Positions 1-64,000 of a DNA stretch of 64,000 nucleotides are shown here, in pieces. Position numbers and translations under genes: made by a program. Source of the stretch: a virus; the IMG/VR virus record IMGVR_UViG_3300035130_000101, positions 1 through 64,000 of that record; one strand, 5' to 3'. The first letter of the stretch is position 1; each line of letters opens with the position of its first letter. The notes under the pieces are model-generated. The model was not told the DNA's origin. It saw nothing but the letters and a program-made list of their open reading frames with translations, and did no database searches.

Positions 1-635
1 CCGTGACCGTCTGAAATCATCTTAATGTTGTCAATACCGTAGAAGATGTGCAGCTCTAAATCTTCTACTTGTTCCCTGGCTCGTTCAAAGATGGTCAATA
101 ACGCCGCCAATCCCCGATCTGGTGAACTGGAATAGATCAGTCTTTTTGAATTACGCTTGGGCGAAATTAGACTGTCGGCCAAATCTACCCGGACTCCGTT
201 GCTACTCAAAACTAACTTATCGGCAATATACGGAGCCAGATTGAGTAAGTAATCTCGGTGTGTTCGACAAAGGGCCATTATTTTGTCAGCCTTGATAACA
301 TCTTTATTCCAGTCGGGGTAATAGACATCCTGACAGATTAGCCACGCCCGGCGATTCGCTGTTGGCTCAAATTCCTCGAATGTTGTCGGGTGGCGATAAA
401 TAATCCACAGACCATCATCGGTCAAATCAGCCTCAGATAAATCGCGCCACTCTACCCCACGCCATTCTCCGTTATCGCCATTGGGTAATGCTGTATAGCT
501 TGTGACATCGTGACCCATTTTGGCCAGTCGCCGGGATAACTCAATATGGCTTGTTTCACTACCACCGATACCAGACTCCAGATTGCGCCAGGACCACGGC
601 TCTATATGATTAGGCGAATAAAAATGAAGTTTCAT
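1..635 (-). CDS. glycosyltransferase (GT-B/GT4-like), C-terminus outside window
   Basis: Hand translation from rc-ATG at 633-635: MKLHFYSPNHIEPWSWRNLESGIGGSETSHIELSRRLAKMGHDV..., open to the window edge. The GGSE motif is typical of GT4 N-termini. Confidence 0.5.
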   Translation of the reverse strand, partial: MKLHFYSPNHIEPWSWRNLESGIGGSETSHIELSRRLAKMGHDVTSYTALPNGDNGEWRGVEWRDLSEADLTDDGLWIIYRHPTTFEEFEPTANRRAWLICQDVYYPDWNKDVIKADKIMALCRTHRDYLLNLAPYIADKLVLSSNGVRVDLADSLISPKRNSKRLIYSSSPDRGLAALLTIFERAREQVEDLELHIFYGIDNIKMISDGH

Positions 636-666
636 CTTATGATAAAGCTAGTGCCTTTGCCATAAT

Positions 667-936
667 CTAACCTGTTATCCTGTCAACGATAATCGCCCCG
701 GCGCTCAGGGCAAATGGCAGACAAAACCAGGTAGTGTATACCGGTATAGTCCAGTAAGCAGCGGCTATAATCAAGCCGACATAAATCGACATACACCATA
801 CGCACTCAAAAGCGCCGGAATGTTGTCGCGCCCGCCACTTAAACTCGGTCAGTAAGTCCCACGGACCACGCTCGCTGTCATTGGTGAGCAAAGACGATAT
901 GCGCCAGACCGTCAGGGCTAAAATGATATAGTTCAT
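667..936 (-). CDS. small membrane protein (DUF1360-like guess)
   Basis: 89 aa with hydrophobic segments and a CVWCMS motif; ORF track. Confidence 0.45.
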   Translation of the reverse strand: MNYIILALTVWRISSLLTNDSERGPWDLLTEFKWRARQHSGAFECVWCMSIYVGLIIAAAYWTIPVYTTWFCLPFALSAGAIIVDRITG

Positions 937-942
937 AAAATC

Positions 943-956
943 TCAATTCAAATTAA
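943..956. repeat. junction palindrome, degenerate copy
   Basis: TCAATTCAAATTAA; 6 nt from ATG 936. Confidence 0.4.
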
Positions 957-1033
957 AATAAAAAAGGGCATATCCTCACAGTGAGGATATGCCCAGGTTA
1001 AAGGCCAGTTGTTGTTAGGGCTTTAGTTCTATC

Positions 1034-1315
1034 TTATTCTATTATGAAAACTCGTGTCTCCACGTGTCTTATAGGGTAGAATTTTTCAGAACTAAGGTCA
1101 ATGGTCATTGATTGCTTCCCTTCTCTTTCTCCGACAGATTCAACCGTAATCAACTTGTCTAACCCCGGAAATTCACAAGATGGTTTCGGGTTTGGTAGCA
1201 GGGGATTCCGCTCCCTCTCTACTACTGCCTTTATAGCGACATCTACCAGTTCTATCCCAAAGCCAGAAATAATAGTTATGCCGGATATAGCTTTGATAAA
1301 ATCTCTGCGGTTCAT
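1034..1315 (-). CDS. hypothetical protein with Tat-like N-terminus
   Basis: MNRRDFIKAISGITIISGFG; its start overlaps the stop of the upstream gene. Confidence 0.45.
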   Translation of the reverse strand: MNRRDFIKAISGITIISGFGIELVDVAIKAVVERERNPLLPNPKPSCEFPGLDKLITVESVGEREGKQSMTIDLSSEKFYPIRHVETRVFIIE

Positions 1316-4300
1316 CTTATCTCTTCCAAAATCGCCGTCGCTCTCGCTTCGGCAATTCCCTTGATTTTTTGCAGCCCTTCCAATCCGGCTTGACGGATAG
1401 CTGCCGGCGTGTCAAGTCCGGCGTTTCTCATTCGCTTGGCAATGGCAGACGTGACAGCGGAGAGGGATTCAAGATCAAACTCTGGCGCATTTTGCACCGC
1501 TAAAGCTTCGGCTGCCTGTTGCCTTGCTTTGGCTTTGGCTTGTTCCAAACGTTCGAGAGGGGAAACGTAATCAGGCGGAGGCGTAGCAGACCGAACTTCA
1601 ACCGGCTTGACAACTTCCGGCTTGACTTGCCACTTGCCGGGTTGTAAGGCTACGTCTTGTTTGTGGACCAGGGTTTCAAGGCCGTGGTCACCGTAACCAT
1701 AGTTGATAACATATCCGTCTCCGCGTTTTGTATGTTGCAGATATGGCATACCAAACAATTCGCGCGGTGGCCGAGGCCAGACATAAGAGCCTCTAATGTG
1801 GTGATTGCCACGGCTGCCAATATAGGTCGCCTGTACAAAGTCGTCATCATTCATTGTCGAACTCGCTTCCATAACGGTACTACCACCGCTTTGTGATTGC
1901 TTTCTGCATCCACAGCCCACGTCCTTTATCTCCAGTTTCTTGTGCTTCGTTCTTATGTATTCTAGCACATCTTCAGCTTTTTGTCTACCATCTTTGCTAT
2001 CTAGCTCGATATGCCGCTCGCCGGCTCGTAGCCGGTAACGGACTAACTTTTCTGGCAGATGCTTGAAACAATGCCCGGCTTTGGCTAACCTTAGCCAGTA
2101 GTCCCAATCTTCGAGTGTGTCCATTGCCTCATCAAAGCCGCCGATCTCGTTGTGCCAGGCTCGCGGCAAGAGCGTTGATACCAAGTTCCAATTGTAAGCC
2201 GTCTCCAGGGTGGTCGGTTCGGCTAATGCTTTTTGACAGTCAAACGGACGGCGTTCATAGGCTATAATAGCCTCGCCGGTTTTGGGATTGTAGCTCTCTA
2301 GCCGGTTTTCTTTTTGGAGTTTGCGGGCCGACGTTTCGTTGATGACCGCCTGCCCGACGTAATCGGTATAGATAGCCGCCTGGTACTGATTCCAGTAGTT
2401 GACCATCTGGCCCAGGGCGTCAATCGGGCGAAGGGTGTCATCAGCGTCAAGGAAGAGGATAAGGGGGGCGCGGGCTATTTCTACGCCACGGTTACGGGCG
2501 TAGCCTGCGCCAAGGGGTTTTAGTTCTGTTTTGTATTGAGTAAGGGGAACATATCTGACATACGGATATGCACTTAATATGTCATAATCATCTTGATACC
2601 ATCCCGTAGTATCAGTATCATCAACTACAATCGCCTCCCATCGCCTAAACCTTTGCGATTCCAGGGAATCGAGCGCATCGATAACGGTATGCTCATGACT
2701 AGGCCCAACGGGAATGATGACGGATACTATCGGTTCGTCATACTGGCGCACCGGGTGACTGATACCGTTGATAGGCGTGGCGTAGCTGGCCAGTGGGTGG
2801 TGATGGTCACTTACCCACGAATGCCAGCCTCGATAATCTGTCATCTTATGCTCACGGTTGCCAGTTACGAGGCCAGATTTCCAGGAGTAGTGGAATAGGC
2901 CCTTGTCGGTGACCTTGCGCGCCTTCCAGCCATAAGCGCCCATTCGCAACCACAATTCCCCGTCCTCTTCCCCCGCTCCGTCCGGGCAGTATCTTGCCCG
3001 ATAACCGCCAAGTCGCTCCCAAACAATACGCCTGAAAACGTTGCAAGTCCAGACGGTATTAACGCCGTCTATCATCCGGTCATAGTCCCACTCAGGATTA
3101 CCCGGCGATAGCTGTACCGTCCCATCCGGCTCGTGAGAAGTCAAGCCGGTATAGGCCAACCCGAGCGAGTTGTCCGCTTCCAATTCCTTGACACAAATCT
3201 CAAGGAAAGTTGGATCAAGCCAATCGTCGCTGTCTAAGCAACAGACATACTTAGATGTGGTGTGAGCTATGCCGTTGTTACGGGCAATGGCTACGGTTTG
3301 GTTAGGTTGGTGAATGACTTCGACCGGATAGTAACTCTGTGCGCCCATTCCGGCCAAGCTATCGTATTGCTCAGATAACCCCGGTTTACTGCCGTCATCA
3401 ACGATAACGATCTTTTCCGGTTTGATCGATTGAGACAAGCAGCTTTCAACGGCTCGTTGAACCTGCTCGACTGGCTTATTGTAGACAGGAATGATAACGC
3501 TAACAGACGGCGGCTCAACTATCATTGCCAGCCGGTAAACATTAGCAATCGCTTCACACGCCGCTTGCCATGTATAAGCCCTTGCTGCTTCCCGGCCATT
3601 GTCACCCAGTGCCTTGCCGTATCTCAAACAATAGTCCAGACCTTCGGTAATGTCATCCTCGTAGAGATAGCCGGTTTGCCCGTGTTCTATCAGGTCAACG
3701 TTACCACCTTTGTTGATACCCAGGATCGGCTTACCGGCGGCCATCGCTTCAAGGGTAAGCAGGCCGTAGGTCTCCTTAGCTGGACTGATAACCGCCTTGC
3801 TGCCCTGTACGAGCTTTTTCATTTCATCGTAAGGGATAGTGCCGCCCAAACCGTGAACATTGGACGGCGCGCCCTTCGGGGCGAATGTGCAAATAAATTG
3901 AATGTTAGGGAATTGCTTGGCTAACTCGGTGACGAAGAGATTAGAGCAAGCGTCACTTACCCGATTTTTGGGGTAAGCAATAACGTAATTTTCCGGCTCA
4001 AGATTATGCTGCCATTCTTGCCAGTCAACGCCGTGACCAATGATATGGGGCGTGAATCGTAAATCCCGCTGGAACACTTCTGCTACCCACGCGCTGGGTA
4101 CAGTCACCTCTTTGGCATAGTGCAAAATATTAACGATGCGCCGGTTGGCTTCGTACTCGCTTTTGGACGCGTCATAATCTGCGGTAAAGTACAATCCGTG
4201 ACTGTGATTGACTACCGGCTTATCTTTCGGCGGAGCGACTTCGAGTGAACCGGCGTGAACGGCTAGCAGGTCATACTGCTTGGCTTGCGGAGTGACTAGC

Positions 4301-4413
4301 TCGATATCGTAGTCGGGCAGGTACTTAAAATAATTCCTGACAACGGTATGAATTCCGCTTTCTCCGCTCTCGAACCACTCGATGTACGGTAGCATTTTTA
4401 CTTTTAGTGTCAT
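1312..4413 (-). CDS. multidomain glycosyltransferase (GT4-like N-term, two GT2 domains, HhH-like C-terminal tail)
   Basis: 1033 aa. GT-B motif LTLEAMAAGKP. Two GT-A signatures: VSVIIPVYN...IVIVDDGS...DSDD and VSVIIPVGP...AIVVDD...DADD. C-terminus reads LQKIKGIAEARATAILEEI. Confidence 0.85.
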   Translation of the reverse strand: MTLKVKMLPYIEWFESGESGIHTVVRNYFKYLPDYDIELVTPQAKQYDLLAVHAGSLEVAPPKDKPVVNHSHGLYFTADYDASKSEYEANRRIVNILHYAKEVTVPSAWVAEVFQRDLRFTPHIIGHGVDWQEWQHNLEPENYVIAYPKNRVSDACSNLFVTELAKQFPNIQFICTFAPKGAPSNVHGLGGTIPYDEMKKLVQGSKAVISPAKETYGLLTLEAMAAGKPILGINKGGNVDLIEHGQTGYLYEDDITEGLDYCLRYGKALGDNGREAARAYTWQAACEAIANVYRLAMIVEPPSVSVIIPVYNKPVEQVQRAVESCLSQSIKPEKIVIVDDGSKPGLSEQYDSLAGMGAQSYYPVEVIHQPNQTVAIARNNGIAHTTSKYVCCLDSDDWLDPTFLEICVKELEADNSLGLAYTGLTSHEPDGTVQLSPGNPEWDYDRMIDGVNTVWTCNVFRRIVWERLGGYRARYCPDGAGEEDGELWLRMGAYGWKARKVTDKGLFHYSWKSGLVTGNREHKMTDYRGWHSWVSDHHHPLASYATPINGISHPVRQYDEPIVSVIIPVGPSHEHTVIDALDSLESQRFRRWEAIVVDDTDTTGWYQDDYDILSAYPYVRYVPLTQYKTELKPLGAGYARNRGVEIARAPLILFLDADDTLRPIDALGQMVNYWNQYQAAIYTDYVGQAVINETSARKLQKENRLESYNPKTGEAIIAYERRPFDCQKALAEPTTLETAYNWNLVSTLLPRAWHNEIGGFDEAMDTLEDWDYWLRLAKAGHCFKHLPEKLVRYRLRAGERHIELDSKDGRQKAEDVLEYIRTKHKKLEIKDVGCGCRKQSQSGGSTVMEASSTMNDDDFVQATYIGSRGNHHIRGSYVWPRPPRELFGMPYLQHTKRGDGYVINYGYGDHGLETLVHKQDVALQPGKWQVKPEVVKPVEVRSATPPPDYVSPLERLEQAKAKARQQAAEALAVQNAPEFDLESLSAVTSAIAKRMRNAGLDTPAAIRQAGLEGLQKIKGIAEARATAILEEIR

Positions 4414-4417
4414 TTGA

Positions 4418-4666
4418 TTATATCAAGTCCTTCATCGAATTCTTCCACCAAATACATAAGGATATAGCAAGAAGCAAAATCCCTATGACAATAAATACAG
4501 TAATCCAAAGAATAATACCAAAAAAAATAGTGCAAAGACTCAAAAATATTAATAAGACAGTTATAGTTTCCTCAGAAAGTCTTGATCTTTCATAATTCAT
4601 CAAAGCCAATACCTGCTCTGGAGTCAATCTTTTTAATTCATCTTCTGAAAAGTCTTTCAATCTCAT
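4418..4666 (-). CDS. small transmembrane protein
   Basis: 82 aa with a long hydrophobic stretch (VLLIFLSLCTIFFGIILWITVFIVIGILLLAISLCIWW). Confidence 0.45.
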   Translation of the reverse strand: MRLKDFSEDELKRLTPEQVLALMNYERSRLSEETITVLLIFLSLCTIFFGIILWITVFIVIGILLLAISLCIWWKNSMKDLI

Positions 4667-4689
4667 TTATCTATATCCATAGTTTTTTC

Positions 4690-4703
4690 TCAATTGCAAT
4701 TAG
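4690..4703. repeat. junction palindrome
   Basis: TCAATTGCAATTAG; overlaps the stop codon at 4700-4702. Confidence 0.6.
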
Positions 4704-5053
4704 GATTTTTCAGAATCGGCATTATCCGAATCTTCCAAGCGCATCATTACGCTTTCCATTTGTTCTATAGCTTGCCTTATTTCATTTAGGTGGAATCGTT
4801 GAATGGCGAAAGCTCGAATAATGTCAAATACGTGCGACTCATCACGTTCATCTATAGCGATATACTGACCAATTTCGCCTATCTTTTGCCAATCCCAGGG
4901 CTGGTCGTCTATAGCCTCTTGAAGACTTCTGAGTGTTACAGATTCTTTTCTGGTGAGTTGAATGATGATACCACCAGCGTAATCTGGGTCAGACAGAACA
5001 TCACCAACTTCTGTTTCTTTTGTATGGTATGGAATATCACCAATCTTTTTCAT
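4700..5053 (-). CDS. hypothetical protein
   Basis: 117-aa ORF in an operon context; its start overlaps the stop of 5050..5688. Confidence 0.5.
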   Translation of the reverse strand: MKKIGDIPYHTKETEVGDVLSDPDYAGGIIIQLTRKESVTLRSLQEAIDDQPWDWQKIGEIGQYIAIDERDESHVFDIIRAFAIQRFHLNEIRQAIEQMESVMMRLEDSDNADSEKS

Positions 5054-5688
5054 TGTTCCACTTCGCCTATCCGGTCCCTGATAAAAGCCTCGTATTGCTC
5101 AGGCGTGTCGAAGTCGGTAACGTAATCGGTTATGCTGCTATGGATCTTCTCAAAGTGGGGATGATTGGTATCATACTCGTTTTTATCTTTGATGTCATAG
5201 TAAGTATGGTACAGGTTGCGGAGCTTGCCAAAATGCTCGCCTCTTGCCGCTTGCTTGATAGTCTCTTTCGCCGCCTCTATCACTCTTGGCTTGTCATAAA
5301 AGGACAGGGCAAAGATTTCGTGTGAACTGCCAAAGACAGTAAACCGGCCCTGCTTGGATAGTATCAAGTCAAGTGACCGGGGCGAGTAAAGCACATCGCC
5401 AAGCAGGATGACTATCTGCTTGCTGTACCATTTCTCCGAGGTGCTTAGTAACGTTTCCGTAGTCCATCGCCGTCGTTTGGGTGCTAACCAGTGCCGGACT
5501 TGCCCGGTAATCTCTGGTCTATTAGTGACGACAATTGGCCTGTTTCTACCCAATAGCCGGATCGTCCTCAGTATAAGCGGTTCACCTTTAATCGGCAATA
5601 GCTGCTTTATAGGGTACTCGCTCCATCGCTGTTGCTCACCGGCGGCAAGGATGAAGATGTCCATTGGCGAAACGCCCCTCTTTTTCAT
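5050..5688 (-). CDS. nucleotidyltransferase-like (sugar-phosphate NTP-transferase fold)
   Basis: N-terminus DIFILAAGEQQRW...LLPIKGEPLI resembles the LAAGxGxR...K motif of sugar nucleotidyltransferases. Confidence 0.5.
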   Translation of the reverse strand: MKKRGVSPMDIFILAAGEQQRWSEYPIKQLLPIKGEPLILRTIRLLGRNRPIVVTNRPEITGQVRHWLAPKRRRWTTETLLSTSEKWYSKQIVILLGDVLYSPRSLDLILSKQGRFTVFGSSHEIFALSFYDKPRVIEAAKETIKQAARGEHFGKLRNLYHTYYDIKDKNEYDTNHPHFEKIHSSITDYVTDFDTPEQYEAFIRDRIGEVEQ

Positions 5689-5695
5689 CTCTCTA

Positions 5696-5893
5696 TTACT
5701 CTATAAAATATATCTGAATAAATGACTGGTGATGTTCATAATAGCCTATCAAGACTAACAGAGCAAACACAAAAAAAATACCGATTAATGTTAACATTAT
5801 CAAGGTATAATAGTCACTGTATAGATCAAATGGCAATGTCCACGACAGAGCGAAATATATCAACAACAGAATACAGAAAATAATCCCTATCAT
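5696..5893 (-). CDS. small transmembrane protein
   Basis: 65 aa with two hydrophobic helices. Confidence 0.4.
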   Translation of the reverse strand: MIGIIFCILLLIYFALSWTLPFDLYSDYYTLIMLTLIGIFFVFALLVLIGYYEHHQSFIQIYFIE

Positions 5894-5895
5894 TC

Positions 5896-6429
5896 TTATT
5901 TACACATCCAAATCGTCCGCCACTTGTCCCGGTCTTCGACTAATGTTTTGCCGATGGACTTAATTGACTGAAAGCCACAACCTCGCAAAAACGTTTCAAA
6001 ATCAACATCATCTTCGATTCTGGTATAGGGGAAGCCGGGACCGTCACCGTCGTATTGAGATTCTATCAAAGCAATCTCAGAATGGTTTCTAATCCAATCC
6101 AGAATATTGGTCGGATTGTCGAGATAGGGCAGAACAGAAAAGCAGATGACGATATCTATATCAAATGGTGGAGGTTCCGTACACAATTCGCCAATGTCTC
6201 CGCCAGTTATCCTGTCTATAAAAATACCATATTCAGCGGCCCTCTTATGCAATAGGAACGTGTTCTTGTCAACTCCTATTGCTTTGGCATTAGCTAATTT
6301 GCACCTAAATAATATATCACCGCCGCCACACCCCAAGTCAAGCACCGTCTTGCCAGCAAAGTCAATGTGCTGGCTGATAATATCCCACTGTGCGGGCGCT
6401 CTGGTATTATGCAATGGCGGCAATTTCAT
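5896..6429 (-). CDS. class I SAM-dependent methyltransferase
   Basis: Motif I VLDLGCGGGD, followed by an acidic loop GVD. Confidence 0.75.
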   Translation of the reverse strand: MKLPPLHNTRAPAQWDIISQHIDFAGKTVLDLGCGGGDILFRCKLANAKAIGVDKNTFLLHKRAAEYGIFIDRITGGDIGELCTEPPPFDIDIVICFSVLPYLDNPTNILDWIRNHSEIALIESQYDGDGPGFPYTRIEDDVDFETFLRGCGFQSIKSIGKTLVEDRDKWRTIWMCK

Positions 6430-6832
6430 CTAATGTTCTCCTGAGCCAATATTCGTCTCCCTCGCGGCGTTTGCTCGGTCGCGGGTCACACTCTAATCGG
6501 CTCTCGCTAAAGTCAATCAGGTAGGGATGATTGTCTCTAATCAGGATATTCGGCCTGGTCAGGTCGCCATGCCTGATACCGGCAATCTCCAGAGCTTTGG
6601 GTATCTTGTCAAAATGGTAAGCTAACAGGTCAATGTCGGTTACAGGTGTCTGTTCGATGTGGTGCAAGCGGATTGTCTCTATGTCTGTCTGCTCGGCATA
6701 TGGTACGTAGCCGGAGGGGTAAAGCGTCCTGAGGCACCATATTTCGTTATCGGTCATAAATTTAGGCTGAGTCTTGTAGACCCAAACGCCGTTACCGACT
6801 ATTCTGGATATACCGTTGTCAGAGATAATCAC
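6407..6832 (-). CDS. small kinase-like protein
   Basis: IRHGDLTRPNILI...YLIDFSES resembles the HxDxxxxN catalytic loop plus a DFG-like motif of LPS/aminoglycoside/protein kinases. Confidence 0.5.
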   Translation of the reverse strand: MIISDNGISRIVGNGVWVYKTQPKFMTDNEIWCLRTLYPSGYVPYAEQTDIETIRLHHIEQTPVTDIDLLAYHFDKIPKALEIAGIRHGDLTRPNILIRDNHPYLIDFSESRLECDPRPSKRREGDEYWLRRTLDEIAAIA

Positions 6833-7158
6833 AGTACTTCAAACCATTTACAATAGGTGATTTTACACATAGATTCCAGTTCCAAAAAAATCATTGCTGA
6901 CGAATCACTACTCCCGGCTACTGGATTATGTACTACCTTATCAATAATCCTCACGATCTCACCAATAACGACAGATCCTTTTGTTCCTTTTTGAATGATA
7001 TTAAATTTTGTCCCAATCTCTAATAGAGGTTGAACAGAATCAACTGGGCCAAAAAAGTGTATCTCTCCGTCTTGACATATCAAGTTGACATCAACCGGCA
7101 AAGGCTCCATATCATCAGTAGTGCAAAGATAATAATTTGTATTTAATTCCCAGGTCAT
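6829..7158 (-). CDS. hypothetical protein
   Basis: 109-aa ORF with overlapping stop/start junctions to its neighbours. Confidence 0.45.
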   Translation of the reverse strand: MTWELNTNYYLCTTDDMEPLPVDVNLICQDGEIHFFGPVDSVQPLLEIGTKFNIIQKGTKGSVVIGEIVRIIDKVVHNPVAGSSDSSAMIFLELESMCKITYCKWFEVL

Positions 7159-7205
7159 AATAAACAGTCCTTTTGCTAATTACGTTCATAGATTTTCTAG
7201 GTTGC

Positions 7206-7658
7206 TCATCGCCATACAGAAACATCTGCGGTTGGGTATATTTCACAGGCTTTTAGGTATCTTCTTACAAATTCTACAAGCCCATCATAATCACCCCAAC
7301 CGTTAGATGGATTGAATTGCTTGAACCGTTCGGGGTCGCCCTCAAGTAATGCTAACCCTTTCCGAAGTGGCTCAATCAATTCGCCAGCCTTACTGATATT
7401 GATTTCATCAGGTCGCCATAAATATTGGTATATACCGGCTTCTGAGGCCATTGTGGTAAGATTATGTGTGATATTTGCGGTATAAACTTCTTTGCTATCA
7501 TCGTCGCCAATTTGGGTTATAGCCGGTTCGCACCCTGGGAATTTTTCATTCCATTCATCACGTGAAATCTCTTTTATTGAACCATTTTCACGGATAAAAA
7601 TACCCGACCCAGTCTCGTTCTTTTTATCAGGAAATATTAAGGAAACATCAAGACTCAT
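7206..7658 (-). CDS. hypothetical protein
   Basis: 150-aa ORF, co-oriented with the island. Confidence 0.5.
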   Translation of the reverse strand: MSLDVSLIFPDKKNETGSGIFIRENGSIKEISRDEWNEKFPGCEPAITQIGDDDSKEVYTANITHNLTTMASEAGIYQYLWRPDEINISKAGELIEPLRKGLALLEGDPERFKQFNPSNGWGDYDGLVEFVRRYLKACEIYPTADVSVWR

Positions 7659-7695
7659 TTTTGTACCTTTCCGCCTACAATAATGACATAGAGTG

Positions 7696-8415
7696 TTAAA
7701 TCTTGTAGATTGAGTTTATATGGTCGGTATAGATTTTGTTATAAGAATAGTCATCAAAGTAGCGGTTAATACCATCTGCCTTTTCAGACAGTTCTTTATG
7801 CGGCTCAAGCTCGTGCGTCTCGACAATGACCAACTTTGGCCGGTAACGGTCAATCGAAAAACCGTCAAGCACGTCTATCTCTGCGCCCTCAACATCGACA
7901 ATCAACACTTCAAAATCTGGCTGCCAGTTATGCTTTTCAAGCAGAAAATCGAGCGTCACCATCTCGCACTCGATAAACTTATCGGCATCAAGGCCGCTGA
8001 ATTTCGACCACTCGATACCGTTGTAGATGGCTACCATCTCCGGCTTGATAGTAGAGTTTGAGCCACCGAGGTAGAGCTTGACAGTATCATTCCTTGAGCC
8101 GATGCAACATTGCTCAAGTATTACCCTATCATTGCCTTGATAAAGTTTCTGGCAGTCTGCTATCATATCCGGCTGAGGTTCAACTAAAAGCCCCTGCCAG
8201 CCGGCCTCGATAAGGCAATGCGAATTGCTCCAATTGTAGCAGTTAAAAGCGCCGATCTCCACCACCCTCCCGTCGGTGATGTAGCCGAAATGTGACAGGT
8301 AGATGTCAACGAGATTAGGGACCTGACAGTTAGGGACGTTGATGTATCTCATCTTTTCGTATTTGGTATAACTGAGGCAATGATGACAACGATAAACCAA
8401 AATAGAGCAAACCAT
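7696..8415 (-). CDS. FkbM-family methyltransferase-like
   Basis: The pattern VVEIGAF...GWQGLLVEPQP...LVIVETHE resembles FkbM-type methyltransferases. The start is uncertain; an internal Met lies 21 codons in. Confidence 0.55.
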   Translation of the reverse strand: MVCSILVYRCHHCLSYTKYEKMRYINVPNCQVPNLVDIYLSHFGYITDGRVVEIGAFNCYNWSNSHCLIEAGWQGLLVEPQPDMIADCQKLYQGNDRVILEQCCIGSRNDTVKLYLGGSNSTIKPEMVAIYNGIEWSKFSGLDADKFIECEMVTLDFLLEKHNWQPDFEVLIVDVEGAEIDVLDGFSIDRYRPKLVIVETHELEPHKELSEKADGINRYFDDYSYNKIYTDHINSIYKI

Positions 8416-8420
8416 ATATA

Positions 8421-8430
8421 TCTCAATTCA
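8421..8430. repeat. junction palindrome half-site
   Basis: TCTCAATTCA; 5 nt from ATG 8415. Confidence 0.3.
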
Positions 8431-8528
8431 CCAGTCACCATCATTCATAAGCCTATCGTGGCAGACAAAAAACTGACGATCATTACAATAGACCAGACAA
8501 AATAAGCATATTTCGATGTCACTTTTTC

Positions 8529-8542
8529 TCAATTCAAATTGA
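8529..8542. repeat. junction palindrome
   Basis: TCAATTCAAATTGA; contains the stop codon of the aminotransferase gene (..FNLN*). Confidence 0.55.
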
Positions 8543-9659
8543 AAAAATCTCTAAACTTTTCAACGATGTAGGATAGGTCATTCAGGTTAAGCCCCTGGTG
8601 GCAGCCAATATATAGCCCGTTTCGATTCACCCAATCTGCCACCGGGTAATCGTCCGGCTCCCACAGCCCCTGGTAACACGGCTGCCGAGTCAGCGGCAGG
8701 GCCAGCCTTGATTCAATGCCGTTCTCTGCCAGGAATCGCCGCAGGTTGTTCCTTGTGCCTTCTTGCCGACAAACGAGCGGGTACATCTGAAAAGCGTGTT
8801 CTGAGTGTGACCGGATAGCCGGCAATTGTAGCCGGTCCTCAAGTGACGCTAAATGCTCTGTCAGATAGGCGGCGTTCTCTTGCCGGTGGCTGATAATTTC
8901 CGGTAGATCGTCCAGTTGCGCCAGACCCAGCGCAGCCTCAAGTTCAGTCATCCTAAAGCTATGGCCCACTCGCTTGAAGTCAAATTTGCGCCCAAGCCAG
9001 GTATGATCGTAATGCTGGCCAGTCGGTAGCTCATTAAGGTCAATTCCGTGGTTGACCAGTGACCGCATATAGAGTGCATATTCGGGATTGTCGGTAATAC
9101 CCAGGCCGCCAACTCCGGTCACAAGGATATGAGCCATATAGGTAGAGAAACAAGAAATGTCACCAAACGAGCCAACTGGATAACCAAAGCGGGTGACAAG
9201 CATCGCCTCGCAGGAATCCTCTATGACCTTGATCTTGCTGCCGTAGATAGCAAACGGGGCAACCGTCCGGCTCAACTCATCTATGGCGCTGGCTTGTCCA
9301 AAGATGTGGACCGGGATAATGCACTTGGTATTCTCGTTGATTGCCGCTTCGATCTTGGTGTAGTCAAGATCATAGTACCGGCTATCCACGTCAACCAGTA
9401 CCGGCTTTAATCGCAAGTGCAAAACGACGTTGACCGTAGCCACAAACGTAATAGCTGGAATGATAACCTCGCTGCCGTCCGGCCAGCCGTGCATCTCCTT
9501 TAGCGTCTGCAAAGCCACCAAGAGCGATGACGTGCCGCTATTGGACAATACTCCATACTGGCAATTGTGCATCTGAGCAAAGCGGGATTCGAACTCTCTC
9601 GACATCTGACCGTAGGACAACCGGCCGGTATCTAAAACCTGATTGACCAATTGTTGCAT
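8529..9659 (-). CDS. DegT/DnrJ/EryC1-type PLP-dependent sugar aminotransferase
   Basis: LSYGQMSREFESRFA...NSGTSSLLVAL... is the typical family pattern. Start taken at the internal ATG 9659, 1 nt after the upstream stop; the track ORF extends to 9749. Confidence 0.8.
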   Translation of the reverse strand: MQQLVNQVLDTGRLSYGQMSREFESRFAQMHNCQYGVLSNSGTSSLLVALQTLKEMHGWPDGSEVIIPAITFVATVNVVLHLRLKPVLVDVDSRYYDLDYTKIEAAINENTKCIIPVHIFGQASAIDELSRTVAPFAIYGSKIKVIEDSCEAMLVTRFGYPVGSFGDISCFSTYMAHILVTGVGGLGITDNPEYALYMRSLVNHGIDLNELPTGQHYDHTWLGRKFDFKRVGHSFRMTELEAALGLAQLDDLPEIISHRQENAAYLTEHLASLEDRLQLPAIRSHSEHAFQMYPLVCRQEGTRNNLRRFLAENGIESRLALPLTRQPCYQGLWEPDDYPVADWVNRNGLYIGCHQGLNLNDLSYIVEKFRDFFNLN

Positions 9660-9660
9660 T

Positions 9661-10485
9661 TTAGGCGTAGCTTGGAATGTCCCAAGTGCTATTTTGTTCA
9701 AGGCTCTTCTCCTGAAAAGCCCAGGTAGAAGGCCGGAACAGGTTGTCACCCGTCATAATAATTTGTTTGCCGGTATATTCTTGCATAACAGACCTGATGT
9801 CATTCAGGTTTTTTATCCTGGTTTCAAGTTCTTCATTATCTGATTTCTCAATACCAAATGAGGCCGATTCATAAGCAAGACCGTTACATTCGATATAGCG
9901 GAACCGTTCAGCAATGAGAAGCCATTCAGCGTCAACGCCTGCGCCGTTTGCTGTTGATTCAGCTACAATTTTTTGAGCCACTGGTCTGGAAAGCCCACGA
10001 GAGCCTGATAGTATATCTACATTGTAGCCAAAAAGACGATTGCACTCCAACTCGGTAATTCTTTGCAATTCGGGGTGGGTATTAAATGCCTGTTCGGTTC
10101 GGCCAAAAACAACGAAATCGTATAGAGGAATGTGATTTACTACACTTCGCAATTCATCGGGATAATTGATTATCCAGTAAAGCACTCTGTCAAAATCGCA
10201 ATAATGAAAATGATCGGCTTGAGTTTGCAATCCGAAATTGATACTCATTCTTCGAGCCTGAGCCAAGCCACCCATAGCTTGGACTTTGGCAGCCTCACCT
10301 AGTAAGTCAATTACCTTACCGTCTGTAGTATCCGTCACGACAACAACTATGCTGTCATATATTCGCTGCAATTCAGGCAGATATAATGAGATAGCGTCGA
10401 TGAGCTTTCCATCAGAATCGTGAAGGGCTGATAAAAGAGTGGTCACAATAAAGCCCTTTTTACTACTTCTTTTGTCTGTCCTCAT
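9661..10485 (-). CDS. hypothetical protein
   Basis: 274-aa ORF within the sugar island; no motif recognised. Confidence 0.55.
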   Translation of the reverse strand: MRTDKRSSKKGFIVTTLLSALHDSDGKLIDAISLYLPELQRIYDSIVVVVTDTTDGKVIDLLGEAAKVQAMGGLAQARRMSINFGLQTQADHFHYCDFDRVLYWIINYPDELRSVVNHIPLYDFVVFGRTEQAFNTHPELQRITELECNRLFGYNVDILSGSRGLSRPVAQKIVAESTANGAGVDAEWLLIAERFRYIECNGLAYESASFGIEKSDNEELETRIKNLNDIRSVMQEYTGKQIIMTGDNLFRPSTWAFQEKSLEQNSTWDIPSYA

Positions 10486-10673
10486 TTATTACATCGATAT
10501 AGATAGTGATAGTTTATGTAGTTGAATTTAGTATTTTTGATTTCTTCTTTAGAGGGAACGTCTGAAACCCAATCGTCAATCTCTTGCCAATTGTGCCTAC
10601 ACTTTTTCACGAATAGAGATCTTATCTTGTTCATAGCGCCCCAATGTATCTGAGTAGCACAATTACGACCCAA
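10482..10673 (-). CDS. hypothetical small protein
   Basis: 63-aa ORF; overlaps 10631..10819, so one of the two may be spurious. Confidence 0.3.
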   Translation of the reverse strand: MGRNCATQIHWGAMNKIRSLFVKKCRHNWQEIDDWVSDVPSKEEIKNTKFNYINYHYLYRCNK

Positions 10674-10819
10674 ATAAAAAATGCTGTAAGTCCCAGGCCG
10701 ATTATCAGGGATATTACTCCACCGACAATTGAGGCTATTTTTATCCGCCTGAAATCTCTATCGAAATCATCTGACATTTTTTGAAACCGTTTATCAAAGT
10801 CACTCATAATCCAAACCAA
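10631..10819 (-). CDS. small transmembrane protein
   Basis: 62 aa with a C-terminal hydrophobic helix (IASIVGGVISLIIGLGLTAFFIWVVIVLL). Confidence 0.4.
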   Translation of the reverse strand: MVWIMSDFDKRFQKMSDDFDRDFRRIKIASIVGGVISLIIGLGLTAFFIWVVIVLLRYIGAL

Positions 10820-11531
10820 ACCTTTCCTTCAATTCCTGTCTGTCTGTCATCTTCAGTCCCGGTATCCCGCTCCGGTCGTGATAGTTCCATTGCCCCCGTT
10901 GGATGACGTTGACGTGCCGCAGCGGAGCCTGCCGGGTGCCGAGTACCAACCAATCGGGGTGGTTGTTTACCCTGCCAGCCATCTCTATCTGTTGGGCCGT
11001 TTCACCGGGGACAAGCACCTCTCTCAGTAAGTCTCGCCGCCACATTCCACCCCAGAGTGACATATGGTACTGGCTATTCGGGTCGCTCTTAATCAGGTCG
11101 AGATAGCCCAGAGTATCATAGGTATTGTAGCCCCAATAGAACTGATTGTAGCCTTCTGGTGGCGTGCCTGAGTAAAGCCGCTCATCAGCCAGGTCGAACT
11201 TGAGAACGTTGGTATACTGGTGCATATAGTCGTAGATCATCTGGACGGCTTTGGTGTCAACGGGACGGGAAAGAAAATAATCATCGAGCATAAGGATAAA
11301 GACTTCATCGGCTACGGTGTCCAGTACCTTTATGAGTGCATCGCTCCATTTGTTGGCCGGGTAATTTTTGAATTTGCCGATAGAGTAGAAATTGGAATCA
11401 CACTCAATTCTGGTATAGCCGCAAGTCAGGCGAGTATGCTCAAGTCCGTTAAAATATTTGGTCCACTGATACCAAAAGGGGGGAATAGTCCACTGCTGAT
11501 TGTCGCTGGTCATTACAATTACTTGTATCAT
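10800..11531 (-). CDS. hypothetical protein (possibly glycosyltransferase-like)
   Basis: 243 aa. MIQVIVMTSDN...FILMLDDYF is weakly GT-A-like. The guess rests on context only. Confidence 0.5.
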   Translation of the reverse strand: MIQVIVMTSDNQQWTIPPFWYQWTKYFNGLEHTRLTCGYTRIECDSNFYSIGKFKNYPANKWSDALIKVLDTVADEVFILMLDDYFLSRPVDTKAVQMIYDYMHQYTNVLKFDLADERLYSGTPPEGYNQFYWGYNTYDTLGYLDLIKSDPNSQYHMSLWGGMWRRDLLREVLVPGETAQQIEMAGRVNNHPDWLVLGTRQAPLRHVNVIQRGQWNYHDRSGIPGLKMTDRQELKERFGLDYE

Positions 11532-11594
11532 CGGTTCCTCTACAAAAAATATCCGGGTCTCTGTATGCCGGATGGGATTAAATGTTGTTATCGG

Positions 11595-12494
11595 TTACGT
11601 TCCTTTGTTTCCTCTATACCATTCTATCGTTTGCCTTAACCCATCTATCAGCGACGTTTCCGGCTGCCACCCTAACAGTGACTTAGCTCGGCTATTATCA
11701 TATAGCCGTCTTTTCTCACCAGTAGGCTTTGTCTTATCCCAGGCGACGGTGCCATCGAAACCGGTCAACTCAACCAATAAATCAACCAACTCAGCAATCG
11801 ACACCTCTTGATTAGACGAGATATTGACCGGCTGACCCACGTCGGTATCAATGAATTTGGACAGGGCCTTTGCCACGTCACCAGCATACAGAAAATCTCT
11901 AGTAGCCTTGCCGTCGCCCCAAATGGTAACAACCTCTTTGGCCTCGATAAACTTACGTACCAAGGCAGCTATGACGTGGCCGCTTTCTCCAAAGTTGTCT
12001 CTTGGACCATACATATTAACCGGAATAGGATACTCAAAAGCCATCCCGTACTGCTCGCGGCAGGCTTCCAGTTGCGCCAGGGCCACCCGCTTACTAATGC
12101 CATATGAACCATTAGACTTTTCAGGATAGCCACTCCACAGGTTGCCCTCTTTCATCGGCAATAGCGGAAAGTCAGGATAAGCGCAAACCGAGGAGACAAA
12201 CACGAACTTCCCGACGCCAATCTCAGCACACTTCTGGATAAGCTGAGTATTCATCATCACATTGTCATAATAGATGCTGGCCGGGTTTGCCATATTGTAG
12301 GAAATGCCGCCGACGTTGGCCGCTAGGTGGTAGACGATATCGGGCTTGACAAAATGATCGAAAAGGGCATCAATATGATCATGTTGCCGCAGGTCATAGG
12401 CGCGGGATAGAACGGGGTAAACGTCGTGGTCACTTAAGAGGGGGTAGAGATGGCTGCCAAGAAAGCCAGCGGAGCCGGTCAGGAGTATCTTCAT
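11595..12494 (-). CDS. NAD-dependent sugar epimerase/reductase (SDR, GDP-fucose-synthase-like)
   Basis: Rossmann motif LLTGSAGFLGSHL and catalytic YGISK (YxxxK). Start taken at ATG 12494, with a GAGGA RBS and an ATGA overlap with the upstream stop. Confidence 0.8.
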   Translation of the reverse strand: MKILLTGSAGFLGSHLYPLLSDHDVYPVLSRAYDLRQHDHIDALFDHFVKPDIVYHLAANVGGISYNMANPASIYYDNVMMNTQLIQKCAEIGVGKFVFVSSVCAYPDFPLLPMKEGNLWSGYPEKSNGSYGISKRVALAQLEACREQYGMAFEYPIPVNMYGPRDNFGESGHVIAALVRKFIEAKEVVTIWGDGKATRDFLYAGDVAKALSKFIDTDVGQPVNISSNQEVSIAELVDLLVELTGFDGTVAWDKTKPTGEKRRLYDNSRAKSLLGWQPETSLIDGLRQTIEWYRGNKGT

Positions 12495-12673
12495 TGCCGT
12501 TTCCTCATTGCCAGCCATACCTCATCGGCCGTCGGCTTGCGCACTTTTTCCGCCGCCAAGTAGGTTTGCAGAATCCAGACGATATGCGCCGTCTTGCTAC
12601 GCTGTGCTTTTTGGGCGCTGGCGGTTAGTTGGGTATTGAGTTTATCGGGTAAGCGTAGGGTGAAGCGGGTCAT
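12491..12673 (-). CDS. ribbon-helix-helix (CopG/Arc-like) protein
   Basis: MTRFTLRLPDKLNTQLTASAQKAQRSKTAHIVWILQTYL shows the beta-alpha-alpha pattern. Confidence 0.65.
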   Translation of the reverse strand: MTRFTLRLPDKLNTQLTASAQKAQRSKTAHIVWILQTYLAAEKVRKPTADEVWLAMRKRQ

Positions 12674-12679
12674 TTTTTC

Positions 12680-12693
12680 TCAATTTCGGTTGA
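12680..12693. repeat. junction palindrome, variant
   Basis: TCAATTTCGGTTGA; 6 nt after stop 12700 and 6 nt before ATG 12673. Confidence 0.5.
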
Positions 12694-12699
12694 TATTTT

Positions 12700-12999
12700 C
12701 TAGCCGTAGCCGTAGCCGTCGCCGGAGCCGTAGCCGTAGCCGTCGCCGGAGCCGTAGCCGTCGCCGGAGCCGTAGCCGTCGCCGTAGCCGTCGCCGTCGC
12801 CGGAGCCGTAGCCGTCGCCGTAGCCGTCGCCGTAGCCGTAGCCGTAGCCGTCGCCGGAGCCGGAGCCGTAGCCGTCGCCGGAGCCGGAGCCGTAGCCGTC
12901 GCCGGAGCCGGAGCCGTCGCCGGAGCCGTAGCCGTCGCCGTAGCCGTCGCCGGAGCCGGAGCCGTAGCCGTCGCCGTAGCTAATCAATGCGCTGTCCAC
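12700..12999 (-). CDS. Gly-Tyr-Ser-Asp repeat protein (low complexity)
   Basis: 99 aa made almost entirely of GDGYGS-type repeats. Its start overlaps the stop of 12984..13274. The mirror plus-strand frame encodes RS repeats. Confidence 0.55.
   Translation of the reverse strand: MDSALISYGDGYGSGSGDGYGDGYGSGDGSGSGDGYGSGSGDGYGSGSGDGYGYGYGDGYGDGYGSGDGDGYGDGYGSGDGYGSGDGYGYGSGDGYGYG
12703..12975. repeat. imperfect tandem repeats (GCCGTAGCCGTCGCCGGA-type, 6/18-bp units)
   Basis: Visible run of GCCGTA/GCCGTC/GCCGGA hexamers encoding GYGDGS repeats on the minus strand. Confidence 0.85.
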
Positions 13000-13274
13000 T
13001 CTGGAACCTCCTCAATCGACTGCCGGGCTTTCGGCGTACAATCCAAAATCTCAATGGCTTCGGTCAAAGTGACCAAAGTGACAGCGACGGGGAATTTGCA
13101 ATCATTGGGCTTGCTTACTCCCCGAACGGCCAACTCAGATAATGAGGCTGCCCCTGACCAGTACCACAAGCGTCGGGCATTGGTCAAAACGACTTCCTTA
13201 CCATTCCGGCTTTCCAATTCGCCTGCAAAAACACCGGCGCTGTACGTTCTGACAATTACATACTTCTTGTCCAT
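12984..13274 (-). CDS. conserved phage protein of unknown function
   Basis: 96 aa with YSAGVFAGEL...NARRLWYWSGAASLSELA. AGGGAG RBS; preceded by a promoter and the palindrome motif. Confidence 0.6.
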   Translation of the reverse strand: MDKKYVIVRTYSAGVFAGELESRNGKEVVLTNARRLWYWSGAASLSELAVRGVSKPNDCKFPVAVTLVTLTEAIEILDCTPKARQSIEEVPEWTAH

Positions 13275-13306
13275 TGTTCACTCCCTTTCTATCTGTCTGA
13301 TTATTT

Positions 13307-13320
13307 CAATTGCGGTTAAT
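13307..13320. repeat. junction palindrome, variant
   Basis: TCAATTGCGGTTAA; lies between promoter 13347-13376 and ATG 13274, so it is transcribed. Confidence 0.55.
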
Positions 13321-13346
13321 ATTTCTATAGGAAACAAGCCTATCTC

Positions 13347-13376
13347 ATTATACACCACCTTGACACCATTTGTCAA
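13347..13376 (-). promoter_or_regulatory. sigma70-type promoter
   Basis: On the minus strand: TTATTGACA, 18-nt spacer, TATAAT. Confidence 0.55.
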
Positions 13377-13380
13377 TAAG

Positions 13381-13414
13381 AAAAGCCGCCGGCCCCGATA
13401 CACCGACGGCTTTT
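13381..13414 (-). terminator. rho-independent terminator after the recombinase-like gene
   Basis: AAAA GCCGCCGG ..loop.. CCGACGGC TTTT. The stem is perfect, with one G-U pair, in the minus-strand RNA. Confidence 0.55.
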
Positions 13415-13487
13415 CCTTCGATCTTTGCAGCGCCCGGCGCGCCTGAACGTGGACGTTGCTAATAGGAAGTGAACCGATTCCATTGTA

Positions 13488-14144
13488 TCACAGGTGGTTA
13501 CGTGTGTCAACACATCTCATATACCTGGCAATTGTGCCGGACTTGAGACCGGTTAGCTCGCGCACTACTGCCGGTCCGTCATCCTCTAATCGGTGAACAA
13601 TGCCAGACTGATAGATCGTCATCGCTGTTACCGGCTTAGTGATTTCCTGTTCCCTAGCCACCCTTTTGATATGGTTAGTCAGCGTAGACACGGACGTATG
13701 TCCACCTCTGGACACTGACTTTTTAACAATATCTCCCGGTCTGGTCAAGTTATGATAAGCCTCTCTGGCTAAAATCTGATAAAGTAATGGTAAGCCAGTT
13801 ATAACCGCCTTTACCTGCCCCCGGCTTATAGTCTCTACCAGTTTTGTTTTGTGCAGAGTTGATACCATCCGAACTTCGACGGGCTTTCCAATGTCATCAA
13901 AAAACATACTAATCGCCCGCTTCGCTTGGTTGGTAGTAGATCGGGAGTATTCGCCGGGCCGGACCATCCAGGCCAAATACTCGTCAATATGCCATTGCTC
14001 AAGCTCGGATAATTTGATCGGAGCGTGAAATTTGGCAAGCTCGATTATCCAGCGGGAATAGAGCCGGACGGTATTTTTGGACAGGCCCGCAAAGGCGCTG
14101 TCTAATTTTTGTTGTAACTCATTTGATGGTTTCATATTTGACAT
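13488..14144 (-). CDS. short tyrosine-recombinase-like protein (SAM-like N-domain; catalytic signature incomplete)
   Basis: 218 aa. The N-terminus (TVRLYSRWIIELAKFH...IDEYLAWM...YSRSTTNQAKRAISMFFD) looks like an integrase core-binding domain. LTRPGDI (box I Arg) and ARY (Tyr) can be placed, but HxxR and the Lys hairpin cannot be found by eye. Confidence 0.6.
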   Translation of the reverse strand: MSNMKPSNELQQKLDSAFAGLSKNTVRLYSRWIIELAKFHAPIKLSELEQWHIDEYLAWMVRPGEYSRSTTNQAKRAISMFFDDIGKPVEVRMVSTLHKTKLVETISRGQVKAVITGLPLLYQILAREAYHNLTRPGDIVKKSVSRGGHTSVSTLTNHIKRVAREQEITKPVTAMTIYQSGIVHRLEDDGPAVVRELTGLKSGTIARYMRCVDTRNHL

Positions 14145-14165
14145 TATAGCACGTTTTGGTATAAT
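14138..14165 (+). promoter_or_regulatory. sigma70-type promoter directed into the cassette array (Pc-like)
   Basis: TTGACA (14138-14143), 16-nt spacer, TGG-TATAAT (14160-14165). The -35 overlaps the recombinase-like start codon. Confidence 0.65.
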
Positions 14166-14193
14166 ATCAAGTAAGATATAGTGTTATGATATT

Positions 14194-14202
14194 GTTAGAT
14201 TG
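14194..14202 (+). repeat. attI-like core box GTTAGATTG
   Basis: Matches GTTRRRY and lies 2 nt before ATG 14205. Its complement (8/9) opens the first repeat at 14404. Confidence 0.5.
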
Positions 14203-14204
14203 CT

Positions 14205-14411
14205 ATGGTTTATCTTGGTTACGTTTACGATGAAATGTCATACTGCCCGGAGTTGGTTGGTGTGTTTGCCACCAAACCTGCCGCTTACCGTGCAGTTAGA
14301 AAACGGATCAAAGAGATGATTATAGAGCATTGGGAGTGTTGGGCGGGAGGACGATACCGCCACGATTACCATTTTACGTGGCGTATTAAACCCGTTGAAC
14401 CAGCAACCTAA
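14205..14411 (+). CDS. cassette ORF 1 (68 aa, unknown)
   Basis: ORF track. The stop TAA lies inside box CAACCTAAC. Confidence 0.6.
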   Translation: MVYLGYVYDEMSYCPELVGVFATKPAAYRAVRKRIKEMIIEHWECWAGGRYRHDYHFTWRIKPVEPAT

Positions 14412-14491
14412 CAACGGCTTACAGCGGACGGATTGACCTGGCCGTTTACATCGACCGCCCTGGCCGCCGCTGAAGCCGGGGCGTTATACGG
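14404..14491 (+). repeat. attC-like site 1 (88 bp)
   Basis: R'' CAACCTAAC, R' GTTATACGG. Arms 14415-14431 and 14464-14478 pair 15/15, with bulged A14421 and A14428. Confidence 0.7.
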
Positions 14492-14521
14492 CACGTTGCC
14501 AACAGAGTCCGGAGTAATTGT

Positions 14522-14896
14522 ATGTGGTACAAAAAATACCCTAAATTAAATTCAGCACTATTCACGTATGAGAATAGTGGCAAGCGGAGCAACGACCCGC
14601 CCCCGTATTCGTTAGTTGAGCGTGGTGGCGAACTGATAGACATTGAAGATAAATATTCGGTGTCGGGCTACAAAATTTTAGGCTACACGGAAAGCCCGCC
14701 GTTCCCGGCAGAAGGGTATCCAGCCGTAGCTGTCCTTTTTGAAAATCAATCGTTTGAAAAAATTTGGTGGCACTATCCCTGTAATGAGCCGTATAACAAT
14801 CAAAATGCAGGGGACGCCCCAAGCTCGATTTTACAGCCGCCTAATCTTGTGGCTCCAAGTCGGAGTAGGCGGCGAACTAATAAAACGCGCCCCTGA
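14522..14896 (+). CDS. cassette ORF 2 (124 aa, unknown)
   Basis: GGAG RBS. The last ~36 codons run into attC-like site 2. Confidence 0.55.
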   Translation: MWYKKYPKLNSALFTYENSGKRSNDPPPYSLVERGGELIDIEDKYSVSGYKILGYTESPPFPAEGYPAVAVLFENQSFEKIWWHYPCNEPYNNQNAGDAPSSILQPPNLVAPSRSRRRTNKTRP

Positions 14897-14914
14897 TTTT
14901 GGGGCGTTAGGCGG
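14789..14914 (+). repeat. attC-like site 2 (126 bp)
   Basis: R'' CCGTATAAC is the exact complement of 14483-14491; R' GTTAGGCGG. Arms 14801-14817 and 14887-14901 pair 15/15, with bulged G14807 and A14814. Confidence 0.7.
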
Positions 14915-14941
14915 ATTGCCGCTAGAAAAGGAGTTGATCTT

Positions 14942-15229
14942 ATGAATGATGTAGATAGGCGACTGATGCAAGACAAACAAGACCAGCTTTTGGCCGTGGC
15001 GAAAAAAGCGATGGTTCAACAGAAAGAAATCAACGAATTGCATCAGGCATTAACGCGAATCGCATCGTACGATACCCCCGACGAGATACGCCAAGACGCG
15101 GCTGATGAATATGGCCTAGATTACGAAGAAGCCTTGGAAATGGCCTATGAAAACATTATCCAGGAGGCCAAATCAATGCTTGGCAAATATCCCCCTAACA
15201 AGCCGGTGGAGCCGACCGGACAATCTTAA
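14942..15229 (+). CDS. cassette ORF 3 (95 aa, acidic, unknown)
   Basis: AAGGAG RBS. The C-terminal ..YPPNKPVEPTGQS is encoded by the left arm of attC-like site 3. Confidence 0.6.
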   Translation: MNDVDRRLMQDKQDQLLAVAKKAMVQQKEINELHQALTRIASYDTPDEIRQDAADEYGLDYEEALEMAYENIIQEAKSMLGKYPPNKPVEPTGQS

Positions 15230-15278
15230 TTTTCAAGACCAGGCCCAGGCCGGCGGCTCACCGGCGGGCGTTAGGCGG
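15191..15278 (+). repeat. attC-like site 3 (88 bp)
   Basis: R'' CCCCCTAAC, R' GTTAGGCGG. Arms 15202-15219 and 15250-15265 pair 16/16, with bulged G15208/9 and A15215. Confidence 0.7.
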
Positions 15279-15303
15279 CTTCGCTGCGAAAGGAACAATC
15301 GAA

Positions 15304-15723
15304 ATGGGTACGTATTGGGATGGGAATGGAAAGTATCAAGAATGGTCAGACAAACTCGAAGATCAAGTCCCTATGTCTGGCCGGGCTGAAAAATTGCACA
15401 TTGATCTAGTGCGTAATATCAGCAATTGTTATTATGACCACTTCAACAATGGTAACTGCAATTGGGGGAACAAAAGCGAACAATTTGCACACATCGAATA
15501 CCACGCCGATGCACTTCACGAAGCAGCACTGGCCGAAGGCATTGAAAATATCCGTAGTTTACTGTCGTCTATTCGTTCCCCGTTGGACGCTGATTTTGCA
15601 AAAAATTTGTTTTACTGCGGCGAAGATGCAGAGGACTTGGAAGAAAATTGGGAAAAGCTGGCAGATATTATTATCGGTTGGGCGTGGAAGGTTGAGCAGT
15701 CTTTACCAGTACCAGCCGCCTAA
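15304..15723 (+). CDS. cassette ORF 4 (139 aa, unknown)
   Basis: AAAGGA RBS. The stop TAA lies inside box CCGCCTAAC. Confidence 0.6.
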   Translation: MGTYWDGNGKYQEWSDKLEDQVPMSGRAEKLHIDLVRNISNCYYDHFNNGNCNWGNKSEQFAHIEYHADALHEAALAEGIENIRSLLSSIRSPLDADFAKNLFYCGEDAEDLEENWEKLADIIIGWAWKVEQSLPVPAA

Positions 15724-15844
15724 CAAAAAATTGTACCCGAATTGCTACTGTTCGTTTCAACAACGGCCACACGCTGGCAATCTCGGTTTAAATTGCGGCT
15801 CTTAACGCCAAGCCGCAATCGGGTAAATTTAGGGCGTTAGCTGG
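15716..15844 (+). repeat. attC-like site 4 (129 bp)
   Basis: R'' CCGCCTAAC, R' GTTAGCTGG. Arms 15728-15745 and 15815-15830 pair 16/16, with bulged G15733 and A15740/1. An inner hairpin lies at 15792-15819. Confidence 0.7.
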
Positions 15845-15870
15845 CTCATTGCCAGTGGAGGCGAGTGGAA

Positions 15871-16059
15871 ATGCTAGAATGTCCTGATTGCAAAATTCCG
15901 TTTGAGGTGGTAAGAATACATCGCCGCCACCAGACTGCTTTTAAAAATATGAATGCCGCTGTGAAATGGTGTCCGTTTTGTGGTCGCCAGCTAACAAAGC
16001 AATTCAAGCGGACTGAGCAACCGTCACAGTCCGATCAATCATTAGAGTCTGCCGCTTAA
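15871..16059 (+). CDS. cassette ORF 5 (zinc-ribbon-like, 62 aa)
   Basis: CPDCK...CPFCG. ATG 15871 with a GGAGG RBS; the track starts at GTG 15865. Confidence 0.55.
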   Translation: MLECPDCKIPFEVVRIHRRHQTAFKNMNAAVKWCPFCGRQLTKQFKRTEQPSQSDQSLESAA

Positions 16060-16075
16060 TTGCGGCGTTAGGCGG
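15987..16075 (+). repeat. attC-like site 5 (89 bp)
   Basis: R'' CCAGCTAAC is the exact complement of 15836-15844; R' GTTAGGCGG. Arms 15999-16013 and 16051-16063 pair 13/13, with bulged C16005 and A16012. Confidence 0.7.
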
Positions 16076-16080
16076 ATAAA

Positions 16081-16293
16081 ATGATAGAAAACTACATTTG
16101 TATCGAACAACGGAAACGGATTGGTAGTATCGTTTACGACGATGTCATACTCGAACTAGAACGATTTGCAGATAGGATAGAAATAGAGATGTCGAACAGT
16201 GACGATCACAATGTACATATTAGGATAAATATTGAGCAGGCAAAAAAGTTAGCTGAGTTCATAGGCGGTTTTGTTGGTATGGTATCCGCTTGA
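16081..16293 (+). CDS. cassette ORF 6 (70 aa, unknown)
   Basis: The ATG is 5 nt after box GTTAGGCGG, which can serve as the SD. Confidence 0.55.
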   Translation: MIENYICIEQRKRIGSIVYDDVILELERFADRIEIEMSNSDDHNVHIRINIEQAKKLAEFIGGFVGMVSA

Positions 16294-16359
16294 CTTTACG
16301 CCGCAGGGTCGTTCACCCGCCACGGCCCTGGCAGCGGCACAACGGCGGGTGTTAGGCGG
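16286..16359 (+). repeat. attC-like site 6 (74 bp, degenerate)
   Basis: R'' CCGCTTGAC (7/9), R' GTTAGGCGG. GC-rich imperfect hairpins lie between them, with no clean two-bulge pattern. Confidence 0.4.
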
Positions 16360-16364
16360 ACAAA

Positions 16365-16580
16365 GTGGCAAAAATATATGGTGTGACAAAAATACATTTT
16401 CTGGCAGAGCCATTAGTGATAATTGGCGAGAAAAAGATGACGTTGGAAATGGCAGAACGTTGGCTTGCCAGAGAACACGGTGAAAATGCAGAAGTAGACG
16501 CAATCAATTGCACATCAATATATGATGACCGTGATTATTATATTTTGGGGATTGTAGAAAATAGCAACCAATCCGCCTAA
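16365..16580 (+). CDS. cassette ORF 7 (71 aa, unknown)
   Basis: GTG start 5 nt after GTTAGGCGG. The stop TAA lies inside CCGCCTAAC. Confidence 0.5.
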   Translation: MAKIYGVTKIHFLAEPLVIIGEKKMTLEMAERWLAREHGENAEVDAINCTSIYDDRDYYILGIVENSNQSA

Positions 16581-16701
16581 CAAATCGTTCGTAGCGAATT
16601 GCTAACCTTGTTTTTTATTGTGGTCGGTTGGGGCCACTACCGCACATTAACCCGCAGGCATTGTGCCAACCCGCAATCGCCACAACTCAAGCGTTAGGTG
16701 C
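16573..16701 (+). repeat. attC-like site 7 (129 bp, paralog of site 4)
   Basis: R'' CCGCCTAAC, R' GTTAGGTGC. Arms 16587-16602 and 16673-16686 pair 13/14, with bulged C16590 and A16597. Confidence 0.65.
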
Positions 16702-16705
16702 TTGT

Positions 16706-16993
16706 ATGAAAAATCCACGGTGGTTAATGGTAACAAGAAAAATCACAGATGGTTTAGTGCTGGTTTGGTCGCCGGAATGCAATGAGCAATTATGGGCGTT
16801 AGGTAACAGGCCAGGATATAAACATCACAATTGCGCTATCTGTAATAGAGAAATTCCAAAAAATACAGAAAAAATGTACAGACCTGTGGGAAATCCACGC
16901 AATAGAATGTGCAGAATTTGCCAAGACTGCGCTTTGATGAACCACCCACCTAACAAACATTTGCAGCCCGACCCCGACAGCCGCCGCAAATGA
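16706..16993 (+). CDS. cassette ORF 8 (Cys-rich zinc-finger-like, 95 aa)
   Basis: ATG 4 nt after GTTAGGTGC. HHNCAICN...CRICQDC. The C-terminal ..HPPNKHLQPDPDSRRK is encoded by the attC-like arm. Confidence 0.55.
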   Translation: MKNPRWLMVTRKITDGLVLVWSPECNEQLWALGNRPGYKHHNCAICNREIPKNTEKMYRPVGNPRNRMCRICQDCALMNHPPNKHLQPDPDSRRK

Positions 16994-17068
16994 GACGGCT
17001 GCGGGCGTGGGCACATCGGTATCAAGCGAGCCGCCGCAGGCGGGCGGCTGAAATGTGGCGTTATATGG
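16946..17068 (+). repeat. attC-like site 8 (123 bp)
   Basis: R'' CCACCTAAC, R' GTTATATGG. Arms 16957-16968 and 17046-17056 pair 11/11, with bulged G16963; pairing is irregular beyond that. Confidence 0.6.
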
Positions 17069-17080
17069 CTAGGAGGAAAA

Positions 17081-17329
17081 ATGATCTACGACGGACTGCT
17101 GGTTTACGGTGACAATTTCAATCCAGGTGCCGTTTGTCCGCATTACCTGCCAGAGAGCCAATACACTTTTACGTGGTATCGCAACGAGGACGGTATCCCG
17201 GTTTTGAGCGGTTACGATCCTAAAGATGATTTGGCTACAGATTGGCTTTGTGTGTGCGGCCACTATGAAACTGGAGGCTGCTGCTGTAGGCACTGTGGCG
17301 CTGAACCGCCGTGGGGCTGTATGTGCTAA
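17081..17329 (+). CDS. cassette ORF 9 (Cys-rich, 82 aa)
   Basis: AGGAGG RBS; CVCGHYETGGCCCRHCGAEPPWGCMC. Confidence 0.6.
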   Translation: MIYDGLLVYGDNFNPGAVCPHYLPESQYTFTWYRNEDGIPVLSGYDPKDDLATDWLCVCGHYETGGCCCRHCGAEPPWGCMC

Positions 17330-17332
17330 CAG

Positions 17333-17442
17333 CCATATAACAAACATTTGCAGCCGACCGCCCAGGCTGCGGATAACGAAGATCAAGCGCAATCATAGTC
17401 ACATTTCACCGTGGGCGGCGGCTGAAATGTGGCGTTACTTCT
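17333..17442 (+). repeat. attC-like site 9 (110 bp, paralog of site 8)
   Basis: R'' CCATATAAC is the exact complement of 17060-17068; R' GTTACTTCT. Arms 17344-17364 and 17412-17430 pair 19/19, with bulged G17350 and A17357. Confidence 0.7.
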
Positions 17443-17443
17443 T

Positions 17444-17689
17444 ATGCAAAACAAGCAAAAATATTCAGCGCGTCAAATTATACCACCTCAGTTAACAGAT
17501 ACCGATAAAGAGCGATTTATCACAAATAGCAAGGCTCATATGTTGTTCGACCTGGCTATAAAACTGGCTGACAAAGGCGACGAACTTACAATTGAGGTAA
17601 AATTTGAGGAATATAAAACCAAACACTATGACACACCCTGGCTGAATGAAAGCCGGGTTGATATGGTTGCGTGGGTAACAACCCCGTAA
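17444..17689 (+). CDS. cassette ORF 10 (81 aa, unknown)
   Basis: ATG 17444; the track starts at GTG 17429, inside site 9. Confidence 0.5.
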   Translation: MQNKQKYSARQIIPPQLTDTDKERFITNSKAHMLFDLAIKLADKGDELTIEVKFEEYKTKHYDTPWLNESRVDMVAWVTTP

Positions 17690-17738
17690 CCTAACAAATC
17701 ATTCAAGCGGAATTGCTGATCTTGGTTTTTATTGCGTC
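17682..17738 (+). repeat. attC-like site 10, left half only (truncated)
   Basis: ..GTAACCTAACAAATCATTCAAGCGGAATTGC.. matches the left arms of sites 5 and 7. No right arm or GTTRRRY box follows. Confidence 0.45.
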
Positions 17739-17746
17739 AGTTATAG

Positions 17747-17775
17747 TTGCTAAATAACAGTATTGGAGGTATAAT
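17747..17775 (+). promoter_or_regulatory. sigma70-type promoter
   Basis: TTGCTA, 17-nt spacer, TATAAT. Confidence 0.55.
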
Positions 17776-17780
17776 AACCG

Positions 17781-17860
17781 TGTTCAGGATAGCATAACTC
17801 AATGGGCGCATTTTTTATTTAACGTGGCCCCCATCGGCTAAAAGAGTGCTATCCTGAACA
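17781..17860 (+). promoter_or_regulatory. structured 5' leader (14-bp perfect inverted repeat)
   Basis: TGTTCAGGATAGCA (17781-17794) pairs with TGCTATCCTGAACA (17847-17860). It starts at about the predicted TSS, upstream of 17905..18300. Confidence 0.4.
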
Positions 17861-17904
17861 AATAGCGCCGGCCGGTGGGGGTCTCCATTTTTAAGGGAGG
17901 AATA

Positions 17905-18300
17905 ATGATATACTTTAGATCAAGAAAATATAAGTCTACCTTTAATTGTTCCTTTATGGCAAAAGATGGCCAAAACATTGATGATTTGTCAAGGTGTCAG
18001 ATAGGCGATTCAGTATCAATTATATTCGACATTCCGCAGAAAATTGCAGACATGGTAAGTGAGAGTGGGCTATCTGATAGTGCTGGAATACGCATTTACA
18101 AAGATAATAATACTTATTCAGTTCATATTCCATTCAAGATAATCGAGCGTGATCATTCGTTCTCTTGGAATGATATCGGCACTTTACAAACCCTAGGAAC
18201 ATCAATTTACGTTGAGGCAAAAAGCGGATACTGGGAAGATATGTTCAAATGGATATGCCTGAATGAAAGACCAATATGGGCAGTGGAAGATGAACAATGA
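17905..18300 (+). CDS. hypothetical protein
   Basis: AAGGGAGG RBS before ATG 17905. ATGA overlap with the endonuclease gene. Confidence 0.55.
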   Translation: MIYFRSRKYKSTFNCSFMAKDGQNIDDLSRCQIGDSVSIIFDIPQKIADMVSESGLSDSAGIRIYKDNNTYSVHIPFKIIERDHSFSWNDIGTLQTLGTSIYVEAKSGYWEDMFKWICLNERPIWAVEDEQ

Positions 18301-19493
18301 AACGTATCTTCACTATCGAACAGGACAAAGAAGTTGCCGAGCTATACCAGCAGGGAATGTCATCTATCAAGCTCGCCGAGCAATATGGCGTTGACAAGTC
18401 AACGGTCTTGGGGGCGTTGAAACGGCAAGGGATAAGGCGGAGAACTAATAGAGCCTTTACCAGAGGTGAAGAGCAACAGATAGCTCACATATATCAAGCT
18501 GGACACAAGATAACGGACATTGCAAAAGCGTATGGCTATGATTTCACTACTATTAAAAATGCCCTCAAGAGACAAGGAGTTAAGCAAGGGGATGACCGGT
18601 TTACTTTTTCGGCCACACAAGAAAAGGAGATACTTGAAGAGTACAAATCTGGAAACAAGATGGCCGATATTGCAAAAAAATATCAGGCATCCCCAGGAAC
18701 AATATCTAAAGCGATAACCAATCAGGGTGGCAAGGTCAGAGACGGACGCATCTTTACTGATAGCGAAGAAGTAATGATAGGCCACATTTACGAATCCGGC
18801 TTTAGCCCTCAGCAAATTTCAGTGGCGTATGGCGTATCACGTAGCGCAATTATAAATACAATAGATAGACGTGGGATTGATAAGCGCCCTAACAGAAAAA
18901 ACTTTTTTGACGAAAAGGCTTTTGATAGTCTTGACAGTGAAGCCCCCCTATATTGGCTTGGCTTTTGTTATGCCGATGCCAATGTAACTAACTATGAACT
19001 CAGGATTGGACTTGCTATCAAGGATATAGATCACTTGCAGTTACTGGGAGATTTTATGCAAAGTGATAAGACGGTAAAAAAATATCGAAATAATACAGCT
19101 TGTCAATTGAGCTTTGCTAGCGTGTATCTTACAAAAAGGTTGCACTCATTAGGATTGATAGCAGGTAGAGGTGAATTTGAAAAGCTCGTGCCGCATATTC
19201 CCGATAATCTGGCTCATCATTTTATTCGCGGATATCTTGACGGTGACGGCTGCATTACTGAAAGTAATTATCTTATCAGATTTCTAGGGCAAGTTGATAT
19301 ACTGGAATGGATTAGAAATATCCTTCATAGTAATGCAGGTGCTAGCAATTCCGTTTCTATTAAAAAACGGAGGGGCATCTACAGTATTGGATGGGGAGGC
19401 CGATATCAAGGTCCTAAAATAATAGACTATCTTTATAAAAATGCGACTATATATCTCGATAGAAAAAGAAAAGTAGCAAGAAGTTGGAAATAA
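18297..19493 (+). CDS. LAGLIDADG homing endonuclease with four N-terminal HTH repeats
   Basis: Motifs LYWLGFCYADANV and HFIRGYLDGDGCI. There are four ~49-aa repeats (F(T)..E...Y..G....IA..YG....TI..AL.RQG). Confidence 0.8.
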   Translation: MKRIFTIEQDKEVAELYQQGMSSIKLAEQYGVDKSTVLGALKRQGIRRRTNRAFTRGEEQQIAHIYQAGHKITDIAKAYGYDFTTIKNALKRQGVKQGDDRFTFSATQEKEILEEYKSGNKMADIAKKYQASPGTISKAITNQGGKVRDGRIFTDSEEVMIGHIYESGFSPQQISVAYGVSRSAIINTIDRRGIDKRPNRKNFFDEKAFDSLDSEAPLYWLGFCYADANVTNYELRIGLAIKDIDHLQLLGDFMQSDKTVKKYRNNTACQLSFASVYLTKRLHSLGLIAGRGEFEKLVPHIPDNLAHHFIRGYLDGDGCITESNYLIRFLGQVDILEWIRNILHSNAGASNSVSIKKRRGIYSIGWGGRYQGPKIIDYLYKNATIYLDRKRKVARSWK

Positions 19494-19495
19494 AA

Positions 19496-19526
19496 AATAG
19501 GACTGAGGACAATCCTCAGTCCTATT
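19496..19526 (-). terminator. rho-independent terminator after the capsid gene
   Basis: 14-bp stem AATAGGACTGAGGA/TCCTCAGTCCTATT with a 3-nt loop. A U-run follows on the minus-strand transcript. Confidence 0.65.
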
Positions 19527-19545
19527 AACATAACAACTTTACATA

Positions 19546-21081
19546 TTATAACCAAACGGCATATTTGCTGCCGGTGCTTCTCAGTGAAATTCCGCCGTCC
19601 ACCCAGTGGGCGCTCTCGGCGTCGGCTTCTCTCAGGTGACTGATCGGCGCATACTTCACGTTTTGGAGCCTTCCAGCCAATTGGGGCGTCCGCAACACCA
19701 CCCGCTGTTCCGTCTTGCACAGCCCCTTGAGACAGAAGTTGATATCGTTCCAGGCCCAGGCGAACACGCCCCGGTCGGTCCAGAACCGCTGCACGTTGCG
19801 AATGAGATTGAACTCGGTCATTGCCTGCCGATAATCTTTGTGCTGGCGGTAAGTGACGGGGAAGTTGCCGGTCGTCCGCAGCGGAACCATATAGATGTCG
19901 CTGGCGTACTCGCCCGGATCGAGACTGGCCGGCGTGTTGGTGTTGTTCTGTTCGTAGATGCCGGTGTCCTCAATGACCTTGTACGTCCGGCCATTGACGG
20001 CAATCTGGCCCATCACCCGCATATTGTCCCGGTCCTGAATGTTCGAGCGACCGTCCAGCGTCACTCGCGCATTGCTGGCCGCAGCGATGGCAATGGCTAC
20101 CTGGTCGGTATTGTAGGCAATCGGCCATACCCTGGACATCTCATACCACAGTTGAGGCCGCATCGCAAAGACCCACTCAGCCGGTAGCATCCCGGTATCA
20201 GCCGCCAACGTGTAGATGAAATACTCCATCATCGATATCTGGTTGACCAGGGCCGTGGCATTGGAAGCCACATCAGCATAGGCAAAGTTGTCGATATAGC
20301 TATCCAACGACGGACAGGCAGTGTTTGTGTCGGCGTCAACCTGGCCCGTGGCAATCTGGTTGTCAAGGCCGGGGAACTCTTTATAACCACCGCCGATGTT
20401 GTTGTTGGCCGGGCTGCCTTGCCACATATGCGTGGTAAGAAGCCGCTCCAGCCGCACCCCGACGCTGACCATCTGGGACATCGTTACCAGGTTCAAAATC
20501 TGATTGGGATTCAGGCCGCCGGGCATCAACCCGGCTTGTGTTCCCATATTCAGATTCATCCCGTGTAGTACCAGGTCCGAGAAGTCACCCCGGTTGATAC
20601 GTAGACCAAGTTCGTCCATTTCGATAGTTTCAGTCGAACGGGCCACCCGCCCGAATTGCGCCGTCAGGTTACAGGCTTTCAAGTAGCCCGTGGGCGCATC
20701 CTCGCAGGGCGTCGCCGGTTCGTTGCCGATGTCATCCGAAAAGCCGGACAAAGCCCCAAAGCGCGGATCTTCGTCATTGTTCGGCAGAAGCGGCAAAACG
20801 GATGAAATGCCGTGTGGCTGGACGTGGGTCGAGATGATGTCACGTTCCAAACCAAGAGTGGAGAAGGTGCCGCGCAAGCCGTGAAGCTTTTGAGCAGTCA
20901 TCGTGGTGGCCGGCGCTTTGGTAATCAGGTCGTTGACCATTTCCATTGCCTTGACCTGAAATTCCTTGTCGCTGTTAGTCTGGCCGATCTGGTTGGCCGC
21001 CAGCGCCGCCAGAAGCGCCTGATTTTGCTGAATCAAGCCCATCAGTTGTTCAGAACTCATTGTGTCACTCATTGCCGCCAT
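19546..21081 (-). CDS. putative major capsid protein
   Basis: 511 aa. It lies directly downstream of the scaffold-like gene in the head module and is followed by a strong terminator. The call rests on position and size only. Confidence 0.55.
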   Translation of the reverse strand: MAAMSDTMSSEQLMGLIQQNQALLAALAANQIGQTNSDKEFQVKAMEMVNDLITKAPATTMTAQKLHGLRGTFSTLGLERDIISTHVQPHGISSVLPLLPNNDEDPRFGALSGFSDDIGNEPATPCEDAPTGYLKACNLTAQFGRVARSTETIEMDELGLRINRGDFSDLVLHGMNLNMGTQAGLMPGGLNPNQILNLVTMSQMVSVGVRLERLLTTHMWQGSPANNNIGGGYKEFPGLDNQIATGQVDADTNTACPSLDSYIDNFAYADVASNATALVNQISMMEYFIYTLAADTGMLPAEWVFAMRPQLWYEMSRVWPIAYNTDQVAIAIAAASNARVTLDGRSNIQDRDNMRVMGQIAVNGRTYKVIEDTGIYEQNNTNTPASLDPGEYASDIYMVPLRTTGNFPVTYRQHKDYRQAMTEFNLIRNVQRFWTDRGVFAWAWNDINFCLKGLCKTEQRVVLRTPQLAGRLQNVKYAPISHLREADAESAHWVDGGISLRSTGSKYAVWL

Positions 21082-22784
21082 CCTGCCTGAGTCCAGCCCA
21101 GTTCATTCCACCATAACCCCGTCGAGCCGTCCTGCTTGGCCTTGTTCTGTTCTGGCCCTGGCACTTCGCCTGTCACCTGATTTTGCTTGGTGAAAAGCTC
21201 GCTCTTGACAAACGAGGCCAGCGACGCTTCCGGGATGGAAGCCGCCTGTTTTTCAAGCCGCTCTTTGTCCGTTTTCTCCAACTCCTTGAGCCGGCTATCA
21301 ATGACCTGGACGCTCTCGCCAATGGCCCTGATAGAGGTGGTCAAAGCCCGGACTGCCTCGACCATATCCGCCGAAGGCTGCTCCGCTTGAGCCGGGGCAG
21401 GTTGCTCTTTGGCCTGTTCTACCGGTGGCGTCTTTTCTTTGCTCTCCGTTCCGGCGTCGCTGGCTTGCTTGGCCCGCTGCGCCAGCTCATCTTCCATTTG
21501 TTTTACCCGCTCCTCGCCAAAGGCTGCAATGAACTCCTCTCGCTTGTGAGCCGGTATCTCTTTTACATCGTTCATACCGTTACTCTCCTTACTGATTAAA
21601 TGAAACGCTAAACTGTTAGCTGCCGCCTTTGTCGGCAGGAACGTAATTTCCCTACTACGCCGGCGAGTGATAATCGACTTGTCCTTATCATCTTCCCGGC
21701 GCACCTCTTTGCGAGGCATACCGTGTGACATCCCCCGCCAGTTTGCTTTGATGACACCTTCAGCCGCCCACCCCTTATCTTTGTCGAACGTGCCGCCGGC
21801 GATGCAAAAGCCGGACTTTTCGTCATAGGCGTGATAGTGGGTTTTCCCGACCGGATAGGGATAATGCCACAGCCAGACTTCCGGCATCGGCCACTCGCCG
21901 CTATTTACCGCCTGGTCGAACTCTTTGTGAGCGTCGGAGGAGATGATCTCAGGCGGGTTGTCGTTGTCACGGTAATTGTTGGTATATGCGCCAAGCCAGT
22001 GGTATTGCCCGTCCACCTCTTTCCAGATGTGAGAGAAGGTATTTTTTTCTAACTGCGGTTGAGATTTCTCTTTCAGGCCGAATATCTCTTTGGTTTTGGC
22101 AATGGCCCGGTCGATAATCGTTTCCTGCTCGACTTCCTTTTGGGTGTTTTCCAAGATGCGCCGGGCTTTGGCTTGCAACGAGGCTTTCTTGTCAGCGGAG
22201 ATGCCCTTCATCTGAGGGATACGGGCGATTGCATTGCGTATATGGGGCAGATCAACTTTGCCGGAAGCGTCTTTGTAGGGCAAGTGGCGACAGGTGCGGG
22301 GCTTGGTTTTGTTTTCGCTGTCCTTTTCGCCGCAGCCGGATTCAACGTAGAGGAAGCTGGAGTCAGGTAAGTTGTTGACGAAAGCGGTTGACCAGACGGC
22401 TTTCAAAACGTCGTCACGATCATCAACCTCTTTATCGTCGCTTTCATCTATCTCTTTCAAATCACCACGAGCCACACCCATTCGGTTAATAAACTCCCCG
22501 GCCAGATTAGCCAGAGCGCCGGGCTTGTCCTCTACCATATCGGACATCATAATATTTGAGGCCAGGTCCCTGAAATACTCGGTCGCCTTGCGTACATCGG
22601 CTTCCATCTCCCGGCTTTCCATATAGGCGTCAAGCTCTTCAAACGAAGTAATACCGGGCGGAATCCACATCGGTTCATCATACATCTTAGTAACGTCGGC
22701 CTCTTTGGTTTCCTGGCCGGCGTCTTTGTTTTCGGTATCTTCGGCTTTGTCTGCGGTTTTTGGGTCGTCTGCTTTGTTGCCCAT
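21069..22784 (-). CDS. putative scaffolding / head-maturation protein
   Basis: 571 aa with acidic, Lys/Glu-rich ends and coiled-coil-like C-terminal segments. AAGGTGG RBS. It sits upstream of the capsid gene. Confidence 0.5.
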   Translation of the reverse strand: MGNKADDPKTADKAEDTENKDAGQETKEADVTKMYDEPMWIPPGITSFEELDAYMESREMEADVRKATEYFRDLASNIMMSDMVEDKPGALANLAGEFINRMGVARGDLKEIDESDDKEVDDRDDVLKAVWSTAFVNNLPDSSFLYVESGCGEKDSENKTKPRTCRHLPYKDASGKVDLPHIRNAIARIPQMKGISADKKASLQAKARRILENTQKEVEQETIIDRAIAKTKEIFGLKEKSQPQLEKNTFSHIWKEVDGQYHWLGAYTNNYRDNDNPPEIISSDAHKEFDQAVNSGEWPMPEVWLWHYPYPVGKTHYHAYDEKSGFCIAGGTFDKDKGWAAEGVIKANWRGMSHGMPRKEVRREDDKDKSIITRRRSREITFLPTKAAANSLAFHLISKESNGMNDVKEIPAHKREEFIAAFGEERVKQMEDELAQRAKQASDAGTESKEKTPPVEQAKEQPAPAQAEQPSADMVEAVRALTTSIRAIGESVQVIDSRLKELEKTDKERLEKQAASIPEASLASFVKSELFTKQNQVTGEVPGPEQNKAKQDGSTGLWWNELGWTQAGWRQ

Positions 22785-22795
22785 TGCACCACCTT

Positions 22796-22833
22796 AAAAA
22801 CAAAAAGGGCTTAAGTCGGATTGACTTAAGCCC
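22796..22833 (-). terminator. rho-independent terminator
   Basis: 11-bp stem GGGCTTAAGTC/GACTTAAGCCC (22807-22833), followed on the minus strand by UUUUUGUUUUU. Confidence 0.65.
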
Positions 22834-23091
22834 CAGGTAAGAGAGCGGTTTATTGAGCGGGCCTCTCGCCCGCTTGGAGTATCATCGGTCTGACTCTGGC
22901 AGCCTGCCCGGCCCAGGCTATCGGGCAACTTATGGACGCATTTTCAAAAAAATATATCCTTGTCTAATCGGGGTTTTGATTATGGCTCAATCCCCCGCTA
23001 AAGCCGGGTGAGTAGCCAAGTGTCTAGGATAGCACCCCAGGGACGTTAGCTTGTCCACTCTCCACAATTATATCAAAATAACTGTGCTATG

Positions 23092-23439
23092 TCAAGCAAT
23101 AATAACCGCCTGCTCATTGCGTATCACCCACCCAACCGGAACCCCCGCCTTGACCACGAATATTCGCTCCAACGTGCCGGTAGAATTACGCATACTCTCC
23201 GGTACAATCGAGTGCATCAAATCATCCCAACCATTGCCGATCTCAGAGATTGACAGCAGCGACACGTCAAAGTTGCGAGGCTCAAGTGGTACTCTGGTTG
23301 GCTTGCACCAGCCGATAGGCAAGCCCGATGACAAAAAGACCTTAATGGATATTAGCGCCACGCCTTCGCAGCCGCCGTCATCCCGGTTGTTGGCGACGGA
23401 TTGTAAGCGCCACTTGAGTTTGGTCCAGTTATCAGCCAT
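23092..23439 (-). CDS. hypothetical protein (head module)
   Basis: Start taken at MADNWTKLKW (23439), overlapping the upstream stop by 8 nt. The antisense ORF 23051..23470 is judged a shadow. Confidence 0.45.
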   Translation of the reverse strand: MADNWTKLKWRLQSVANNRDDGGCEGVALISIKVFLSSGLPIGWCKPTRVPLEPRNFDVSLLSISEIGNGWDDLMHSIVPESMRNSTGTLERIFVVKAGVPVGWVIRNEQAVIIA

Positions 23440-23686
23440 ATTTTTCTGCAAACTCCGAATCGGGATATAACTCGACAATAGTCACCTTTAGCCAAGCCAG
23501 GGCCTCTATGATGGTGTCAAATCCTTGCGCCTTCCTAATACCGTTCGTAGTATCGCCAATTATGGCGTTGATACCACTGTCCCAAAACCAGCTTATGGTT
23601 ATGTTGATCTCGCTGTCGTAAATGTCTTGGAGGATATTCGAGACATCAACTGTAACGGTTGCCTCTTTAGCCATACAGTTTATCAA
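23432..23686 (-). CDS. hypothetical protein
   Basis: 84-aa ORF that overlaps its neighbours in operon fashion. Confidence 0.5.
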   Translation of the reverse strand: MINCMAKEATVTVDVSNILQDIYDSEINITISWFWDSGINAIIGDTTNGIRKAQGFDTIIEALAWLKVTIVELYPDSEFAEKYG

Positions 23687-24155
23687 GCCCCCTGTTCTTT
23701 GCCTTAATCATCGCATTGGTAAACGGTCGCCGCCGCCGCTTCTGTATCAACTCAGTCCATCCTCTGGCCTTGATACCGGGTCGCGGTCGCCGCTTATTGA
23801 CGAATAGCATCCGCCCCCGGCCCCGGCCAGACTTGAGCTTGCCGGGCGTAGTCTTGCTCTTCCAGTCTTGTGACATCGTGGCGTAGCGGACGCAAGTACC
23901 TTCATCAAGCCATTTGAATTTGTTTAGCGCATCTTCGGAGCCGTTTGGGCCAGTCAGAACAGAAGCATCTTTTGTGGTCAACCCGATTAACGTTTCCGCC
24001 TTTGGCTTGTCACCCTTCCAGGTTGCCCAGGTTTGCTCAAGTAACTTTTCGTTCTCTTTTCCCTCGGCGCGCAAAGCATTAAGAAGCTCTAAGCGAACCT
24101 CTTTAAGTCTCATTGGCTTGGCTTTGATCGCCTTGACCTGAAATACTTCTGCCAT
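23667..24155 (-). CDS. hypothetical basic protein
   Basis: 162 aa with an Arg/Lys-rich C-terminus (KSGRGRGRMLFVNKRRPRPGIKARG). Confidence 0.5.
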   Translation of the reverse strand: MAEVFQVKAIKAKPMRLKEVRLELLNALRAEGKENEKLLEQTWATWKGDKPKAETLIGLTTKDASVLTGPNGSEDALNKFKWLDEGTCVRYATMSQDWKSKTTPGKLKSGRGRGRMLFVNKRRPRPGIKARGWTELIQKRRRRPFTNAMIKAKNRGLDKLYG

Positions 24156-24170
24156 TATGCATCCTAACTA

Positions 24171-24199
24171 TTGACAATCAATAGTGAATAGAGCATAAT
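24171..24199 (+). promoter_or_regulatory. sigma70-type promoter for a plus-strand moron
   Basis: ACTATTGACA, 17-nt spacer, CATAAT. AAGGAG RBS before ATG 24229. Confidence 0.65.
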
Positions 24200-24228
24200 A
24201 AGGTATACTGATTAAGGAGTGAATAACA

Positions 24229-24489
24229 ATGGAAATCAACGTCAAATTTCAATGGTGTAACAATCGCCCGGTTTTTGAAATTCCTCTAATTGACACCGAA
24301 ACCGGCCCAGAGCCTCGCTTGCCCAAGCATTGCGGCGGAACCTTCCTTTACAATCCCGACAAAACCCGCTGTGCCGTTATTGCCACCAAAGGGACGGCCA
24401 CCTATTTGATGCAGCGCAAGTATGCCAGATTTCTTGGCGTAGCAAAAGCCACCCCGGACGGCATCGGGCATTACGAATTGCCGCTCTGA
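24229..24489 (+). CDS. moron-like hypothetical protein
   Basis: 86 aa. It has its own promoter and RBS, lies opposite to the head operon, and converges on 24471..24815. Confidence 0.55.
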   Translation: MEINVKFQWCNNRPVFEIPLIDTETGPEPRLPKHCGGTFLYNPDKTRCAVIATKGTATYLMQRKYARFLGVAKATPDGIGHYELPL

Positions 24490-24815
24490 TCGTCTACCTC
24501 TTGCCACCGTCCGCCGATCTTATTCATCCCCAACCGCTGCCGGGTCCGCTTCTGAAAGCGCTGGAACCGCTTTTGAAACTCTCGCCGTAATCGCCGGTCA
24601 TCTGTCGGCTTTGGCCGATTGTACCGTAGCTCGTTATTCAGAAAATAGCTATGATACCACGTCCCGCAGTTAGGACATTCCAGGCCAATCTCGATTAAGT
24701 CCTCTTCCTGCTGCCGGTCGGTAAAGCCATCGGCGCGAACAAGAGTATTGCAATTGCTACATTTGGTTAGCTTCTGGCCTTTCAGTTGGGCCAGGACTTG
24801 CCGGGTTGTCTGCAT
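24471..24815 (-). CDS. zinc-ribbon protein
   Basis: CSNCN...CPNCG, with a basic C-terminus. Confidence 0.55.
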   Translation of the reverse strand: MQTTRQVLAQLKGQKLTKCSNCNTLVRADGFTDRQQEEDLIEIGLECPNCGTWYHSYFLNNELRYNRPKPTDDRRLRREFQKRFQRFQKRTRQRLGMNKIGGRWQEVDDQSGNS

Positions 24816-24836
24816 ATCTACCTACCTCACAAAATC

Positions 24837-24850
24837 TCAATTGCGATTGA
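24837..24850. repeat. junction palindrome
   Basis: TCAATTGCGATTGA; 5 nt after stop 24856. Confidence 0.65.
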
Positions 24851-24855
24851 AAAAA

Positions 24856-25482
24856 TTATCTACGTGGCCCTCTTAGGCCCGGTGGTCTACCCCTGGTTGC
24901 CGGTTCACTGGTCGGTACAAGCGTACATTGACAACGCCAACCTCCGCAAGCGAGATCACGTGACTGCGGTCGAAGCCCATATCGCTCCCATACACTGGCC
25001 CGGTAAACTCTGCCGTTCAGCCTGGCGCAATCCTCGCAATGCTCAGTTGGCCCAACTACCCATTGCAACTTTTGATCTCCACAGGCCATTGTTTTGGCTT
25101 TTTCTCTGGCCTCACTGTACCTACCAATCCATAGCTCTGCTCTCTGTAAATGAGGCTCAAGCTTTGCACCGGATGATTTATTATTTTCCTCAATGGAATC
25201 ACCAAAGCCAAGCAGATACGGAAACTGAGAATTTATAAACGAATCACGAGCCGCAATTTCTTGGTTTGTTAGTTCGTCTTCGTTGATTCCACAAGATGCC
25301 GCTCCTTCTTTCCAGGCTATCCGCAAATGTCTAGTTATGGCAAAATTCATCGTATCAAAAAAGTCGAATACGGTACTTTCGCCTAACCACAAACGACGTA
25401 CAGCCGACCTAACAGCCAGCCGGTAGTCAGAAATAGCTTTCGTGTGGTCTAGCCAGGATTCGACATCTGCCAAGTTGTCCAT
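24856..25482 (-). CDS. MuF/SPP1 gp7-like head morphogenesis protein
   Basis: The C-terminal EHCEDCARLNGRVY...CGGWRCQCTL is the typical Mu F-like motif. It lies downstream of the portal gene. Confidence 0.7.
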   Translation of the reverse strand: MDNLADVESWLDHTKAISDYRLAVRSAVRRLWLGESTVFDFFDTMNFAITRHLRIAWKEGAASCGINEDELTNQEIAARDSFINSQFPYLLGFGDSIEENNKSSGAKLEPHLQRAELWIGRYSEAREKAKTMACGDQKLQWVVGPTEHCEDCARLNGRVYRASVWERYGLRPQSRDLACGGWRCQCTLVPTSEPATRGRPPGLRGPRR

Positions 25483-25931
25483 CAGTCCTTCAAGAAATCT
25501 TCCGTAGTATAAGAATTAATGTCTTCGACTAACTCGGCAGATGTGGAATCAATGATAATTTTAGTATGCGGATGCCAATAGTCATTAAGCCATTTTATTA
25601 GCTCTCTCGTCAATCGTTCAAATTCGTCTTTTGCCTGTTCATTTATATTCATCGGCTTTTCACTCCCACGCTTCCCATATATGCAGGCTTCGACATCCTT
25701 CAAACATTCATTTAGAATAGCGGAAATCTCATCCACTTTGAACTTGTAACCGTCATCTGATTCATAATCGGTCAAGATGACTTTTTCGATGTCAAAAAGC
25801 ATTTCTGCCATCCGCGCAATAATCATCTTGACATTGTGACCATCCGTACCGTGTCCGAAATCTTGCTTATACACTTGGCAAAACTCAATCTCTTTTTGCT
25901 GTCTCTCATCAAATAGAATAAGCCAACTCAT
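25482..25931 (-). CDS. hypothetical protein
   Basis: 149-aa acidic ORF. Confidence 0.5.
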   Translation of the reverse strand: MSWLILFDERQQKEIEFCQVYKQDFGHGTDGHNVKMIIARMAEMLFDIEKVILTDYESDDGYKFKVDEISAILNECLKDVEACIYGKRGSEKPMNINEQAKDEFERLTRELIKWLNDYWHPHTKIIIDSTSAELVEDINSYTTEDFLKD

Positions 25932-25946
25932 CTGTCTGCCTTTCTT

Positions 25947-26423
25947 TTATACTTCCCACGCTTCCCATATTTGCCTAAGAAATCTAGTCTCGTAATCCGA
26001 TAAGCCAAACCTATCTTGTCTAGTTTTCCAGGTCTTATCAATATCCGTTTCAGTATCACGTTGTTGTCTAGCAACTTCCCAATCACATAACATCTCCAAA
26101 ATATCACCCAATGGCATACTCAAAATACCATCAGGCCAATATTCAGGGTGATGACTATTACGAGAAACGTGCAATCTTGCAGCGTTATTATTATGTACTA
26201 TGGCTTCATACTCAGGTGAGCCATATTCATACTTTCGGGCATTATCAAGTTGGCAAAATCCCCCGAATTCTTCAAGGTCGAATTTGCTAAGGTCGTGTCT
26301 ATCTGCCCTGTCCTCTAAGTCGCGGGCAAGTTTCCTGAGAAGATTGGCAACTCTTTGACGATGCTCGATTATCTTAACCAGCGTTATGATCTCGGAACTT
26401 GTTTCCATCTTTATATCTCCCAC
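25947..26423 (-). CDS. HD-domain-like hypothetical protein
   Basis: RHDLSKFD...SRNSHHPEYW is His/Asp metal-site-like. This is a guess. Confidence 0.45.
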   Translation of the reverse strand: MGDIKMETSSEIITLVKIIEHRQRVANLLRKLARDLEDRADRHDLSKFDLEEFGGFCQLDNARKYEYGSPEYEAIVHNNNAARLHVSRNSHHPEYWPDGILSMPLGDILEMLCDWEVARQQRDTETDIDKTWKTRQDRFGLSDYETRFLRQIWEAWEV

Positions 26424-28291
26424 GCCACACAGGACCAGAATCCCGGCGCAAATGGATCTTTCTTACTATCACAATTGTGCCGGGCCATAAATGCCTTACG
26501 CCGCTCCGGGTCACTACGCTTGATAGTCATATTTGGGTCGCCGTAATGGACAACCCGCTCTTTGCCCTGATAACGTACCGTCCGCATATATTTCTTGTCC
26601 GGCCTGGTTGACGCCCGTTGACCGGAGGCCATAACCGTAATGCCGTTGTAGGTGATGCGGGATAGGGCCTTTTCGTCCTGGTCGGCCATACCCTCTTCGG
26701 CGTCATCTTCCGGCTCTTCCTCTTCTACCATCTCTTCACTGTCCGGCTCCGGCTCCGCTGCCATCATCGGTTCTGCCATCCGCAGGCCCTTCAATTTCTG
26801 CAAGGCCGCCAATGCCATACTTGCCTGTACCTTGATCTTACTCCGCGCATTAGACATCAAGACCCGCTGCATAGTCAGTATCGCTTCCTCGATTTGCTCA
26901 GGCGTGGCATCCAACGGCGGCAGGACTTCAGTATATTCCGGTGACTGGAAGAGCGCCAGCACATCTTCACCGTCCGGCGTTCGACCATCGGCCAATTCCA
27001 TCGCAATGAATTGCGCTTCGGTAATCTCACCACTCTCGACCATCGCCTCTCTTTCGGTGCGAATATCTGTCACGCCGAGAGACAAGTCCTTTTCCCGGCG
27101 CTCGCTTCTGACATTGCGAATATCGGCGTTAAGCTTGTCTTGTTCGTCATCCTGGTAATCGAATACGAGCCTAAGATATGGCGGTAGGAACTTGGCTTCA
27201 ATCTGCTGTGTGGCCTGTCCAATAATCACGCCCGGTCCCTTGCCACGCATCTTTAAATGTTGCACTTCGGCGTCGGCTTTCGTCTGGCCGGCTACGCCAA
27301 AAGCAAAGGCAAGTTGACGCATATCCACGCCAAAAGCCAGGGCCAGAACTGCCATTCCAAGCTGAGTATCGGTCATCGAATCAAAGCCATCTGGCAACGA
27401 GGCAAAATCTAACAGCCTTATTGCGCCCTTGACAGCCGCAACAGGTAACTTGGCATATCTGGTCAAGCCTTGATTATCCATCACCTCATCAGTTCCTCTT
27501 AAGGCAACTGATACAGCCGTTGCCTCTCTTACGCTGCCATCACCGCCCTCAATAGCAACCATCCCTCTGTATGGCCGGCTACCGAGTTTTTCCTGCTTGT
27601 ACCGCCCCTCGTCTATCAGGTTTTGCGCTACGTTCACGGCCCGGCTCACAGCGCAAAAGCCCACGCCGTACATAGAGCCGATGGGGGCTGACTGGGGAGT
27701 GAGATTGATAACCCGGCTTTTGTGTAACCGGTATCTTGCGCCGTCCATATCGGTATAGATAATCGGATATTCAGGATTCTGCGTCCGCCAGCAGTCGCAG
27801 CCGTCAAGGTGAATGAGTTTGGTAGGTGGCCCCTGGAGAGGTTCGTCACCCCGGCCCGGTCCCTCGATGACCATAAAAGCGCCGTTATCGATGGTATGAT
27901 AATCCTCGATAAAAGCGCCGTAGCAAGCAGGCCAGCCCTGTACCGTGAAGTTGCTACGGCTCTCAGAGTTGTTCTGCAAAATCCTGGTGTACTCTTCGGC
28001 TTCCCTGACGTAGCTCTTGATAGTGTTGTCACGAGCTACCACCTTGACCGGCATTGCTACCATCATATCCCGCAAGGTGTTGACCGTGCCGGATAGATGA
28101 TCGCTCAATTTCCAGAACTTGCGTAACTCGTTGTCACGGGCCTGTGACCACCAGGCCGGCAATAGCTCGCCGGCGACGGCTAACCAGGCGTAGAAGGGAA
28201 AGCCGCCATAAGCCGTATCGTCATCTCGTGGGGGAAAGACTTCTTTTGTCTCAAGAGCCGCTGCTAATGCTTGTTCCTGTCCGTTATCCAT
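26411..28291 (-). CDS. portal protein with C-terminal extension
   Basis: 626 aa. It lies immediately downstream of the large terminase (ATGA-type junction). An acidic tract EPEPDSEEMVEEEEPEDDAEEG is followed by a ~90-aa extra domain. Confidence 0.75.
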   Translation of the reverse strand: MDNGQEQALAAALETKEVFPPRDDDTAYGGFPFYAWLAVAGELLPAWWSQARDNELRKFWKLSDHLSGTVNTLRDMMVAMPVKVVARDNTIKSYVREAEEYTRILQNNSESRSNFTVQGWPACYGAFIEDYHTIDNGAFMVIEGPGRGDEPLQGPPTKLIHLDGCDCWRTQNPEYPIIYTDMDGARYRLHKSRVINLTPQSAPIGSMYGVGFCAVSRAVNVAQNLIDEGRYKQEKLGSRPYRGMVAIEGGDGSVREATAVSVALRGTDEVMDNQGLTRYAKLPVAAVKGAIRLLDFASLPDGFDSMTDTQLGMAVLALAFGVDMRQLAFAFGVAGQTKADAEVQHLKMRGKGPGVIIGQATQQIEAKFLPPYLRLVFDYQDDEQDKLNADIRNVRSERREKDLSLGVTDIRTEREAMVESGEITEAQFIAMELADGRTPDGEDVLALFQSPEYTEVLPPLDATPEQIEEAILTMQRVLMSNARSKIKVQASMALAALQKLKGLRMAEPMMAAEPEPDSEEMVEEEEPEDDAEEGMADQDEKALSRITYNGITVMASGQRASTRPDKKYMRTVRYQGKERVVHYGDPNMTIKRSDPERRKAFMARHNCDSKKDPFAPGFWSCVAWEI

Positions 28292-29931
28292 TATGCTACC
28301 CTCTTACCGTCTACTACCACGACCACGCCGGTATTACGTAAGTCGTTCCAACTCCAAAAGCAGGCGTCCACCAGATCATAGGGCTTGTGCTTGGGTACTC
28401 GGTTTAGCGCCTTTTCCAACGTCGTATGAGTACCGATGACGTGTATGATCTTACCCTTTTCATAATCCGATAGCATCAAGTTCCAGCGATGCACCTTCGG
28501 CCCGTAGCCTGCGCCTGCCTTGTCGCTCACGAAGTCCGGTAGAAAACGGGTTGTGTCGATAGTCCCGTTGCCGTCCGTCACCTGTATTATACCATCAATT
28601 CGCTCGATTTGGGGAAAGTTATCATCCTTGACTAACTCCTCGATAGCCAGGTAGAACTCATCGGCCCACAGGTCGCCGCCCTGGTCGGTTTCCACGCCCA
28701 CCCGGTCAAAGCGTAATTCGACCGCCTTGAGGATAGCTCGCTTAAGGCAATCAAGCGGAGTGGTGATTTGCTCCCAACTCCAAAAGCGGTAGATAACGTC
28801 ATCAACGCCTATGCCGTCGGCGTTGATACCCATACTGTCGCTCTGGTCGGTAGAGGTGACGGCCGGATCGCACCACACGCAGCCGTCCGTCAATTCCGGT
28901 ACGTCGTCAAAAGCGCAATGTCTGAATTCGAGATGATTGAACAGGCCGCCGTCCTGTTGCTCTACTTCGTGTTGCGCCTCTTTGAGAAATGCAGACAAGC
29001 CCCAGGTATTGATAGCATCCTGGCAAACCTGGATATTCTGCCCGTCCCAGGTTGGTGTACCGGCTATGATGGTATAGCCGCCGCCCTCGGTAGCCTCATA
29101 TGCCAAATCATCAATCGCCTTGTATGGTCCTGACACTCGCCTATCCGCCAGAAAGCTGGCCTCGATATCTGACACCCCGGCCAGTTGCGCCGCTATGCCA
29201 TCGGGAATAATCATATTCTGGATAAAGAGAATAGCCGCATCATCGGAGCCAGCGGGGAGTAGCGAGGTGGTCAGGGTGTCCTTTTTCTTTTGGGTGGTTT
29301 TGGGCGAGTCGTGCTTGCCGTCGATATCGTCCAGTATAATAAAGTCGGGCCGGTTTTCTTTTGCCTTCGCCCCACGCCGGGCCGTGTCAAGACCGATGGC
29401 ATCGAGGATAAAGCCGTTAGCGCAGCGTAGCCGTTGCCGCCGCCATCCTTTTGACTGGCCGTACTTGCCCACTTCGCGCTGGGCCATTTCGGGATAGTAA
29501 GCGGCTAGTTGCTCGTTGCCTTCTAAGATGTCGGCAATCGTCCCTACGTGCTGGTCAGCCTGATCTTGCACCTCACAGCAATACCAGCCGTAGAGCCGGT
29601 GGCTTTCAGCGCCCAGTCGGATTGCCGCCAGCTCTGCGCTTGTCGATTTCGTCCCACCTCTCGGCCAGATAGCCACCAACGGAGCCGGCCTAATGCCCTT
29701 GCGGATTGACCAGACCCATTGCCAGAACTCGGTGTGTCGCTGGGCAAATGGAGCGGTTACGTAGGTTGGGAATATGGTTGTTAGCCACTCTTGCCAATCG
29801 AGCGGCGGTATCTTCTTTCGGTGTAAATCTTGCAATTTCCCGGCAGTTTCCATAAGGAACTGCTGCCGAGCCACAGGATGCAACGATTTGAACCACGTTA
29901 TTAGCTTCGGGTCAATCGTTCGTGGTTGCAT
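28291..29931 (-). CDS. terminase large subunit
   Basis: 546 aa. Walker A-like WPRGGTKST, Walker B-like DFIILDDIDG, and a C-terminal nuclease-like region. It is flanked by the small terminase and the portal. Confidence 0.8.
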   Translation of the reverse strand: MQPRTIDPKLITWFKSLHPVARQQFLMETAGKLQDLHRKKIPPLDWQEWLTTIFPTYVTAPFAQRHTEFWQWVWSIRKGIRPAPLVAIWPRGGTKSTSAELAAIRLGAESHRLYGWYCCEVQDQADQHVGTIADILEGNEQLAAYYPEMAQREVGKYGQSKGWRRQRLRCANGFILDAIGLDTARRGAKAKENRPDFIILDDIDGKHDSPKTTQKKKDTLTTSLLPAGSDDAAILFIQNMIIPDGIAAQLAGVSDIEASFLADRRVSGPYKAIDDLAYEATEGGGYTIIAGTPTWDGQNIQVCQDAINTWGLSAFLKEAQHEVEQQDGGLFNHLEFRHCAFDDVPELTDGCVWCDPAVTSTDQSDSMGINADGIGVDDVIYRFWSWEQITTPLDCLKRAILKAVELRFDRVGVETDQGGDLWADEFYLAIEELVKDDNFPQIERIDGIIQVTDGNGTIDTTRFLPDFVSDKAGAGYGPKVHRWNLMLSDYEKGKIIHVIGTHTTLEKALNRVPKHKPYDLVDACFWSWNDLRNTGVVVVVDGKRVA

Positions 29932-30454
29932 CGCTCTCCATTGCCGCCATAGTCAATATCTCAAGGAATTGACGTTGAACCTCATCACTATTCAGGCTAT
30001 CCGGCAACGTTTGCCGCCAGTCGATCTTGACCGGCGCGTCAAGACCGAACAACTTAAGCCGCCGGTCGATGCACCAACGGATACCGGCTAAAAAGCTCTC
30101 GTTGCCGGTCATCTGTTCCTGTTTGGTACTGACTTCGTTGCGCTCGCTTTCAGCTTCACTGACTACTTTGGCGGTACTGCTTTCCTTGACCTGCAACGAC
30201 CGCTGCCAGGCTTGCCAGTATTCGACTTCTAAGTTGTCTATCTTTGCAAGCTCGATAGCTACCCGTTCATTGAAATTGACAAGGGAGGATTCAAGCCACT
30301 TGGCCCGAATAGCCTTGAGGTCATAACCTACCATCTGCCGGGTCATTCCAAGCCGGGCGGCAATATCTACTTGAATGACGCCTTGCAGGTAGAGCCGGGC
30401 GATTTCTACCCGATCACGTTCTATTTGGATTACACTTCGTTTTGGTGCTGCCAT
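29912..30454 (-). CDS. terminase small subunit (HTH)
   Basis: RVEIARLYLQGVIQVDIAARLGMTRQMVGYDLKAI. ATG at 30454; the track's 30460 is a TTG. Confidence 0.65.
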   Translation of the reverse strand: MAAPKRSVIQIERDRVEIARLYLQGVIQVDIAARLGMTRQMVGYDLKAIRAKWLESSLVNFNERVAIELAKIDNLEVEYWQAWQRSLQVKESSTAKVVSEAESERNEVSTKQEQMTGNESFLAGIRWCIDRRLKLFGLDAPVKIDWRQTLPDSLNSDEVQRQFLEILTMAAMESDATTND

Positions 30455-30485
30455 AAGCAAACTTCTTAATGCAAACTAACTTTTC

Positions 30486-30499
30486 TTAATTGCAATTGA
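30486..30499. repeat. junction palindrome
   Basis: TTAATTGCAATTGA; contains the stop codon at 30486-30488 (..LNCN*). Confidence 0.6.
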
Positions 30500-31359
30500 G
30501 ATTTTTTGATAGCACTCGCAACGCCTCTTGTTTGTCGAGCGCCGGGCCGACGTACTCGAAAGAGGCTCGAAGGCGTTTTGTTAATCCACTGATTCCCTTT
30601 TGCTTGGCTAAATCCCGTCCTTTTACCATCGACTTTGTTTTTCTGGTTGGTTTTTGTATCATCACCCAGTTTTTTGACCTATTTCTAGCGTGTATCATTG
30701 CCGGATTGCTCGTTTGAGACTGCCACCGATACCCAACCGCCTTAAACATCGCCCCGACATAATCACTCAAAGCGTTACCAATCCCCACGCCCTGGAAGTC
30801 CGGCAAGCAAACCGTTCGATGTTCCCGCTTGATGTTCTTTGCTTTTGGATGCGGAAAGTGCAACGCTGCCGTAAACGCCACTGGCCTATCGTCATAAAAA
30901 GCGCAGAAGCAAACTGCCGCCGTATTCAAGACGGTGTCTAAATAATGATACTGCCGGAATATTCGCCCAAGCGGTGTGATGAACGCGTTTAACTTCGAGC
31001 TTAATCTCTGGTCGCTGGTGAAGATACCTCCCGGTGTAATATTCGCCCGTGTGAGGCTGATACACCCAATCCGGCTCAAGCCAATCCAGAATGTCATAAT
31101 GCACAGAGACGGCAATAAACTTTTTGTCCTTGCGCCTGATCGCTTTGGATAACGCCGCGCTGCCTATCTGGGCCACGGTCCTATCAACGACACTTGTAAA
31201 CTCATCTATGACAACCAACTCTCGTTCATCGGCCAAAGCCCTGGCCAGCGTCGCCCGGAATTGCTCACCATTCGACAGTACCCGAAACGGACGCAACCAC
31301 GACGGCGGGGAAGAAAAGCCGACAGATGACAGATAGCCGGTGATGTCTTTTGTGCTCAA
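30486..31359 (-). pseudogene. ABC-type ATPase C-terminal half joined to a GNAT-like domain, split by a +1 frame change
   Basis: ORF 30892..31359 has LSNGEQFRATLARAL plus VVIDEFTS but no Walker A upstream. ORF 30486..31115 has FQGVGIGNALSDYV (GNAT motif A). The frames switch near 30955-30975. Confidence 0.4.
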
Positions 31360-31637
31360 GCCGTCTGGAATAGTATCTCTACCGCCCCCACATCGCCCAC
31401 GTTCCTGATCTCTTTCAGCAGTTCTATCGCCTGCCGTGCCTCACTCTCTATCGGCAATGAAGCCACAAGCGCCGAAATGTCTGTACTCTTCATATCGGCG
31501 GTGACAAAGCGGACGGTACTTAGTTTGTGGTTAAGGTACATCGCTGCTATCTTCGTCATCTTCCGGCAAATGAACCCCATTACTCTCTGCGAAAAATGTC
31601 CAGGTTTCTTCCTGCCCCAGTGAGATAAGATTGGCAA
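31356..31637 (-). CDS. hypothetical protein (start uncertain)
   Basis: The track ORF overlaps 31531..31800 by 107 nt; internal Mets at 31559 and 31541 are more likely starts. Confidence 0.35.
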   Translation of the reverse strand: MPILSHWGRKKPGHFSQRVMGFICRKMTKIAAMYLNHKLSTVRFVTADMKSTDISALVASLPIESEARQAIELLKEIRNVGDVGAVEILFQTA

Positions 31638-31800
31638 ATTCGCACCGTAAGATGTCGAAACGTTTGTGCAAATCTTTCAAATCATCCGAGTTTAACTTGA
31701 GTGCCTGTAGTAGCAGCAGGTCATTAAGCTCGGTCCAGTCATTATTGATATGCCTGGTGATCTCGCCAACCCGGTCCATTGTCATTTTTTTTCTGACCAA
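31531..31800 (-). CDS. hypothetical protein
   Basis: 89-aa ORF with an acidic C-terminus. Confidence 0.45.
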   Translation of the reverse strand: MVRKKMTMDRVGEITRHINNDWTELNDLLLLQALKLNSDDLKDLHKRFDILRCEFANLISLGQEETWTFFAESNGVHLPEDDEDSSDVP

Positions 31801-31861
31801 CAGATAGCCTCAGTTAATGAAAGCCTGGATAAAGGCAGATGCTTGCTGACGGTGATGTCTC

Positions 31862-32401
31862 TTAAAGTTCGTTAATTTGACGGTCCACCACCGCCATCTC
31901 TTCTCTAATTTCATTGATTTTGGTCGTCTCCCATTCTATCTCATTTTGTATTTCCGTTGATACATTCATACCCTGCCGGGCCGCGGTATCTCTGGCCTTA
32001 TCGAGATTTTGCATATGCGTCTTGAGCTGGAACCTGAGATGTGTTAAATGGTCCTGCAAAACGTCTCCAAATAACTCTGCGGTTCGACGCTTTACCTGTT
32101 CGGAAACGTTACCATTCTTGGATATATATTCCAGAATTACCAGAAAGATGCGCTCAAACTTATCATCTCTGGACACCAAATAATCGTTAAGTTCCCGAAT
32201 AATATCATCGATGGTGGCCCGTTCTTTGAGCAAATCGAATGTTATTTCGTCTAGCCGGTCAACATTTTTATAAAATTGTGACGAGAAGATACTGAGAACA
32301 TCCTCGATTGTCTTAACCTGCTGTAGACTTTGTTCAAGGCGTTCGTTGAGTTGATATAGTTGTCTAAGGTACTGGAGTATTTCTCTTGGTTCGCTAGACA
32401 C
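31862..32401 (-). CDS. coiled-coil hypothetical protein
   Basis: 179 aa, heptad-like and Glu/Leu/Gln-rich. Confidence 0.55.
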   Translation of the reverse strand: MSSEPREILQYLRQLYQLNERLEQSLQQVKTIEDVLSIFSSQFYKNVDRLDEITFDLLKERATIDDIIRELNDYLVSRDDKFERIFLVILEYISKNGNVSEQVKRRTAELFGDVLQDHLTHLRFQLKTHMQNLDKARDTAARQGMNVSTEIQNEIEWETTKINEIREEMAVVDRQINEL

Positions 32402-32418
32402 ATTGCACTACAAATAAC

Positions 32419-32775
32419 CTATTTCCCGCCGTACAGCAGCCGGCCGTTGGTGATAATCTTCTGACCCAACGTACCAACCAATGTTAGCCAGGCAAAGTCA
32501 ACGGCGGCAGTATTGAGCCAATCTATAAGGCCGGCTTCGACCAGGGCCGGGTAACTTTCGACATCGGACGGTAAGATGAAATTGACGGTAATAACCAACC
32601 CGATGTAACCGATAAGATACGGCATTACCATCCCCCTGAACCACCCGGCCAACTCTGCCCAGTCAAACGAGCCGGTACGCAAAGCGGCGGCAATGGCCAG
32701 CACCACGTCTAGAAAAATGAGGCCAACCAGAATTTGAAACTGTGCGGTTTGCATTACTGCTTGAATCAAGTCCAT
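32419..32775 (-). CDS. holin-like membrane protein
   Basis: 118 aa with 3-4 hydrophobic helices. LIFLDVVLAIAAALRTGSFDW resembles holin family 4-type motifs. Tentative. Confidence 0.45.
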   Translation of the reverse strand: MDLIQAVMQTAQFQILVGLIFLDVVLAIAAALRTGSFDWAELAGWFRGMVMPYLIGYIGLVITVNFILPSDVESYPALVEAGLIDWLNTAAVDFAWLTLVGTLGQKIITNGRLLYGGK

Positions 32776-32777
32776 CG

Positions 32778-33005
32778 TTATTCCCTCCCGGAAAACAGAA
32801 AACGGGCCGCGTTATAGACCCGTTGCAATATAACCTCTTCGCTTGTCACACCTTGCGCCCAGCGCTTGATCTCAGCCGGAGTGCATCCATCCTTAACCGC
32901 CGCTTCTATTTTCGACAACAGGGCCAGGTGATGCTCTTCCAGTAAAAGATAGTCGCGCTCACATAGGGCGCTTTCGATTTCGGTTTGGTGTGTGCTTTTA
33001 GACAT
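32778..33005 (-). CDS. hypothetical protein
   Basis: 75-aa ORF. The promoter -10 ends 6 nt from the ATG. Confidence 0.5.
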   Translation of the reverse strand: MSKSTHQTEIESALCERDYLLLEEHHLALLSKIEAAVKDGCTPAEIKRWAQGVTSEEVILQRVYNAARFLFSGRE

Positions 33006-33011
33006 AATACC

Positions 33012-33040
33012 ATTTTAGCACATTGCCCGTTTTTTTTCAA
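33012..33040 (-). promoter_or_regulatory. sigma70-type promoter, near-leaderless
   Basis: On the minus strand: TTGAAA, 17-nt spacer, TG-C-TAAAAT. The -10 ends 6 nt upstream of ATG 33005. Confidence 0.45.
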
Positions 33041-33050
33041 TAGTGATTGA
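33037..33050. repeat. junction palindrome, variant
   Basis: TCAATAGTGATTGA; overlaps the -35 of promoter 33012-33040. Confidence 0.4.
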
Positions 33051-33358
33051 GAAATTATAGGATTTCTAACTTTTTACGAGTAAGCCCGGCGCAACCATCA
33101 CGCCGGGCTTGCCTTACACACAAGATTAGCACATTGACATACTATTATGCAAAACCGTTTTCCCCAACGGTTCAACTAGAACTCATTATCTCATCAGCAC
33201 TCCTTTCTGTCATACCCACGTTTGCCGTTATCGCCGTCGTTGCACTACCTTGATTCCTACTCCTTAGCCATTCGGTCATCGAGCCAGGGACGGCGGTTGC
33301 TTCACTCGCCGGCATAGTCCTATACCACTAGGTTTACCCCTGCCGGTGAGGTTAGTCA

Positions 33359-33595
33359 CTATCCTAATGGGTCAAGCCCGGCGCGCTCTCTGACCTGATT
33401 GTACTCGGCCAGATGCTCGTCACCGTCCGTCCTCATAGCCGGGGCAGTTTCCACACGATAGTCGATAATGGTATTATCAATCATCGCTACCGCTATGCTG
33501 ATACAGTCATCAACATCATCGGTATCGTCGCTATCGATGCCGGTCAATACCTGCTTGATTTCACGCATCTTGTCAATCAACTCTTGGACTGTCAT
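33359..33595 (-). CDS. hypothetical acidic protein
   Basis: 78 aa; AAGGAG RBS. Confidence 0.5.
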   Translation of the reverse strand: MTVQELIDKMREIKQVLTGIDSDDTDDVDDCISIAVAMIDNTIIDYRVETAPAMRTDGDEHLAEYNQVRERAGLDPLG

Positions 33596-33612
33596 AGTTC
33601 AACTCCTTTTTC

Positions 33613-33626
33613 TCAATTGCAATTAA
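33613..33626. repeat. junction palindrome
   Basis: TCAATTGCAATTAA; overlaps stop 33623-33625 and lies 17 nt from ATG 33595. Confidence 0.6.
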
Positions 33627-34177
33627 GATTTTTTGCGCCAGCCGTGGGCAGTCGGCTCGCTGTTGAGTTTGCGGTAGTTTAGGTCGATAATCTCTTGCCA
33701 GGTTACGCCAAGTTCGCTGATAAATGGCTCAAGACATCCCCAAATGACTTTTAACCGACTAACGTCAATCCATTGTTTGTCGAGGTAGTCATTTAGAATT
33801 GTATAGGAGTTTTGCCCCATTACCGCCAATAGCTTTTTGACCGACCACCGATAGTAGTTCTCTCCCTTTATCTGCTCAAGAGAAATATCGGCAATGTAAC
33901 AGATAATCCTTAGATAATATGTGTAATCCCCTGTTTCGTCCAAGACAAGCGGGGTATAAAAGAGTGTCTCGTTATCACACCGGCAATCCCACTGGCTGGC
34001 CTCTCCGCAATTCTTACACTGCCACCAGGAGAATTGCGGCTTAAATCTCTCTTTGCCGTACAAATCCAGCAACTCGCCCGCTTCCCCTGCCAGCTTGATA
34101 GCCGGGTGCAACGGGTCACTGTGGAGAGGATGGTCCTTAGCGTACCAGGTTAGAAGAGCTTTTTCGATGTCGTTCAT
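33623..34177 (-). CDS. MazG-like nucleotide pyrophosphohydrolase domain protein
   Basis: KLAGEAGELLDLYGK is a typical MazG EExxE-like helix. It also has an inserted Cys cluster CKNCGEASQWDCRC. Confidence 0.5.
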   Translation of the reverse strand: MNDIEKALLTWYAKDHPLHSDPLHPAIKLAGEAGELLDLYGKERFKPQFSWWQCKNCGEASQWDCRCDNETLFYTPLVLDETGDYTYYLRIICYIADISLEQIKGENYYRWSVKKLLAVMGQNSYTILNDYLDKQWIDVSRLKVIWGCLEPFISELGVTWQEIIDLNYRKLNSEPTAHGWRKKS

Positions 34178-35748
34178 ATCATTTTCACCTGTGTAATCTC
34201 TTTCTCAGCTATCTCTAGGTTTTTGCAACCCCTTTCCCAGTAATTTGGCTTAAGTTCAAACAAGATAGCCTTGCGATCCATCTTAACTGCCTGATAACCC
34301 TCACTCGCGTGACCACCATATGGAGACATTATTATATCTCCCAATTTGGTGTATTCACCGATTAGTTGACCTATTAAATCAAGCTGAAGAGGGCAGATGT
34401 GTTTTTCCTCGCTCTCGTCCTTTTGTTTTGCATATTTTAAGGCATTGGTTATTACATTGGTCTGCCGAATATCCATCAGGCAGTTGGGGTGACTGTCGGG
34501 CAAGCCGTCCAGATCAAACCAGACCGGTGAAGCGTATCGCTGCCACAACAGAATCGAGTAGTAGGTATTGTCTCTCCAACTGACAGGCGGACGATTGCCG
34601 ACGTAATCGGAATGCACTTCATTGCCTTTGGTAATCGCCATCTGCCAGGTTCGTTCTTTTTCCTCGATTGTCTGAACTTCGCCGTTTGTCTGAATAATGT
34701 CAGAGTATACCCGCTCAAATGTCTGGTACTCAACATCCGGTGGCCTGATGCTATGCTTGACTACGTTATTCTCAAAGTCACCTTTCCAGTTACGAAACGT
34801 GACAACGAACGAACCATCAGTCAAGGCGACCCGGCTATGGAATTTCCAGCCGTCAACCGACTCAAACTGCTTGATTATCGAGGCCAACATTCGGGCGGTG
34901 CAGTGGATAGAAGTCAAGCGGCCGGGGGTAGTTTTTCTCAGAATGTCACTGCAAAGAAGATCATCCATATATTTTTTTGTTGACCAGAATGAGTACTGGA
35001 CCGGTACCTGCTCGATATTATCAATCCTTCCCCTAATATCAACCCCTAACGGCGTTGAGATATACTCGCCCTCATTAGTCCAGATATGGACCATCCGCTC
35101 TACGACCTGCGGGTTAAGCGGCGGCAACTTGTCATTGATCTTTTCGCCGCCCTTGTTGAATACCAGGACGTAATCAGCGCAGCCCTGCCGGGTAACTTCG
35201 GCCCGCTCTGAAAAGCTCTTGTGTAGTAGGCCGTAGGTTTTGGTACGTTGCATCTCGATAACCGGGTCTTTCCAGACCGTCATCCATCGCTCGAAATTAA
35301 AGCCGATGGATTCACAGAGGCGGATAATCTCACCGGGGAAGTCATACAGACCGGCATAACCGTGAGATGACATATAGCGCATCGTGTCTTTGCAGTGAAC
35401 GGCCATTCGCCCACCATCCTCCAGGACCCTGAACATCTCAGTCAGGTGATAATACCAGCCCTCGAAAAATTGTTCCTCGCTATCGGTGTTGCCCAAATCG
35501 GCAATGGAGTCAGAATAAATATACAACGCGAGAAAGGGCGGGGAATACGGGATGAATTGAACTGATTTGTCGGGTAAATTCCTCATTCCAAAAACACAAT
35601 CAGCCCCATAAAAAGCCCAGTTCTCTCCAAACTTCTGGTCAATTATCTGATTCACTTCATCCTCCCATTCAAAAAGTGGGGCAAGACCATTTCCGTATTG
35701 CCCAGATTGGTTGTCAATTTCTTTTGGTCTATTCGCCACAAACCACAT
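34174..35748 (-). CDS. DNA N6-adenine/N4-cytosine methyltransferase
   Basis: 524 aa. Motif IV SPPF (FIPYSPPFLALY) and a C-terminal AdoMet-site-like SPYGGHASEGYQA (beta-class order). Its 5' end overlaps the helicase by 97 nt, so the start is uncertain. Confidence 0.75.
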   Translation of the reverse strand: MWFVANRPKEIDNQSGQYGNGLAPLFEWEDEVNQIIDQKFGENWAFYGADCVFGMRNLPDKSVQFIPYSPPFLALYIYSDSIADLGNTDSEEQFFEGWYYHLTEMFRVLEDGGRMAVHCKDTMRYMSSHGYAGLYDFPGEIIRLCESIGFNFERWMTVWKDPVIEMQRTKTYGLLHKSFSERAEVTRQGCADYVLVFNKGGEKINDKLPPLNPQVVERMVHIWTNEGEYISTPLGVDIRGRIDNIEQVPVQYSFWSTKKYMDDLLCSDILRKTTPGRLTSIHCTARMLASIIKQFESVDGWKFHSRVALTDGSFVVTFRNWKGDFENNVVKHSIRPPDVEYQTFERVYSDIIQTNGEVQTIEEKERTWQMAITKGNEVHSDYVGNRPPVSWRDNTYYSILLWQRYASPVWFDLDGLPDSHPNCLMDIRQTNVITNALKYAKQKDESEEKHICPLQLDLIGQLIGEYTKLGDIIMSPYGGHASEGYQAVKMDRKAILFELKPNYWERGCKNLEIAEKEITQVKMI

Positions 35749-37130
35749 TCGGCTACAACCTCGTTCACTCGTTTCTGCATTTTCTTATGTTGCGCTCCCT
35801 TGCGCTTGAGTGACTTGACTATGCCTATCTCCGTTTCCGTGGCGTACATATTGACAACAGACTGCCGGGCATTGCCGAACCGGTCAGTTCTGCCAACGGC
35901 CTGATACCAGCTCTCCCATTTGTAATTGATAGAAACGAAGTGGTGCCTGGCGCAATGTTGCCAGTTAAGCCCGAGCCCGGCAATGCTATCTTTCGTAATG
36001 ATAATCCGACTATTGCCGGTCGAAAAGGAATCAAGCTTAGCCTCTTTGTTTGCCAGGTTATCTCGGCCTGATACCTCTACTACTTCACCGTTCTTGTAAA
36101 TAGCCTGTAGCTCTTTAGCCAGGAGCTTTGATTCATCTTCCAGATCACACCAAACGATATGAGGTTCGCTTGGCTCTTTTTCGACTTCCTCAATCGCACA
36201 TATTACCCGGTCCTGATAGGTGGCTTTCTTCTCTGCCCACATCTCTGTTGATGAAGGCGTATCGGGCAACATCAAATAACGTTGCCCTTTCTTGGTGGTC
36301 ATATCCCAGGCCCGGCGATGGTCAACGTCTAGCGTATGGAATCGGATGTCAAGCGGTGGCCTGATGTATCCCTCATCGCTGCCACCGATATCAGACGGCG
36401 TAGAGATGATACTGGCCCAGGTTGTTACCCAGCGCCAGAAGTCCTTTTCGCCCAACGGCTTAAGAATGTAATTGCCGGCCACCATCTTTTTATCTTTCAT
36501 CGAGGCGTTCATAAACCAGTTGGCAATCATCTGGTTGGAGTCCATCACGCCTAATGCCTCGGCGTGATTGCCAAGTTCGAGGAAGTCATTCGGGGAAGGT
36601 GTAGCGGAGCAAAGCAAACCATAGCGGATCTCGTTCATAAATGGCAAAACAAACTTTTTCGTCTCGCCGGTATAGCTCTTGAGAATCGAGCTTTCATCGA
36701 TAACAACACCGCCGTCTTTCCAATGAAACGGCTTGAATTTGCCCCGGAACATATCAAAGTTGACAATGGTTATCGGACAATCTGACAAAACAGCATCGTC
36801 ATAATTCCTGACCTGTTCAATCTCAACGTCAATCTTTCGGGCTTCCCTGACGGTTTGCTTGGCTACGGCTAACGGGCAAACTATCAAGACCGGCGCGCCG
36901 GTCTTTTTGTGTACCTGCTTGGCCCATTCGACCTGCAAGAGCGTTTTCCCTAATCCTCGCTCCCAAAACGCAGCGCCCCGGCCAAGCTTGATTAGCCACT
37001 GCAATGACCACTGCTGCCAGTCGAATAACATCGGGTTAATATCAGCCAGATCAACGTCAAAACCAACCGGCTTGGCGCTAATCTGTTTACTGATAAGATA
37101 ATCCTCATACGTTTCAAATTTTGGTATCAT
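35652..37130 (-). CDS. SNF2/DEAD-like helicase
   Basis: Motif I GLGKTL, motif II VIDESSILK, motif VI QAVGRTDRFGN. Confidence 0.85.
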   Translation of the reverse strand: MIPKFETYEDYLISKQISAKPVGFDVDLADINPMLFDWQQWSLQWLIKLGRGAAFWERGLGKTLLQVEWAKQVHKKTGAPVLIVCPLAVAKQTVREARKIDVEIEQVRNYDDAVLSDCPITIVNFDMFRGKFKPFHWKDGGVVIDESSILKSYTGETKKFVLPFMNEIRYGLLCSATPSPNDFLELGNHAEALGVMDSNQMIANWFMNASMKDKKMVAGNYILKPLGEKDFWRWVTTWASIISTPSDIGGSDEGYIRPPLDIRFHTLDVDHRRAWDMTTKKGQRYLMLPDTPSSTEMWAEKKATYQDRVICAIEEVEKEPSEPHIVWCDLEDESKLLAKELQAIYKNGEVVEVSGRDNLANKEAKLDSFSTGNSRIIITKDSIAGLGLNWQHCARHHFVSINYKWESWYQAVGRTDRFGNARQSVVNMYATETEIGIVKSLKRKGAQHKKMQKRVNEVVAECGLWRIDQKKLTTNLGNTEMVLPHFLNGRMK

Positions 37131-37149
37131 AGCTCACTCCTTAATGACT

Positions 37150-37178
37150 ATAATAGCACACCCGCTATTGATTGTCAA
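37150..37178 (-). promoter_or_regulatory. sigma70-type promoter for the helicase operon
   Basis: On the minus strand: CTATTGACA, 17-nt spacer, TATTAT. It lies within the palindrome CTATTGATTGTCAATAG (37165-37181). The AAGGAG RBS is right at the predicted 5' end. Confidence 0.55.
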
Positions 37179-37452
37179 TAGTCCTGCCTACTTGCAGATG
37201 ATGCGGCAAGACATTGCGCTTTCCAACGATGTCGAGGCCGTCGATCTCCAGGGCCTCGTCATACTGGCCCATATTGACGTAAACGGTCGTTGCTGGCTGG
37301 CCGAACTTGCGCCGGTAGGCAGCAACGGCGGCTTTGATCTTGTCGGCCTGGGTAGTTTTTTTATCGGCGTCGTACCACATCAAAAGCATCGGTTTCCTCT
37401 TTTTGGTAAAGGCCGTTATCGGAATCGGCCCGGTGATAAAATCGGTTAGCAT
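37165..37452 (-). CDS. hypothetical protein
   Basis: 95 aa; AAGGAG RBS after the palindrome motif. Confidence 0.5.
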   Translation of the reverse strand: MLTDFITGPIPITAFTKKRKPMLLMWYDADKKTTQADKIKAAVAAYRRKFGQPATTVYVNMGQYDEALEIDGLDIVGKRNVLPHHLQVGRTIDNQ

Positions 37453-37471
37453 TTTGGTTCACTCCTTTTTT

Positions 37472-37485
37472 TGAATTGCAATTGA
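37472..37485. repeat. junction palindrome
   Basis: TGAATTGCAATTGA; 5 nt after stop 37491. In gene sense it is followed by AAAAAAGGAG. Confidence 0.65.
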
Positions 37486-37490
37486 AATAA

Positions 37491-38546
37491 TTATGAGTTG
37501 ATTTGCCACATCTCCGGCGCTCGATGCGATGGGCCGTCAAAATCGAGCATCTTCCAAGATACTTCCATTACCCTATCAAGCACCGCCCGGCCAAGATAAT
37601 CCTCAAGCGCCAAACGGCCCGGCGCTTTCTCCGACATTTCGCCCGGTCCGCAGTTGAATGTCAAGATAGTTGGCATCTCAGCATTGTACCGGTAATTCAG
37701 GACAGAATAGAGCGTTGACTTCACCCACTCGGACGGCTGCCGCTTGTCTAGGTCGTCTATCACAATGACAAGGCCCTGCTGCAACTCTCGGATGACATCG
37801 GCCTCGGTCTCCTGGCTAATCCGGTTGCCGTCCTCGTCTTTGTCCCACGTACCTTGCAGCCGCTTGAGATATTCGGGCCATACCCGGAAATAGCAATCAC
37901 GAAAGCCCCGGTCTATAGCCTCGTGAATGACGGCAGCGGCAAGGTGGCTTTTGCCGGTCCCAACGTTGCCATACATAATCAGCCAGTTATCCCGCTCCCG
38001 CTTGCCGGAAAAGAGCATATCAACGTAAGCCGTCACCTTTTGGCGCAGTTGTTCACTCTCCGGCCAATCGTGGCGAATAGCGTAGCTGTCAAATGTGGCT
38101 TGGCGCAACCAACCAATCAGGCCAGCTTTTGTCAGATGAGCTTCGTACAGGTCGCGCTGTATCTTGTCGGCTTCACGCTCTTTCAGGCGCTTGGTTCGCT
38201 CAAGTGAAGTTCGCCCACGGTCGCAGCCGCAATAGTCCGGCCATATCAGGACGGGCCGAACCACGCCAATAACCTCTTGCTCGATAATGCGAGGAATGAG
38301 AAGGGAGCCGCAAAACTTGCACTTGAGGCCGACGCGCTGGGCGATCTCTTCAGACGATAGCTGTACCAGTTCACGCCGGTAATGTCGCCACGCCTGCCGC
38401 CACTGTTCGTCTTGGCGCTCGGCTTCCCGGCGCATAGCAGCATAGCGGAGCCGCTCTTGCCGGTCCTCAACCTCTTGCTTTGAAGGCTGCCGTTGCCCTC
38501 TTTGCGATTTCGTCATCTGCTGGTGTAGCCACTTGTTTACGTCCAT
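37491..38546 (-). CDS. DnaC/IstB-like AAA+ helicase loader
   Basis: Walker A YGNVGTGKSHL, Walker B LVIVIDDLDK, and an N-terminal CxxC...C zinc-like region. Confidence 0.8.
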   Translation of the reverse strand: MDVNKWLHQQMTKSQRGQRQPSKQEVEDRQERLRYAAMRREAERQDEQWRQAWRHYRRELVQLSSEEIAQRVGLKCKFCGSLLIPRIIEQEVIGVVRPVLIWPDYCGCDRGRTSLERTKRLKEREADKIQRDLYEAHLTKAGLIGWLRQATFDSYAIRHDWPESEQLRQKVTAYVDMLFSGKRERDNWLIMYGNVGTGKSHLAAAVIHEAIDRGFRDCYFRVWPEYLKRLQGTWDKDEDGNRISQETEADVIRELQQGLVIVIDDLDKRQPSEWVKSTLYSVLNYRYNAEMPTILTFNCGPGEMSEKAPGRLALEDYLGRAVLDRVMEVSWKMLDFDGPSHRAPEMWQINS

Positions 38547-39309
38547 TTCGGTTCACTCCGTTTGGTTTTTTCTTTGGCTTGTCGGTTATTTGACCGGCAG
38601 CAAGCCAACTATCAAGTATAGCTTTTATGTAAGTCCATTTTCTAACATTGTTTTCCGCTGCCTCTTTTATTGCTTTCTCTACCCAACCAGCCGGACATTC
38701 GGCGGTATAGGTGCGAATATTGTCTGATATAATCTGGCTCAAAGAACCGATATTCTCTTCCCAGGATATGCACGCTTTCTGAAAATCAGTCGGCGGTATA
38801 GTAGTATTTAAACTCTGATTCTGTATCTGTATCTGGTGCGTTTCTTGAAACGTTTCATTTCCGTTTCTTGAAACGTTTCTTTTCGTATATTGATTATGAT
38901 TATCTTCCCCGTCGTCGGTGTCGTCATCACCGTTTTTAGTCTGCTTTCGTCTGTATCTCTTAACGCGCTCGTAGCTGTTATCGCTCTTGAATTGGCGTTG
39001 CTCCCAATTGGTGACAACAAAAATGCCGTCATTGTCGACAAAAAGCATATCAAATTCGACAAATTCACGGCATATTTTGGAAAATTGTCCGTTTTCAAGA
39101 CCGATCTCTGAGCAAATGAAGTCATCTGGTAACGCCGTTCCCTTATTGGAAACGAGCCGGCCGCGCTCCGGTGACTCCCCGGCCAGCATTAAGAGCGATG
39201 TCCACACCCCAATTATTAGCGGCTTGGGCAGGTTTAACTCAGCCGCAATCATCTTGATCTTCCTGTCTGAAAGTGTCTCTGTGTAAAGTCTTAACCAGGG
39301 CATCGACAT
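38467..39309 (-). CDS. replisome organizer (N-terminal phage rep-org domain + DnaD/DnaB_2-like C-domain)
   Basis: MPWLRLYTETLSDRKI... at the N-terminus. The C-terminus reads WEENIGSLSQIISDNIRTY...KWTYIKAILDSWLAAG. The iterons lie in its linker. Confidence 0.7.
   Translation of the reverse strand: MSMPWLRLYTETLSDRKIKMIAAELNLPKPLIIGVWTSLLMLAGESPERGRLVSNKGTALPDDFICSEIGLENGQFSKICREFVEFDMLFVDNDGIFVVTNWEQRQFKSDNSYERVKRYRRKQTKNGDDDTDDGEDNHNQYTKRNVSRNGNETFQETHQIQIQNQSLNTTIPPTDFQKACISWEENIGSLSQIISDNIRTYTAECPAGWVEKAIKEAAENNVRKWTYIKAILDSWLAAGQITDKPKKKPNGVNRNGRKQVATPADDEIAKRATAAFKARG
38839..38856. repeat. iteron copy 1 (CGTTTCTTGAAACGTTTC)
   Basis: Exact 18-mer containing GTTTC-NN-GAAAC dyads, inside the organizer gene linker. 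Confidence 0.6.
38862..38879. repeat. iteron copy 2
   Basis: Exact 18-mer, 23 bp from copy 1. An AT-rich stretch follows at 38881-38905. Confidence 0.6.
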
Positions 39310-39348
39310 TGAAAAAACCTCTTTCCGTTACACTCGTTGTTTCAAGAC

Positions 39349-39366
39349 CGTTTCTTGAAACGTTTC
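39349..39366. repeat. iteron copy 3
   Basis: Exact 18-mer upstream of the organizer gene start. A partial GTTTCAAGAC lies at 39339-39348. Confidence 0.6.
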
Positions 39367-39385
39367 ATTATCCATTAAAGAAACC

Positions 39386-39399
39386 TCAATTGCGATTGA
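39386..39399. repeat. junction palindrome
   Basis: TCAATTGCGATTGA; directly after the 39403-39496 terminator in gene sense. Confidence 0.6.
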
Positions 39400-39402
39400 A
39401 AT

Positions 39403-39496
39403 AAAAAAGCCCCTTTATCAAGCCGGCCCGGACAGGGTGGTTTTTTGTCCGGGGCTGGCCGGCCCCGGAGGGCCGGCTTGATAAAAGAGCCTTTTT
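39403..39496 (-). terminator. large branched hairpin terminator
   Basis: Outer arms 39403-39429 and 39470-39496. The 16-bp perfect core extends by G-U pairs only in the minus-strand RNA, and U6 follows on the minus strand. Confidence 0.6.
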
Positions 39497-39620
39497 AATT
39501 AAGGTGTATTTGATTATTAGAGAGCGTCTATTGCTCACCTTATCCCTGTCCCTTTTGCCGCTTTGACCTCTCGGCCCCGGTTTGCCAGACCGGACGGCGT
39601 TAAACGTACTTTATCTTACA
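39403..39620 (-). ncRNA. candidate ~215-nt non-coding transcript next to the ori-like region
   Basis: A consensus promoter (39627-39655) and the terminator (39403-39496) bracket a stretch with no ATG-initiated ORF. Confidence 0.35.
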
Positions 39621-39626
39621 CTGATT

Positions 39627-39655
39627 ATTATACCGCGCCTTAACAAAATTGTCAA
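39627..39655 (-). promoter_or_regulatory. sigma70 consensus promoter
   Basis: On the minus strand: ACTATTGACA, 17-nt spacer, TATAAT. Confidence 0.65.
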
Positions 39656-39696
39656 TAGTGTTCATAAGTCAATTATAGCGGAGTTAGCGCCGGGTG

Positions 39697-39975
39697 TCAA
39701 GGCTGAGTTTTTCGACTGTGATACTCCTGATGACACCGATGGCACAAACAAGTCAAGTCCCCTGGCTCTTCTCGCCCCAGCCGCTCATACGTTCGGTGGT
39801 GCGCTTCCAGCCGATCCGGGCTATTGCACAACTGACAACGATAGCCGGCGCGCCGTTTGCACTCGTCGGCCCGTTTACGCCAAGCGTCGGACTGGATGTA
39901 GCGGTGATAGTCCGGCCGGCGCAAGTAGACCAAGAAAGAGAGAGCGGCTTTAACTTTGGCTATCATATATCCCAA
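39697..39975 (-). CDS. HNH endonuclease
   Basis: CQLCNSPDRLEAHHRTY...CLCHRCHQEYH. Confidence 0.8.
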   Translation of the reverse strand: MGYMIAKVKAALSFLVYLRRPDYHRYIQSDAWRKRADECKRRAGYRCQLCNSPDRLEAHHRTYERLGREEPGDLTCLCHRCHQEYHSRKTQP

Positions 39976-40225
39976 CCTCTACCACCTGCCCGGCCTCTTT
40001 GACGATGACCGCATCTCTGGTCAGTTGCAGCGCATTGCCGAAACCAACCTGCACTAACTCGCTTCTCTCGACCAGATGCAAGACGGTCGCCTTTGGCAAA
40101 CTCAGCAACCGGGCTACCTGGTCAACGGTCGTGTGGCCCTGGGCGACGGCTACGGCGATGCGTTGCTTTGTGGTCATCTTGGGAATTCGTCCCACGTTCG
40201 ACCGTCCAAGATACGTCCGCCCCAA
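39950..40225 (-). CDS. HTH DNA-binding protein
   Basis: TTVDQVARLLSLPKATVLHLVER. Confidence 0.45.
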   Translation of the reverse strand: MGRTYLGRSNVGRIPKMTTKQRIAVAVAQGHTTVDQVARLLSLPKATVLHLVERSELVQVGFGNALQLTRDAVIVKEAGQVVEVGIYDSQS

Positions 40226-40878
40226 ACGCCATCAACTTTACGATTGCCGCCGTGCTGTTTGTGAAAATAGGCAATATCATACCTCTGACAATCATCCCTG
40301 ACTTGCCTAAACCAGTCAAGATCAGCCGGGCGATAGTTTGGGCCGCTCTCGCCGCCTGAAATTATCCAGTCAATAACAGGACTGTAAGGATAAAAGTCAA
40401 CCGGTCCAAGTGCCGGCTCGTAACTGACAAATTTAACGGTCGCAGGAATCTCGTCAAGGGATTCGAGCCGCCATAAATAATCTTTTGCCTCTATGCTGAC
40501 ACCTAACCAGACATTGGGCCAGCCGTTGCCCCAATCATCCGGCATACAATATCTGGCCCATTCCGGTCTTTTGGTCAAAATCTGGTAGGTTAAATGGGGA
40601 GTCTGCCTGATAATGTCCCAGGCTTCATCTCGCCACGGGTCGGCCTCTTCGATGAAGAAATCTGACCAGGAACAGGTAAAAACTTTGGCCGACTTTTGCC
40701 AAGATAACGGCTTTCCGAATGTGGCCCGGCTTGATTTAACTATCGTTGCCGGGTCTTGTCCGTATCGTTTTTTGTCCCGATACATATAGCAATTTTTGCA
40801 GCCGGGGCTAACTTTCTGGCAACCTTGCCAGGGATTCCAGGTATGATTCGTCCATTCTATATTGCTATTTTTGCCCAT
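40174..40878 (-). CDS. phage Gp37/Gp68 family protein (DUF5131)
   Basis: The N-terminus IEWTNHTWNPWQGCQKVSPGCKNCYM is characteristic of this family. Confidence 0.8.
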   Translation of the reverse strand: MGKNSNIEWTNHTWNPWQGCQKVSPGCKNCYMYRDKKRYGQDPATIVKSSRATFGKPLSWQKSAKVFTCSWSDFFIEEADPWRDEAWDIIRQTPHLTYQILTKRPEWARYCMPDDWGNGWPNVWLGVSIEAKDYLWRLESLDEIPATVKFVSYEPALGPVDFYPYSPVIDWIISGGESGPNYRPADLDWFRQVRDDCQRYDIAYFHKQHGGNRKVDGVWGGRILDGRTWDEFPR

Positions 40879-40882
40879 ATCA

Positions 40883-41104
40883 TTACCTCAGCCACACGCT
40901 AAACAGGTCTTTGATCAGTGACCAGTTGTCATTAAGGTCCTGACTATCCAACCCGGCCGCGTGGAGCTTGCCGATCAACGTACCGGTTGGCTGCTCGCCG
41001 GCTTTGATCGCTTGCCAGGCATCAGCGGTGTGTTCATCCATAATGCGACGGATGATAGCACCCTTGTCAGATTTTTTTGAATTGCAATTGAAAGAAAGCG
41101 TCAT
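40883..41104 (-). CDS. hypothetical protein
   Basis: Start taken at the ATGA overlap with the upstream stop (41101-41104); an alternative ATG is at 41041. The palindrome motif lies inside the 5' part. Confidence 0.4.
   Translation of the reverse strand: MTLSFNCNSKKSDKGAIIRRIMDEHTADAWQAIKAGEQPTGTLIGKLHAAGLDSQDLNDNWSLIKDLFSVWLR
41078..41091. repeat. junction palindrome
   Basis: TGAATTGCAATTGA; 9 nt after stop 41101. Confidence 0.6.
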
Positions 41105-41298
41105 TGCACTCGCTCCAATCTGACCGTATGGGCGGGATGGTCGAACTCGAACTCGATAGCTATTTGCGGTGACACAAAAAACCGCTCCAGCTTGGCGCGC
41201 ACCTCTTCGGGGCAAAACGCAAAACAGTCGCGGATAACGTCCTCATTATCGGTTTGGTTGACCGGTTGATAGCCGGTCCTGATAAAACGGTAAAGCAT
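41101..41298 (-). CDS. hypothetical protein
   Basis: 65-aa ORF. Confidence 0.45.
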   Translation of the reverse strand: MLYRFIRTGYQPVNQTDNEDVIRDCFAFCPEEVRAKLERFFVSPQIAIEFEFDHPAHTVRLERVQ

Positions 41299-41301
41299 AG
41301 C

Positions 41302-41619
41302 TCACTCCTTTGCAAACTTCACTATCGGCAAAATATACCGGTCAGGATTATCGAACATATCAGACGTAAAGCGGAACACACGCCAGCCAAGCAAAACGGC
41401 CTGGTTGTACTTCTCGCAGTCGCCCGTAAAGCCCTTGCCCCTGGTGTGACGGCCACCTGAATGAATACCGCCTTCGATCTCTATGGCAATGAGCTTGTCG
41501 GGCAATGCCCGGTCAAAGCGCCATTTTCGCTCCGGATGAAAGCGGTACTCTTCGACGAGAGCCGGGCCGCCGTAAACTCGCCAGTAATAATCGAAGGTGG
41601 CCTCAAGATCGGTTTTCAT
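41302..41619 (-). CDS. Vsr/DUF559-like endonuclease-fold protein
   Basis: FHPERKWRFDRALPDKLIAIEIEGGIHS...LLGWRVFRF. Start at the internal Met (41619). Confidence 0.55.
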   Translation of the reverse strand: MKTDLEATFDYYWRVYGGPALVEEYRFHPERKWRFDRALPDKLIAIEIEGGIHSGGRHTRGKGFTGDCEKYNQAVLLGWRVFRFTSDMFDNPDRYILPIVKFAKE

Positions 41620-41827
41620 CACCGTTGCCGATGGGAACAAACTCAACGTTAACCCGATAACCAACCCCGGCGGCAATTCTGTCCAAGGTATTCAATTGAA
41701 CATTGCGCGGCATATCGTCATCAGCAATTAACTGGCCGATACGATTACGAGATACGCCAACCTCTTTAGCCAATTCATAAACAGGCTTGCGGCTTTTGCG
41801 AACAATCAAAAATAGCGGATTTAGCAT
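41603..41827 (-). CDS. XRE/Cro-CI-type HTH regulator
   Basis: VYELAKEVGVSRNRIGQLIADD. It sits at the divergent promoter pair. Confidence 0.7.
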   Translation of the reverse strand: MLNPLFLIVRKSRKPVYELAKEVGVSRNRIGQLIADDDMPRNVQLNTLDRIAAGVGYRVNVEFVPIGNGDENRS

Positions 41828-41848
41828 TTGTTCTTACCTCCACTTGTC

Positions 41849-41877
41849 ATTATAACACAAAAGATTACTTTTGTCAA
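41849..41877 (-). promoter_or_regulatory. sigma70 consensus promoter (leftward)
   Basis: On the minus strand: TTGACA, 17-nt spacer, TATAAT. The GGAGG RBS lies at the predicted 5' end. Confidence 0.7.
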
Positions 41878-41904
41878 TATATACAATGAAATTGCAAAAT
41901 AGAC

Positions 41905-41933
41905 TTGACAATGAAATGGAAATGTGATATAAT
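41905..41933 (+). promoter_or_regulatory. sigma70 consensus promoter (rightward)
   Basis: TTGACA, 17-nt spacer, TATAAT. Confidence 0.7.
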
Positions 41934-41974
41934 GTAGACATCAAAGCAAACAGATTAGGGCAAGGGAGATTAAG

Positions 41975-42166
41975 ATGGAAGTCAACTTTAACGAAATGGT
42001 ACACGAGCTATTTGAGGCTTTAGATGATACGGTCTTGGCCGAGTATTACAATTACGAAGCTGGGCTTGTTGATTATCCATCAGAGACAGCCCTTAACGCC
42101 TTGCGTAACTATCAAGACAAAGGATTCGGAGAAAGTAAGGCATTACAGGTAATAGATATACAATAA
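41975..42166 (+). CDS. hypothetical acidic early protein
   Basis: 63 aa; AGGGAG RBS. Confidence 0.55.
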   Translation: MEVNFNEMVHELFEALDDTVLAEYYNYEAGLVDYPSETALNALRNYQDKGFGESKALQVIDIQ

Positions 42167-42171
42167 AAAAA

Positions 42172-42198
42172 CTCCCCGGCGTTCGCAGCGCCGGGGAG
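42172..42198. other. 10-bp GC-rich hairpin
   Basis: CTCCCCGGCG ttcgcag CGCCGGGGAG. The A-run lies on the upstream side only, so it is not a canonical plus-strand terminator. Confidence 0.4.
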
Positions 42199-42223
42199 CC
42201 TAGCCAAACTAAGGAGTGATTAA

Positions 42224-42424
42224 ATGTCAAGTAATATTGTAGCACAGAATACACAGCAGGTCAACAGTCTTGATGACCGGCCCATTTTAGTCATTTTGCC
42301 CAATCGTTGCTATTGGCTGGATATGACCGATGACCAGCCGATACCGTTTCAAGGCGAGCCGCAGTATGGGCAATACTGGGACGGATCGCCGGAAGATTGG
42401 TATGGCCTGGAGGCCAGAGGATGA
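42224..42424 (+). CDS. hypothetical protein
   Basis: 66 aa; AAGGAG RBS. Confidence 0.5.
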   Translation: MSSNIVAQNTQQVNSLDDRPILVILPNRCYWLDMTDDQPIPFQGEPQYGQYWDGSPEDWYGLEARG

Positions 42425-42690
42425 TTGACCAAATCTTAGACTGGGGCAGAGCCAACGCCAACGGCAGCAAGAAAGCCATTGACACCGCCGGCCACTTCGA
42501 CCGCAGCCAGACCGAAGCCTGGCGCAAAGAACTGCGCCGTCGCTTCAAAGACGGTGAGCGTCACATTGATGGTAGCTGGCGACAGGGCTATGAACTGGTC
42601 TTACCCACGGGTGAGGCCATCGGAGTGACGAACGGCCACGCTAGTCATTTTGTGATATACTATCGAAAAGGAGCGATATACTATGGCTAA
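42421..42690 (+). CDS. hypothetical protein
   Basis: ATGA overlap with the upstream stop; the track ORF starts at 42397. Confidence 0.5.
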   Translation: MIDQILDWGRANANGSKKAIDTAGHFDRSQTEAWRKELRRRFKDGERHIDGSWRQGYELVLPTGEAIGVTNGHASHFVIYYRKGAIYYG

Positions 42691-42886
42691 TCCGACCAGA
42701 GACGAAATCTTATTGAGAGAAGAACTCTACCGGCTGGCTTACCAGCACCGGGCCAGTCACATCGACCAGCGCCGGCAATCTATCTTTAAGCGAGATGGTC
42801 ACGGCTGGCAAGAGTTGAAAGTAGGCGAAGTGGAATGGAAGCGGTGGCATCAGGCTTACCCGCCGATGTCAACAGAAGTGGTTTAA
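42683..42886 (+). CDS. hypothetical protein
   Basis: 67-aa ORF. Confidence 0.5.
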   Translation: MANPTRDEILLREELYRLAYQHRASHIDQRRQSIFKRDGHGWQELKVGEVEWKRWHQAYPPMSTEVV

Positions 42887-42888
42887 AT

Positions 42889-42902
42889 TCAATCGCAATT
42901 CA
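42889..42902. repeat. junction palindrome (plus-strand operon)
   Basis: TCAATCGCAATTCA; 2 nt after stop 42886, followed by AAAAAAAGGAG and ATG 42916. Confidence 0.65.
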
Positions 42903-42915
42903 AAAAAAAGGAGTT

Positions 42916-43956
42916 ATGATGTCTGAAAAATCTTTAGTACCAACAAGTAATACTTTAGCTGTAATGCCAGCGATGGAGATTGCCGAAGCCGTTGATCGTT
43001 ATTCAGCTATCACTGCTTTCACCCAACGGATTATGAAAAATGGTATAGACTATGGCGCAGTGCCAGGAACAGATAAGCCGACTTTGCTCAAGCCGGGGGC
43101 AGAAAAACTGTCTGCCTTTTTTGGATTGACGCCGGCTTTTGAACCGATAGAGATTATCAAAGATTGGACTGGTAGAGATCACGGTGAGCCGTTCTTTGAG
43201 TATCAATACAAGTGTCGCCTGTTTCGGGGTGACCGGCTCATTGCCGAAGGAATTGGCTCTTGTAACAGTTGGGAGAAAAAATATCGCTATCGCTGGGTGA
43301 GTGAAGATGAAGTACCGTTTCATCTCAATCCTGACAATCTCTTATCACGCAAAAGCGGACTGATTGAATTTGAGTTTGCCATCAACAAACGAGAAACCGC
43401 TGGCAGGTATGGCAAACCGGCAGAATATTGGGATGCTTTTAAAACCGCTATTGCCGCCGGAGATGCAATCAAGACTACCCGTAAAACGTCATCCGGTAAA
43501 GATCTTGACGCCTGGATGATAGAGACGGTTGTCTACCGAGTACCGAATGAGGATATTTTTAGCCAGGTAAATACCATCGACAAAATGGCTCAGAAGCGGG
43601 CGCTTGTCGCTGCTGTCCTGATAGGTGTCAATGCCTCTGAGTTTTTCACTCAAGACCTTGAAGATATGGACATCGATAGCAATATCGTTGATTCTGTTGC
43701 TGTGCCGGTATCAAGCGAACAATCCAAGCAATCTGGCAAAAAGCAACAGAGTAAAAAGCAAAATGGCAACGGGCGCAATCCTCAAACGATGCTGGAAGAG
43801 GTCAACGCCCGGACCGGCAATCACTACGAAAATGTAAATCACCTGTATAACACGCTGGGCAACTGGCCGGACTTCTCTAACGATGAGGCGTATCAATCTG
43901 CCCTGAATAATGCTGTTGACCACGCCAACAAAGACAAAGACGAATTGCCATTTTAG
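42916..43956 (+). CDS. putative single-strand annealing (recombinase) protein
   Basis: NGIDYGAVPGTDKPTLLKPGAEKLSAFFGL...IDKMAQKRALVAAVL resembles RecT/Sak-type SSAPs. AAAGGAG RBS after the palindrome motif. Confidence 0.45.
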   Translation: MMSEKSLVPTSNTLAVMPAMEIAEAVDRYSAITAFTQRIMKNGIDYGAVPGTDKPTLLKPGAEKLSAFFGLTPAFEPIEIIKDWTGRDHGEPFFEYQYKCRLFRGDRLIAEGIGSCNSWEKKYRYRWVSEDEVPFHLNPDNLLSRKSGLIEFEFAINKRETAGRYGKPAEYWDAFKTAIAAGDAIKTTRKTSSGKDLDAWMIETVVYRVPNEDIFSQVNTIDKMAQKRALVAAVLIGVNASEFFTQDLEDMDIDSNIVDSVAVPVSSEQSKQSGKKQQSKKQNGNGRNPQTMLEEVNARTGNHYENVNHLYNTLGNWPDFSNDEAYQSALNNAVDHANKDKDELPF

Positions 43957-44030
43957 CAATCATACTCCGCCGCTCGTGACTGCGCTCGCCTCAAGGCAAA
44001 GGGCTTGACGGCGGCGGGGTAGAAAAAATC

Positions 44031-44044
44031 TCAATCGTAATTGA
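44031..44044. repeat. junction palindrome within a 30-nt dyad
   Basis: AAAAAATCTCAAT cgta ATTGAGATTTTTT spans 44023-44052. This copy could act as a weak bidirectional terminator. Confidence 0.55.
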
Positions 44045-44064
44045 GATTTTTTAAGGTTAGACTA

Positions 44065-44093
44065 TTGACATTTAACTCCAAATAGCTTATAAT
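44065..44093 (+). promoter_or_regulatory. sigma70 consensus promoter
   Basis: ACTATTGACA, 17-nt spacer, TATAAT. Confidence 0.7.
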
Positions 44094-44140
44094 GGATAGT
44101 ATAGATAGATAGTTATTTAGTAAGCTAAGGAGTGAACCAA

Positions 44141-45304
44141 ATGAACAAAGTGATAGGTTATTATGTCCTCTGGCGAGTGCCAGAGCTTGACGCCCGATAT
44201 GATGACCTGGCAGACCTGGCCGGGTCACTGGGCATCGAAGAGAAGTACATCCCTACCCCACCCAAGCGTCGGGGCGCGTGGGAAAAGGCCACCAACCTGG
44301 GCCGCAATTACCCGATTGAGCCGCCATTCGAGTTGGTGCAGGAAGTCCAACGCAAGTACGGCGTTACCCCGACCGTCCGGCTTGAGACGGTCATTGTCTC
44401 CAAGTCTGCGCCGGTCCTTATCCGGCACATCGTCCGGCGAGTGACCATCCCGGCCAGTGACGAATCCTCAGACAAGCGCCGGTTGGCCGAGCGGCAATTA
44501 GACCAGCAGACGGTTTGCATAATGCAGTTCGATTGCAATACCGAAGCGATGCAATCGACCGGCTACAGCGACCTGAGAGATTTCGCCGGTTGGGTCAACG
44601 GCAACCTTAGAGACATCGTGCAATCGCTGCACGATGACGTTGATCGGGCAATGAACCGGGAAAGCGGGTCAAAGGTTCGTGACGGCATCCGTGAGTTTTT
44701 GCTCGATAACGGCGGCGTGTTACAGACAGCCGGCGGCGCTTATTTCCTGCCCTATACGCCGGAACTGTACGACGACCTGAAAGCCGTCAAGGTCTATCTG
44801 GAAGGCTGCATCGATTGGGCCGCCAAGCGTAATGATGACGGATCTCCGGCAGATCGGCCCTCGTTTGTGGTCATTCCCCTGGTCAAGACAGATGAGGCGC
44901 TCGATACCATCCTCGACATTGCCGAATCCGCCGAAGCGCAATTCGGACAGTCAATCGAGGAGATGATTAACGAACTGTCACCACTCTTCAAGGGCGACCG
45001 GAGCGAGAAAGTTGCCAACAACATCCGGGCCAGGGTGAATGACCGCTACGCCCAGATGCAAGAGAACGTCCGGCGCTACAAGCTGGCCCTGGATGATAGC
45101 TTGCCCCGGCTTGACGCTCTGCTCGATAAGGCCCGGCAGTTAATCGACCAGGCAATGGCAATTGACACATACCGGGTCGGACGTAAGACGGTAGAGGCCG
45201 GACAGGTAGAGGCCGCCGATGTGACCTGGCGCGGCCAGCGAGTTATGGAAAGCGTCACCATTGACGCAGTTAGCACCGACTACCGCAAGAGCCGGGAATT
45301 GTAG
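44141..45304 (+). CDS. hypothetical protein
   Basis: 387 aa. AAGGAG lies 8 nt before ATG 44141; the track starts at GTG 44132. Confidence 0.6.
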   Translation: MNKVIGYYVLWRVPELDARYDDLADLAGSLGIEEKYIPTPPKRRGAWEKATNLGRNYPIEPPFELVQEVQRKYGVTPTVRLETVIVSKSAPVLIRHIVRRVTIPASDESSDKRRLAERQLDQQTVCIMQFDCNTEAMQSTGYSDLRDFAGWVNGNLRDIVQSLHDDVDRAMNRESGSKVRDGIREFLLDNGGVLQTAGGAYFLPYTPELYDDLKAVKVYLEGCIDWAAKRNDDGSPADRPSFVVIPLVKTDEALDTILDIAESAEAQFGQSIEEMINELSPLFKGDRSEKVANNIRARVNDRYAQMQENVRRYKLALDDSLPRLDALLDKARQLIDQAMAIDTYRVGRKTVEAGQVEAADVTWRGQRVMESVTIDAVSTDYRKSREL

Positions 45305-45311
45305 AGACAAT

Positions 45312-45342
45312 GGCCGGCGTGAGAGATTGCGCCGGCCTTTTT
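45312..45342 (+). terminator. rho-independent terminator (leaky?)
   Basis: Stem GGCCGGCG/CGCCGGCC followed by TTTTT. Confidence 0.6.
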
Positions 45343-45372
45343 GTCACGATAAAAGAAAAGGAGAGAACTATT

Positions 45373-45723
45373 ATGACCGATCTAATAACCGTCACCCAGG
45401 CCGCCAAACTGCTTGGCGTGAGTTATTACACCGTTACCAACAAGTATATCAAGCGTGGCCTACTCCCCGCCGAACTGGTCAACACCGGCCAGGGCAAGGG
45501 CCACACTCGTTACCAGATCAAACGGGCCGATGTCGAGGCATTGAAGGAACGCCGGGAAAGCGGCGAGGCGGCTTTCCGGCCCGGCCCAACGGGAGAGAAT
45601 AAGGGCAAGACGCTGATGTACCTGCCCAGGCCGGCGGCGTGGGGAGAATGGATTAAGACGGCGCTTGAGCCAGAGGAGAGGGTTGCCGCGTTGGAAGCGG
45701 CAGCGAGGGCGAAAGAGAAGTAA
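45373..45723 (+). CDS. MerR/excisionase-type HTH protein
   Basis: ITVTQAAKLLGVSYYTVTNKYIKRGLL. AAAGGAGA RBS. Confidence 0.6.
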   Translation: MTDLITVTQAAKLLGVSYYTVTNKYIKRGLLPAELVNTGQGKGHTRYQIKRADVEALKERRESGEAAFRPGPTGENKGKTLMYLPRPAAWGEWIKTALEPEERVAALEAAARAKEK

Positions 45724-45728
45724 AAATC

Positions 45729-45742
45729 TCAACCGCAATTCA
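45729..45742. repeat. junction palindrome, variant
   Basis: TCAACCGCAATTCA; 5 nt after stop 45723. It is followed by a terminator rather than a gene. Confidence 0.55.
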
Positions 45743-45747
45743 AAAAA

Positions 45748-45773
45748 TAAAAGCCCCATATCGGGGCTTTTTT
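45748..45773. terminator. bidirectional rho-independent terminator
   Basis: AAAAGCCCC atatc GGGGCTTTTTT, between convergent genes. Confidence 0.7.
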
Positions 45774-45795
45774 GCTGGTGTAACGGTGTTGAACA

Positions 45796-46545
45796 TTAGC
45801 CAATATGCAGAACTGCAACCCTGGCCTTTTGGTAAATTGTTTCTTTCAAATTCTTGATACTCTTATCGACAGGTATGTAATACTCCGATCCAGAATGACC
45901 AGCAGGGCAAAGCCATTTTGCTTCTAACGTTTGTCTAATAATATCTTCCTCCCAAACTATAAAAGTAGGGCAATCGCAAAAAATGCACTTCATCTCAAAA
46001 GAATCTATAGGTATAGTGTTCAACTTTCCTTCTTCGCAACGACTTTTTTCTTCTACAAATTGATCGGCATACTTAATAATTGCCCTTATAGTTGAATCCG
46101 TATCCCAAACTGCATCGTGCAACCAAGACGATAGCGGTTGTTCCCTGTACGAAATAATCAAATCGAAATATTCATTGAAAGTCATCTTTTTATCAGGATC
46201 ATATTTGGGATATTGCGGGGCTAACGTGTTGGCTATTACCCTAACGATAGACGACCATAAGTTTTTCAGGTTGGGAGTATATGATTGGGTTTTGCCTTGT
46301 GATTTTGGTTTAGGTGTCTCACTGTGCAAGTCAGCTATCCAATCTGGAAGATTATTACTCTTTTCAAGATTGCAACTGCTGCAAGACCAAACCAAATTCA
46401 AGATGGAATCAGTACCACCCCTTGACAACGGTATTAAGTGGTCACAATGACCGTTATCATCTACTTTGCCACAATGAAAACAAGTGGCATTATCTCGCCT
46501 TTTGACCAAGCTTCTCAGGCGACTCCAGCTAGTTTCCGTTGTCAT
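45796..46545 (-). CDS. HNH endonuclease (249 aa)
   Basis: CFHCGKVDDNGHCDHLIPLSRGGTDSILNLVWSCSSCNLEKSN. Confidence 0.8.
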   Translation of the reverse strand: MTTETSWSRLRSLVKRRDNATCFHCGKVDDNGHCDHLIPLSRGGTDSILNLVWSCSSCNLEKSNNLPDWIADLHSETPKPKSQGKTQSYTPNLKNLWSSIVRVIANTLAPQYPKYDPDKKMTFNEYFDLIISYREQPLSSWLHDAVWDTDSTIRAIIKYADQFVEEKSRCEEGKLNTIPIDSFEMKCIFCDCPTFIVWEEDIIRQTLEAKWLCPAGHSGSEYYIPVDKSIKNLKETIYQKARVAVLHIG

Positions 46546-46681
46546 ACTTTTTCCTCATTTCCTCAATATACTTGTCTATTGCCTGCCTGATATGCTCTGC
46601 AATGCTTTTACCGGTACGCTCTTTTAGAGCCTTCAGGATTGCCCTTTGTTCCTTCGTCAAATAAATTTCAGTCCGTATCAT
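46529..46681 (-). CDS. ribbon-helix-helix protein (50 aa, not in ORF track)
   Basis: Hand translation: MIRTEIYLTKEQRAILKALKERTGKSIAEHIRQAIDKYIEEMRKKYDNGN. GGAGG RBS. It overlaps the HNH start by 17 nt. Confidence 0.55.
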   Translation of the reverse strand: MIRTEIYLTKEQRAILKALKERTGKSIAEHIRQAIDKYIEEMRKKYDNGN

Positions 46682-46685
46682 AATA

Positions 46686-46717
46686 AATATCCTCCGTATA
46701 CGTATACGGAGGATATT
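46686..46717. promoter_or_regulatory. 32-bp perfect palindrome covering the RHH gene's SD
   Basis: AATATCCTCCGTATAC|GTATACGGAGGATATT. In the RNA it would pair GGAGG with CCUCC. Confidence 0.5.
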
Positions 46718-46766
46718 ATACCATAGACTTGCTCATTATCATAATTAGGGGCTAATAAGTGACTTA

Positions 46767-48026
46767 TTAGATGCTAAGTTCCTCCCTAAGTGACTTCACC
46801 TTGTAGAAATTATCACCGCTCAAGTTAGGTTTCTCCCAAATTTCTTGAGCTATCTCTTGATTACTAGCCCCGTCCAAGATCATTGCAGATATTCTATCAT
46901 CAATACTACTAGAGCCAGATTGCAAAACCAAGTCCGGGACAATCACGTTGTCATTGTTTTCATTTCCGTATGGAGGAATATAGCACTCTTGTTCGCCATT
47001 GCCGGCGTCAATTGTCGCTCTGCGCTGTTTGGTTATCTGGTCTATTTCAAGCCGGACGATGAATAGCCCTTCCCTAATATCTCCCTGCCCTTCCAGGCCA
47101 AGCGGTTTAACTAACTCAGAGTGAGAACCGATAAACAGCCTGAATCCAACCTTGCGGCTTTCCCGAATGAGCATACCTAAGATTTTGCCACCGGCTTTTG
47201 TTTCCTCTTTGATTGAGTTAAACTCATCGATGATAACCGTCATTGGCTCAAAGCTAGTATCACCGCTTGCCCGCCTCTTGTATCGGTTATTTACCTCATC
47301 GACCAGTCCGATTAAGAAATCCTCTATACTGGTATAATCCCGGCCGGCCCCGATGATTTTATCAGTCGGCCAGATACCCGGCGTATAGTGCGGGTCAATA
47401 ATCGTTACGTTCTTTGATCTCTGGGCTATATGCTGCAAGAGCGTAGTTTTTCCGGCGTCCGATGCCCCTTTGATTAGCACTCTCTCAGCCCTATCTAGCA
47501 TCGACAACAGGTCAACGTAGTTTGGCTTTTGCGGTACGATCTTCCCGGCTTCCAACATCTTGGATTGTCCGGTTGTCATCAACGTGTTGGCATAGAGTAA
47601 TTCAGCCGGCGTCGGATCGTGGTCGTGACCGTTGACCCGGAGGCGAGTACCGCCAAGCCGAGCTAACTCTTCAGATATAGTCCCATCTAGTAATCTAATT
47701 TGTTCGTAGAACCAAGCCTCGTTGTTTGCAGAATAAATCAGACGTGAATCAAGCTCCATCTTCCTCGTTTTGGCCCGTTCTCGCTTGGTCCACTGGTAGA
47801 ATATAAATACCAGCGCGCAAAAACCGATAATAGCCGATAGGCCGATAGCTACTCCCAGGCCGATAGCCAACCAAAAGGCAACGACCGTGATAACCGGCCA
47901 CGCGGCAACGATCAAAGCAGCAAATAGCATAAACAGGAATATGCCAACCACCATATAAAAACGGACCCGAATAGCACCCGTCCGGCTCCGTTGGAAATCG
48001 GCAATGACCGTATCACGTTGCGTCAT
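46767..48026 (-). CDS. membrane-anchored FtsK/HerA-like P-loop ATPase
   Basis: Two N-terminal TM helices, Walker A GASDAGKTTLL, Walker B TVIIDEFNS, and an FtsK-like IIDPH...RESRKVGFRLFIGSH pattern. Confidence 0.65.
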   Translation of the reverse strand: MTQRDTVIADFQRSRTGAIRVRFYMVVGIFLFMLFAALIVAAWPVITVVAFWLAIGLGVAIGLSAIIGFCALVFIFYQWTKRERAKTRKMELDSRLIYSANNEAWFYEQIRLLDGTISEELARLGGTRLRVNGHDHDPTPAELLYANTLMTTGQSKMLEAGKIVPQKPNYVDLLSMLDRAERVLIKGASDAGKTTLLQHIAQRSKNVTIIDPHYTPGIWPTDKIIGAGRDYTSIEDFLIGLVDEVNNRYKRRASGDTSFEPMTVIIDEFNSIKEETKAGGKILGMLIRESRKVGFRLFIGSHSELVKPLGLEGQGDIREGLFIVRLEIDQITKQRRATIDAGNGEQECYIPPYGNENNDNVIVPDLVLQSGSSSIDDRISAMILDGASNQEIAQEIWEKPNLSGDNFYKVKSLREELSI

Positions 48027-48301
48027 AAGTTTATCCCCACGCCAAAGGCCAACGCCTTAAAGCTAATGACGATGACCTTATTTGCCAGTCCGACCGCCTC
48101 GCACCATATCCGCCACTCCGCCCGAATTGACAAGATAGCCTGGTGCAGGCGCTCGAAAATGGACAGGATAAGCGCAAAGACGAAAACGACGCTGTCGTTG
48201 TCATCAACTATTTGAACCGATACTAAGATGCGGGTAGCCTGTAAGATCATCACTTGCCCTTTTCCAGGGTGATAACCCGCTGGTTTTCCAGCCGGGCACA
48301 C
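48023..48301 (-). CDS. small hydrophobic protein
   Basis: 92-aa ORF; overlaps 48250..48435. Confidence 0.35.
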   Translation of the reverse strand: MCPAGKPAGYHPGKGQVMILQATRILVSVQIVDDNDSVVFVFALILSIFERLHQAILSIRAEWRIWCEAVGLANKVIVISFKALAFGVGINL

Positions 48302-48435
48302 TCCTGGCGGAAATCCCGGTCAACGCCGAAACCAACAGCCAGGGCGAACAACGTCGGCTTGTCACCACCTTGCAAGAAACTACTTACCAAAATAGCCAGG
48401 ATGTCACCTTTGTAAAGGGTCAATGATTGCATCAT
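48250..48435 (-). CDS. hypothetical small protein
   Basis: 61-aa ORF. Confidence 0.35.
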   Translation of the reverse strand: MMQSLTLYKGDILAILVSSFLQGGDKPTLFALAVGFGVDRDFRQECARLENQRVITLEKGK

Positions 48436-48437
48436 AT

Positions 48438-49166
48438 TTACTTCCTATCCTCTATACTTTTATAAGCCCGGCTTACTGTAGAAACGGAGCATCCCCACGA
48501 GGCCGCAAGCTCCGCTGCCGTGGGTTTGTCACCATTGCAATTGACGGCAATCCAGCGCGCCCTATCTGCAAATGACATTGACTCCCACGTTTGCGCCTGC
48601 TTTAATTCTGTTTGCAATACCGTTGCTTGAGATTGCGCTATCTCTAAATCTTTTTGCGTCGCCTGTAATTCCTGTTGCCTCTCTTGACGCTCTGCAATCG
48701 AGATAGTTGCATCGGTTTGCAAGTCATCGTCGTTCGGTTGCACTTTGTAAGCATAAGCCGCGCCCAGTACCATCAGTGGCATATAGGATGCAAGTCCGAA
48801 CGTCCATAATCTTTGCGCCGTTGGTGACAGCGATTGCGCCATTGTTTCATTATTCATTGTCGAGTACATTACCGGTCCAAGCGTAAGTGCAATCAAGACG
48901 ATAAGCGCAATTTTCAACGTCCATAAAATCGCAGATTGCACCTTACTGTCCGTTTTTGTCCGGGCCAGATAACCGATAACAAGACCCTCGACAATAGCCC
49001 GGATTGACCAGGCCCAATGATCTGCCAGCCAGATATTGACCGGGATTGCACCGGGCGACTTGCCAGATGACATAAATCCCTGAATCTGATAGGGAATAAT
49101 CATTGTCGCTGCCGACAAGATTAGCAGTATCCAGAGTTGATTACTACGCTTTGTCAACCACTCCAT
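48438..49166 (-). CDS. membrane protein with C-terminal HTH
   Basis: Several TM helices, a coiled segment, then AAELAASWGCSVSTVSRAYKSI. Confidence 0.55.
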   Translation of the reverse strand: MEWLTKRSNQLWILLILSAATMIIPYQIQGFMSSGKSPGAIPVNIWLADHWAWSIRAIVEGLVIGYLARTKTDSKVQSAILWTLKIALIVLIALTLGPVMYSTMNNETMAQSLSPTAQRLWTFGLASYMPLMVLGAAYAYKVQPNDDDLQTDATISIAERQERQQELQATQKDLEIAQSQATVLQTELKQAQTWESMSFADRARWIAVNCNGDKPTAAELAASWGCSVSTVSRAYKSIEDRK

Positions 49167-49314
49167 TGGTTACCCCCTCCTTTTGCCGGGCCATCTCCTT
49201 CTCCAATATCTGCCGGACAATCCAGCTAACCGACCGGTCCTCAGCGGCGGCCCGCTCTTCCAAAAACTCCACGATCTCATTAGTCAATACAAAAGCCTTC
49301 GTTGGTTGCGTCAT
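49144..49314 (-). CDS. ribbon-helix-helix protein (56 aa, not in ORF track)
   Basis: Hand translation: MTQPTKAFVLTNEIVEFLEERAAAEDRSVSWIVRQILEKEMARQKEGVTNGVVDKA. GGAGGG RBS. Confidence 0.55.
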   Translation of the reverse strand: MTQPTKAFVLTNEIVEFLEERAAAEDRSVSWIVRQILEKEMARQKEGVTNGVVDKA

Positions 49315-49350
49315 TATTTTTCCCTCCGTGATATATATGAACTATGCAAC

Positions 49351-49379
49351 AGTATACCACCTCTTATACTGAGTGTCAA
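49351..49379 (-). promoter_or_regulatory. sigma70-type promoter for the RHH/FtsK-like unit
   Basis: On the minus strand: CTATTGACA, 17-nt spacer, TATACT. Confidence 0.6.
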
Positions 49380-49400
49380 TAGGTGCTAATAATTGGCAAT

Positions 49401-49430
49401 AAAAAAGGCCCGGTTATCCGGGCCAAAAAA
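49401..49430. terminator. bidirectional rho-independent terminator
   Basis: AAAAAA GGCCCGG ttat CCGGGCC AAAAAA. Confidence 0.7.
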
Positions 49431-49432
49431 TA

Positions 49433-49446
49433 TCAATTGCAATTGA
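49433..49446. repeat. junction palindrome, perfect
   Basis: TCAATTGCAATTGA; 5 nt after stop 49452. It is followed by a terminator in gene sense. Confidence 0.7.
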
Positions 49447-49451
49447 GAAAA

Positions 49452-49991
49452 TTATAGTAACCAGATTCTTGCCTCAGTATATATCTCTGTCCCAACTGCA
49501 AAAAGACTCCCTGCTGCTACTCCAAACCCAAAAGTTGCAGAGGTTGCCGAGCATCTATGTTGTATTTCTAAGGCTTTACTGGCCGCTAATGTGAAATTGC
49601 CGACTATAAACGAGCGCGTTTGCGATAATGGCCCCGTGTGATAGGAAAACTCGCTAGTCCCGCTCATTATAACAGCAGCATCAGTTGCATTGTATAATCT
49701 AGCAGCGTGGTAGTTTACTAGATAGGCTGGGGCAGTAGCGGTGACAAAGTACGTACCGGCTGGTAGCGTGAATTGATTAGATGCCAGAGAATACCCAGCC
49801 AGATCGCTATATACTGTTGTGTTTAGTACTCTAGTTCGCCAGGCCCCACTGGTAAATGTCCCACCGTCCGTCCCAGATGCTTTTTGATCTTGGATGATAA
49901 CAACAAGTCGTCTAGGGCTAATCTCCGGCTTGACCAAACTATCTATCTGTCGTTGCAGACTATTCACCTGCCGCATCAACTCTTCTATCAC
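49452..49991 (-). CDS. putative tail fibre/receptor-binding tip protein
   Basis: 179 aa, last gene of the tail operon, with an N-terminal coiled segment. The call rests on position only. Confidence 0.45.
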   Translation of the reverse strand: MIEELMRQVNSLQRQIDSLVKPEISPRRLVVIIQDQKASGTDGGTFTSGAWRTRVLNTTVYSDLAGYSLASNQFTLPAGTYFVTATAPAYLVNYHAARLYNATDAAVIMSGTSEFSYHTGPLSQTRSFIVGNFTLAASKALEIQHRCSATSATFGFGVAAGSLFAVGTEIYTEARIWLL

Positions 49992-51115
49992 AGCGCCGCC
50001 TCGTAATCAAGCCTGGCCTGTACTGTCTCTTCGCCGTTATCGTTAAGCGAAATAGTGACGGCCCGAATAATGGTATTGAATTGGCGATTGAGATACTTGG
50101 CCCCGACCTTATAGCCAAAGTCCCAATCGATGCCATAGCGAGTGCCTTCGGTATCGACCGGCGTCGCTCCAAAACGGATACGAGGCCGTCCGGCTGTCAA
50201 CCTGTCCCTGGCCGCTTCCCTCACGCCATTGTCGGTCGTCTGGTTGCGAGCGTCGGCAAAACCTTCTGACCTGGCCCAGATCGAGGCGCTATACCGGTCG
50301 CTGTCATAAACCTGTTGGATAGTACGCAACTCGCCTTCGCCCTGGCCGCCGGCGTAGATGTAGTTCTCTTCATCTGTGTAATCATACTCAAGCGCCGGTT
50401 CACGCATATTGCCGCTTTGCTGGTCGAACGTTACACGGTCGCTCACGTCCTGCCCTGGCTGCCCTGTGTAAGTCCTGAATTGGAACGTGATACTGTTAGC
50501 CGCCACCACATTCGGTACGATGTCAAAAAATACCTCTGTCCCGGCTTCCCTGGCCGCATTACCTAAAGTCGCTAAAACTCCCTGCCCGGCCGTGGTCAAG
50601 AGCTTGTCAAAAGCAAAAGCCTTCGTGATAGACGGTCCCAAGCTCAGGTCGGCGTCAATGCTGAGATTGCTCCATACTCTCGTACCAGCATCCGGCGTCG
50701 GGTCAACCCCATCGGCAATGGATTCGGTCACAACCTCTTTCATCATATCGTCGGCATTGTCGGTTTTGTCGGCTTGCGCTGCACCGGAATAGGCCGCTAC
50801 AATCCGCCGCCGTAGTAGGTCGTTGACATCCGGGCCACCAAATTCTACTATCTGGTCACTGCCGCGAGTGCTAAACTTCCAGCGTCGGACAAAATAGACG
50901 CGCCATAGGCTGAGAGCGCCGCCGGTCGGTTGCCGCCATATCTGTATCATCCGATCCGGGGCAATCAAGTCCGGGTCGAATGACAGCGGCATCTGGAGAT
51001 TGCAATAGGCAATACCGTTGACGACACGGGAAGCGTCAAGAGAGATGACTTGACTAAGGGGAGCAAGGCGGAGGCCACTGTCATTTGTTAGCCAAAGTTC
51101 ATAAGATGCTGTCAT
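49988..51115 (-). CDS. putative tail/baseplate structural protein
   Basis: 375 aa, downstream of the fibre-like gene. The call rests on position only. Confidence 0.5.
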   Translation of the reverse strand: MTASYELWLTNDSGLRLAPLSQVISLDASRVVNGIAYCNLQMPLSFDPDLIAPDRMIQIWRQPTGGALSLWRVYFVRRWKFSTRGSDQIVEFGGPDVNDLLRRRIVAAYSGAAQADKTDNADDMMKEVVTESIADGVDPTPDAGTRVWSNLSIDADLSLGPSITKAFAFDKLLTTAGQGVLATLGNAAREAGTEVFFDIVPNVVAANSITFQFRTYTGQPGQDVSDRVTFDQQSGNMREPALEYDYTDEENYIYAGGQGEGELRTIQQVYDSDRYSASIWARSEGFADARNQTTDNGVREAARDRLTAGRPRIRFGATPVDTEGTRYGIDWDFGYKVGAKYLNRQFNTIIRAVTISLNDNGEETVQARLDYEAAL

Positions 51116-51121
51116 AAATTT

Positions 51122-51135
51122 TCAACTGCGATTGA
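51122..51135. repeat. junction palindrome, variant
   Basis: TCAACTGCGATTGA; 5 nt after stop 51141 and 6 nt before ATG 51115, with no SD. Confidence 0.6.
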
Positions 51136-51140
51136 AAAAA

Positions 51141-53666
51141 TTAGTATGATGAAAAGCTGTCGCGCCAGAGCATATAGGCGGTAATGGTAGGCGCACCAGC
51201 TACATTAACAAATGAGGTTACGTCGTTGTTATCGGGTAGAAGCGCCCACGTTCCAAAATCTGAATTTGCCAATATAGCATCTGGACGTGAACCAAAAAAG
51301 TCAGAAATAATACTTTGTTCTTTAGGTGACAAATCAATTACTAATGTTTCACCGTCAAGTAATGAGTAATTGAATAAAAGTTCTTTACCGGTACGCAAAG
51401 AACGCAAATTATATATTGTTGCTGTAGTACCACCGGAGCGATTGAAAAAGACTTTAGGATATACTATCGTTCCGTCATTGTCTATTGATGTTAGTCCTCC
51501 AAAGTAAGCTGTTCCAGTGGTAGTATATCCAATAAACAAATCAAAAAGTTTGTTATTTGTTGGATCGCTTCGCCCGATTTGTATAGCATATACAATTGGC
51601 GATCCCGGCAAATCTATATCTAAACTTGACCAGGTGTACCCATTCCAAAAGGCTATTCTATCCGTTGTCGTGATGCCACCAGCGGTAGTAAAAAAACCAC
51701 CGGCATATAATGTTCCATCTGGACCAATGGCTAATGAATAAACAGTATTATTCATTCCAGTACTGAGGGCTGACCAAAAACTTCCATTCCACGAAGCGAC
51801 GCGAATTGCAGCCCCGCCACCAGCAGTAGAAAAATCCCCCCCTGCATATAATGTTCCGTCTGGGCCAATGGCTAATGTCTGGACACTACCATCCATTCCA
51901 GTGCCGAGGGCTGACCAGGAAGAGCCATCCCACGAAGCAACGCGATTTGCAGCCCCGCCACCGGCAGTAGTGAAATTACCTCCTGCATATAATGTTCCGT
52001 CTGGGTCAATGGCTAAGTCATTGACAGTACTATTCATTCCAGTGCTGAGGGCTGACCAGGAAGAGCCATCCCACGAAGCGATATAATTTGCAGCCCCGCC
52101 ACCGGCAGTAGTGAAATTACCTCCTGCATATAATGTTCCGTCTGGGCCAATGGCTAATGTCTGGACAACGTTATCCATTCCAGTGCCGAGGGCTGACCAG
52201 GAAGAGCCATCCCACGAAGCAACGCGATTTGCAGCCCCGCCACCGGCAGTAGTGAAATCCCCCCCCGCATATAATGTTCCGTCCGGGCCAATGGCTAATG
52301 CAAAGACAGCACTACTCATACCAGTGCCGAGGGCTGACCAACTTTCATCTTGTTTATGCCATCTAACTATATTGTCAGCATTGGCGATATTATCAAAATT
52401 TGTAAACTGTCCGCCTACATAGACATAGGTATCATCTTCGACGATTGCTCTAATATTTGTGTATGTACCGGCTGCATCTGGTGGTCCCAGGGGATTCCAT
52501 TGTCCAGTGGAACGTAATCGGCCAGCAACATACCTAAACGTGGCGCTATCATTCGTATCCAGCACCGCCGCGCTCTCCCCCACTTCCAGCCAAAACGGGT
52601 TAGGCGCGGTCAACTGAATAGCGGCCCGCTGAGAAAACTTATTGAGTTTTAACCAGTTGCCATCGTCGATACTCCGGTCATCACAGTAGACAACCGGCAT
52701 ATCTCCTTCAAGCCCGCCGCCATATCTAACCGCTATCTCTTTCTGGACTTTAGCGCCGTTAAAGCGGATTCGGGTCAGTTGCAGATCGTCGGCAAAGAAG
52801 GCTTCTTCCAACTCTTGCGTCTTCTCGTGAAGCTCTGATTCTGTATCAGCAATGAACTGTCCGATTATGGTAAACTCTCTCGGCTCTATCTTTTCGTTGT
52901 TTAGCTCACCACCGGGCAGGATTGCATAGCTATCAACTCCGAGGCGACGGGGTGCACTACCGGCTCCGACTACCCGTTCGACCTGGAATTTGTACTCCTC
53001 CCAAAAGTCAACGGACTTGCCACCGGCTTTACTCAGGGCGCTGCGCTGACTTATCGAGGCGTGTTCGCTGCCAAGCCATTCGCATCCGTCCTGAGTGCCG
53101 TCGATGTAGGTTGTCCAATATGCAAGCGGCTCGACCTGCACTCCGTCCAGATAAAACGTACCAGGTTGCGCTGCGGTAATTTCAAGCGTCGTCCGTCCGT
53201 TGGCTTGCGCTGCCGCAAAGGGCGCGCCGTACAATGACCAGCTATCATCTATCTTCTCGACGAACTTGAGCCTCTTGGTTGCGCTGCCGATAGTTACCAG
53301 GAGATTGGTATTGCCCCGCACTCTGGCCGTGACAAAATGCTCGACATTGGTCAAGGCGGAGGTGGTCAGGCTTACGCCGTCGCCAATGGCAGGCGCGGCC
53401 ACCTGGTAGGAATAGAGGCCGTATTTTTGATAAGTCGTTACTCTGGTCGTAGTAGCGCCGGAAACGTCCGAGAAATTAGCGGTCGTTTCCGCCGATGGAT
53501 TCAGAACGTAATTGCTTGAGGCCACCGGCGTTATGATTCGCCATTTGTTATCCACGGTTGGTACCCCTGTCTTGAAGATTACAGGCAGGTAAATCTTCTC
53601 TTGCGCCTGGGAGTAGCCCGGCCATAAGATGATTACCAGACATATTAAAGCTAGTAGTTTTTTCAT
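51141..53666 (-). CDS. tail fibre-like protein with five ~47-aa propeller-type repeats and a signal-peptide-like N-terminus
   Basis: 841 aa. MKKLLALICLVIILWPGYSQAQE. The repeats read ASWDGSSWSALGTGM..V..LAIGPDGTLYAGG.FTTAGGGAAN. Confidence 0.65.
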   Translation of the reverse strand: MKKLLALICLVIILWPGYSQAQEKIYLPVIFKTGVPTVDNKWRIITPVASSNYVLNPSAETTANFSDVSGATTTRVTTYQKYGLYSYQVAAPAIGDGVSLTTSALTNVEHFVTARVRGNTNLLVTIGSATKRLKFVEKIDDSWSLYGAPFAAAQANGRTTLEITAAQPGTFYLDGVQVEPLAYWTTYIDGTQDGCEWLGSEHASISQRSALSKAGGKSVDFWEEYKFQVERVVGAGSAPRRLGVDSYAILPGGELNNEKIEPREFTIIGQFIADTESELHEKTQELEEAFFADDLQLTRIRFNGAKVQKEIAVRYGGGLEGDMPVVYCDDRSIDDGNWLKLNKFSQRAAIQLTAPNPFWLEVGESAAVLDTNDSATFRYVAGRLRSTGQWNPLGPPDAAGTYTNIRAIVEDDTYVYVGGQFTNFDNIANADNIVRWHKQDESWSALGTGMSSAVFALAIGPDGTLYAGGDFTTAGGGAANRVASWDGSSWSALGTGMDNVVQTLAIGPDGTLYAGGNFTTAGGGAANYIASWDGSSWSALSTGMNSTVNDLAIDPDGTLYAGGNFTTAGGGAANRVASWDGSSWSALGTGMDGSVQTLAIGPDGTLYAGGDFSTAGGGAAIRVASWNGSFWSALSTGMNNTVYSLAIGPDGTLYAGGFFTTAGGITTTDRIAFWNGYTWSSLDIDLPGSPIVYAIQIGRSDPTNNKLFDLFIGYTTTGTAYFGGLTSIDNDGTIVYPKVFFNRSGGTTATIYNLRSLRTGKELLFNYSLLDGETLVIDLSPKEQSIISDFFGSRPDAILANSDFGTWALLPDNNDVTSFVNVAGAPTITAYMLWRDSFSSY
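51650..52350. repeat. 141-bp tandem coding repeats (5 copies)
   Basis: GCATATAATGTTCC(A/G)TC(T/C)GG recurs at 51703, 51844, 51985, 52126 and 52267. Confidence 0.8.
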
Positions 53667-53678
53667 TTCTGATTTCTT

Positions 53679-53692
53679 TCAATTGCAATTGA
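53679..53692. repeat. junction palindrome, perfect
   Basis: TCAATTGCAATTGA; 7 nt after stop 53700 and 12 nt before ATG 53666. Confidence 0.7.
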
Positions 53693-53699
53693 TACTTTT

Positions 53700-56600
53700 T
53701 CATCCAATAAGCGCCTTTGCTACCTGATACTGCTGGATAACCGACTGCGGGGAGGCCAACGTGTTAACTGTCATATTGAACGTGTTATTTCTGTCGCCAC
53801 CACCTTTTAGCATCCCGGCTAATCGGTCCATAACCAGGCTGTCAATCGTCATCCCTCTCGGCGTGACAAGCAACTCCTCACCCGGCTCAAGGTACATCGG
53901 GCCAAACGTGTCACCCCGACCTTGCCCCGGTATTTTGTAGCCCAGGCCCAAGCCGTTTTGTAAACCGATACCCCGCATAAAGCCGATGCCTTTAGAAAAG
54001 CCGATGCCGGTTTGTGCGCCGGATGCACTGCCAGCATCCTGCGCTGCCCGTGCCGCCTCTTTAGCAGCCTCCGCCATTTTCCTGAAAGCCTCTTCTGCGT
54101 CCATAACGATCTCGATTAGATCATCGATAGCATCGGCAGCATCTTCCATATCGTCGACGATCTTTTCAGCCGCCCGAGATGCCGCTTCGCCTACTGCCGT
54201 GAAAGCCGAACCGAGAGCGTGAACGGCGGCAGTCAATTGATTGACCAGGGTCATAATAGCATTGATTGCGTCAGTGGCGGTTGTTTGGAGCGTCGGCAAC
54301 GTTAGCACGTAAATATCGATGAGTGCAGTATCAAGCGGTATTATCCCCGTATCTTTTAACAATAGTAGTTTCTCGGATATCAGATCATATGTCAGCGTGA
54401 AGGCATCTTGCAACAGGGGCAAAGTGATCTCTACAAAATCGAGAATGGATTGCACGAAAGCCGTCCATTGCTCCTGTACCGGTAGCAGTCCAGCAGAGAT
54501 AGATTCAAACGCTGCTAACGGGTCAGCAGTGTCAAACTCTGGTCCAGTTGACTCTTCCTCTCCGCCACCGAATAAGCTACTAAAAACACCGGTGACGGCT
54601 TCGACTGCTTTGCTTGCCAGCGAGCCTATGCCATCAATAAGACCCTGGATTAAATCAGCGCCAAAATCATAAAAAACGGTACTTGGTGAACTAATGCCAA
54701 GAGCTTCCTTAAAAGAGCTTATCAAAGCATTGGCACTTTCTGTTATAGCATTTTCCAAGTCCTGTTGAGCCTGTTTTATACCATTCTTGATACCATCTAT
54801 GATATTTGTGCCGACTACTTTAGCTATTGTTTTCATATTTTCGCCAATGCCATTTAGGACACTGGTAAGTTCGCTTATCGTCGCCGGCTCGACTTGTATG
54901 CCTATTTCATCGAGTAGGCCAGACACGATACCGGCGACGATTTGCGCCGCCAGTCCAACTATAGCTTGTGACACCGCCGATACTGCCGCTACCAGTCCGA
55001 TTATGATCTTGCCCAAGACCTTAGCCATCTCAGGGCCATTATCTCCAAAGTTACCAATTTGCTCGCCTAAAAATTGACCGATGGCAAAACCGGCATCTTT
55101 TAAGCCTGCTTGGGTTTCAGGTGATCCGGCCCATCTGATTATCTCCGCTACAACAACAATCAGTGCCTGAGTAGCCATATCAACGGCAGTATTAGTCCAT
55201 TCCCAAAATTTAGCAGCCCAGTCTGAGTGAGCCTCGATCAACTCCGGTGCATAGTCTCTAATCTTTTGCCCGACAAACCCGGTCAACTCAGCCATCTTAC
55301 CGGGACCATCAACGAGAGCGGTTACTGTCCAGTCCCAAAACTGATTGCCCCAAGTTGTTAATTGCGCCTCTATCTGAGGCCAAGCGTTATTGATAGTATC
55401 GACGATCATTTCAATGACCGCCTGAAAATCAGTCGCCCCGCTGCGAAATGCTTCTATCCAACTGCTGACAAAAGCGATGGCGTTTTCAAGCGCAGGCACA
55501 ACCTGATTATCCAGAGCATCGGTCAACGGGCCGGCAAAATCTGAGGCAAACGAGATACCCAGACTGATAAGCTGATTAACAAACGGCAATAGTCGAGTGC
55601 CAATCGTATCGGCCAGGGCGCGCAAGGTGTTTTTGAATAGCTGTATCTGACTTTTGGTGGTAGCGTATCGCTGCGCCGCCTCGTTTGCCAGGGCCGTGTT
55701 TTCCTCAAAAGCCCCGTTAGCCGTCTGTAAGGTGCGCTCTAACAGATCACCCGCCCCGGCCAGTGACAGAAATGACCGGATTAACCGTTGATCTTCCAGG
55801 CCCAACTCGGCCAGCGTATTAACAGCATCGTCACCTTGCGCCCCCAGGCCCTCGACAAAAGCCAGAAATGCTCCGCTTGCATCTTTCTCCCAAGCGGCCT
55901 TGAAATCCTCAACGGTCATATTAGACGTGGCTGCAAATGTCGCCAGCAGGTTACTATCTATCGGTTGCCCGTGCTGCTGCCTGAGTAAATCTGTTTCCGC
56001 TTGCAATTCCTGAATAGCCTGAGCTGTCTCAAAAGCCTTTTGCCGGGTCTTGTCGCCCAACTGCCGCCCGAACTCCTCAGCCGAGCCACCGGCGGCAATG
56101 AAAGCTTGCTCTTGCGCTAATAGCTCCGCTTGCAAGCCAGGAAATTGCGCCTCTAGCCTGGCGGATTCGGCATTGAGTTTTGTCAACTTGTCAACGTTCT
56201 TATCAATCTCATCTGTATAATCAACAAAGCCGGTAGCAGCCCCGGCCACGGCGTTATTGATTGCCAACAGAACCTTTTGTGTTGCCGTACCACCCGCTTC
56301 CGCCTCTACGCCAACCGATGACATTGCCGTACCGATGGCCAGTACATCAGCCTGGGTAAGCCCGGCTATTTTACCAGCCCCGGCTAGCCTCTCGCCAAAA
56401 GCCAAAATATCACGTTCTGTAGTAGCGAAGTTATTACCCAGGGCAACGATAGTCGAACCAAGTTGCTCGATATTCATCCCCATATCATCGGCGGAAATGT
56501 TGAAAATGTTGGAGATACGGGCCAGGCCGGTCGCAGCCTCTTCGGTCGAGAGGTTAGTTGATACACCCAGCGCGGCGACAGTTTCAGTAAATTCCAGTAG

Positions 56601-57044
56601 GGCATCTTTGCCGATACCCAATTGACCGCCCAGCTCACCGATAGCAGCTAATTCCTCGAAGGTCAAGGGGACTGTTTTTGTCAGATCAACAAAGCCAGCG
56701 CGCAACTCCTTGCCAGCTTCGTTCAATTCACCGATACCGGAAGTCAAGCCGTCTGTTGTTTTGATGACCCCGGCAAATGCATCTTCAAACGATATGGCCG
56801 TGGTAGTCGAGACAGTAGCCAGCGCGCCCACGCCAGCGGCCAGCGCGCCCACACCGGCGACGGCTACGCCTGCGGCAAGTTTGGCGGTACTGCCTAATGC
56901 GCTGCCGAGCTTGCCGAACATTCCGCCGGCTTTGTCGGCGGACTTACCTAAGCCAAGTTGGGCTTTGTCGGCTTTGGAGAGATCGCGGAGATATGAGTTA
57001 AGGTTGCGTGCTAAAAATTCTACTCCTACTGGTGTTAATGCCAC
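53700..57044 (-). CDS. tail tape measure protein
   Basis: 1114 aa, Ala/Gly/Leu-rich with long helical segments. TMP core-like AGKIAGLTQADVLAIGTAMSSVGVEAEAGGTA. GTG start with an AAGGA RBS. Confidence 0.85.
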   Translation of the reverse strand: MALTPVGVEFLARNLNSYLRDLSKADKAQLGLGKSADKAGGMFGKLGSALGSTAKLAAGVAVAGVGALAAGVGALATVSTTTAISFEDAFAGVIKTTDGLTSGIGELNEAGKELRAGFVDLTKTVPLTFEELAAIGELGGQLGIGKDALLEFTETVAALGVSTNLSTEEAATGLARISNIFNISADDMGMNIEQLGSTIVALGNNFATTERDILAFGERLAGAGKIAGLTQADVLAIGTAMSSVGVEAEAGGTATQKVLLAINNAVAGAATGFVDYTDEIDKNVDKLTKLNAESARLEAQFPGLQAELLAQEQAFIAAGGSAEEFGRQLGDKTRQKAFETAQAIQELQAETDLLRQQHGQPIDSNLLATFAATSNMTVEDFKAAWEKDASGAFLAFVEGLGAQGDDAVNTLAELGLEDQRLIRSFLSLAGAGDLLERTLQTANGAFEENTALANEAAQRYATTKSQIQLFKNTLRALADTIGTRLLPFVNQLISLGISFASDFAGPLTDALDNQVVPALENAIAFVSSWIEAFRSGATDFQAVIEMIVDTINNAWPQIEAQLTTWGNQFWDWTVTALVDGPGKMAELTGFVGQKIRDYAPELIEAHSDWAAKFWEWTNTAVDMATQALIVVVAEIIRWAGSPETQAGLKDAGFAIGQFLGEQIGNFGDNGPEMAKVLGKIIIGLVAAVSAVSQAIVGLAAQIVAGIVSGLLDEIGIQVEPATISELTSVLNGIGENMKTIAKVVGTNIIDGIKNGIKQAQQDLENAITESANALISSFKEALGISSPSTVFYDFGADLIQGLIDGIGSLASKAVEAVTGVFSSLFGGGEEESTGPEFDTADPLAAFESISAGLLPVQEQWTAFVQSILDFVEITLPLLQDAFTLTYDLISEKLLLLKDTGIIPLDTALIDIYVLTLPTLQTTATDAINAIMTLVNQLTAAVHALGSAFTAVGEAASRAAEKIVDDMEDAADAIDDLIEIVMDAEEAFRKMAEAAKEAARAAQDAGSASGAQTGIGFSKGIGFMRGIGLQNGLGLGYKIPGQGRGDTFGPMYLEPGEELLVTPRGMTIDSLVMDRLAGMLKGGGDRNNTFNMTVNTLASPQSVIQQYQVAKALIG

Positions 57045-57073
57045 TTGACAAAATCCTTAAACTAAGATACAAT
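57045..57073 (+). promoter_or_regulatory. sigma70-type promoter (upstream of tandem pair)
   Basis: TTGACA, 17-nt spacer, TACAAT. It abuts the tape-measure start codon on the other strand. Confidence 0.55.
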
Positions 57074-57089
57074 AATTCTTGCCAGACAG

Positions 57090-57118
57090 TTGACTGAATA
57101 GAATGGTTGATATAAAAT
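57090..57118 (+). promoter_or_regulatory. sigma70-type promoter
   Basis: TTGACT, 17-nt spacer, TAAAAT. Confidence 0.55.
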
Positions 57119-57125
57119 TACAAAT

Positions 57126-57192
57126 ACTCTCCTCTGCTTTGGTCAATTGTCTGGCGACAAAGGCCATTCCAAAAGCGGAGGAGTTTTTTATT
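57126..57192 (+). promoter_or_regulatory. leader with terminator-like hairpin (attenuator or small RNA)
   Basis: CTCCTCTGCTTTGG (57129-57142) pairs with CCAAAAGCGGAGGAG (57169-57183), followed by TTTTTT. It ends 3 nt before the AAGGAG RBS of 57207. Confidence 0.45.
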
Positions 57193-57206
57193 GCAAGGAG
57201 ATAGCT

Positions 57207-57824
57207 ATGAGCAATATCGTTAAAGCAAAGGTCAAGGTAAGGGGCACTCGCCCATTTTGGCAACATCGTTTTGGCCCGGAAGCATTGCCACTCGAAAAGA
57301 AGGAAAAGACGGGCGTCGCCGGCAACAACCCCGAAGAATGGAGACAGACGGCAATGGTCAATAAAGACGGACAGCTTTTCTTTGAAGGTACTTACATTTT
57401 TGGTTCGCTGCGTGAGGCTGCAAAGTACACGAAGCGAGGCCGGGCATCCCTGCAAAAGCCGGTTGCCGCTACGCTTCAAATCTTGGAAGATAGAATCCTG
57501 CTTGATCGCTTTTTCCCCGGCTTTCCCAACGGTCACAAATTCGACATCGCTACCGTTGAAGAGCTGCCACGCGACCAGGAAGAATTGGTCTATTTGGACG
57601 TGAGAGGCGTCGTGAATCCATCGACGCGAGGCCGGAACGTGCGCTATCGGGTCGCTGCTTCTCCTGGTTGGCAAACCGAGTTTACCATTATGTTTGATAA
57701 GACCATTGTCAGCCGGAATGAAATGGAAGCTATCTTGATTGACGCCGGGCGACTGGTTGGCATCGGCAATGGTCGGACTATCGGAATGGGCCGGTTTGAG
57801 GTTGAACAGTTCGAGTGCGAGTGA
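57207..57824 (+). CDS. unknown protein, paralog A (Gly-rich C-terminal loop)
   Basis: AAGGAG RBS. 205 aa, clearly paralogous to 60128..60706. Ends GIGNGRTIGMGRFEV. Confidence 0.65.
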   Translation: MSNIVKAKVKVRGTRPFWQHRFGPEALPLEKKEKTGVAGNNPEEWRQTAMVNKDGQLFFEGTYIFGSLREAAKYTKRGRASLQKPVAATLQILEDRILLDRFFPGFPNGHKFDIATVEELPRDQEELVYLDVRGVVNPSTRGRNVRYRVAASPGWQTEFTIMFDKTIVSRNEMEAILIDAGRLVGIGNGRTIGMGRFEVEQFECE

Positions 57825-58086
57825 TATTACGGGGTCCGGTACAGTAGGGCGCAGCGGGGTAAGGTGTGGTAGAGTTTGGTACAGCGAGTTACGGTCCAGC
57901 TTGGCAAGCCATAGCAAGGAAAACAAATCTAATTTACGCGATATAGTATAACGCGGTCGAGTCGGGTTTTGTCCGGCAAGGATATGTCGAGTCAGGTTAG
58001 GCTGAGTCGGGTTAGGTCTCGTAAAGCGATGCAAGAAAAACAAACTAAACCACCACGAGGCGTAGTAGGGAACGGTAAGGTGGGGT
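57825..58086 (+). repeat. GT-rich, C-poor spacer with short repeats
   Basis: GAGTC(G/A)GGTT occurs three times (57959, 57989, 58004). GGTGTGGTAGAGT (57863) is also at 58489. GTTAGG(C/T) lies at 57996 and 58011. Confidence 0.6.
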
Positions 58087-58440
58087 ATGGCTCGCTTGTG
58101 TTCGGTCGAGTTAAGCAAAGCAAGGGATTTAATGCCAAAATCAAGACAGCCACAAGCAATATGGCAAGCCACCCGCCAAAGAGTTTGGCTTAGGGACAAG
58201 GGCCGTTGCCAGGGACCATACTGCAAAGATAAGCCTGAATGGTCCCTATCTCTGAAAGAGTGCCATATTGACCATATTCGCTCTGGCAAGTTGGCTACAA
58301 ACAAATCGAGTAACCTCCGTGTTTTATGCCGTCGCTGCCATACCCTTAGAGCCGACAACAGGCATCGGGGTATGATAGCTTCTGCCCTACGTGCTAACAT
58401 AATTCCTGCCAATTGGCGTGAATTAGTCTGGGATGACTGA
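58087..58440 (+). CDS. HNH endonuclease
   Basis: CQGPYCKD...CHIDHIRSGKLATNKSSNLRVLCRRCHTLR. AAGGTGG RBS. Confidence 0.8.
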   Translation: MARLCSVELSKARDLMPKSRQPQAIWQATRQRVWLRDKGRCQGPYCKDKPEWSLSLKECHIDHIRSGKLATNKSSNLRVLCRRCHTLRADNRHRGMIASALRANIIPANWRELVWDD

Positions 58441-58524
58441 CCCGGCTTGGCGCAGCAGAGCAAGGATCAGCACCGACCGGCGTGGTGGGGTGTGGTAGAG
58501 TGCAGTTTAGTATCGCAAGGATAA
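58441..58524 (+). repeat. GT-rich spacer
   Basis: Contains GGTGTGGTAGAGT (58489-58501). Confidence 0.5.
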
Positions 58525-58546
58525 GGGCCAGCAATGGCCCTTTTTT
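58525..58546 (+). terminator. rho-independent terminator
   Basis: GGGCCA gcaa TGGCCC TTTTTT. Confidence 0.7.
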
Positions 58547-58661
58547 CTTTTGTGCGCCGGTCGGTGTCAGCGGCATTTTTTACCTTTTCTCTTCGCAAAA
58601 ACAACATTTTGCGAAGTAAAATATCCAACCTTAAAAGTGTGCAAATTGGTATTGAGGACTA

Positions 58662-58690
58662 TTGACAAGTGAACACTTATCTGCTATAAT
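58662..58690 (+). promoter_or_regulatory. sigma70 consensus promoter
   Basis: ACTATTGACA, 17-nt spacer, TATAAT. Confidence 0.7.
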
Positions 58691-58723
58691 AAGTACATCA
58701 AACAGTAAGAAAGGATTAAGAAA

Positions 58724-58942
58724 ATGACTAAGCAGTTCAGATTTGTAGGTTTTTCTCATAAAACTTGGGAACCCGGTTGTCGAAATCTTGGTATGGTGTG
58801 GGCTTCTTCCATCGATGAAGCTCGGCAAGCCTTCAAAGAGAACGGCTTAGCTCCTCCGGTTATAAAACGAAAATTAGGCGACGCTTCTTATCGTCTAGTG
58901 GATGATAACGGTAATGTCACTAAAGAAATGATTTTTCGCTAA
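58724..58942 (+). CDS. hypothetical small protein
   Basis: 72-aa ORF. Confidence 0.55.
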   Translation: MTKQFRFVGFSHKTWEPGCRNLGMVWASSIDEARQAFKENGLAPPVIKRKLGDASYRLVDDNGNVTKEMIFR

Positions 58943-58993
58943 CCACCCACCCGCCCCGCCGGTGGCCTCGTAACCGGCAGAAAGGTACTTAAG

Positions 58994-59197
58994 ATGAAAG
59001 ATATGGCATATTTTGTTAATCTGGTAGATGAGGCCAAGAAAACCAGAGATAATATTGGCGAGATGTTCAATGAAGCCTACTATGCCAAGCAAGATACTAC
59101 TCGTTTACAACGGTTATTTGATAAAGCTACCGACCGCATCTTGCGCCGGATGGGTTATGTCTGGTTATTAGACCAGGCGAAAAATTTCAAAGAGTAA
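58994..59197 (+). CDS. hypothetical small protein
   Basis: 67-aa ORF. Confidence 0.55.
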   Translation: MKDMAYFVNLVDEAKKTRDNIGEMFNEAYYAKQDTTRLQRLFDKATDRILRRMGYVWLLDQAKNFKE

Positions 59198-59242
59198 CCA
59201 CTTAATGGCCCGCCCGGGGCCTATCCGGGCAAAGGTGCTAAA

Positions 59243-59404
59243 ATGTTTTTGTCGCAGTCAGATTTTTCTCACTTGTTCAATGTTCTCAGGTCGGTTTATC
59301 CCAGTGACCTATACTCTGACAATGATTTGCTCGACTTCCTGGCTACACTAGACCACGTTCCAGATAATGATGAATTGTTAGACTTGTTCGAGGAGGCAAT
59401 GTAA
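59243..59404 (+). CDS. very acidic small protein (53 aa, not in ORF track)
   Basis: Hand translation: MFLSQSDFSHLFNVLRSVYPSDLYSDNDLLDFLATLDHVPDNDELLDLFEEAM. AAAGGTG RBS. TAATG junction with the next gene. Confidence 0.45.
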   Translation: MFLSQSDFSHLFNVLRSVYPSDLYSDNDLLDFLATLDHVPDNDELLDLFEEAM

Positions 59405-59604
59405 TGTCATCTTCTCTCAAATCCCAACACCGCATCCAGCTTGACCCCGGCAACTTCGCCCGGCTGCAAGACATCGCCAAGCGGCTTGGCTACGTTCACC
59501 GGGCCGGGCCAGGAGCCGGTAAGGTCGGGTCGGTAAGCACGTTGATGGACGCAATCGCAAACCAAGAATCCGTAGTATCGTTAGCCAAAGAAAGGAATGA
59601 ATGA
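59404..59604 (+). CDS. hypothetical small protein (possible DNA-binding)
   Basis: 66-aa ORF: IQLDPGNFARLQDIAKRLGY. Confidence 0.5.
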   Translation: MSSSLKSQHRIQLDPGNFARLQDIAKRLGYVHRAGPGAGKVGSVSTLMDAIANQESVVSLAKERNE

Positions 59605-59861
59605 TGACCGATTATCAGATGATAAAGGAATACCTTGCAAGGCAAGTCAAGGAATGCGAACAGGCCATTATTAAATTTACAAATCGAGCAAACTTTGACG
59701 CAGGATTGGTGGCCGAGTTTCAAAGCTATGAACCCGATGTAGCTCTTATTTATGCTCAATGGCATCGCTTTCATCGAGATAAAGTCATCTATTTTCAAAA
59801 AACGCTGGCGGTATTTCAAGATCGTTATTATGACTTTACCAAGTTTGACCCTAACCCTTAA
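59601..59861 (+). CDS. hypothetical small protein
   Basis: 86-aa ORF with an ATGA junction. Confidence 0.55.
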   Translation: MMTDYQMIKEYLARQVKECEQAIIKFTNRANFDAGLVAEFQSYEPDVALIYAQWHRFHRDKVIYFQKTLAVFQDRYYDFTKFDPNP

Positions 59862-59868
59862 CCACCTC

Positions 59869-59891
59869 GCCCCCGCAAGGGGGCTTTTTTT
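59869..59891 (+). terminator. rho-independent terminator
   Basis: GCCCCC gcaa GGGGGC TTTTTTT. Confidence 0.75.
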
Positions 59892-59928
59892 ATTTCCCCT
59901 TTTTCGGCTTGACGTAATTTGCATCACT

Positions 59929-59957
59929 TTGACACCAATAATCATTTGTGATATAAT
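59929..59957 (+). promoter_or_regulatory. sigma70 consensus promoter
   Basis: TTGACA, 17-nt spacer, TATAAT. Confidence 0.7.
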
Positions 59958-59964
59958 ATCCCTT

Positions 59965-60075
59965 GTCAGACTAAACGGTTTGCGAGGGCGCTTTTTTGTT
60001 GCCCACAATTAACCGAATAATTGCGGATAGACCGCCCGGCTTGAATAGGGTAAGCGCCCAAACCGTTAGTCTGAC
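59965..60075 (+). promoter_or_regulatory. long structured 5' leader
   Basis: GTCAGACTAAACGGTTTG..GGCGC (59965-59991) pairs with GCGCCCAAACCGTTAGTCTGAC (60054-60075). It starts at the predicted TSS. Confidence 0.45.
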
Positions 60076-60127
60076 AACTAAGGTTTTTCGAGCCGGGCGT
60101 TCTGTTTGCAAGAAAGAAAGGGTCACT

Positions 60128-60706
60128 GTGTATACCGTTGATGTATCTGTAGAAGGTGTTGCGCCATTGCTGCAACACAAGTTCCCGTTGCCGGACTTCT
60201 CCGATCTTGGCAAGGGAGGCAAACAGTCCACGGGAGAAAAGGATTATACTGAGGAATGGAAGGATTATCTGTACGTAGATTCCGATGGCGAAATCTTTCA
60301 ACCTGCCGTTCACTTTGACGGCTGTATGGTCAAGGCCGCCGTCAATTTCAAAATCCAGGGCAAGCGCGGCAAAACCTACAAAGATTTGTTCAAAGGTAAC
60401 GTGTTCTGTTCGCCGGATGAAATTCTGCACGGTATTAAAGCTCCTGAAACTTTGGACAATGACGCCGACAAGCCGCTTTATTTGGATATTCGCCCCGTTG
60501 TTATCAGCCGGGCCAGGGTAGTCAGGATTCGCCCCGCTTTTGCACCGGGCTGGAAACTGAGCTTTGAGATTGAAATCCTTGACGATCAAATTCCTGCCAA
60601 CGTTGTTAATGAGGTTCTGTCCCTGGCCGGTAAGACCGTCGGTGTCGGTGATTTTCGCCCCCGTTTTGGCCGGTTTATGGTTACGAGGTTTGAGGTTCGG
60701 AAGTAG
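60128..60706 (+). CDS. unknown protein, paralog B
   Basis: A GTG start is chosen by alignment with paralog A; the track starts at TTG 59996. Ends GVGDFRPRFGRFMV. Confidence 0.6.
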   Translation: MYTVDVSVEGVAPLLQHKFPLPDFSDLGKGGKQSTGEKDYTEEWKDYLYVDSDGEIFQPAVHFDGCMVKAAVNFKIQGKRGKTYKDLFKGNVFCSPDEILHGIKAPETLDNDADKPLYLDIRPVVISRARVVRIRPAFAPGWKLSFEIEILDDQIPANVVNEVLSLAGKTVGVGDFRPRFGRFMVTRFEVRK

Positions 60707-60960
60707 ACTTTGTGGTAAGGGTGGGCAACGGTCAGGTAAGGTCCGGTAGTGGCAGGCTAGGAGAGGTTTAGTCCGGTATCGGTGTGACCTGGTGAGGGAA
60801 GGTCTGGTAAGGTAAAGTGAGGTAAGGGAAGTCTTGTGGTAAGGGAAAGGTGAAGTCGGATCGGGTGAGCTAAGATTGGGTGGGGTGTGGATTGGTGAGA
60901 ATTGGCGCGGGCAGGTGAGGCAGAATAAGGTAAGGTTATCCAAATATTCGGTTGTCTGTT
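60707..60960 (+). repeat. GT-rich, C-poor spacer (GGTAAGG-type degenerate repeats)
   Basis: By hand count, about 25 C in ~245 nt. (C)TTGTGGTAAGGG lies at 60708 and 60832. Confidence 0.6.
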
Positions 60961-61227
60961 ATGTCAAAGTATTTTACAGTAAACGAACTCCCTGGTTTGC
61001 ATTTTCTATGGTATTCTCGATTGCCGCTTGATGTCTGGTTGCCGCTCAAGCAATACGTCTATCAAAGAGACGGCGGTATCTGCCAGTATTGCGGTAATCA
61101 GTTTGCCTACGAAAAAACTCACTGTCATCACGTTTTAGAATTATGTGAAGGCGGTACAAACCACCCCACGAACCTCAAGACGCTTTGCATTGATTGCCAT
61201 AAAACCAGACACCCGTTTATGAAGTAA
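60961..61227 (+). CDS. HNH endonuclease
   Basis: CQYCGNQFAYEKTHCHHVLELCEGGTNHPTNLKTLCIDCH. ATG 60961 with a weak RBS; the track starts at TTG 60952. Confidence 0.75.
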   Translation: MSKYFTVNELPGLHFLWYSRLPLDVWLPLKQYVYQRDGGICQYCGNQFAYEKTHCHHVLELCEGGTNHPTNLKTLCIDCHKTRHPFMK

Positions 61228-61319
61228 TCTTGTGGCAGGGCCGTGGTACGGTGATGTGATGTGAGTTTTGGTGCGGCAAGGTGCGTCCGGGTGATGTAAG
61301 GATTGGCTTGGTAAGGTAA
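61228..61319 (+). repeat. GT-rich spacer
   Basis: Begins TCTTGTGGCAGGG immediately after the stop codon. Confidence 0.5.
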
Positions 61320-61351
61320 GGGTAGATTAAGTTCTACCCTTTTTTGTTTTT
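61320..61351 (+). terminator. rho-independent terminator of the plus-strand insert
   Basis: GGGTAGA ttaagt TCTACCC TTTTTTGTTTTT. Confidence 0.7.
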
Positions 61352-61606
61352 GGCATATTTGCATCGCTTACGTGCGCCTCGATTAGTAAACTTGCTTGAT
61401 GATAGGCAATCATTTCAGCTACAAATTCTCTTGGATATTCACCACGTCTTAACTTTAATAATTCATCTAAACCGGCTCCGCAATATATCGCTGCCCTAAA
61501 TTGAGAGAATAATCCTAAGCTACCATTGTGACTTGTAATCCCTACTGGCTTTCCAGAGCGAAGCGGATATTCTTCAATTGCAATACCGTTTCTTTTAATC
61601 CCGAAA
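61327..61606 (-). other. start-less 91-codon frame continuing the chaperone-like gene (+1 frame)
   Basis: Open from 61636 to the TAA at 61327-61329, with no ATG/GTG/TTG before codon ~65 counted from the slip site. It is reachable from 61595..62113 by a +1 slip at UUU CGG (61601-61606). Confidence 0.3.
61574..61587. repeat. junction palindrome, partial
   Basis: TCAATTGCAATACC; 7 nt after stop 61595, inside the +1 extension frame. Confidence 0.4.
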
Positions 61607-62113
61607 GCGAGATTTGGCCGCTGCCAAGTCCTCCTCGCTTACGCCTGAAAGCATTGACAGCAAATTCCAATCGTCTGCCCCCAAAGCAAAATATCGTATA
61701 AAGACAAAGCGACGTTCAAACTCATCGTCAAGATCGTAGTCATCCAGGTTCAGATGGCCCCGCTTCGCCAGAAAGCGCAACTTCTTGAGCCAGGCATCAT
61801 CTGCCGGCAGGCCGTCAACCAATTCAACGCCGAGCATCGCCATTACATCAAAGCCCGCCTGTACCCGTTTGGCGAAGGCTTCCTGTTTGGCCGCGAGGTA
61901 GTCCGGGTCGTTTGGGTTTTCAACCGGATAATCTTTTCCCTCTACTTTTTGCTTTGGTACAGGCGGGTCTTTGATTGCCGTCGCCGCTTCCTGAATGGTA
62001 GCAGTAGGCACGGGGATAAGGCGAACCGTTATACCGGTCGATAGCTTGATCGGTTCGTCCAGATTGAGTTGTCCGTTCTTCTTTGCCGCGTCAACGGCGG
62101 GGCTTCTGGCCAT
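61595..62113 (-). CDS. putative tail assembly chaperone (gpG-like)
   Basis: 172 aa, acidic. It is the last minus-strand gene before the tape measure if the plus-strand insert is ignored. Confidence 0.45.
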   Translation of the reverse strand: MARSPAVDAAKKNGQLNLDEPIKLSTGITVRLIPVPTATIQEAATAIKDPPVPKQKVEGKDYPVENPNDPDYLAAKQEAFAKRVQAGFDVMAMLGVELVDGLPADDAWLKKLRFLAKRGHLNLDDYDLDDEFERRFVFIRYFALGADDWNLLSMLSGVSEEDLAAAKSRFRD

Positions 62114-62321
62114 CTGTCTTGCTCCTTATTCTATCTATGGTTTTGCCCTCGTTGTTCATTATGAAAACGAGCATACCCGGCAAGACCTCTATTTCTGTCT
62201 CAGTACCATTAGACAGCGACAGCAGGATTGACTTACTGCCGCTGTCTATAAATGTTTTGGTGCGTACCGTATGGCAATCGTGCAAAGTCTCTTGATTGCC
62301 TTGCACGAGCTTCACGAACAT
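62091..62321 (-). CDS. hypothetical small protein
   Basis: 76-aa ORF. Confidence 0.45.
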   Translation of the reverse strand: MFVKLVQGNQETLHDCHTVRTKTFIDSGSKSILLSLSNGTETEIEVLPGMLVFIMNNEGKTIDRIRSKTDGQKPRR

Positions 62322-62349
62322 AATCTACCTACCTATCTGGATTCGGTTT

Positions 62350-63861
62350 TTAATCCTCGCCAACCAGGACAATGCCATCACTGCCATTATCCGCCAGGCC
62401 AACGCCAACCACAAAGTTGACATCTTCCTTGCAAGCGGCCAGGGCATTTACCCGGTCATTTGCCGGTAATGTGGCGCTACCCTCCGGCAATAGTTGCCAG
62501 GAATAACCGCCGTCATAGGTGCGGAAGATGCGCCCGGCTGCCGCATCCGTAGCGTGGGCCAGATAGCCCACCGATTTAGAAGCAAAAGCGATGTCATAGA
62601 TGACGCCCGCCCCGGAGCCGCTAAAGCCTTTGGCAGTAAAGGTGACACCGTTATTGACGGTATAGTACAATGTACCGCCGCTGGTCCCAAGCCACCACTC
62701 ACTATCGTTATTAGCCTTAATCCAAACGGCGTTGTAATCCACACCGACGCCGGTCGGAGGCGTGATCTCCGTGAAGGTGACACCGTTCTCGCTCTTGAGG
62801 ATAGCCGAAGCGTTACCGACAGCAATGATCTTGGATTCAGAAATGGCGTGAATAGCGTTAAGATCATCCGTCAAGACAGTTCCAGCTTCCAATACCGTCA
62901 CCCCGGCGGTTGGGTCGGTCAGCTTGTAGACGTAGCCGCCATTAGCGGCGATGAAGGCGACGCTGCCCAAGCTCCAGATATCCTGCGGTTGCTTGCTCGC
63001 CACAAAGCCGGTGGTGACTTCTGTCCAGGTCGGATCAGGCGTAGTGTCGAAGTCGTCAATGTCGGCATAGTGAAGCGAGTTTGACGTTTCGTCAATGACG
63101 ACTACGTACCCGGCTACACAGGCGATACCGGTCGGACTATCGGCCGCGCCCATCGTGTCGATATCAACGGCATACCAGTTTACCCCACCGTCGATGGAGA
63201 ATACCACGTCTGCCGGTGTGGATGGTGAGCCACCTGCCGCAATCGAGACGGCAAAGATTTTTTCGCAGCCGTCCGACGGATCTTCACAATCGCCACAAGA
63301 GGCCGAGTCGCAGATAACTACATCTACGATCTCATTGGTTACAATCGACCCGGCCCGACTTGCAAAGCCGAGCTTTAGCACCTCGTACCATTCCCGCATC
63401 GAGATGTCGGCCGTTTCGTTGACCTGGGCCCGCTCGTCGCTGGATAATGCACCAAGCTCATCGGTGGCGTAGTTGGTTACCTTCGTCTTTTCCAAGATGA
63501 GCTTTTTCTCAAACTCGTTAAACAGAGACACGTCCTGACATTGCCCCAGGTTTAGATGAATGTCACTGGAACAACGCCGGTCAGCAACCCTCTTGAGTAC
63601 CGACGCTTCATTGAGCGGATAGATACCCATTATCTGAGTCGTCGGCCTTTCGTCCGCTTCCTGAATTTCGCCAATCTCCTCGAACTGGTCCGCCTTATTG
63701 GGGTGTGGCGCTTCGATCTTGGTCACATCACCGTAAGACTTTTCCAGCGCACCGGCCCGCATAAAGTTATGATAAGCCGGCGTCCTATCTGCCCGCGCCT
63801 CGTTTTCGATGATGAAAACTCGGCTTAATCCGGTTTTGGCCGGACTCCAATTGTCAGTCAT
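62350..63861 (-). CDS. putative major tail protein with C-terminal BNR/Asp-box beta-propeller-like domain
   Basis: 503 aa; GGAGG RBS. Asp-box-like SIDGGVNWY and TYDGGYSWQ, plus repeats ENGVTFTEI and NNGVTFTAK. The tail-protein role is inferred from position. Confidence 0.5.
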   Translation of the reverse strand: MTDNWSPAKTGLSRVFIIENEARADRTPAYHNFMRAGALEKSYGDVTKIEAPHPNKADQFEEIGEIQEADERPTTQIMGIYPLNEASVLKRVADRRCSSDIHLNLGQCQDVSLFNEFEKKLILEKTKVTNYATDELGALSSDERAQVNETADISMREWYEVLKLGFASRAGSIVTNEIVDVVICDSASCGDCEDPSDGCEKIFAVSIAAGGSPSTPADVVFSIDGGVNWYAVDIDTMGAADSPTGIACVAGYVVVIDETSNSLHYADIDDFDTTPDPTWTEVTTGFVASKQPQDIWSLGSVAFIAANGGYVYKLTDPTAGVTVLEAGTVLTDDLNAIHAISESKIIAVGNASAILKSENGVTFTEITPPTGVGVDYNAVWIKANNDSEWWLGTSGGTLYYTVNNGVTFTAKGFSGSGAGVIYDIAFASKSVGYLAHATDAAAGRIFRTYDGGYSWQLLPEGSATLPANDRVNALAACKEDVNFVVGVGLADNGSDGIVLVGED

Positions 63862-64000
63862 TTTCTACCTCCATACTCCTGTATAAGGCTACCAATGGGC
63901 GCTTGATAGCCGTCAGGATAATGCTATCGAGGCCGCTCCGTGAATACTGAATATCATTTTTGCTGATAAGTTTATTTTCAACCAGGCCGTTGTGTATCTG
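63854..64000 (-). CDS. hypothetical protein, N-terminus outside window
   Basis: Hand translation: ...LVENKLISKNDIQYSRSGLDSIILTAIKRPLVALYRSMEVEND*. It overlaps the next start by 8 nt. Confidence 0.4.
   Translation of the reverse strand, partial: QIHNGLVENKLISKNDIQYSRSGLDSIILTAIKRPLVALYRSMEVEND

Follow-up and report, generated by a model that had tools for sequence, protein, structure and literature searches.

The window, by which we mean the whole 64-kb stretch of viral DNA analysed here, carries an integron-like platform headed by a short gene related to integron integrases, which we term mini-IntI (Table 1). The earlier note had assigned positions 13488-14165 to a short recombinase-like gene; the gene itself accounts for 13488-14144, and 14145-14165 is promoter. 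Starting instead from a second ATG at 14135, as in the gene calls P0001 and P0003 for near-identical or related proteins, would give a protein of 215 aa. Divergent from this gene is an outward promoter with a perfect consensus, whose -35 element overlaps the mini-IntI ATG (14142-14144) just as the earlier note had described. The promoter of mini-IntI itself, Pint, is laid over this Pc-like promoter such that the -10 of each falls on the -35 of the other, and a transcript from Pint would be leaderless or almost so. Within the attI-like site that follows, the predicted crossover lies between G14194 and T14195.

The cassettes encode proteins of 68, 124, 95, 139, 64, 70, 71, 95, 82 and 86 aa, all of them Pfam orphans save for one weak Zn-ribbon match, and their ORFs are separated by sites of the form YTAAC...inverted repeat...GTTRRRY. 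Several of these sites fold on the bottom strand as expected for attC, with an R-box stem, an unpaired spacer and single-base bulges (z-scores down to -4.0), and seven of the nine top attC-scan matches of the window fall within the 3.5-kb array. At the distal end, the 3' arm of the terminal half site appears to have been replaced by the insertion that follows it. The integron-like surroundings assumed in the earlier note are therefore real, comprising attC sites, cassettes and an attI-like site. Set against the definition of a complete integron, the locus has the divergent attI/Pc/attC array and lacks a functional intI; set against that of a CALIN (at least two attC sites and no intI nearby), it has 9-10 attC sites and no catalytic intI. 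IntegronFinder criteria would most likely return the locus as a CALIN, hiding its conserved head. The remainder of the window is a tailed-phage genome, with genes for a large terminase, a tape-measure protein, a minor tail protein, helicases, a DnaC-like loader and a DNA methyltransferase. Scans of the window returned no Rfam match at gathering thresholds and no tRNA.

Table 1. Features of the mini-IntI platform, in window coordinates.
Feature	Position	Strand	Description
mini-IntI gene (short IntI-derived protein)	13488..14144	-	218-aa ORF; core-binding domain and reduced catalytic remnant
Pc-like outward promoter, TTGACA-16-TGnTATAAT	14138..14165	+	12/12 consensus, extended -10; reads into the array
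Pint, divergent mini-IntI promoter, TTGATA-16-TATAAT	14143..14170	-	11/12 consensus, TG present
attI-like site	14183..14200	+	two GTTA boxes 11 nt apart, GTTATGATATTGTTAGAT; box pair GTTATGATATTGTTAG at 14183-14198
Cassette array	14195..17734	+	about ten cassettes, each with one small plus-strand ORF
attC 1 (TAAC...GTTATAC)	14409..14489	+	scan score 10; bottom-strand bulged hairpin, z -3.0
attC 2	14794..14912	+	closes cassette 2 (14484-14906), common to phage contig L010
attC 3	15196..15276	+	score 11; R-box pairing and bulged stem, z -3.3
attC 4	15721..15842	+	arms 80% identical to an L010 attC
attC 5	15992..16073	+	5' arm GCTAACAAWGCAATTCAAGCGGAC common to phage locus L003
attC 6	16300..16357	+	short, degenerate R'' box, z about 0; missed by the attC scan; weakest call
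attC 7	16578..16699	+	72-80% identical over 120-140 nt to Chloroflexota attC sites
attC 8	16951..17066	+	found by the attC scan
attC 9	17338..17440	+	best canonical hairpin, z -4.0, score 15.5; R-box stem, unpaired central spacer, two single-base bulges
Half attC	17690..17734	+	R''/L'' arm only; distal array end

Mini-IntI consists of an N-terminal core-binding domain (about aa 17-118) followed by what is left of a catalytic domain, reduced and helical (aa 119-218). The earlier note had recognized an integrase SAM-like core-binding domain in the N-terminal half, and Pfam agrees, matching PF13495 to aa 17-85 with an E-value of 9.5e-14. The SAM-like domain was found in all 19 aligned members of the family. 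For the catalytic domain, PF00589, Pfam gave no match in the window protein and a single sub-threshold one (E 6e-4) among the 19 members; weak Pfam helix-turn-helix (HTH) matches appeared in five of them. The best NCBIfam model is that of the integron integrase (TIGR02249), whose match is confined to aa 19-129, at 46 bits where the cut-off is 265. The sole PDB sequence match in phmmer is VchIntIA, the integron integrase of Vibrio cholerae (2a3v), residues 19-118 of which align with aa 22-118 of mini-IntI, and residues 235-282 with aa 143-190. From these two aligned blocks it follows that 24 residues of mini-IntI (119-142) replace 116 residues of IntI.

Comparison of profiles with hhalign (the 19-member family against 14 full-length IntI-like proteins) aligned the two with 99.5% probability and an E-value of 4e-23. 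The alignment spans the core-binding domain and the first catalytic helices as far as the conserved Tyr of “LLYGxGLR”, and is then broken by a deletion of about 92-95 aa that removes box I (GLR..E), the GKGxKDR hairpin with the catalytic Lys, and the IntI-specific insertion (the I2 helix region). Past the gap it restarts at “RRHH..LQKA” and reaches as far as the Tyr helix; the C-terminal tail of IntI (“SPLD”) finds no counterpart in mini-IntI. The absence of the Lys beta-hairpin and of the IntI-specific insertion, both suspected in the earlier note, is thus borne out by hhalign and phmmer alike. The note had also proposed profile alignment and structural modeling as checks on the homology. The profiles place mini-IntI among the integrases without placing a full R-K-H-R-H/W-Y set. 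An AlphaFold2 model of the protein, with the family alignment as input, reached a mean pLDDT of 92.1, and its best PDB match in Foldseek is VchIntIA (E 7e-8), with XerA, lambda Int, XerH and Cre next in rank; its matches to viral proteins are integrases without exception. Sequence and predicted fold together support the descent of mini-IntI from an integron integrase, with VchIntIA nearest in both respects.

We counted residues at each catalytic position across the 19 aligned members. R135 lies five residues past the conserved Tyr of “LLYGxGLR”, as does the equivalent residue in the closest relative, and its earlier identification as the box I Arg is therefore right as far as spacing goes. The family column, however, holds Pro in 10 members, Arg in only 2 and other residues in 7, so that R135 is not a conserved catalytic residue. 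The catalytic Lys is deleted with its hairpin. As previously read from the sequence, VTAMTIYQSG stands where HxLRH is expected: phmmer aligns it under VTCHTLRHSF of VchIntIA, with M175 at the His-II position (K, M, T, S, Y, I, R or V in the family) and Y178 at that of Arg-II (H in 6 members, R in 5, Y in 4, Q in 3 and F in 1). The His/Trp-III position is L200, and is occupied by L, I, V or M in every member. Y208, which the earlier note had taken as the terminal Tyr, does align at the nucleophile position in hhalign, and this column is Tyr in 18 members and Phe in one; the residue directly before it is R or K in 15 of the 19. The T-x-x-[RK]-Y ending of the protein also resembles an ordinary helix-turn-helix. 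Overall, Tyr208 is the sole conserved member of the catalytic set (Arg-I, Lys, His-II, Arg-II, His/Trp-III and Tyr). Apart from the nucleophile, four of the five canonical residues are missing, and the fifth, the box I Arg, is represented only by the non-conserved R135. A tyrosine recombinase deprived of either active-site Arg is catalytically dead.

Searching 1.84 billion representative proteins exhaustively with HMMER, we identified about 17 clusters (at 50% identity) of proteins 183-236 aa long that match mini-IntI over its full length; ordinary integrases of about 320 aa matched it over the N-terminal half only. No match was found by tblastn in 50,697 GenBank phage records, and relative searches with narrower alignments returned only an IMG/VR contig that was already known and one 1.4-kb metagenome fragment. 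Comparing the window gene with its orthologue in phage locus L001 (about 74-76% identical), we obtained a dN/dS of about 0.13 overall, 0.14 for the N-terminal half and about 0.08 for the C-terminal half, where dS is saturated. Both halves of the protein are basic (pI about 9.8, equal to the family median of 9.8), and all 19 aligned members carry the NQA motif in the core-binding domain. Read from these sequences, the mini-IntI family (183-239 aa) is conserved and rare, and it is under purifying selection rather than in decay.

We then compared seven loci, namely the window, L001 (with L002 and L009 on the same contig), L003, L007, L010, L030 and L032. Contigs long enough to judge look like phage, encoding a tape-measure protein, Dit, DnaB or Acb5. 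Mini-IntI keeps its place beside Pc, attI and a cassette array in all seven loci, which are independent of one another, and each of the six other loci has attC-like sites on the side from which the mini-IntI gene diverges. Moreover, the Pc/Pint region and an attI motif, GKTAWT-N6-GTTAG, are kept at the DNA level in L001, L003 and L007, the last two with mini-IntI proteins only 27-30% identical to that of the window. Mini-IntI alone is common to all seven loci; what other genes are shared amounts to cassette 2 (window and L010) and three weak matches between two loci each. We found no conserved neighbor across the seven loci that could supply the missing catalytic half, and the absence of any other gene common to all of them leaves no candidate for a catalytic partner that has split off.

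These comparisons also reveal cassette movement. Homology of the window to three other platforms (L001, L010 and L030) stops at the GTTA of attI, at 14197-14198. Cassette 2 is 86.5% identical to a cassette of L010 that occupies a different position in its array, and the mini-IntI proteins of the two phages are only 35% identical. The homology runs from the GTTATAC of the preceding attC to just past the GTTAGG of the cassette's own attC, with unrelated flanks. These boundaries are those of exchange between the G and the TT of GTTRRRY, within the GTT of the flanking R' boxes. Judged by such boundaries, cassettes clearly move between phages with mini-IntI by site-specific exchange at this point, and since cassette 2 is bounded exactly there, an active recombinase must act on these phages. 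An attC pattern common to the window and L003 was not matched exactly anywhere in IMG/VR.

The window offers no obvious source for this recombinase. A search with an IntI-like profile, which a very distant lambda-type integrase could escape, found no second IntI- or Xer-like ORF in the 64 kb, and PHROG scans found no recombinase among the 20 largest ORFs of the window. The window may represent about three quarters of the phage genome; related contigs are 82-83 kb long, so a full-length recombinase could sit elsewhere in the phage. The earlier note had suggested looking for intI in the rest of the contig and in the host, a search that failed within the window and succeeded in the presumed host lineage. 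We located the 19-nt 3' arm of attC 7 in 16 GTDB genome stretches, 12 of them from Chloroflexota (Caldilineaceae, Anaerolineales and Promineifilaceae), where chance would give about four; in 10 of the 16 the attC homology extends over 120-140 nt. One of them, in a Caldilineaceae metagenome-assembled genome (L024), encodes a complete 332-aa IntI (PF00589 E 4e-38) with R, K, HxxR, H and Y all visible. The near-identical attC lies about 3.7 kb away in the same 8-kb stretch, and closes a cassette for a short pAgo and its nuclease partner. By the single criterion of attC similarity, the host is probably a Caldilineaceae-like Chloroflexota bacterium. Because this integron combines a complete IntI with the same attC type, such hosts likely have complete integrons of their own. 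That a bacterial enzyme can act on phage sites has precedent: in Qi et al. 2023 (PMC9892861), bacterial IntI1 was shown by experiment to recombine phage-borne attC sites in trans.

Our preferred reading, held with modest confidence a little above even, is that mini-IntI is a non-catalytic platform protein that binds att sites, with a host IntI performing strand exchange in trans. We infer the DNA binding, the precise role of the protein and the use of a host enzyme from the features described above. Mini-IntI retains the core-binding domain, in which the NQA motif does not vary, together with a basic, helical portion of the catalytic domain. It has lost the Lys hairpin and the IntI-specific helix, the residues His-II, Arg-II and His/Trp-III, and the tail at the C-terminus through which subunits are linked. 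In such a scheme, mini-IntI would bind the phage attI at its GTTA boxes, and perhaps attC as well, beside the overlapping Pc and Pint promoters. Once bound it would mark or organize the site and might tune transcription, and a full-length host IntI would cut and rejoin attC x attI and attC x attC pairs in trans. The IntI elements that read extrahelical bases in attC are absent from mini-IntI; it is therefore doubtful that the protein binds folded attC, and the model leans on attI.

Conservation of Tyr208 in 18 of 19 members would be surprising had all chemistry been lost, although one member has Phe and the ending of the protein is also helix-turn-helix-like. An active part for mini-IntI in strand exchange, whether as an enzyme self-sufficient around Tyr208 or as an obligate non-cleaving subunit in synapses of host IntI, is decidedly unlikely in our estimate. 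If such mixed synapses do form, the integron would be “split”: the phage would encode the recognition of sites and borrow the chemistry from its host. The fully enzymatic form of this idea, in which mini-IntI is a minimal, divergent recombinase, we consider improbable. Here Tyr208 would attack and other basic residues would replace the canonical set: R/K207 and, in some members, K/R at position 175 and H/R at 178, perhaps in mixed tetramers with host IntI. The near-invariant Tyr, the R or K that precedes it in 15 of 19 members, the evident exchange of cassettes among mini-IntI phages and the lack of another recombinase in the 64-kb window all speak for it. What makes it unlikely is that both Arg positions vary (Pro occupies box I in 10 of the 19 members, and H, R, Y, Q or F the Arg-II column), that the Lys hairpin is gone and that one member has Phe for Tyr. 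Moreover, His-III is always aliphatic, and both the C-terminal tail used in tetramer assembly and the helix that contacts the extrahelical bases of attC are absent.

A purely regulatory role is unlikely: mini-IntI would sit at the GTTA boxes, just downstream of the Pc start and upstream of its own promoter, and switch or throttle the mutually exclusive Pc and Pint, with no part in recombination. The mutual -10/-35 overlap of the two promoters is kept in very divergent members, and the expected Pc start lies about 10-25 nt upstream of the attI boxes (14183-14198), so that a protein bound to these boxes would form a roadblock. The protein is basic, and its C-terminal helices are HTH-like, with weak Pfam matches to such domains. 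Regulation alone leaves unexplained, however, why mini-IntI is constantly tied to attI and an array of exchangeable cassettes and not to ordinary operons. No operator apart from attI is conserved in the promoter spacer, and regulation is in any case compatible with the platform role and does not exclude it. We give little credence to a third possibility, that mini-IntI is a dominant-negative decoy which, on att sites or paired with host IntI, blocks the host integrase. This would benefit the phage by shielding its array from excision, or by stopping the host from reshuffling silent defense cassettes into an expressed position during infection. Retention of DNA-binding parts without catalytic ones fits a decoy, as does the pAgo-nuclease defense cassette next to intI in the matching host integron; the conserved attI and the exchanged cassettes argue instead that recombination at the platform is used, not blocked. 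There is, finally, hardly any chance that the gene is a decaying intI pseudogene beside a fossil array. Its catalytic residues are gone, and inactivated intI genes are common in chromosomal integrons and class 2 integrons. Against decay, the ORF is intact and constant in length across about 17 divergent clusters, the fold prediction is confident (pLDDT 92.1), the promoters and attI are conserved, and cassette exchange is recent. We rejected the pseudogene on dN/dS (about 0.13) and family conservation, and “degenerate”, the word used in the earlier note, does not hold in the sense of decaying for a family of constant length and conserved placement.

The integrase is what defines an integron, and attC clusters in phages have hitherto been regarded as orphaned fragments. 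Phage genomes with attC-bounded cassettes (CALINs) and no functional integron integrase are described by Qi et al. 2023 (PMC9892861). Compared with the phage CALINs as presented there, the array described here has a conserved head made up of an IntI-derived protein, a consensus Pc and attI; the CALIN section of that paper makes no mention of a short IntI-derived protein heading arrays. Nor did we find, in the literature searched, a description of a conserved short IntI-derived protein at the head of phage attC arrays. Phage integrons and attC clusters as such have been reported before (PMC9892861); in the platform described here, we read the integrase as having turned into a pseudo-enzyme that is conserved. 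The locus suggests that such a platform is maintained in phages, probably those of Chloroflexota, and its attC type is common to host chromosomal integrons, one of them with a pAgo defense cassette. If the host enzyme is indeed borrowed, these phages would tap the bacterial cassette pool without the cost of an active integrase, and integron finders that require intI would miss a whole class of platforms. The family also amounts to a natural dissection of IntI into the parts needed for site recognition and those needed for catalysis.

Among known systems, IntI itself (TIGR02249; VchIntIA, 2a3v) stands closest. It has the same core-binding domain, its catalytic helices and Tyr position align with those that mini-IntI retains, and its gene occupies the same genomic position, divergent from Pc, attI and the attC array. 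The two differ in length (about 320 aa for IntI, about 215 aa for mini-IntI), in the deletion of about 92-95 aa, in the substitution of HxxR and His-III and in the missing SPLD tail. Unlike the IntI proteins compared, mini-IntI resides in phage genomes. IntI2*, the integrase of class 2 integrons (Tn7), is inactivated by an internal stop codon, and its cassettes can be moved by other IntI proteins in trans. As would be the case for mini-IntI platforms, their own integrase is non-catalytic and cassettes move by a recombinase acting in trans. The class 2 protein owes its state to a single recent nonsense mutation that can revert to give an active enzyme; mini-IntI, in contrast, is an old and diversified family with an in-frame deletion, under purifying selection. 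FimB and FimE are small tyrosine recombinases of about 200 aa, similar in size to mini-IntI, with a complete catalytic domain and no core-binding domain. Their architecture is thus the opposite of that of mini-IntI, a core-binding domain followed by a gutted catalytic domain. The plant ALOG domain (PMC3537659) is a non-catalytic DNA-binding domain that derives, by way of a retroposon, from an XerC/D-like N-terminal domain. If mini-IntI binds DNA as we propose, the two would be alike in reusing the DNA-binding module of a recombinase without catalysis. ALOG belongs to an unrelated lineage and keeps the N-terminal domain only, whereas mini-IntI retains part of the catalytic domain and stays at recombination sites.

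The cassette array of the phage platform (the mini-IntI gene, a divergent Pc promoter, an attI-like site and the attC-bounded cassettes) ends in a half attC followed by an inverted repeat, beyond which lie a 141-aa ORF and then a gene for a 398-aa protein in which an endonuclease domain is combined with recurrent HTH motifs (phrog_4645 match, E 7e-55). This end of the array, with what follows it, spans 17690-19493 and looks like the site of a homing-endonuclease insertion that severed the last attC. Just past this distal end, a 511-aa protein shares 29% identity with the 470-aa protein that occupies the equivalent place in L003, another contig with a mini-IntI family member. The slot of the platform is therefore fixed in the genome of this phage group.

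Features of the window and of related loci
Feature	Locus	Coordinates	Strand	Remarks
Sugar-modification cluster	window	1312-12518		adjoins platform
60-aa ORF	window	12491-12673	-	N-terminal part resembles ribbon-helix-helix
Gly-rich 99-aa ORF	window	12700-12999	-	tandem repeat 12701-12980
DUF6948 protein gene	window	12984-13274	-	PF22253, E 2e-33
attC 8	window	16951-17066	+
attC 9	window	17338-17440	+
Half attC at array end	window	17690-17734		5' arm only
Inverted repeat	window	17781-17794 and 17847-17860		perfect, 14 bp
511-aa protein	window	19546-21081	-
470-aa protein	L003	4838-6250
Glycosyltransferase or epimerase genes	L003	11057-15459		flank platform
Glycosyltransferase or epimerase genes	L032	1435-3566		flank platform
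pAgo cassette	L024 (Caldilineaceae MAG JAGRCP010000015.1)	171-3217		adjoins full-length intI

Within the array, the arms of attC 8 and attC 9 are almost identical, including an identical 3' arm of 21 nt (GGCGGCTGAAATGTGGCGTTA), and the ORFs of their cassettes are unlike each other; the two cassettes probably came from one common source integron. In the Caldilineaceae locus, a cassette encoding a short pAgo (PADLOC pAgo, E 2e-269) and its helical-REase partner (E 6e-46) is closed by an attC nearly identical to attC 7 of the phage, and thus one attC type is common to host defence and phage cassettes.

The sugar-modification cluster of the window encodes a 1033-aa multi-glycosyltransferase, an aminotransferase and an NAD-dependent epimerase. 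Glycosyltransferase or epimerase genes are found on the flanks of the platform in two distant relatives, L003 and L032, as well; their presence there and in the window may reflect modification of DNA or of a surface glycan. Directly downstream of the mini-IntI gene of the window are two small genes, the DUF6948 gene and the 60-aa ORF, neither of which is kept beside other members of the mini-IntI family. In the 99-aa ORF, two genes downstream of mini-IntI, an 18/24-nt unit is tandemly repeated about 12-16 times, and Gly-Tyr, Gly-Ser and Gly-Asp repeats make up nearly the whole of the encoded protein (GDGYGSGSGDGYG...).

Finally, at least 390 stretches of IMG/VR viral contigs, the best 80 being L034-L113, code for full-length IntI-like proteins with 45-53% identity to the first sequence of the query profile. 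On contigs assigned to viruses, genes resembling those of integron integrases appear to be far commoner than the handful so far reported.

Follow-up and report, generated by a model that had tools for sequence, protein, structure and literature searches.

The window analyzed here (the whole 64,000-nt stretch of viral DNA) contains an array of short ORFs separated by repeats, which raises the question of whether these units are integron cassettes that entered as circles, and, if so, which enzyme inserted them. The circular-cassette signature per se is a textbook feature of integrons. The preliminary description had reported that the 9-nt box upstream of an ORF is the reverse complement of the box opening the repeat downstream of that same ORF, and had read this as the product of integron crossover at G|TT, by which the inverse core of a cassette comes to match its own 5′ core. 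Every box and coordinate that it quoted was found in the sequence, including all five perfect pairs (14483/14789, 15270/15716, 15836/15987, 16351/16573 and 17060/17333), as were the 8/9 scores of units 1, 3 and 8 and the 7/9 score of unit 6 (Table 1). A tenth unit added here (boxes at 17434/17687) has a complementarity of only 5/9, and its repeat ends early, after ~50 nt.

Table 1. Coordinates of the cassette array and of its flanking platform in the window (boxes: complementarity of the box upstream of the ORF with the box opening the repeat of the same unit).
Feature	Position	Strand	ORF	attC	Boxes	Remarks
mini-IntI gene	13488..14135	-	215 aa			IntI-derived, beside array
Two overlapping face-to-face predicted sigma-70-type promoters	14138..14170	both				Consensus scan
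Predicted Pc-like promoter	-35 14138-14143, -10 14160-14165	+				Directed into cassettes; consensus match 12/12 with extended TG
Predicted mini-IntI promoter	-35 14170-14165, -10 14148-14143	-				Consensus match 11/12
attI-like site	14166..14194	+				Crossover between G14194 and T14195
Cassette 1	14195..14483	+	14205-14411, 68 aa	14406-14489	8/9	
Cassette 2	14484..14906	+	14522-14896, 124 aa	14791-14912	9/9	ORF runs into its attC
Cassette 3	14907..15270	+	14942-15229, 95 aa	15193-15276	8/9	
Cassette 4	15271..15836	+	15304-15723, 139 aa	15718-15842	9/9	attC of same type as attC1 of L058
Cassette 5	15837..16067	+	15865-16059, 64 aa, zinc ribbon	15989-16073	9/9	Boxes are the idiosyncratic AGCTG variant; weak Lar-like restriction-alleviation match (phrog_6422 at 1.4e-4)
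Cassette 6	16068..16351	+	16081-16293, 70 aa	16288-16357, short and degenerate	7/9	
Cassette 7	16352..16693	+	16365-16580, 71 aa	16575-16699	9/9	attC arms nearly identical to those in Caldilineaceae integron L099 and in L001
Cassette 8	16694..17060	+	16706-16993, 95 aa	16948-17066	8/9	
Cassette 9	17061..17434	+	17081-17329, 82 aa, Cys-rich	17335-17440	9/9	Boxes are the TATAT variant
Unit 10	17435..17738	+	17444-17689, 81 aa	17689 to ~17738, truncated	5/9	R″-L″ half of attC only; distal end of array

When the 5′ box of each repeat was instead compared with the box closing that repeat, units one to nine scored 5, 7, 8, 7, 7, 7, 7, 7 and 5 (mean 6.7). For the same-unit pairing, only 24 of 362,880 permutations of these nine units reached the observed total (P = 6.6e-5, exact enumeration), and sampled permutations of all ten units gave P = 7e-6. 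Pairing at offset 0 averaged 8.1, vs. 6.6–6.9 at every other offset. Both the permutation and the register test thus place the same-unit complementarity beyond chance within the window, and the predominance of GTTAGGCGG among the boxes does not explain the excess. The variants also follow the box upstream of their own ORF, and not the closing box, as had been claimed: CCATATAAC (17333), for instance, is closed by GTTACTTCT (17434).

The same rule holds in other arrays. Permutation and register tests were also significant across seven of them, excluding the window (within-array permutation P < 1e-5), and the pooled eight arrays (34 units) averaged 8.5/9 for same-unit pairs vs. 6.2/9 for same-repeat pairs, with the own 5′ box outscoring the closing box of the same repeat in 29 of 29 informative units. 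Cassettes shared between elements locate the breakpoint. Cassette two of the window recurs as cassette four of a different phage (L058, ~88% nucleotide identity), where its upstream neighbor is not the same, and the homology runs from GCGTTATACGG through the entire attC to the next GTTAGG. A cassette of phage L114 is likewise found in L089, a contig from a Caldilineaceae MAG; here the homology begins exactly at G|TTATAT, upstream of which one element has an attI and the other the end of an unrelated attC. The variable TTRRRY(NN) thus moves with its ORF, as had been suggested as a check of the integron reading, these two cassettes recurring beside other neighbors with homology that starts at G|TT; cassette one of L001 and cassette four of L113 provide a further case of mobility with a G|TT boundary. 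Judged from sequence statistics and from this comparison of cassettes between elements, the co-variation results from integration of circular cassettes at G|TT. On this evidence, IntI-type recombination between the G and TT of a GTTRRRY core brought in each cassette as a circle, so that at least the last six bases of an integrated attC belong to the next cassette, and the 5′ end of a cassette carries sequence pairing with its own inverse core, hence the co-variation observed between boxes. No recombination event, alternative cassette order or excised circle was observed, and the order of the ten cassettes was identical in two independent samples, which suggests that turnover is not fast in this phage lineage.

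The repeats have the anatomy of attC sites. All nine complete sites of the window end in GTT(A)NNN and eight begin with NNNNAAC (the exception, attC6, has R″ = GCTTGAC), i.e., they carry the RYYYAAC (R″) and GTTRRRY (R′) outer boxes of an attC, with TATAC, AGCTG and TATAT departing from strict RRRY. The L″ and L′ arms pair within their own repeat (−16.1 vs. −8.3 kcal/mol for non-cognate arms, P < 1e-5). Across five loci, bulges were found at positions 16/17 and 23/24, 6 bp apart, in 22 of 24 sites, with single-base bulges confined to the ″ arm and a top-strand A (hence a bottom-strand T) at 23/24 in 23 of 23. This matches the canonical attC, in which extrahelical bases at 16 and 23/24 on the ″ arm flank a 6-bp stem and the T at 23/24 is conserved on the bottom strand (PMC5027507). 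Folding of the bottom strand of attC1 gave z = −3.75, with bulges at 16 and 23, and similar values were obtained for attC3 (z = −3.9) and attC9 (z = −3.74). The attC6 fold was no better than shuffles (z = −0.45) and had no canonical bulges, and no fold was found for the truncated repeat of unit 10, which follows the attC7 type for ~45–50 nt and diverges beyond. An Rfam search returned no attC model and no relevant match. Sites are 70–126 nt long with a variable center, where attCs are expected to span 57–141 bp with variable terminal structure and an unpaired central spacer of ~5–6 nt; the predicted spacer is shorter (2 and 4 nt on the two arms), a value that energy-based prediction may underestimate by over-pairing. 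This short spacer, a bottom-strand base at 16/17 that is mostly C and not the usual G, a bottom strand no more stable than the top strand, the degenerate attC6 and the departure of unit 10 from the complementarity rule (5/9) all count against an integron platform. Taken together, co-variation, cassette recurrence and attC anatomy nevertheless support the integron interpretation put forward in the preliminary description.

The array is headed by two predicted promoters that overlap entirely and by an attI-like site, an arrangement kept in seven diverged loci. Across these, the attI-like sequence GGTAAT(G)TTATxATAT(T/A)G is conserved up to the crossover G, and the sequence turns cassette-specific directly after the GTT of the junction. 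The window thus has, as predicted sites, the attI and Pc promoter that head a complete integron. On the opposite strand, the predicted transcript of the mini-IntI gene would be near-leaderless, starting at about ATG 14135, although the ORF is alternatively readable from ATG 14144 (218 aa).

The mini-IntI protein matches PF13495 (9.5e-14), with no PF00589 in the Pfam search, and its best NCBIfam match is the integron integrase TIGR02249, over the N-terminal part only and at 46 bits (cut-off 265). Its sole PDB sequence match is VchIntIA bound to folded attC (2a3v), also the top Foldseek match (E 1e-7) of its AF2 model (pLDDT 87). Both domains align (residues 22–118 with IntI 19–118, and 143–190 with IntI 235–282) around an internal deletion of ~95 residues (IntI ~141–234), so that a SAM-like DNA-binding domain remains at the N terminus and a reduced, all-helical domain at the C terminus. 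The beta-hairpin lysine, the HxxR and H/W residues and the IntI-specific insertion, which according to the paper on 2a3v reportedly touches the extrahelical bases in VchIntIA, are absent, and of the R-K-H-R-H/W-Y set of a catalytic tyrosine recombinase the tyrosine is kept. The family is rare (about 18–20 cluster representatives, all 183–236 aa), and this tyrosine (Y205) is its only conserved catalytic residue, kept by at least 90% of members. Conservation does not extend to R(I), the first-arginine/lysine region being deleted or not conserved (LxPPG), and in most members HxxR has become (A/S)xx(Y/H/R/Q) and H/W has become L; the L058 copy keeps the second arginine (TLRQS). Evolutionarily, dN/dS between mini-IntI and the L001 copy is 0.13 (0.10–0.13 across both halves), which indicates purifying selection. 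On sequence grounds, the neighboring gene is therefore a conserved IntI derivative and not a working integrase, a short and catalytically defective state that the preliminary description had missed, along with the phage setting.

The 64-kb window is a tailed-phage genome, with a terminase large subunit, tape measure and Gp37-like tail protein and a replication module that includes a replisome organizer and helicases; no second tyrosine recombinase was found within it. The same promoter-attI module adjoins all seven mini-IntI members with readable flanks, six of them seen beside an attC array (the upstream ORFs of L112 are the unread seventh). It occupies different positions in otherwise unrelated phage genomes, related modules being flanked by structural genes in L001, L110 and L114, and the conserved attI is followed by arrays whose content is entirely different from locus to locus. 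A search with the attC pattern returned 19 loci, against an estimated ~0.03 chance matches, of which 17 lie in Chloroflexota MAGs, among them a 6.1-Mb Anaerolineae chromosome. One Caldilineaceae locus (L099) has a full-length IntI of 332 aa beside attI and an attC type shared with the window, and its integron holds a pAgo defence cassette. The shared attC type and the binning of these MAGs thus point to a Chloroflexota host. The L089 contig could be a mis-binned phage contig.

Could the locus be explained otherwise? That the repeats are intrinsic terminators or REP-like hairpins, or bound miniature transposable units as their terminal inverted repeats, is close to untenable: they are GC-rich imperfect hairpins between ORFs, one of them terminator-like on the minus strand, but terminators and REPs do not predict outer boxes that co-vary with the end of the previous repeat, shared cassettes remain homologous past the inverted box and across the entire repeat, up to the next G|TT, the bulges sit at attC positions, and an IntI-derived gene and attI adjoin. 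Co-variation, homology breakpoints and bulge positions already contradict that identity. We also consider it improbable that the locus is an inert relic, i.e., a host-integron fragment gained by illegitimate recombination in which intI decayed and array and short gene are functionless in the phage. Such a history would fit an integrase without catalytic residues and an array identical in two samples, and the capture of host-integron pieces by phages is documented (PMC9892861). However, it fits poorly with purifying selection on both halves of the short protein, with a diversified family of restricted size (always 183–236 aa), with overlapping promoters and attI retained by every readable member (six with attC arrays), with a module embedded at differing sites of unrelated phage genomes, and with wholly different array content between loci.

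Two further alternatives concern mini-IntI itself. It is very doubtful that this protein is the recombinase, whether its active site is non-canonical or its conserved tyrosine serves a partner in trans: the Y205 equivalent, the second arginine of the L058 copy and the lack of any other recombinase in the window would be consistent with such a role, but the lysine/first-arginine region is lost or unconserved, HxxR and H/W are substituted in most members, and neither the IntI-specific insertion nor a PF00589 signal is present. Unlikely, in our view, is that the array is real and mini-IntI an antagonist, a dominant-negative IntI that would occupy attI/attC and either freeze the phage array or block reshuffling of host defence cassettes during infection. 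An intact DNA-binding domain with a dead catalytic domain, the pAgo cassette of L099 and the stability of the array between samples argue for this role, which yet leaves unexplained why six of the seven copies read adjoin an attI with a different cassette set, the insertion of which must have involved some integrase. The antagonist role is compatible with the best explanation, and not exclusive of it.

This best explanation is that 14138–17738 is, probably, a phage-borne integron-type platform and cassette array for which catalysis is presumably provided in trans by host IntI. The platform would begin with a Pc-like promoter and continue with an attI-like site, after which ten cassettes follow, all promoterless, with a single ORF and a terminal attC each. 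Strand exchange would be carried out by the IntI of the Chloroflexota host, in whose chromosomal integrons this attC type is also used. The mini-IntI protein may bind attI and/or folded attC as a regulator, recruiter or blocker, and the divergent overlapping promoters may make its expression and that of the cassettes mutually exclusive.

By operational definition (at least two attC and no IntI nearby), the array is a CALIN, with nine complete attCs, one truncated attC and no catalytic IntI, although a promoter, an attI and a gene derived from IntI accompany it; the IntI with PF00589 and the IntI-specific C-terminal insertion that a complete integron has within 4 kb of its attCs (PMC4889954) is absent. 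Broadly, it resembles sedentary chromosomal integrons (the Vibrio cholerae superintegron, L099) in its divergent intI-side gene, promoter and attI, its co-oriented cassettes with one ORF each (mostly promoterless and functionally uncharacterized), its RYYYAAC/GTTRRRY ends, extrahelical bases at 16 and 23/24 and G|TT crossover, and its within-array homogeneity of attC type, and differs from them in being phage-borne, with a 215-aa defective integrase derivative, fully overlapping promoters and only ten cassettes. As in truncated intI pseudogenes (delta-intI1, near-CALIN; Cury et al., 2016, PMC4889954), a non-catalytic integrase ORF heads an attC array; those pseudogenes are decaying and match the C-terminal IntI profile, whereas mini-IntI is intact, size-conserved and under purifying selection, having lost the catalytic core and kept both termini. 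CALINs and integrons are known from bacteriophage genomes, virulent phages included (Qi, Rajabal, Ghaly, Tetu and Gillings, 2023, PMC9892861). In the available portion of that study, the CALINs (minimum two attC) are, as here, attC clusters with cassettes mostly of unknown function, the complete phage integrons are host-integron pieces in temperate phages, and the action of a bacterial IntI on phage-borne attCs is shown with IntI1; for the CALINs, that portion describes neither a conserved attI or Pc nor a gene derived from IntI, unlike the conserved platform (mini-IntI, overlapping promoters, attI) that recurs here in several unrelated uncultivated phages, with one to ten cassettes in the DNA available.

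With a shortened, catalytically dead integrase copy of its own, the phage probably draws on the host enzyme to capture genes. It is tempting to speculate further, if only tentatively, that a Chloroflexota phage lineage keeps its own integron platform and outsources catalysis, the dead mini-integrase marking attI and folded attCs and cooperating with host IntI, e.g., by occupying the non-cleaving synapse positions. If so, the phage would tap the very cassette pool that stores defence systems of its host, pAgo among them, and the captured cassettes may include counter-defence genes, e.g., Mom-like and Lar-like ones.

The plus strand of the segment from 13000 to 19000 carries ten units, each made up of a short ORF and, 3′ of it, an imperfect GC-rich palindrome that starts with xxRYYYAAC and ends with GTTRRRYxx. 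The boxes and coordinates of the preliminary description were all correct on recheck, including the claim that the 9-nt box 5′ of an ORF complements the box opening the repeat 3′ of that same ORF (8, 9, 8, 9, 9, 7, 9, 8 and 9 matching bases for units 1–9), and that the box closing the same repeat is a weaker complement (5, 7, 8, 7, 7, 7, 7, 7 and 5). Unit 10, which we added to the original list, has a same-unit complementarity of 5. The permutation check proposed for this pattern gave a clear result, with the observed total for units 1–9 reached by 24 of 362,880 permutations (P = 6.6e-5), and a mean of 8.1 at register 0 vs. 6.6–6.9 at all other pairing offsets in the window. The signal stems from the idiosyncratic variants (TATAC, AGCTG, TATAT, GGTG), and the prevalence of GTTAGGCGG does not produce it. 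An internal GGGCGTTAGG at 16795, within the ORF of cassette 8, was considered as a hidden junction and rejected because it has no opening box (R″/L″) upstream and a poorer box match. Mechanistically, this co-variation is a textbook footprint of integron recombination and holds nothing new.

The same rule was read in seven arrays besides the window, for which related loci were reached through the gene adjoining the array and bacterial loci through a scan for the attC pattern. Over 34 pooled units, same-unit complementarity averaged 8.5/9 (24 perfect) vs. 6.2/9 for the opening and closing boxes of one repeat (one perfect), and the box at the unit's own 5′ end was the better complement in all 29 units whose candidate boxes differ. 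Within-array permutation gave P < 1e-5, a result that still holds with the window excluded, and further co-varying variants occur outside it (GTTGGGCGG, GTTAGGCCG, GTTAGGGCT, GTTATACCG, and GTTATGTTG). Since a loose 16-base attC pattern yields mostly chance matches in viral contigs, only contigs with several matches or arrays were kept from that scan. Among viral contigs, L077 (IMGVR_UViG_3300038436_000079, 2570–6010) carries at least six cassettes with the same attC type and no mini-IntI (the short IntI derivative next to the window array); this array begins directly after a small 79-aa ORF, and its cassette 5 comprises several ORFs and a consensus promoter of its own. Another, L006 (IMGVR_UViG_3300024429_000003, 90–900), has short attC-like repeats (about 70 nt) between small ORFs, of which one unit fits the rule (GTTATATTTT vs. 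AAAATATAAC, 10/10), and a match to a tyrosine-recombinase C-terminus at 3219–3395.

The integron reading of these repeats is borne out by their attC anatomy, i.e., arm pairing and bulge positions. Inner-arm duplexes were predicted at −16.1 kcal/mol for cognate vs. −8.3 kcal/mol for non-cognate arms (P < 1e-5); the arms pair inside their own repeat, so that inner arms co-vary within a repeat and outer boxes across an ORF. Among 24 sites surveyed from the window, L077, the Caldilineaceae contig L099 and the phage contigs L001 and L058 (numbering from the start of R″), 22 have single-base bulges at 16/17 and 23/24 on the ″ arm, exactly six base pairs apart, and none on the other arm; the distal base (23/24) is a bottom-strand T in 23 of 23 sites. 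Canonical attC sites likewise have an extrahelical base, usually G, at 16 and a conserved extrahelical T at 23 or 24; the first and last extrahelical bases are separated by a 6-bp stem, and recombination takes place at the bottom-strand AAC triplet, i.e., G|TT on top (Nivina et al., 2016, PMC5027507). Compared with these canonical sites, the position-16 base is here mostly a bottom-strand C, the unpaired spacer is short (predicted 2 and 4 nt), attC6 has degenerated and attC10 breaks off after about 50 nt. For mobile-integron attCs, greater stability of the bottom strand than of the top strand and a purine skew are reported; neither was seen in the 24 sites (−0.14 kcal/mol; 13/24 sites), so that the bottom strand is here not the more stable one. 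An Rfam scan of 13000–19600 returned two sub-threshold chance matches only. ORF ends within the attC are common among the window cassettes (14789–14896, 15191–15229, 15716–15723, and 16573–16580): in cassettes 4 and 7, the inverse core CTAAC supplies the TAA stop codon, and the ORF of cassette 2 extends through almost the whole attC.

The preliminary description had also proposed looking for the same units beside other neighbors, and such units were found. Window cassette 2 (14484–14906) is cassette 4 of phage contig L058 (IMGVR_UViG_3300042731_008413), with about 88% nucleotide and 88% amino acid identity (also by tblastn); homology runs from GCGTTATACGG across the ORF and the whole attC to the next GTTAGG, and the upstream neighbors are unrelated. 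Similarly, the promoter-bearing cassette 1 of phage contig L114 occurs after a different cassette in a contig binned to Caldilineaceae (L089), with similarity starting exactly at G|TTATAT; the sequence to the left of this point is attI in one of the two loci and the end of an unrelated attC in the second. A third pair (cassette 1 of L001 and cassette 4 of phage contig L113, 61% amino acid identity) starts with GTTATGT in both. Because shared cassettes start at their own box, the variable TTRRRY(NN) moves together with the ORF 3′ of it, as the integron model requires. We show that the array arose by attC-type sites recombining at G|TT and that cassettes moved between elements. The same ten-cassette order was found in two samples, which argues against rapid shuffling. 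The phage and bacterial copies of the cassette common to L114 and L089 share the R″ box (GCATATAAC) and differ in the remainder of the attC, which suggests either attC replacement or fast attC divergence; the phage copy also has an extra 60-aa ORF.

At the head of the array (see table), two consensus promoters on opposite strands overlap completely (14138–14170, with equivalents in L001, L058, L113, L114 and two further phage contigs, L110 and L112), the −35 of each being the reverse complement of the other's −10 region. Such an overlap would probably make mini-IntI and cassette expression mutually exclusive. Judging from the sequence, the minus-strand start is predicted at about the ATG at 14135, which would give a leaderless mini-IntI mRNA. 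The overlapping promoters and GGTAAT(G)TTATxATAT(T/A)G are kept in seven loci with proteins only 28–75% identical, and conservation ends at the G of GTT, beyond which lies locus-specific cassette sequence, a break that looks as would be expected of an attI junction.

Features at the head of the cassette array and downstream of it (positions in the window)
Feature	Position	Strand	Description
mini-IntI gene	13488-14135	-	215 aa
Pc-like promoter	14138-14165	+ (towards cassettes)	perfect TTGACA-16-TATAAT, extended TG
mini-IntI promoter	14170-14143	-	TTGATA-16-TATAAT
Promoter-like site	17747-17775		downstream of array
Perfect 14-bp inverted repeat	17781-17794 and 17847-17860		downstream of array
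141-aa ORF	17875-18300		downstream of array
398-aa ORF	18297-19493		about six HTH repeats and LAGLIDADG-like C-terminus (YLDGDG, by eye)

In mini-IntI, Pfam detects an N-terminal SAM-like domain alone, PF00589 being absent, and NCBIfam ranks the integron integrase TIGR02249 first, with only its first 125 positions matched. Among PDB sequences, mini-IntI matches VchIntIA (2a3v) alone, with two blocks of alignment that imply the loss of IntI residues about 141–234 and place VTCHTLRHS opposite VTAMTIYQS; the same gap appears against a 332-aa Caldilineaceae IntI. The AlphaFold model (pLDDT 87) has two all-helical domains, and its top structural match is again 2a3v (E 1e-7), before XerA, lambda Int, and Cre. 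When 1.84 billion representatives were searched in full with HMMER, about 18 clusters matched the whole mini-IntI profile, all of 183–236 aa, the weaker matches being ordinary recombinases aligned over their N-terminal half only; a profile from a four-member alignment found nothing in metagenome contigs, and two already known viral contigs only. Of the catalytic residues, the family retains only the tyrosine in at least 90% of its members; the first arginine varies (LxPPG), the region of the lysine is missing, and other residues replace HxxR and H/W. Comparison of the L001 copy with that of the window gives a dN/dS of 0.13 (0.10–0.12 for the halves taken separately), and mini-IntI is a maintained protein rather than a pseudogene. 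All seven members with flanking DNA (window, L001, L058, L110/L111, L112, L113, and L114) adjoin the same promoter-attI module and a divergent run of small ORFs on contigs with phage-type genes; attC repeats were found in the six whose upstream DNA was read, L112 being covered by gene calls and the promoter-attI segment. Glycosyltransferase and epimerase genes flank mini-IntI both in the window, in a sugar-modifying cluster (1312–12518; multi-domain glycosyltransferase, nucleotidyltransferase, FkbM methyltransferase, DegT aminotransferase, and NAD epimerase), and in the unrelated contig L110 (13057–18954).

Besides this module, the window encodes a terminase large subunit, tape measure protein, Gp37-like tail protein, replisome organizer, DnaC-like ATPase, helicases, and a methyltransferase. 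A tblastn search of the window (with an approximate IntI1 query) detected no further tyrosine recombinase, and Pfam, PHROGs or NCBIfam showed no second recombinase among 28 of its larger ORFs. As the phage IntI derivative lacks the catalytic core, a host IntI would probably supply catalysis in trans, and the intact N-terminal domain of mini-IntI probably serves to bind attI and/or attC; towards the host enzyme, mini-IntI may help, target or block. Window and L001 share DNA similarity only in the mini-IntI-attI module (76% nucleotide identity) and one attC, and the module lies at different genome places, hence a mosaic module moving between phages. Downstream of the array, the window segment 17689–19493 begins with the cut-off last attC; in the 398-aa ORF, Pfam matched the HTH part alone, and the array may have been truncated by a homing-endonuclease-type insertion. 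A highly repetitive stretch (12594–12999), with a (G/D)-Y-G-S-G repeat protein on the minus strand (12700–12999) and an R/S repeat on the plus strand, adjoins a DUF6948 gene (12984–13274).

Among GTDB genomes, the attC pattern was found at 19 loci (about 0.03 expected by chance, by our own estimate), including a 568-kb contig and a 6.1-Mb chromosome; 17 are in Chloroflexota (Caldilineaceae, Anaerolineae). The Caldilineaceae contig L099 has a complete IntI, 52% identical to an approximate IntI1 sequence. Beside this gene lie attI and a cassette with attC arms nearly identical to those of window attC7, and the boxes of this locus follow the rule in 10/10. From the attC type, one shared cassette and MAG binning, we infer that these phages infect Chloroflexota and draw on the host cassette pool. 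To our knowledge, Chloroflexota integrons have been little studied. Their presence in Chloroflexi is documented (PMC4889954), and Qi et al. (2023, PMC9892861) already report integrons and CALINs in phages, as well as phage attCs recombinable by IntI1. Under the IntegronFinder definition, the window element is a CALIN because a catalytic IntI is absent. A full-text search of one library yielded no description, for phages, of a truncated and conserved IntI family linked with a promoter-attI module.

The ten window cassette ORFs gave no significant families against Pfam, PHROGs or PADLOC, the sole signals being weak zinc-ribbon and Lar-like restriction-alleviation matches in cassette 5 (15865–16059). 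Elsewhere, a Mom-family protein (PF25680, E 1.3e-11) is the product of the first cassette in the L058 array (2349–3029, minus strand). In phage Mu, Mom is a DNA modification protein whose action protects the DNA from restriction. Phage arrays may carry counter-defense genes. The first integron cassette of L099 (JAGRCP010000015.1, 171–3220) is a 3.1-kb two-gene anti-phage system, pairing a pAgo (PADLOC PDLC02395, E 3.9e-270; Piwi domain) with an Aga helical-REase effector (DpnII-MboI nuclease).

Overall, the signature is ordinary and the platform unusual, and the interest lies in where the co-variation is located rather than in the co-variation itself. Common cassettes with exact G|TT breakpoints reveal real cassette traffic among unrelated phages, and between phages and contigs binned to Chloroflexota, alongside a small conserved IntI-derived family that has lost catalysis yet remains tied to a promoter-attI module. 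The integron cassette pool is now known to contain anti-phage defense systems. Should catalysis come in trans from a host integrase, phages would take part in this pool directly, and the dead integrase would offer a tractable model for non-catalytic subunits of tyrosine-recombinase synapses.
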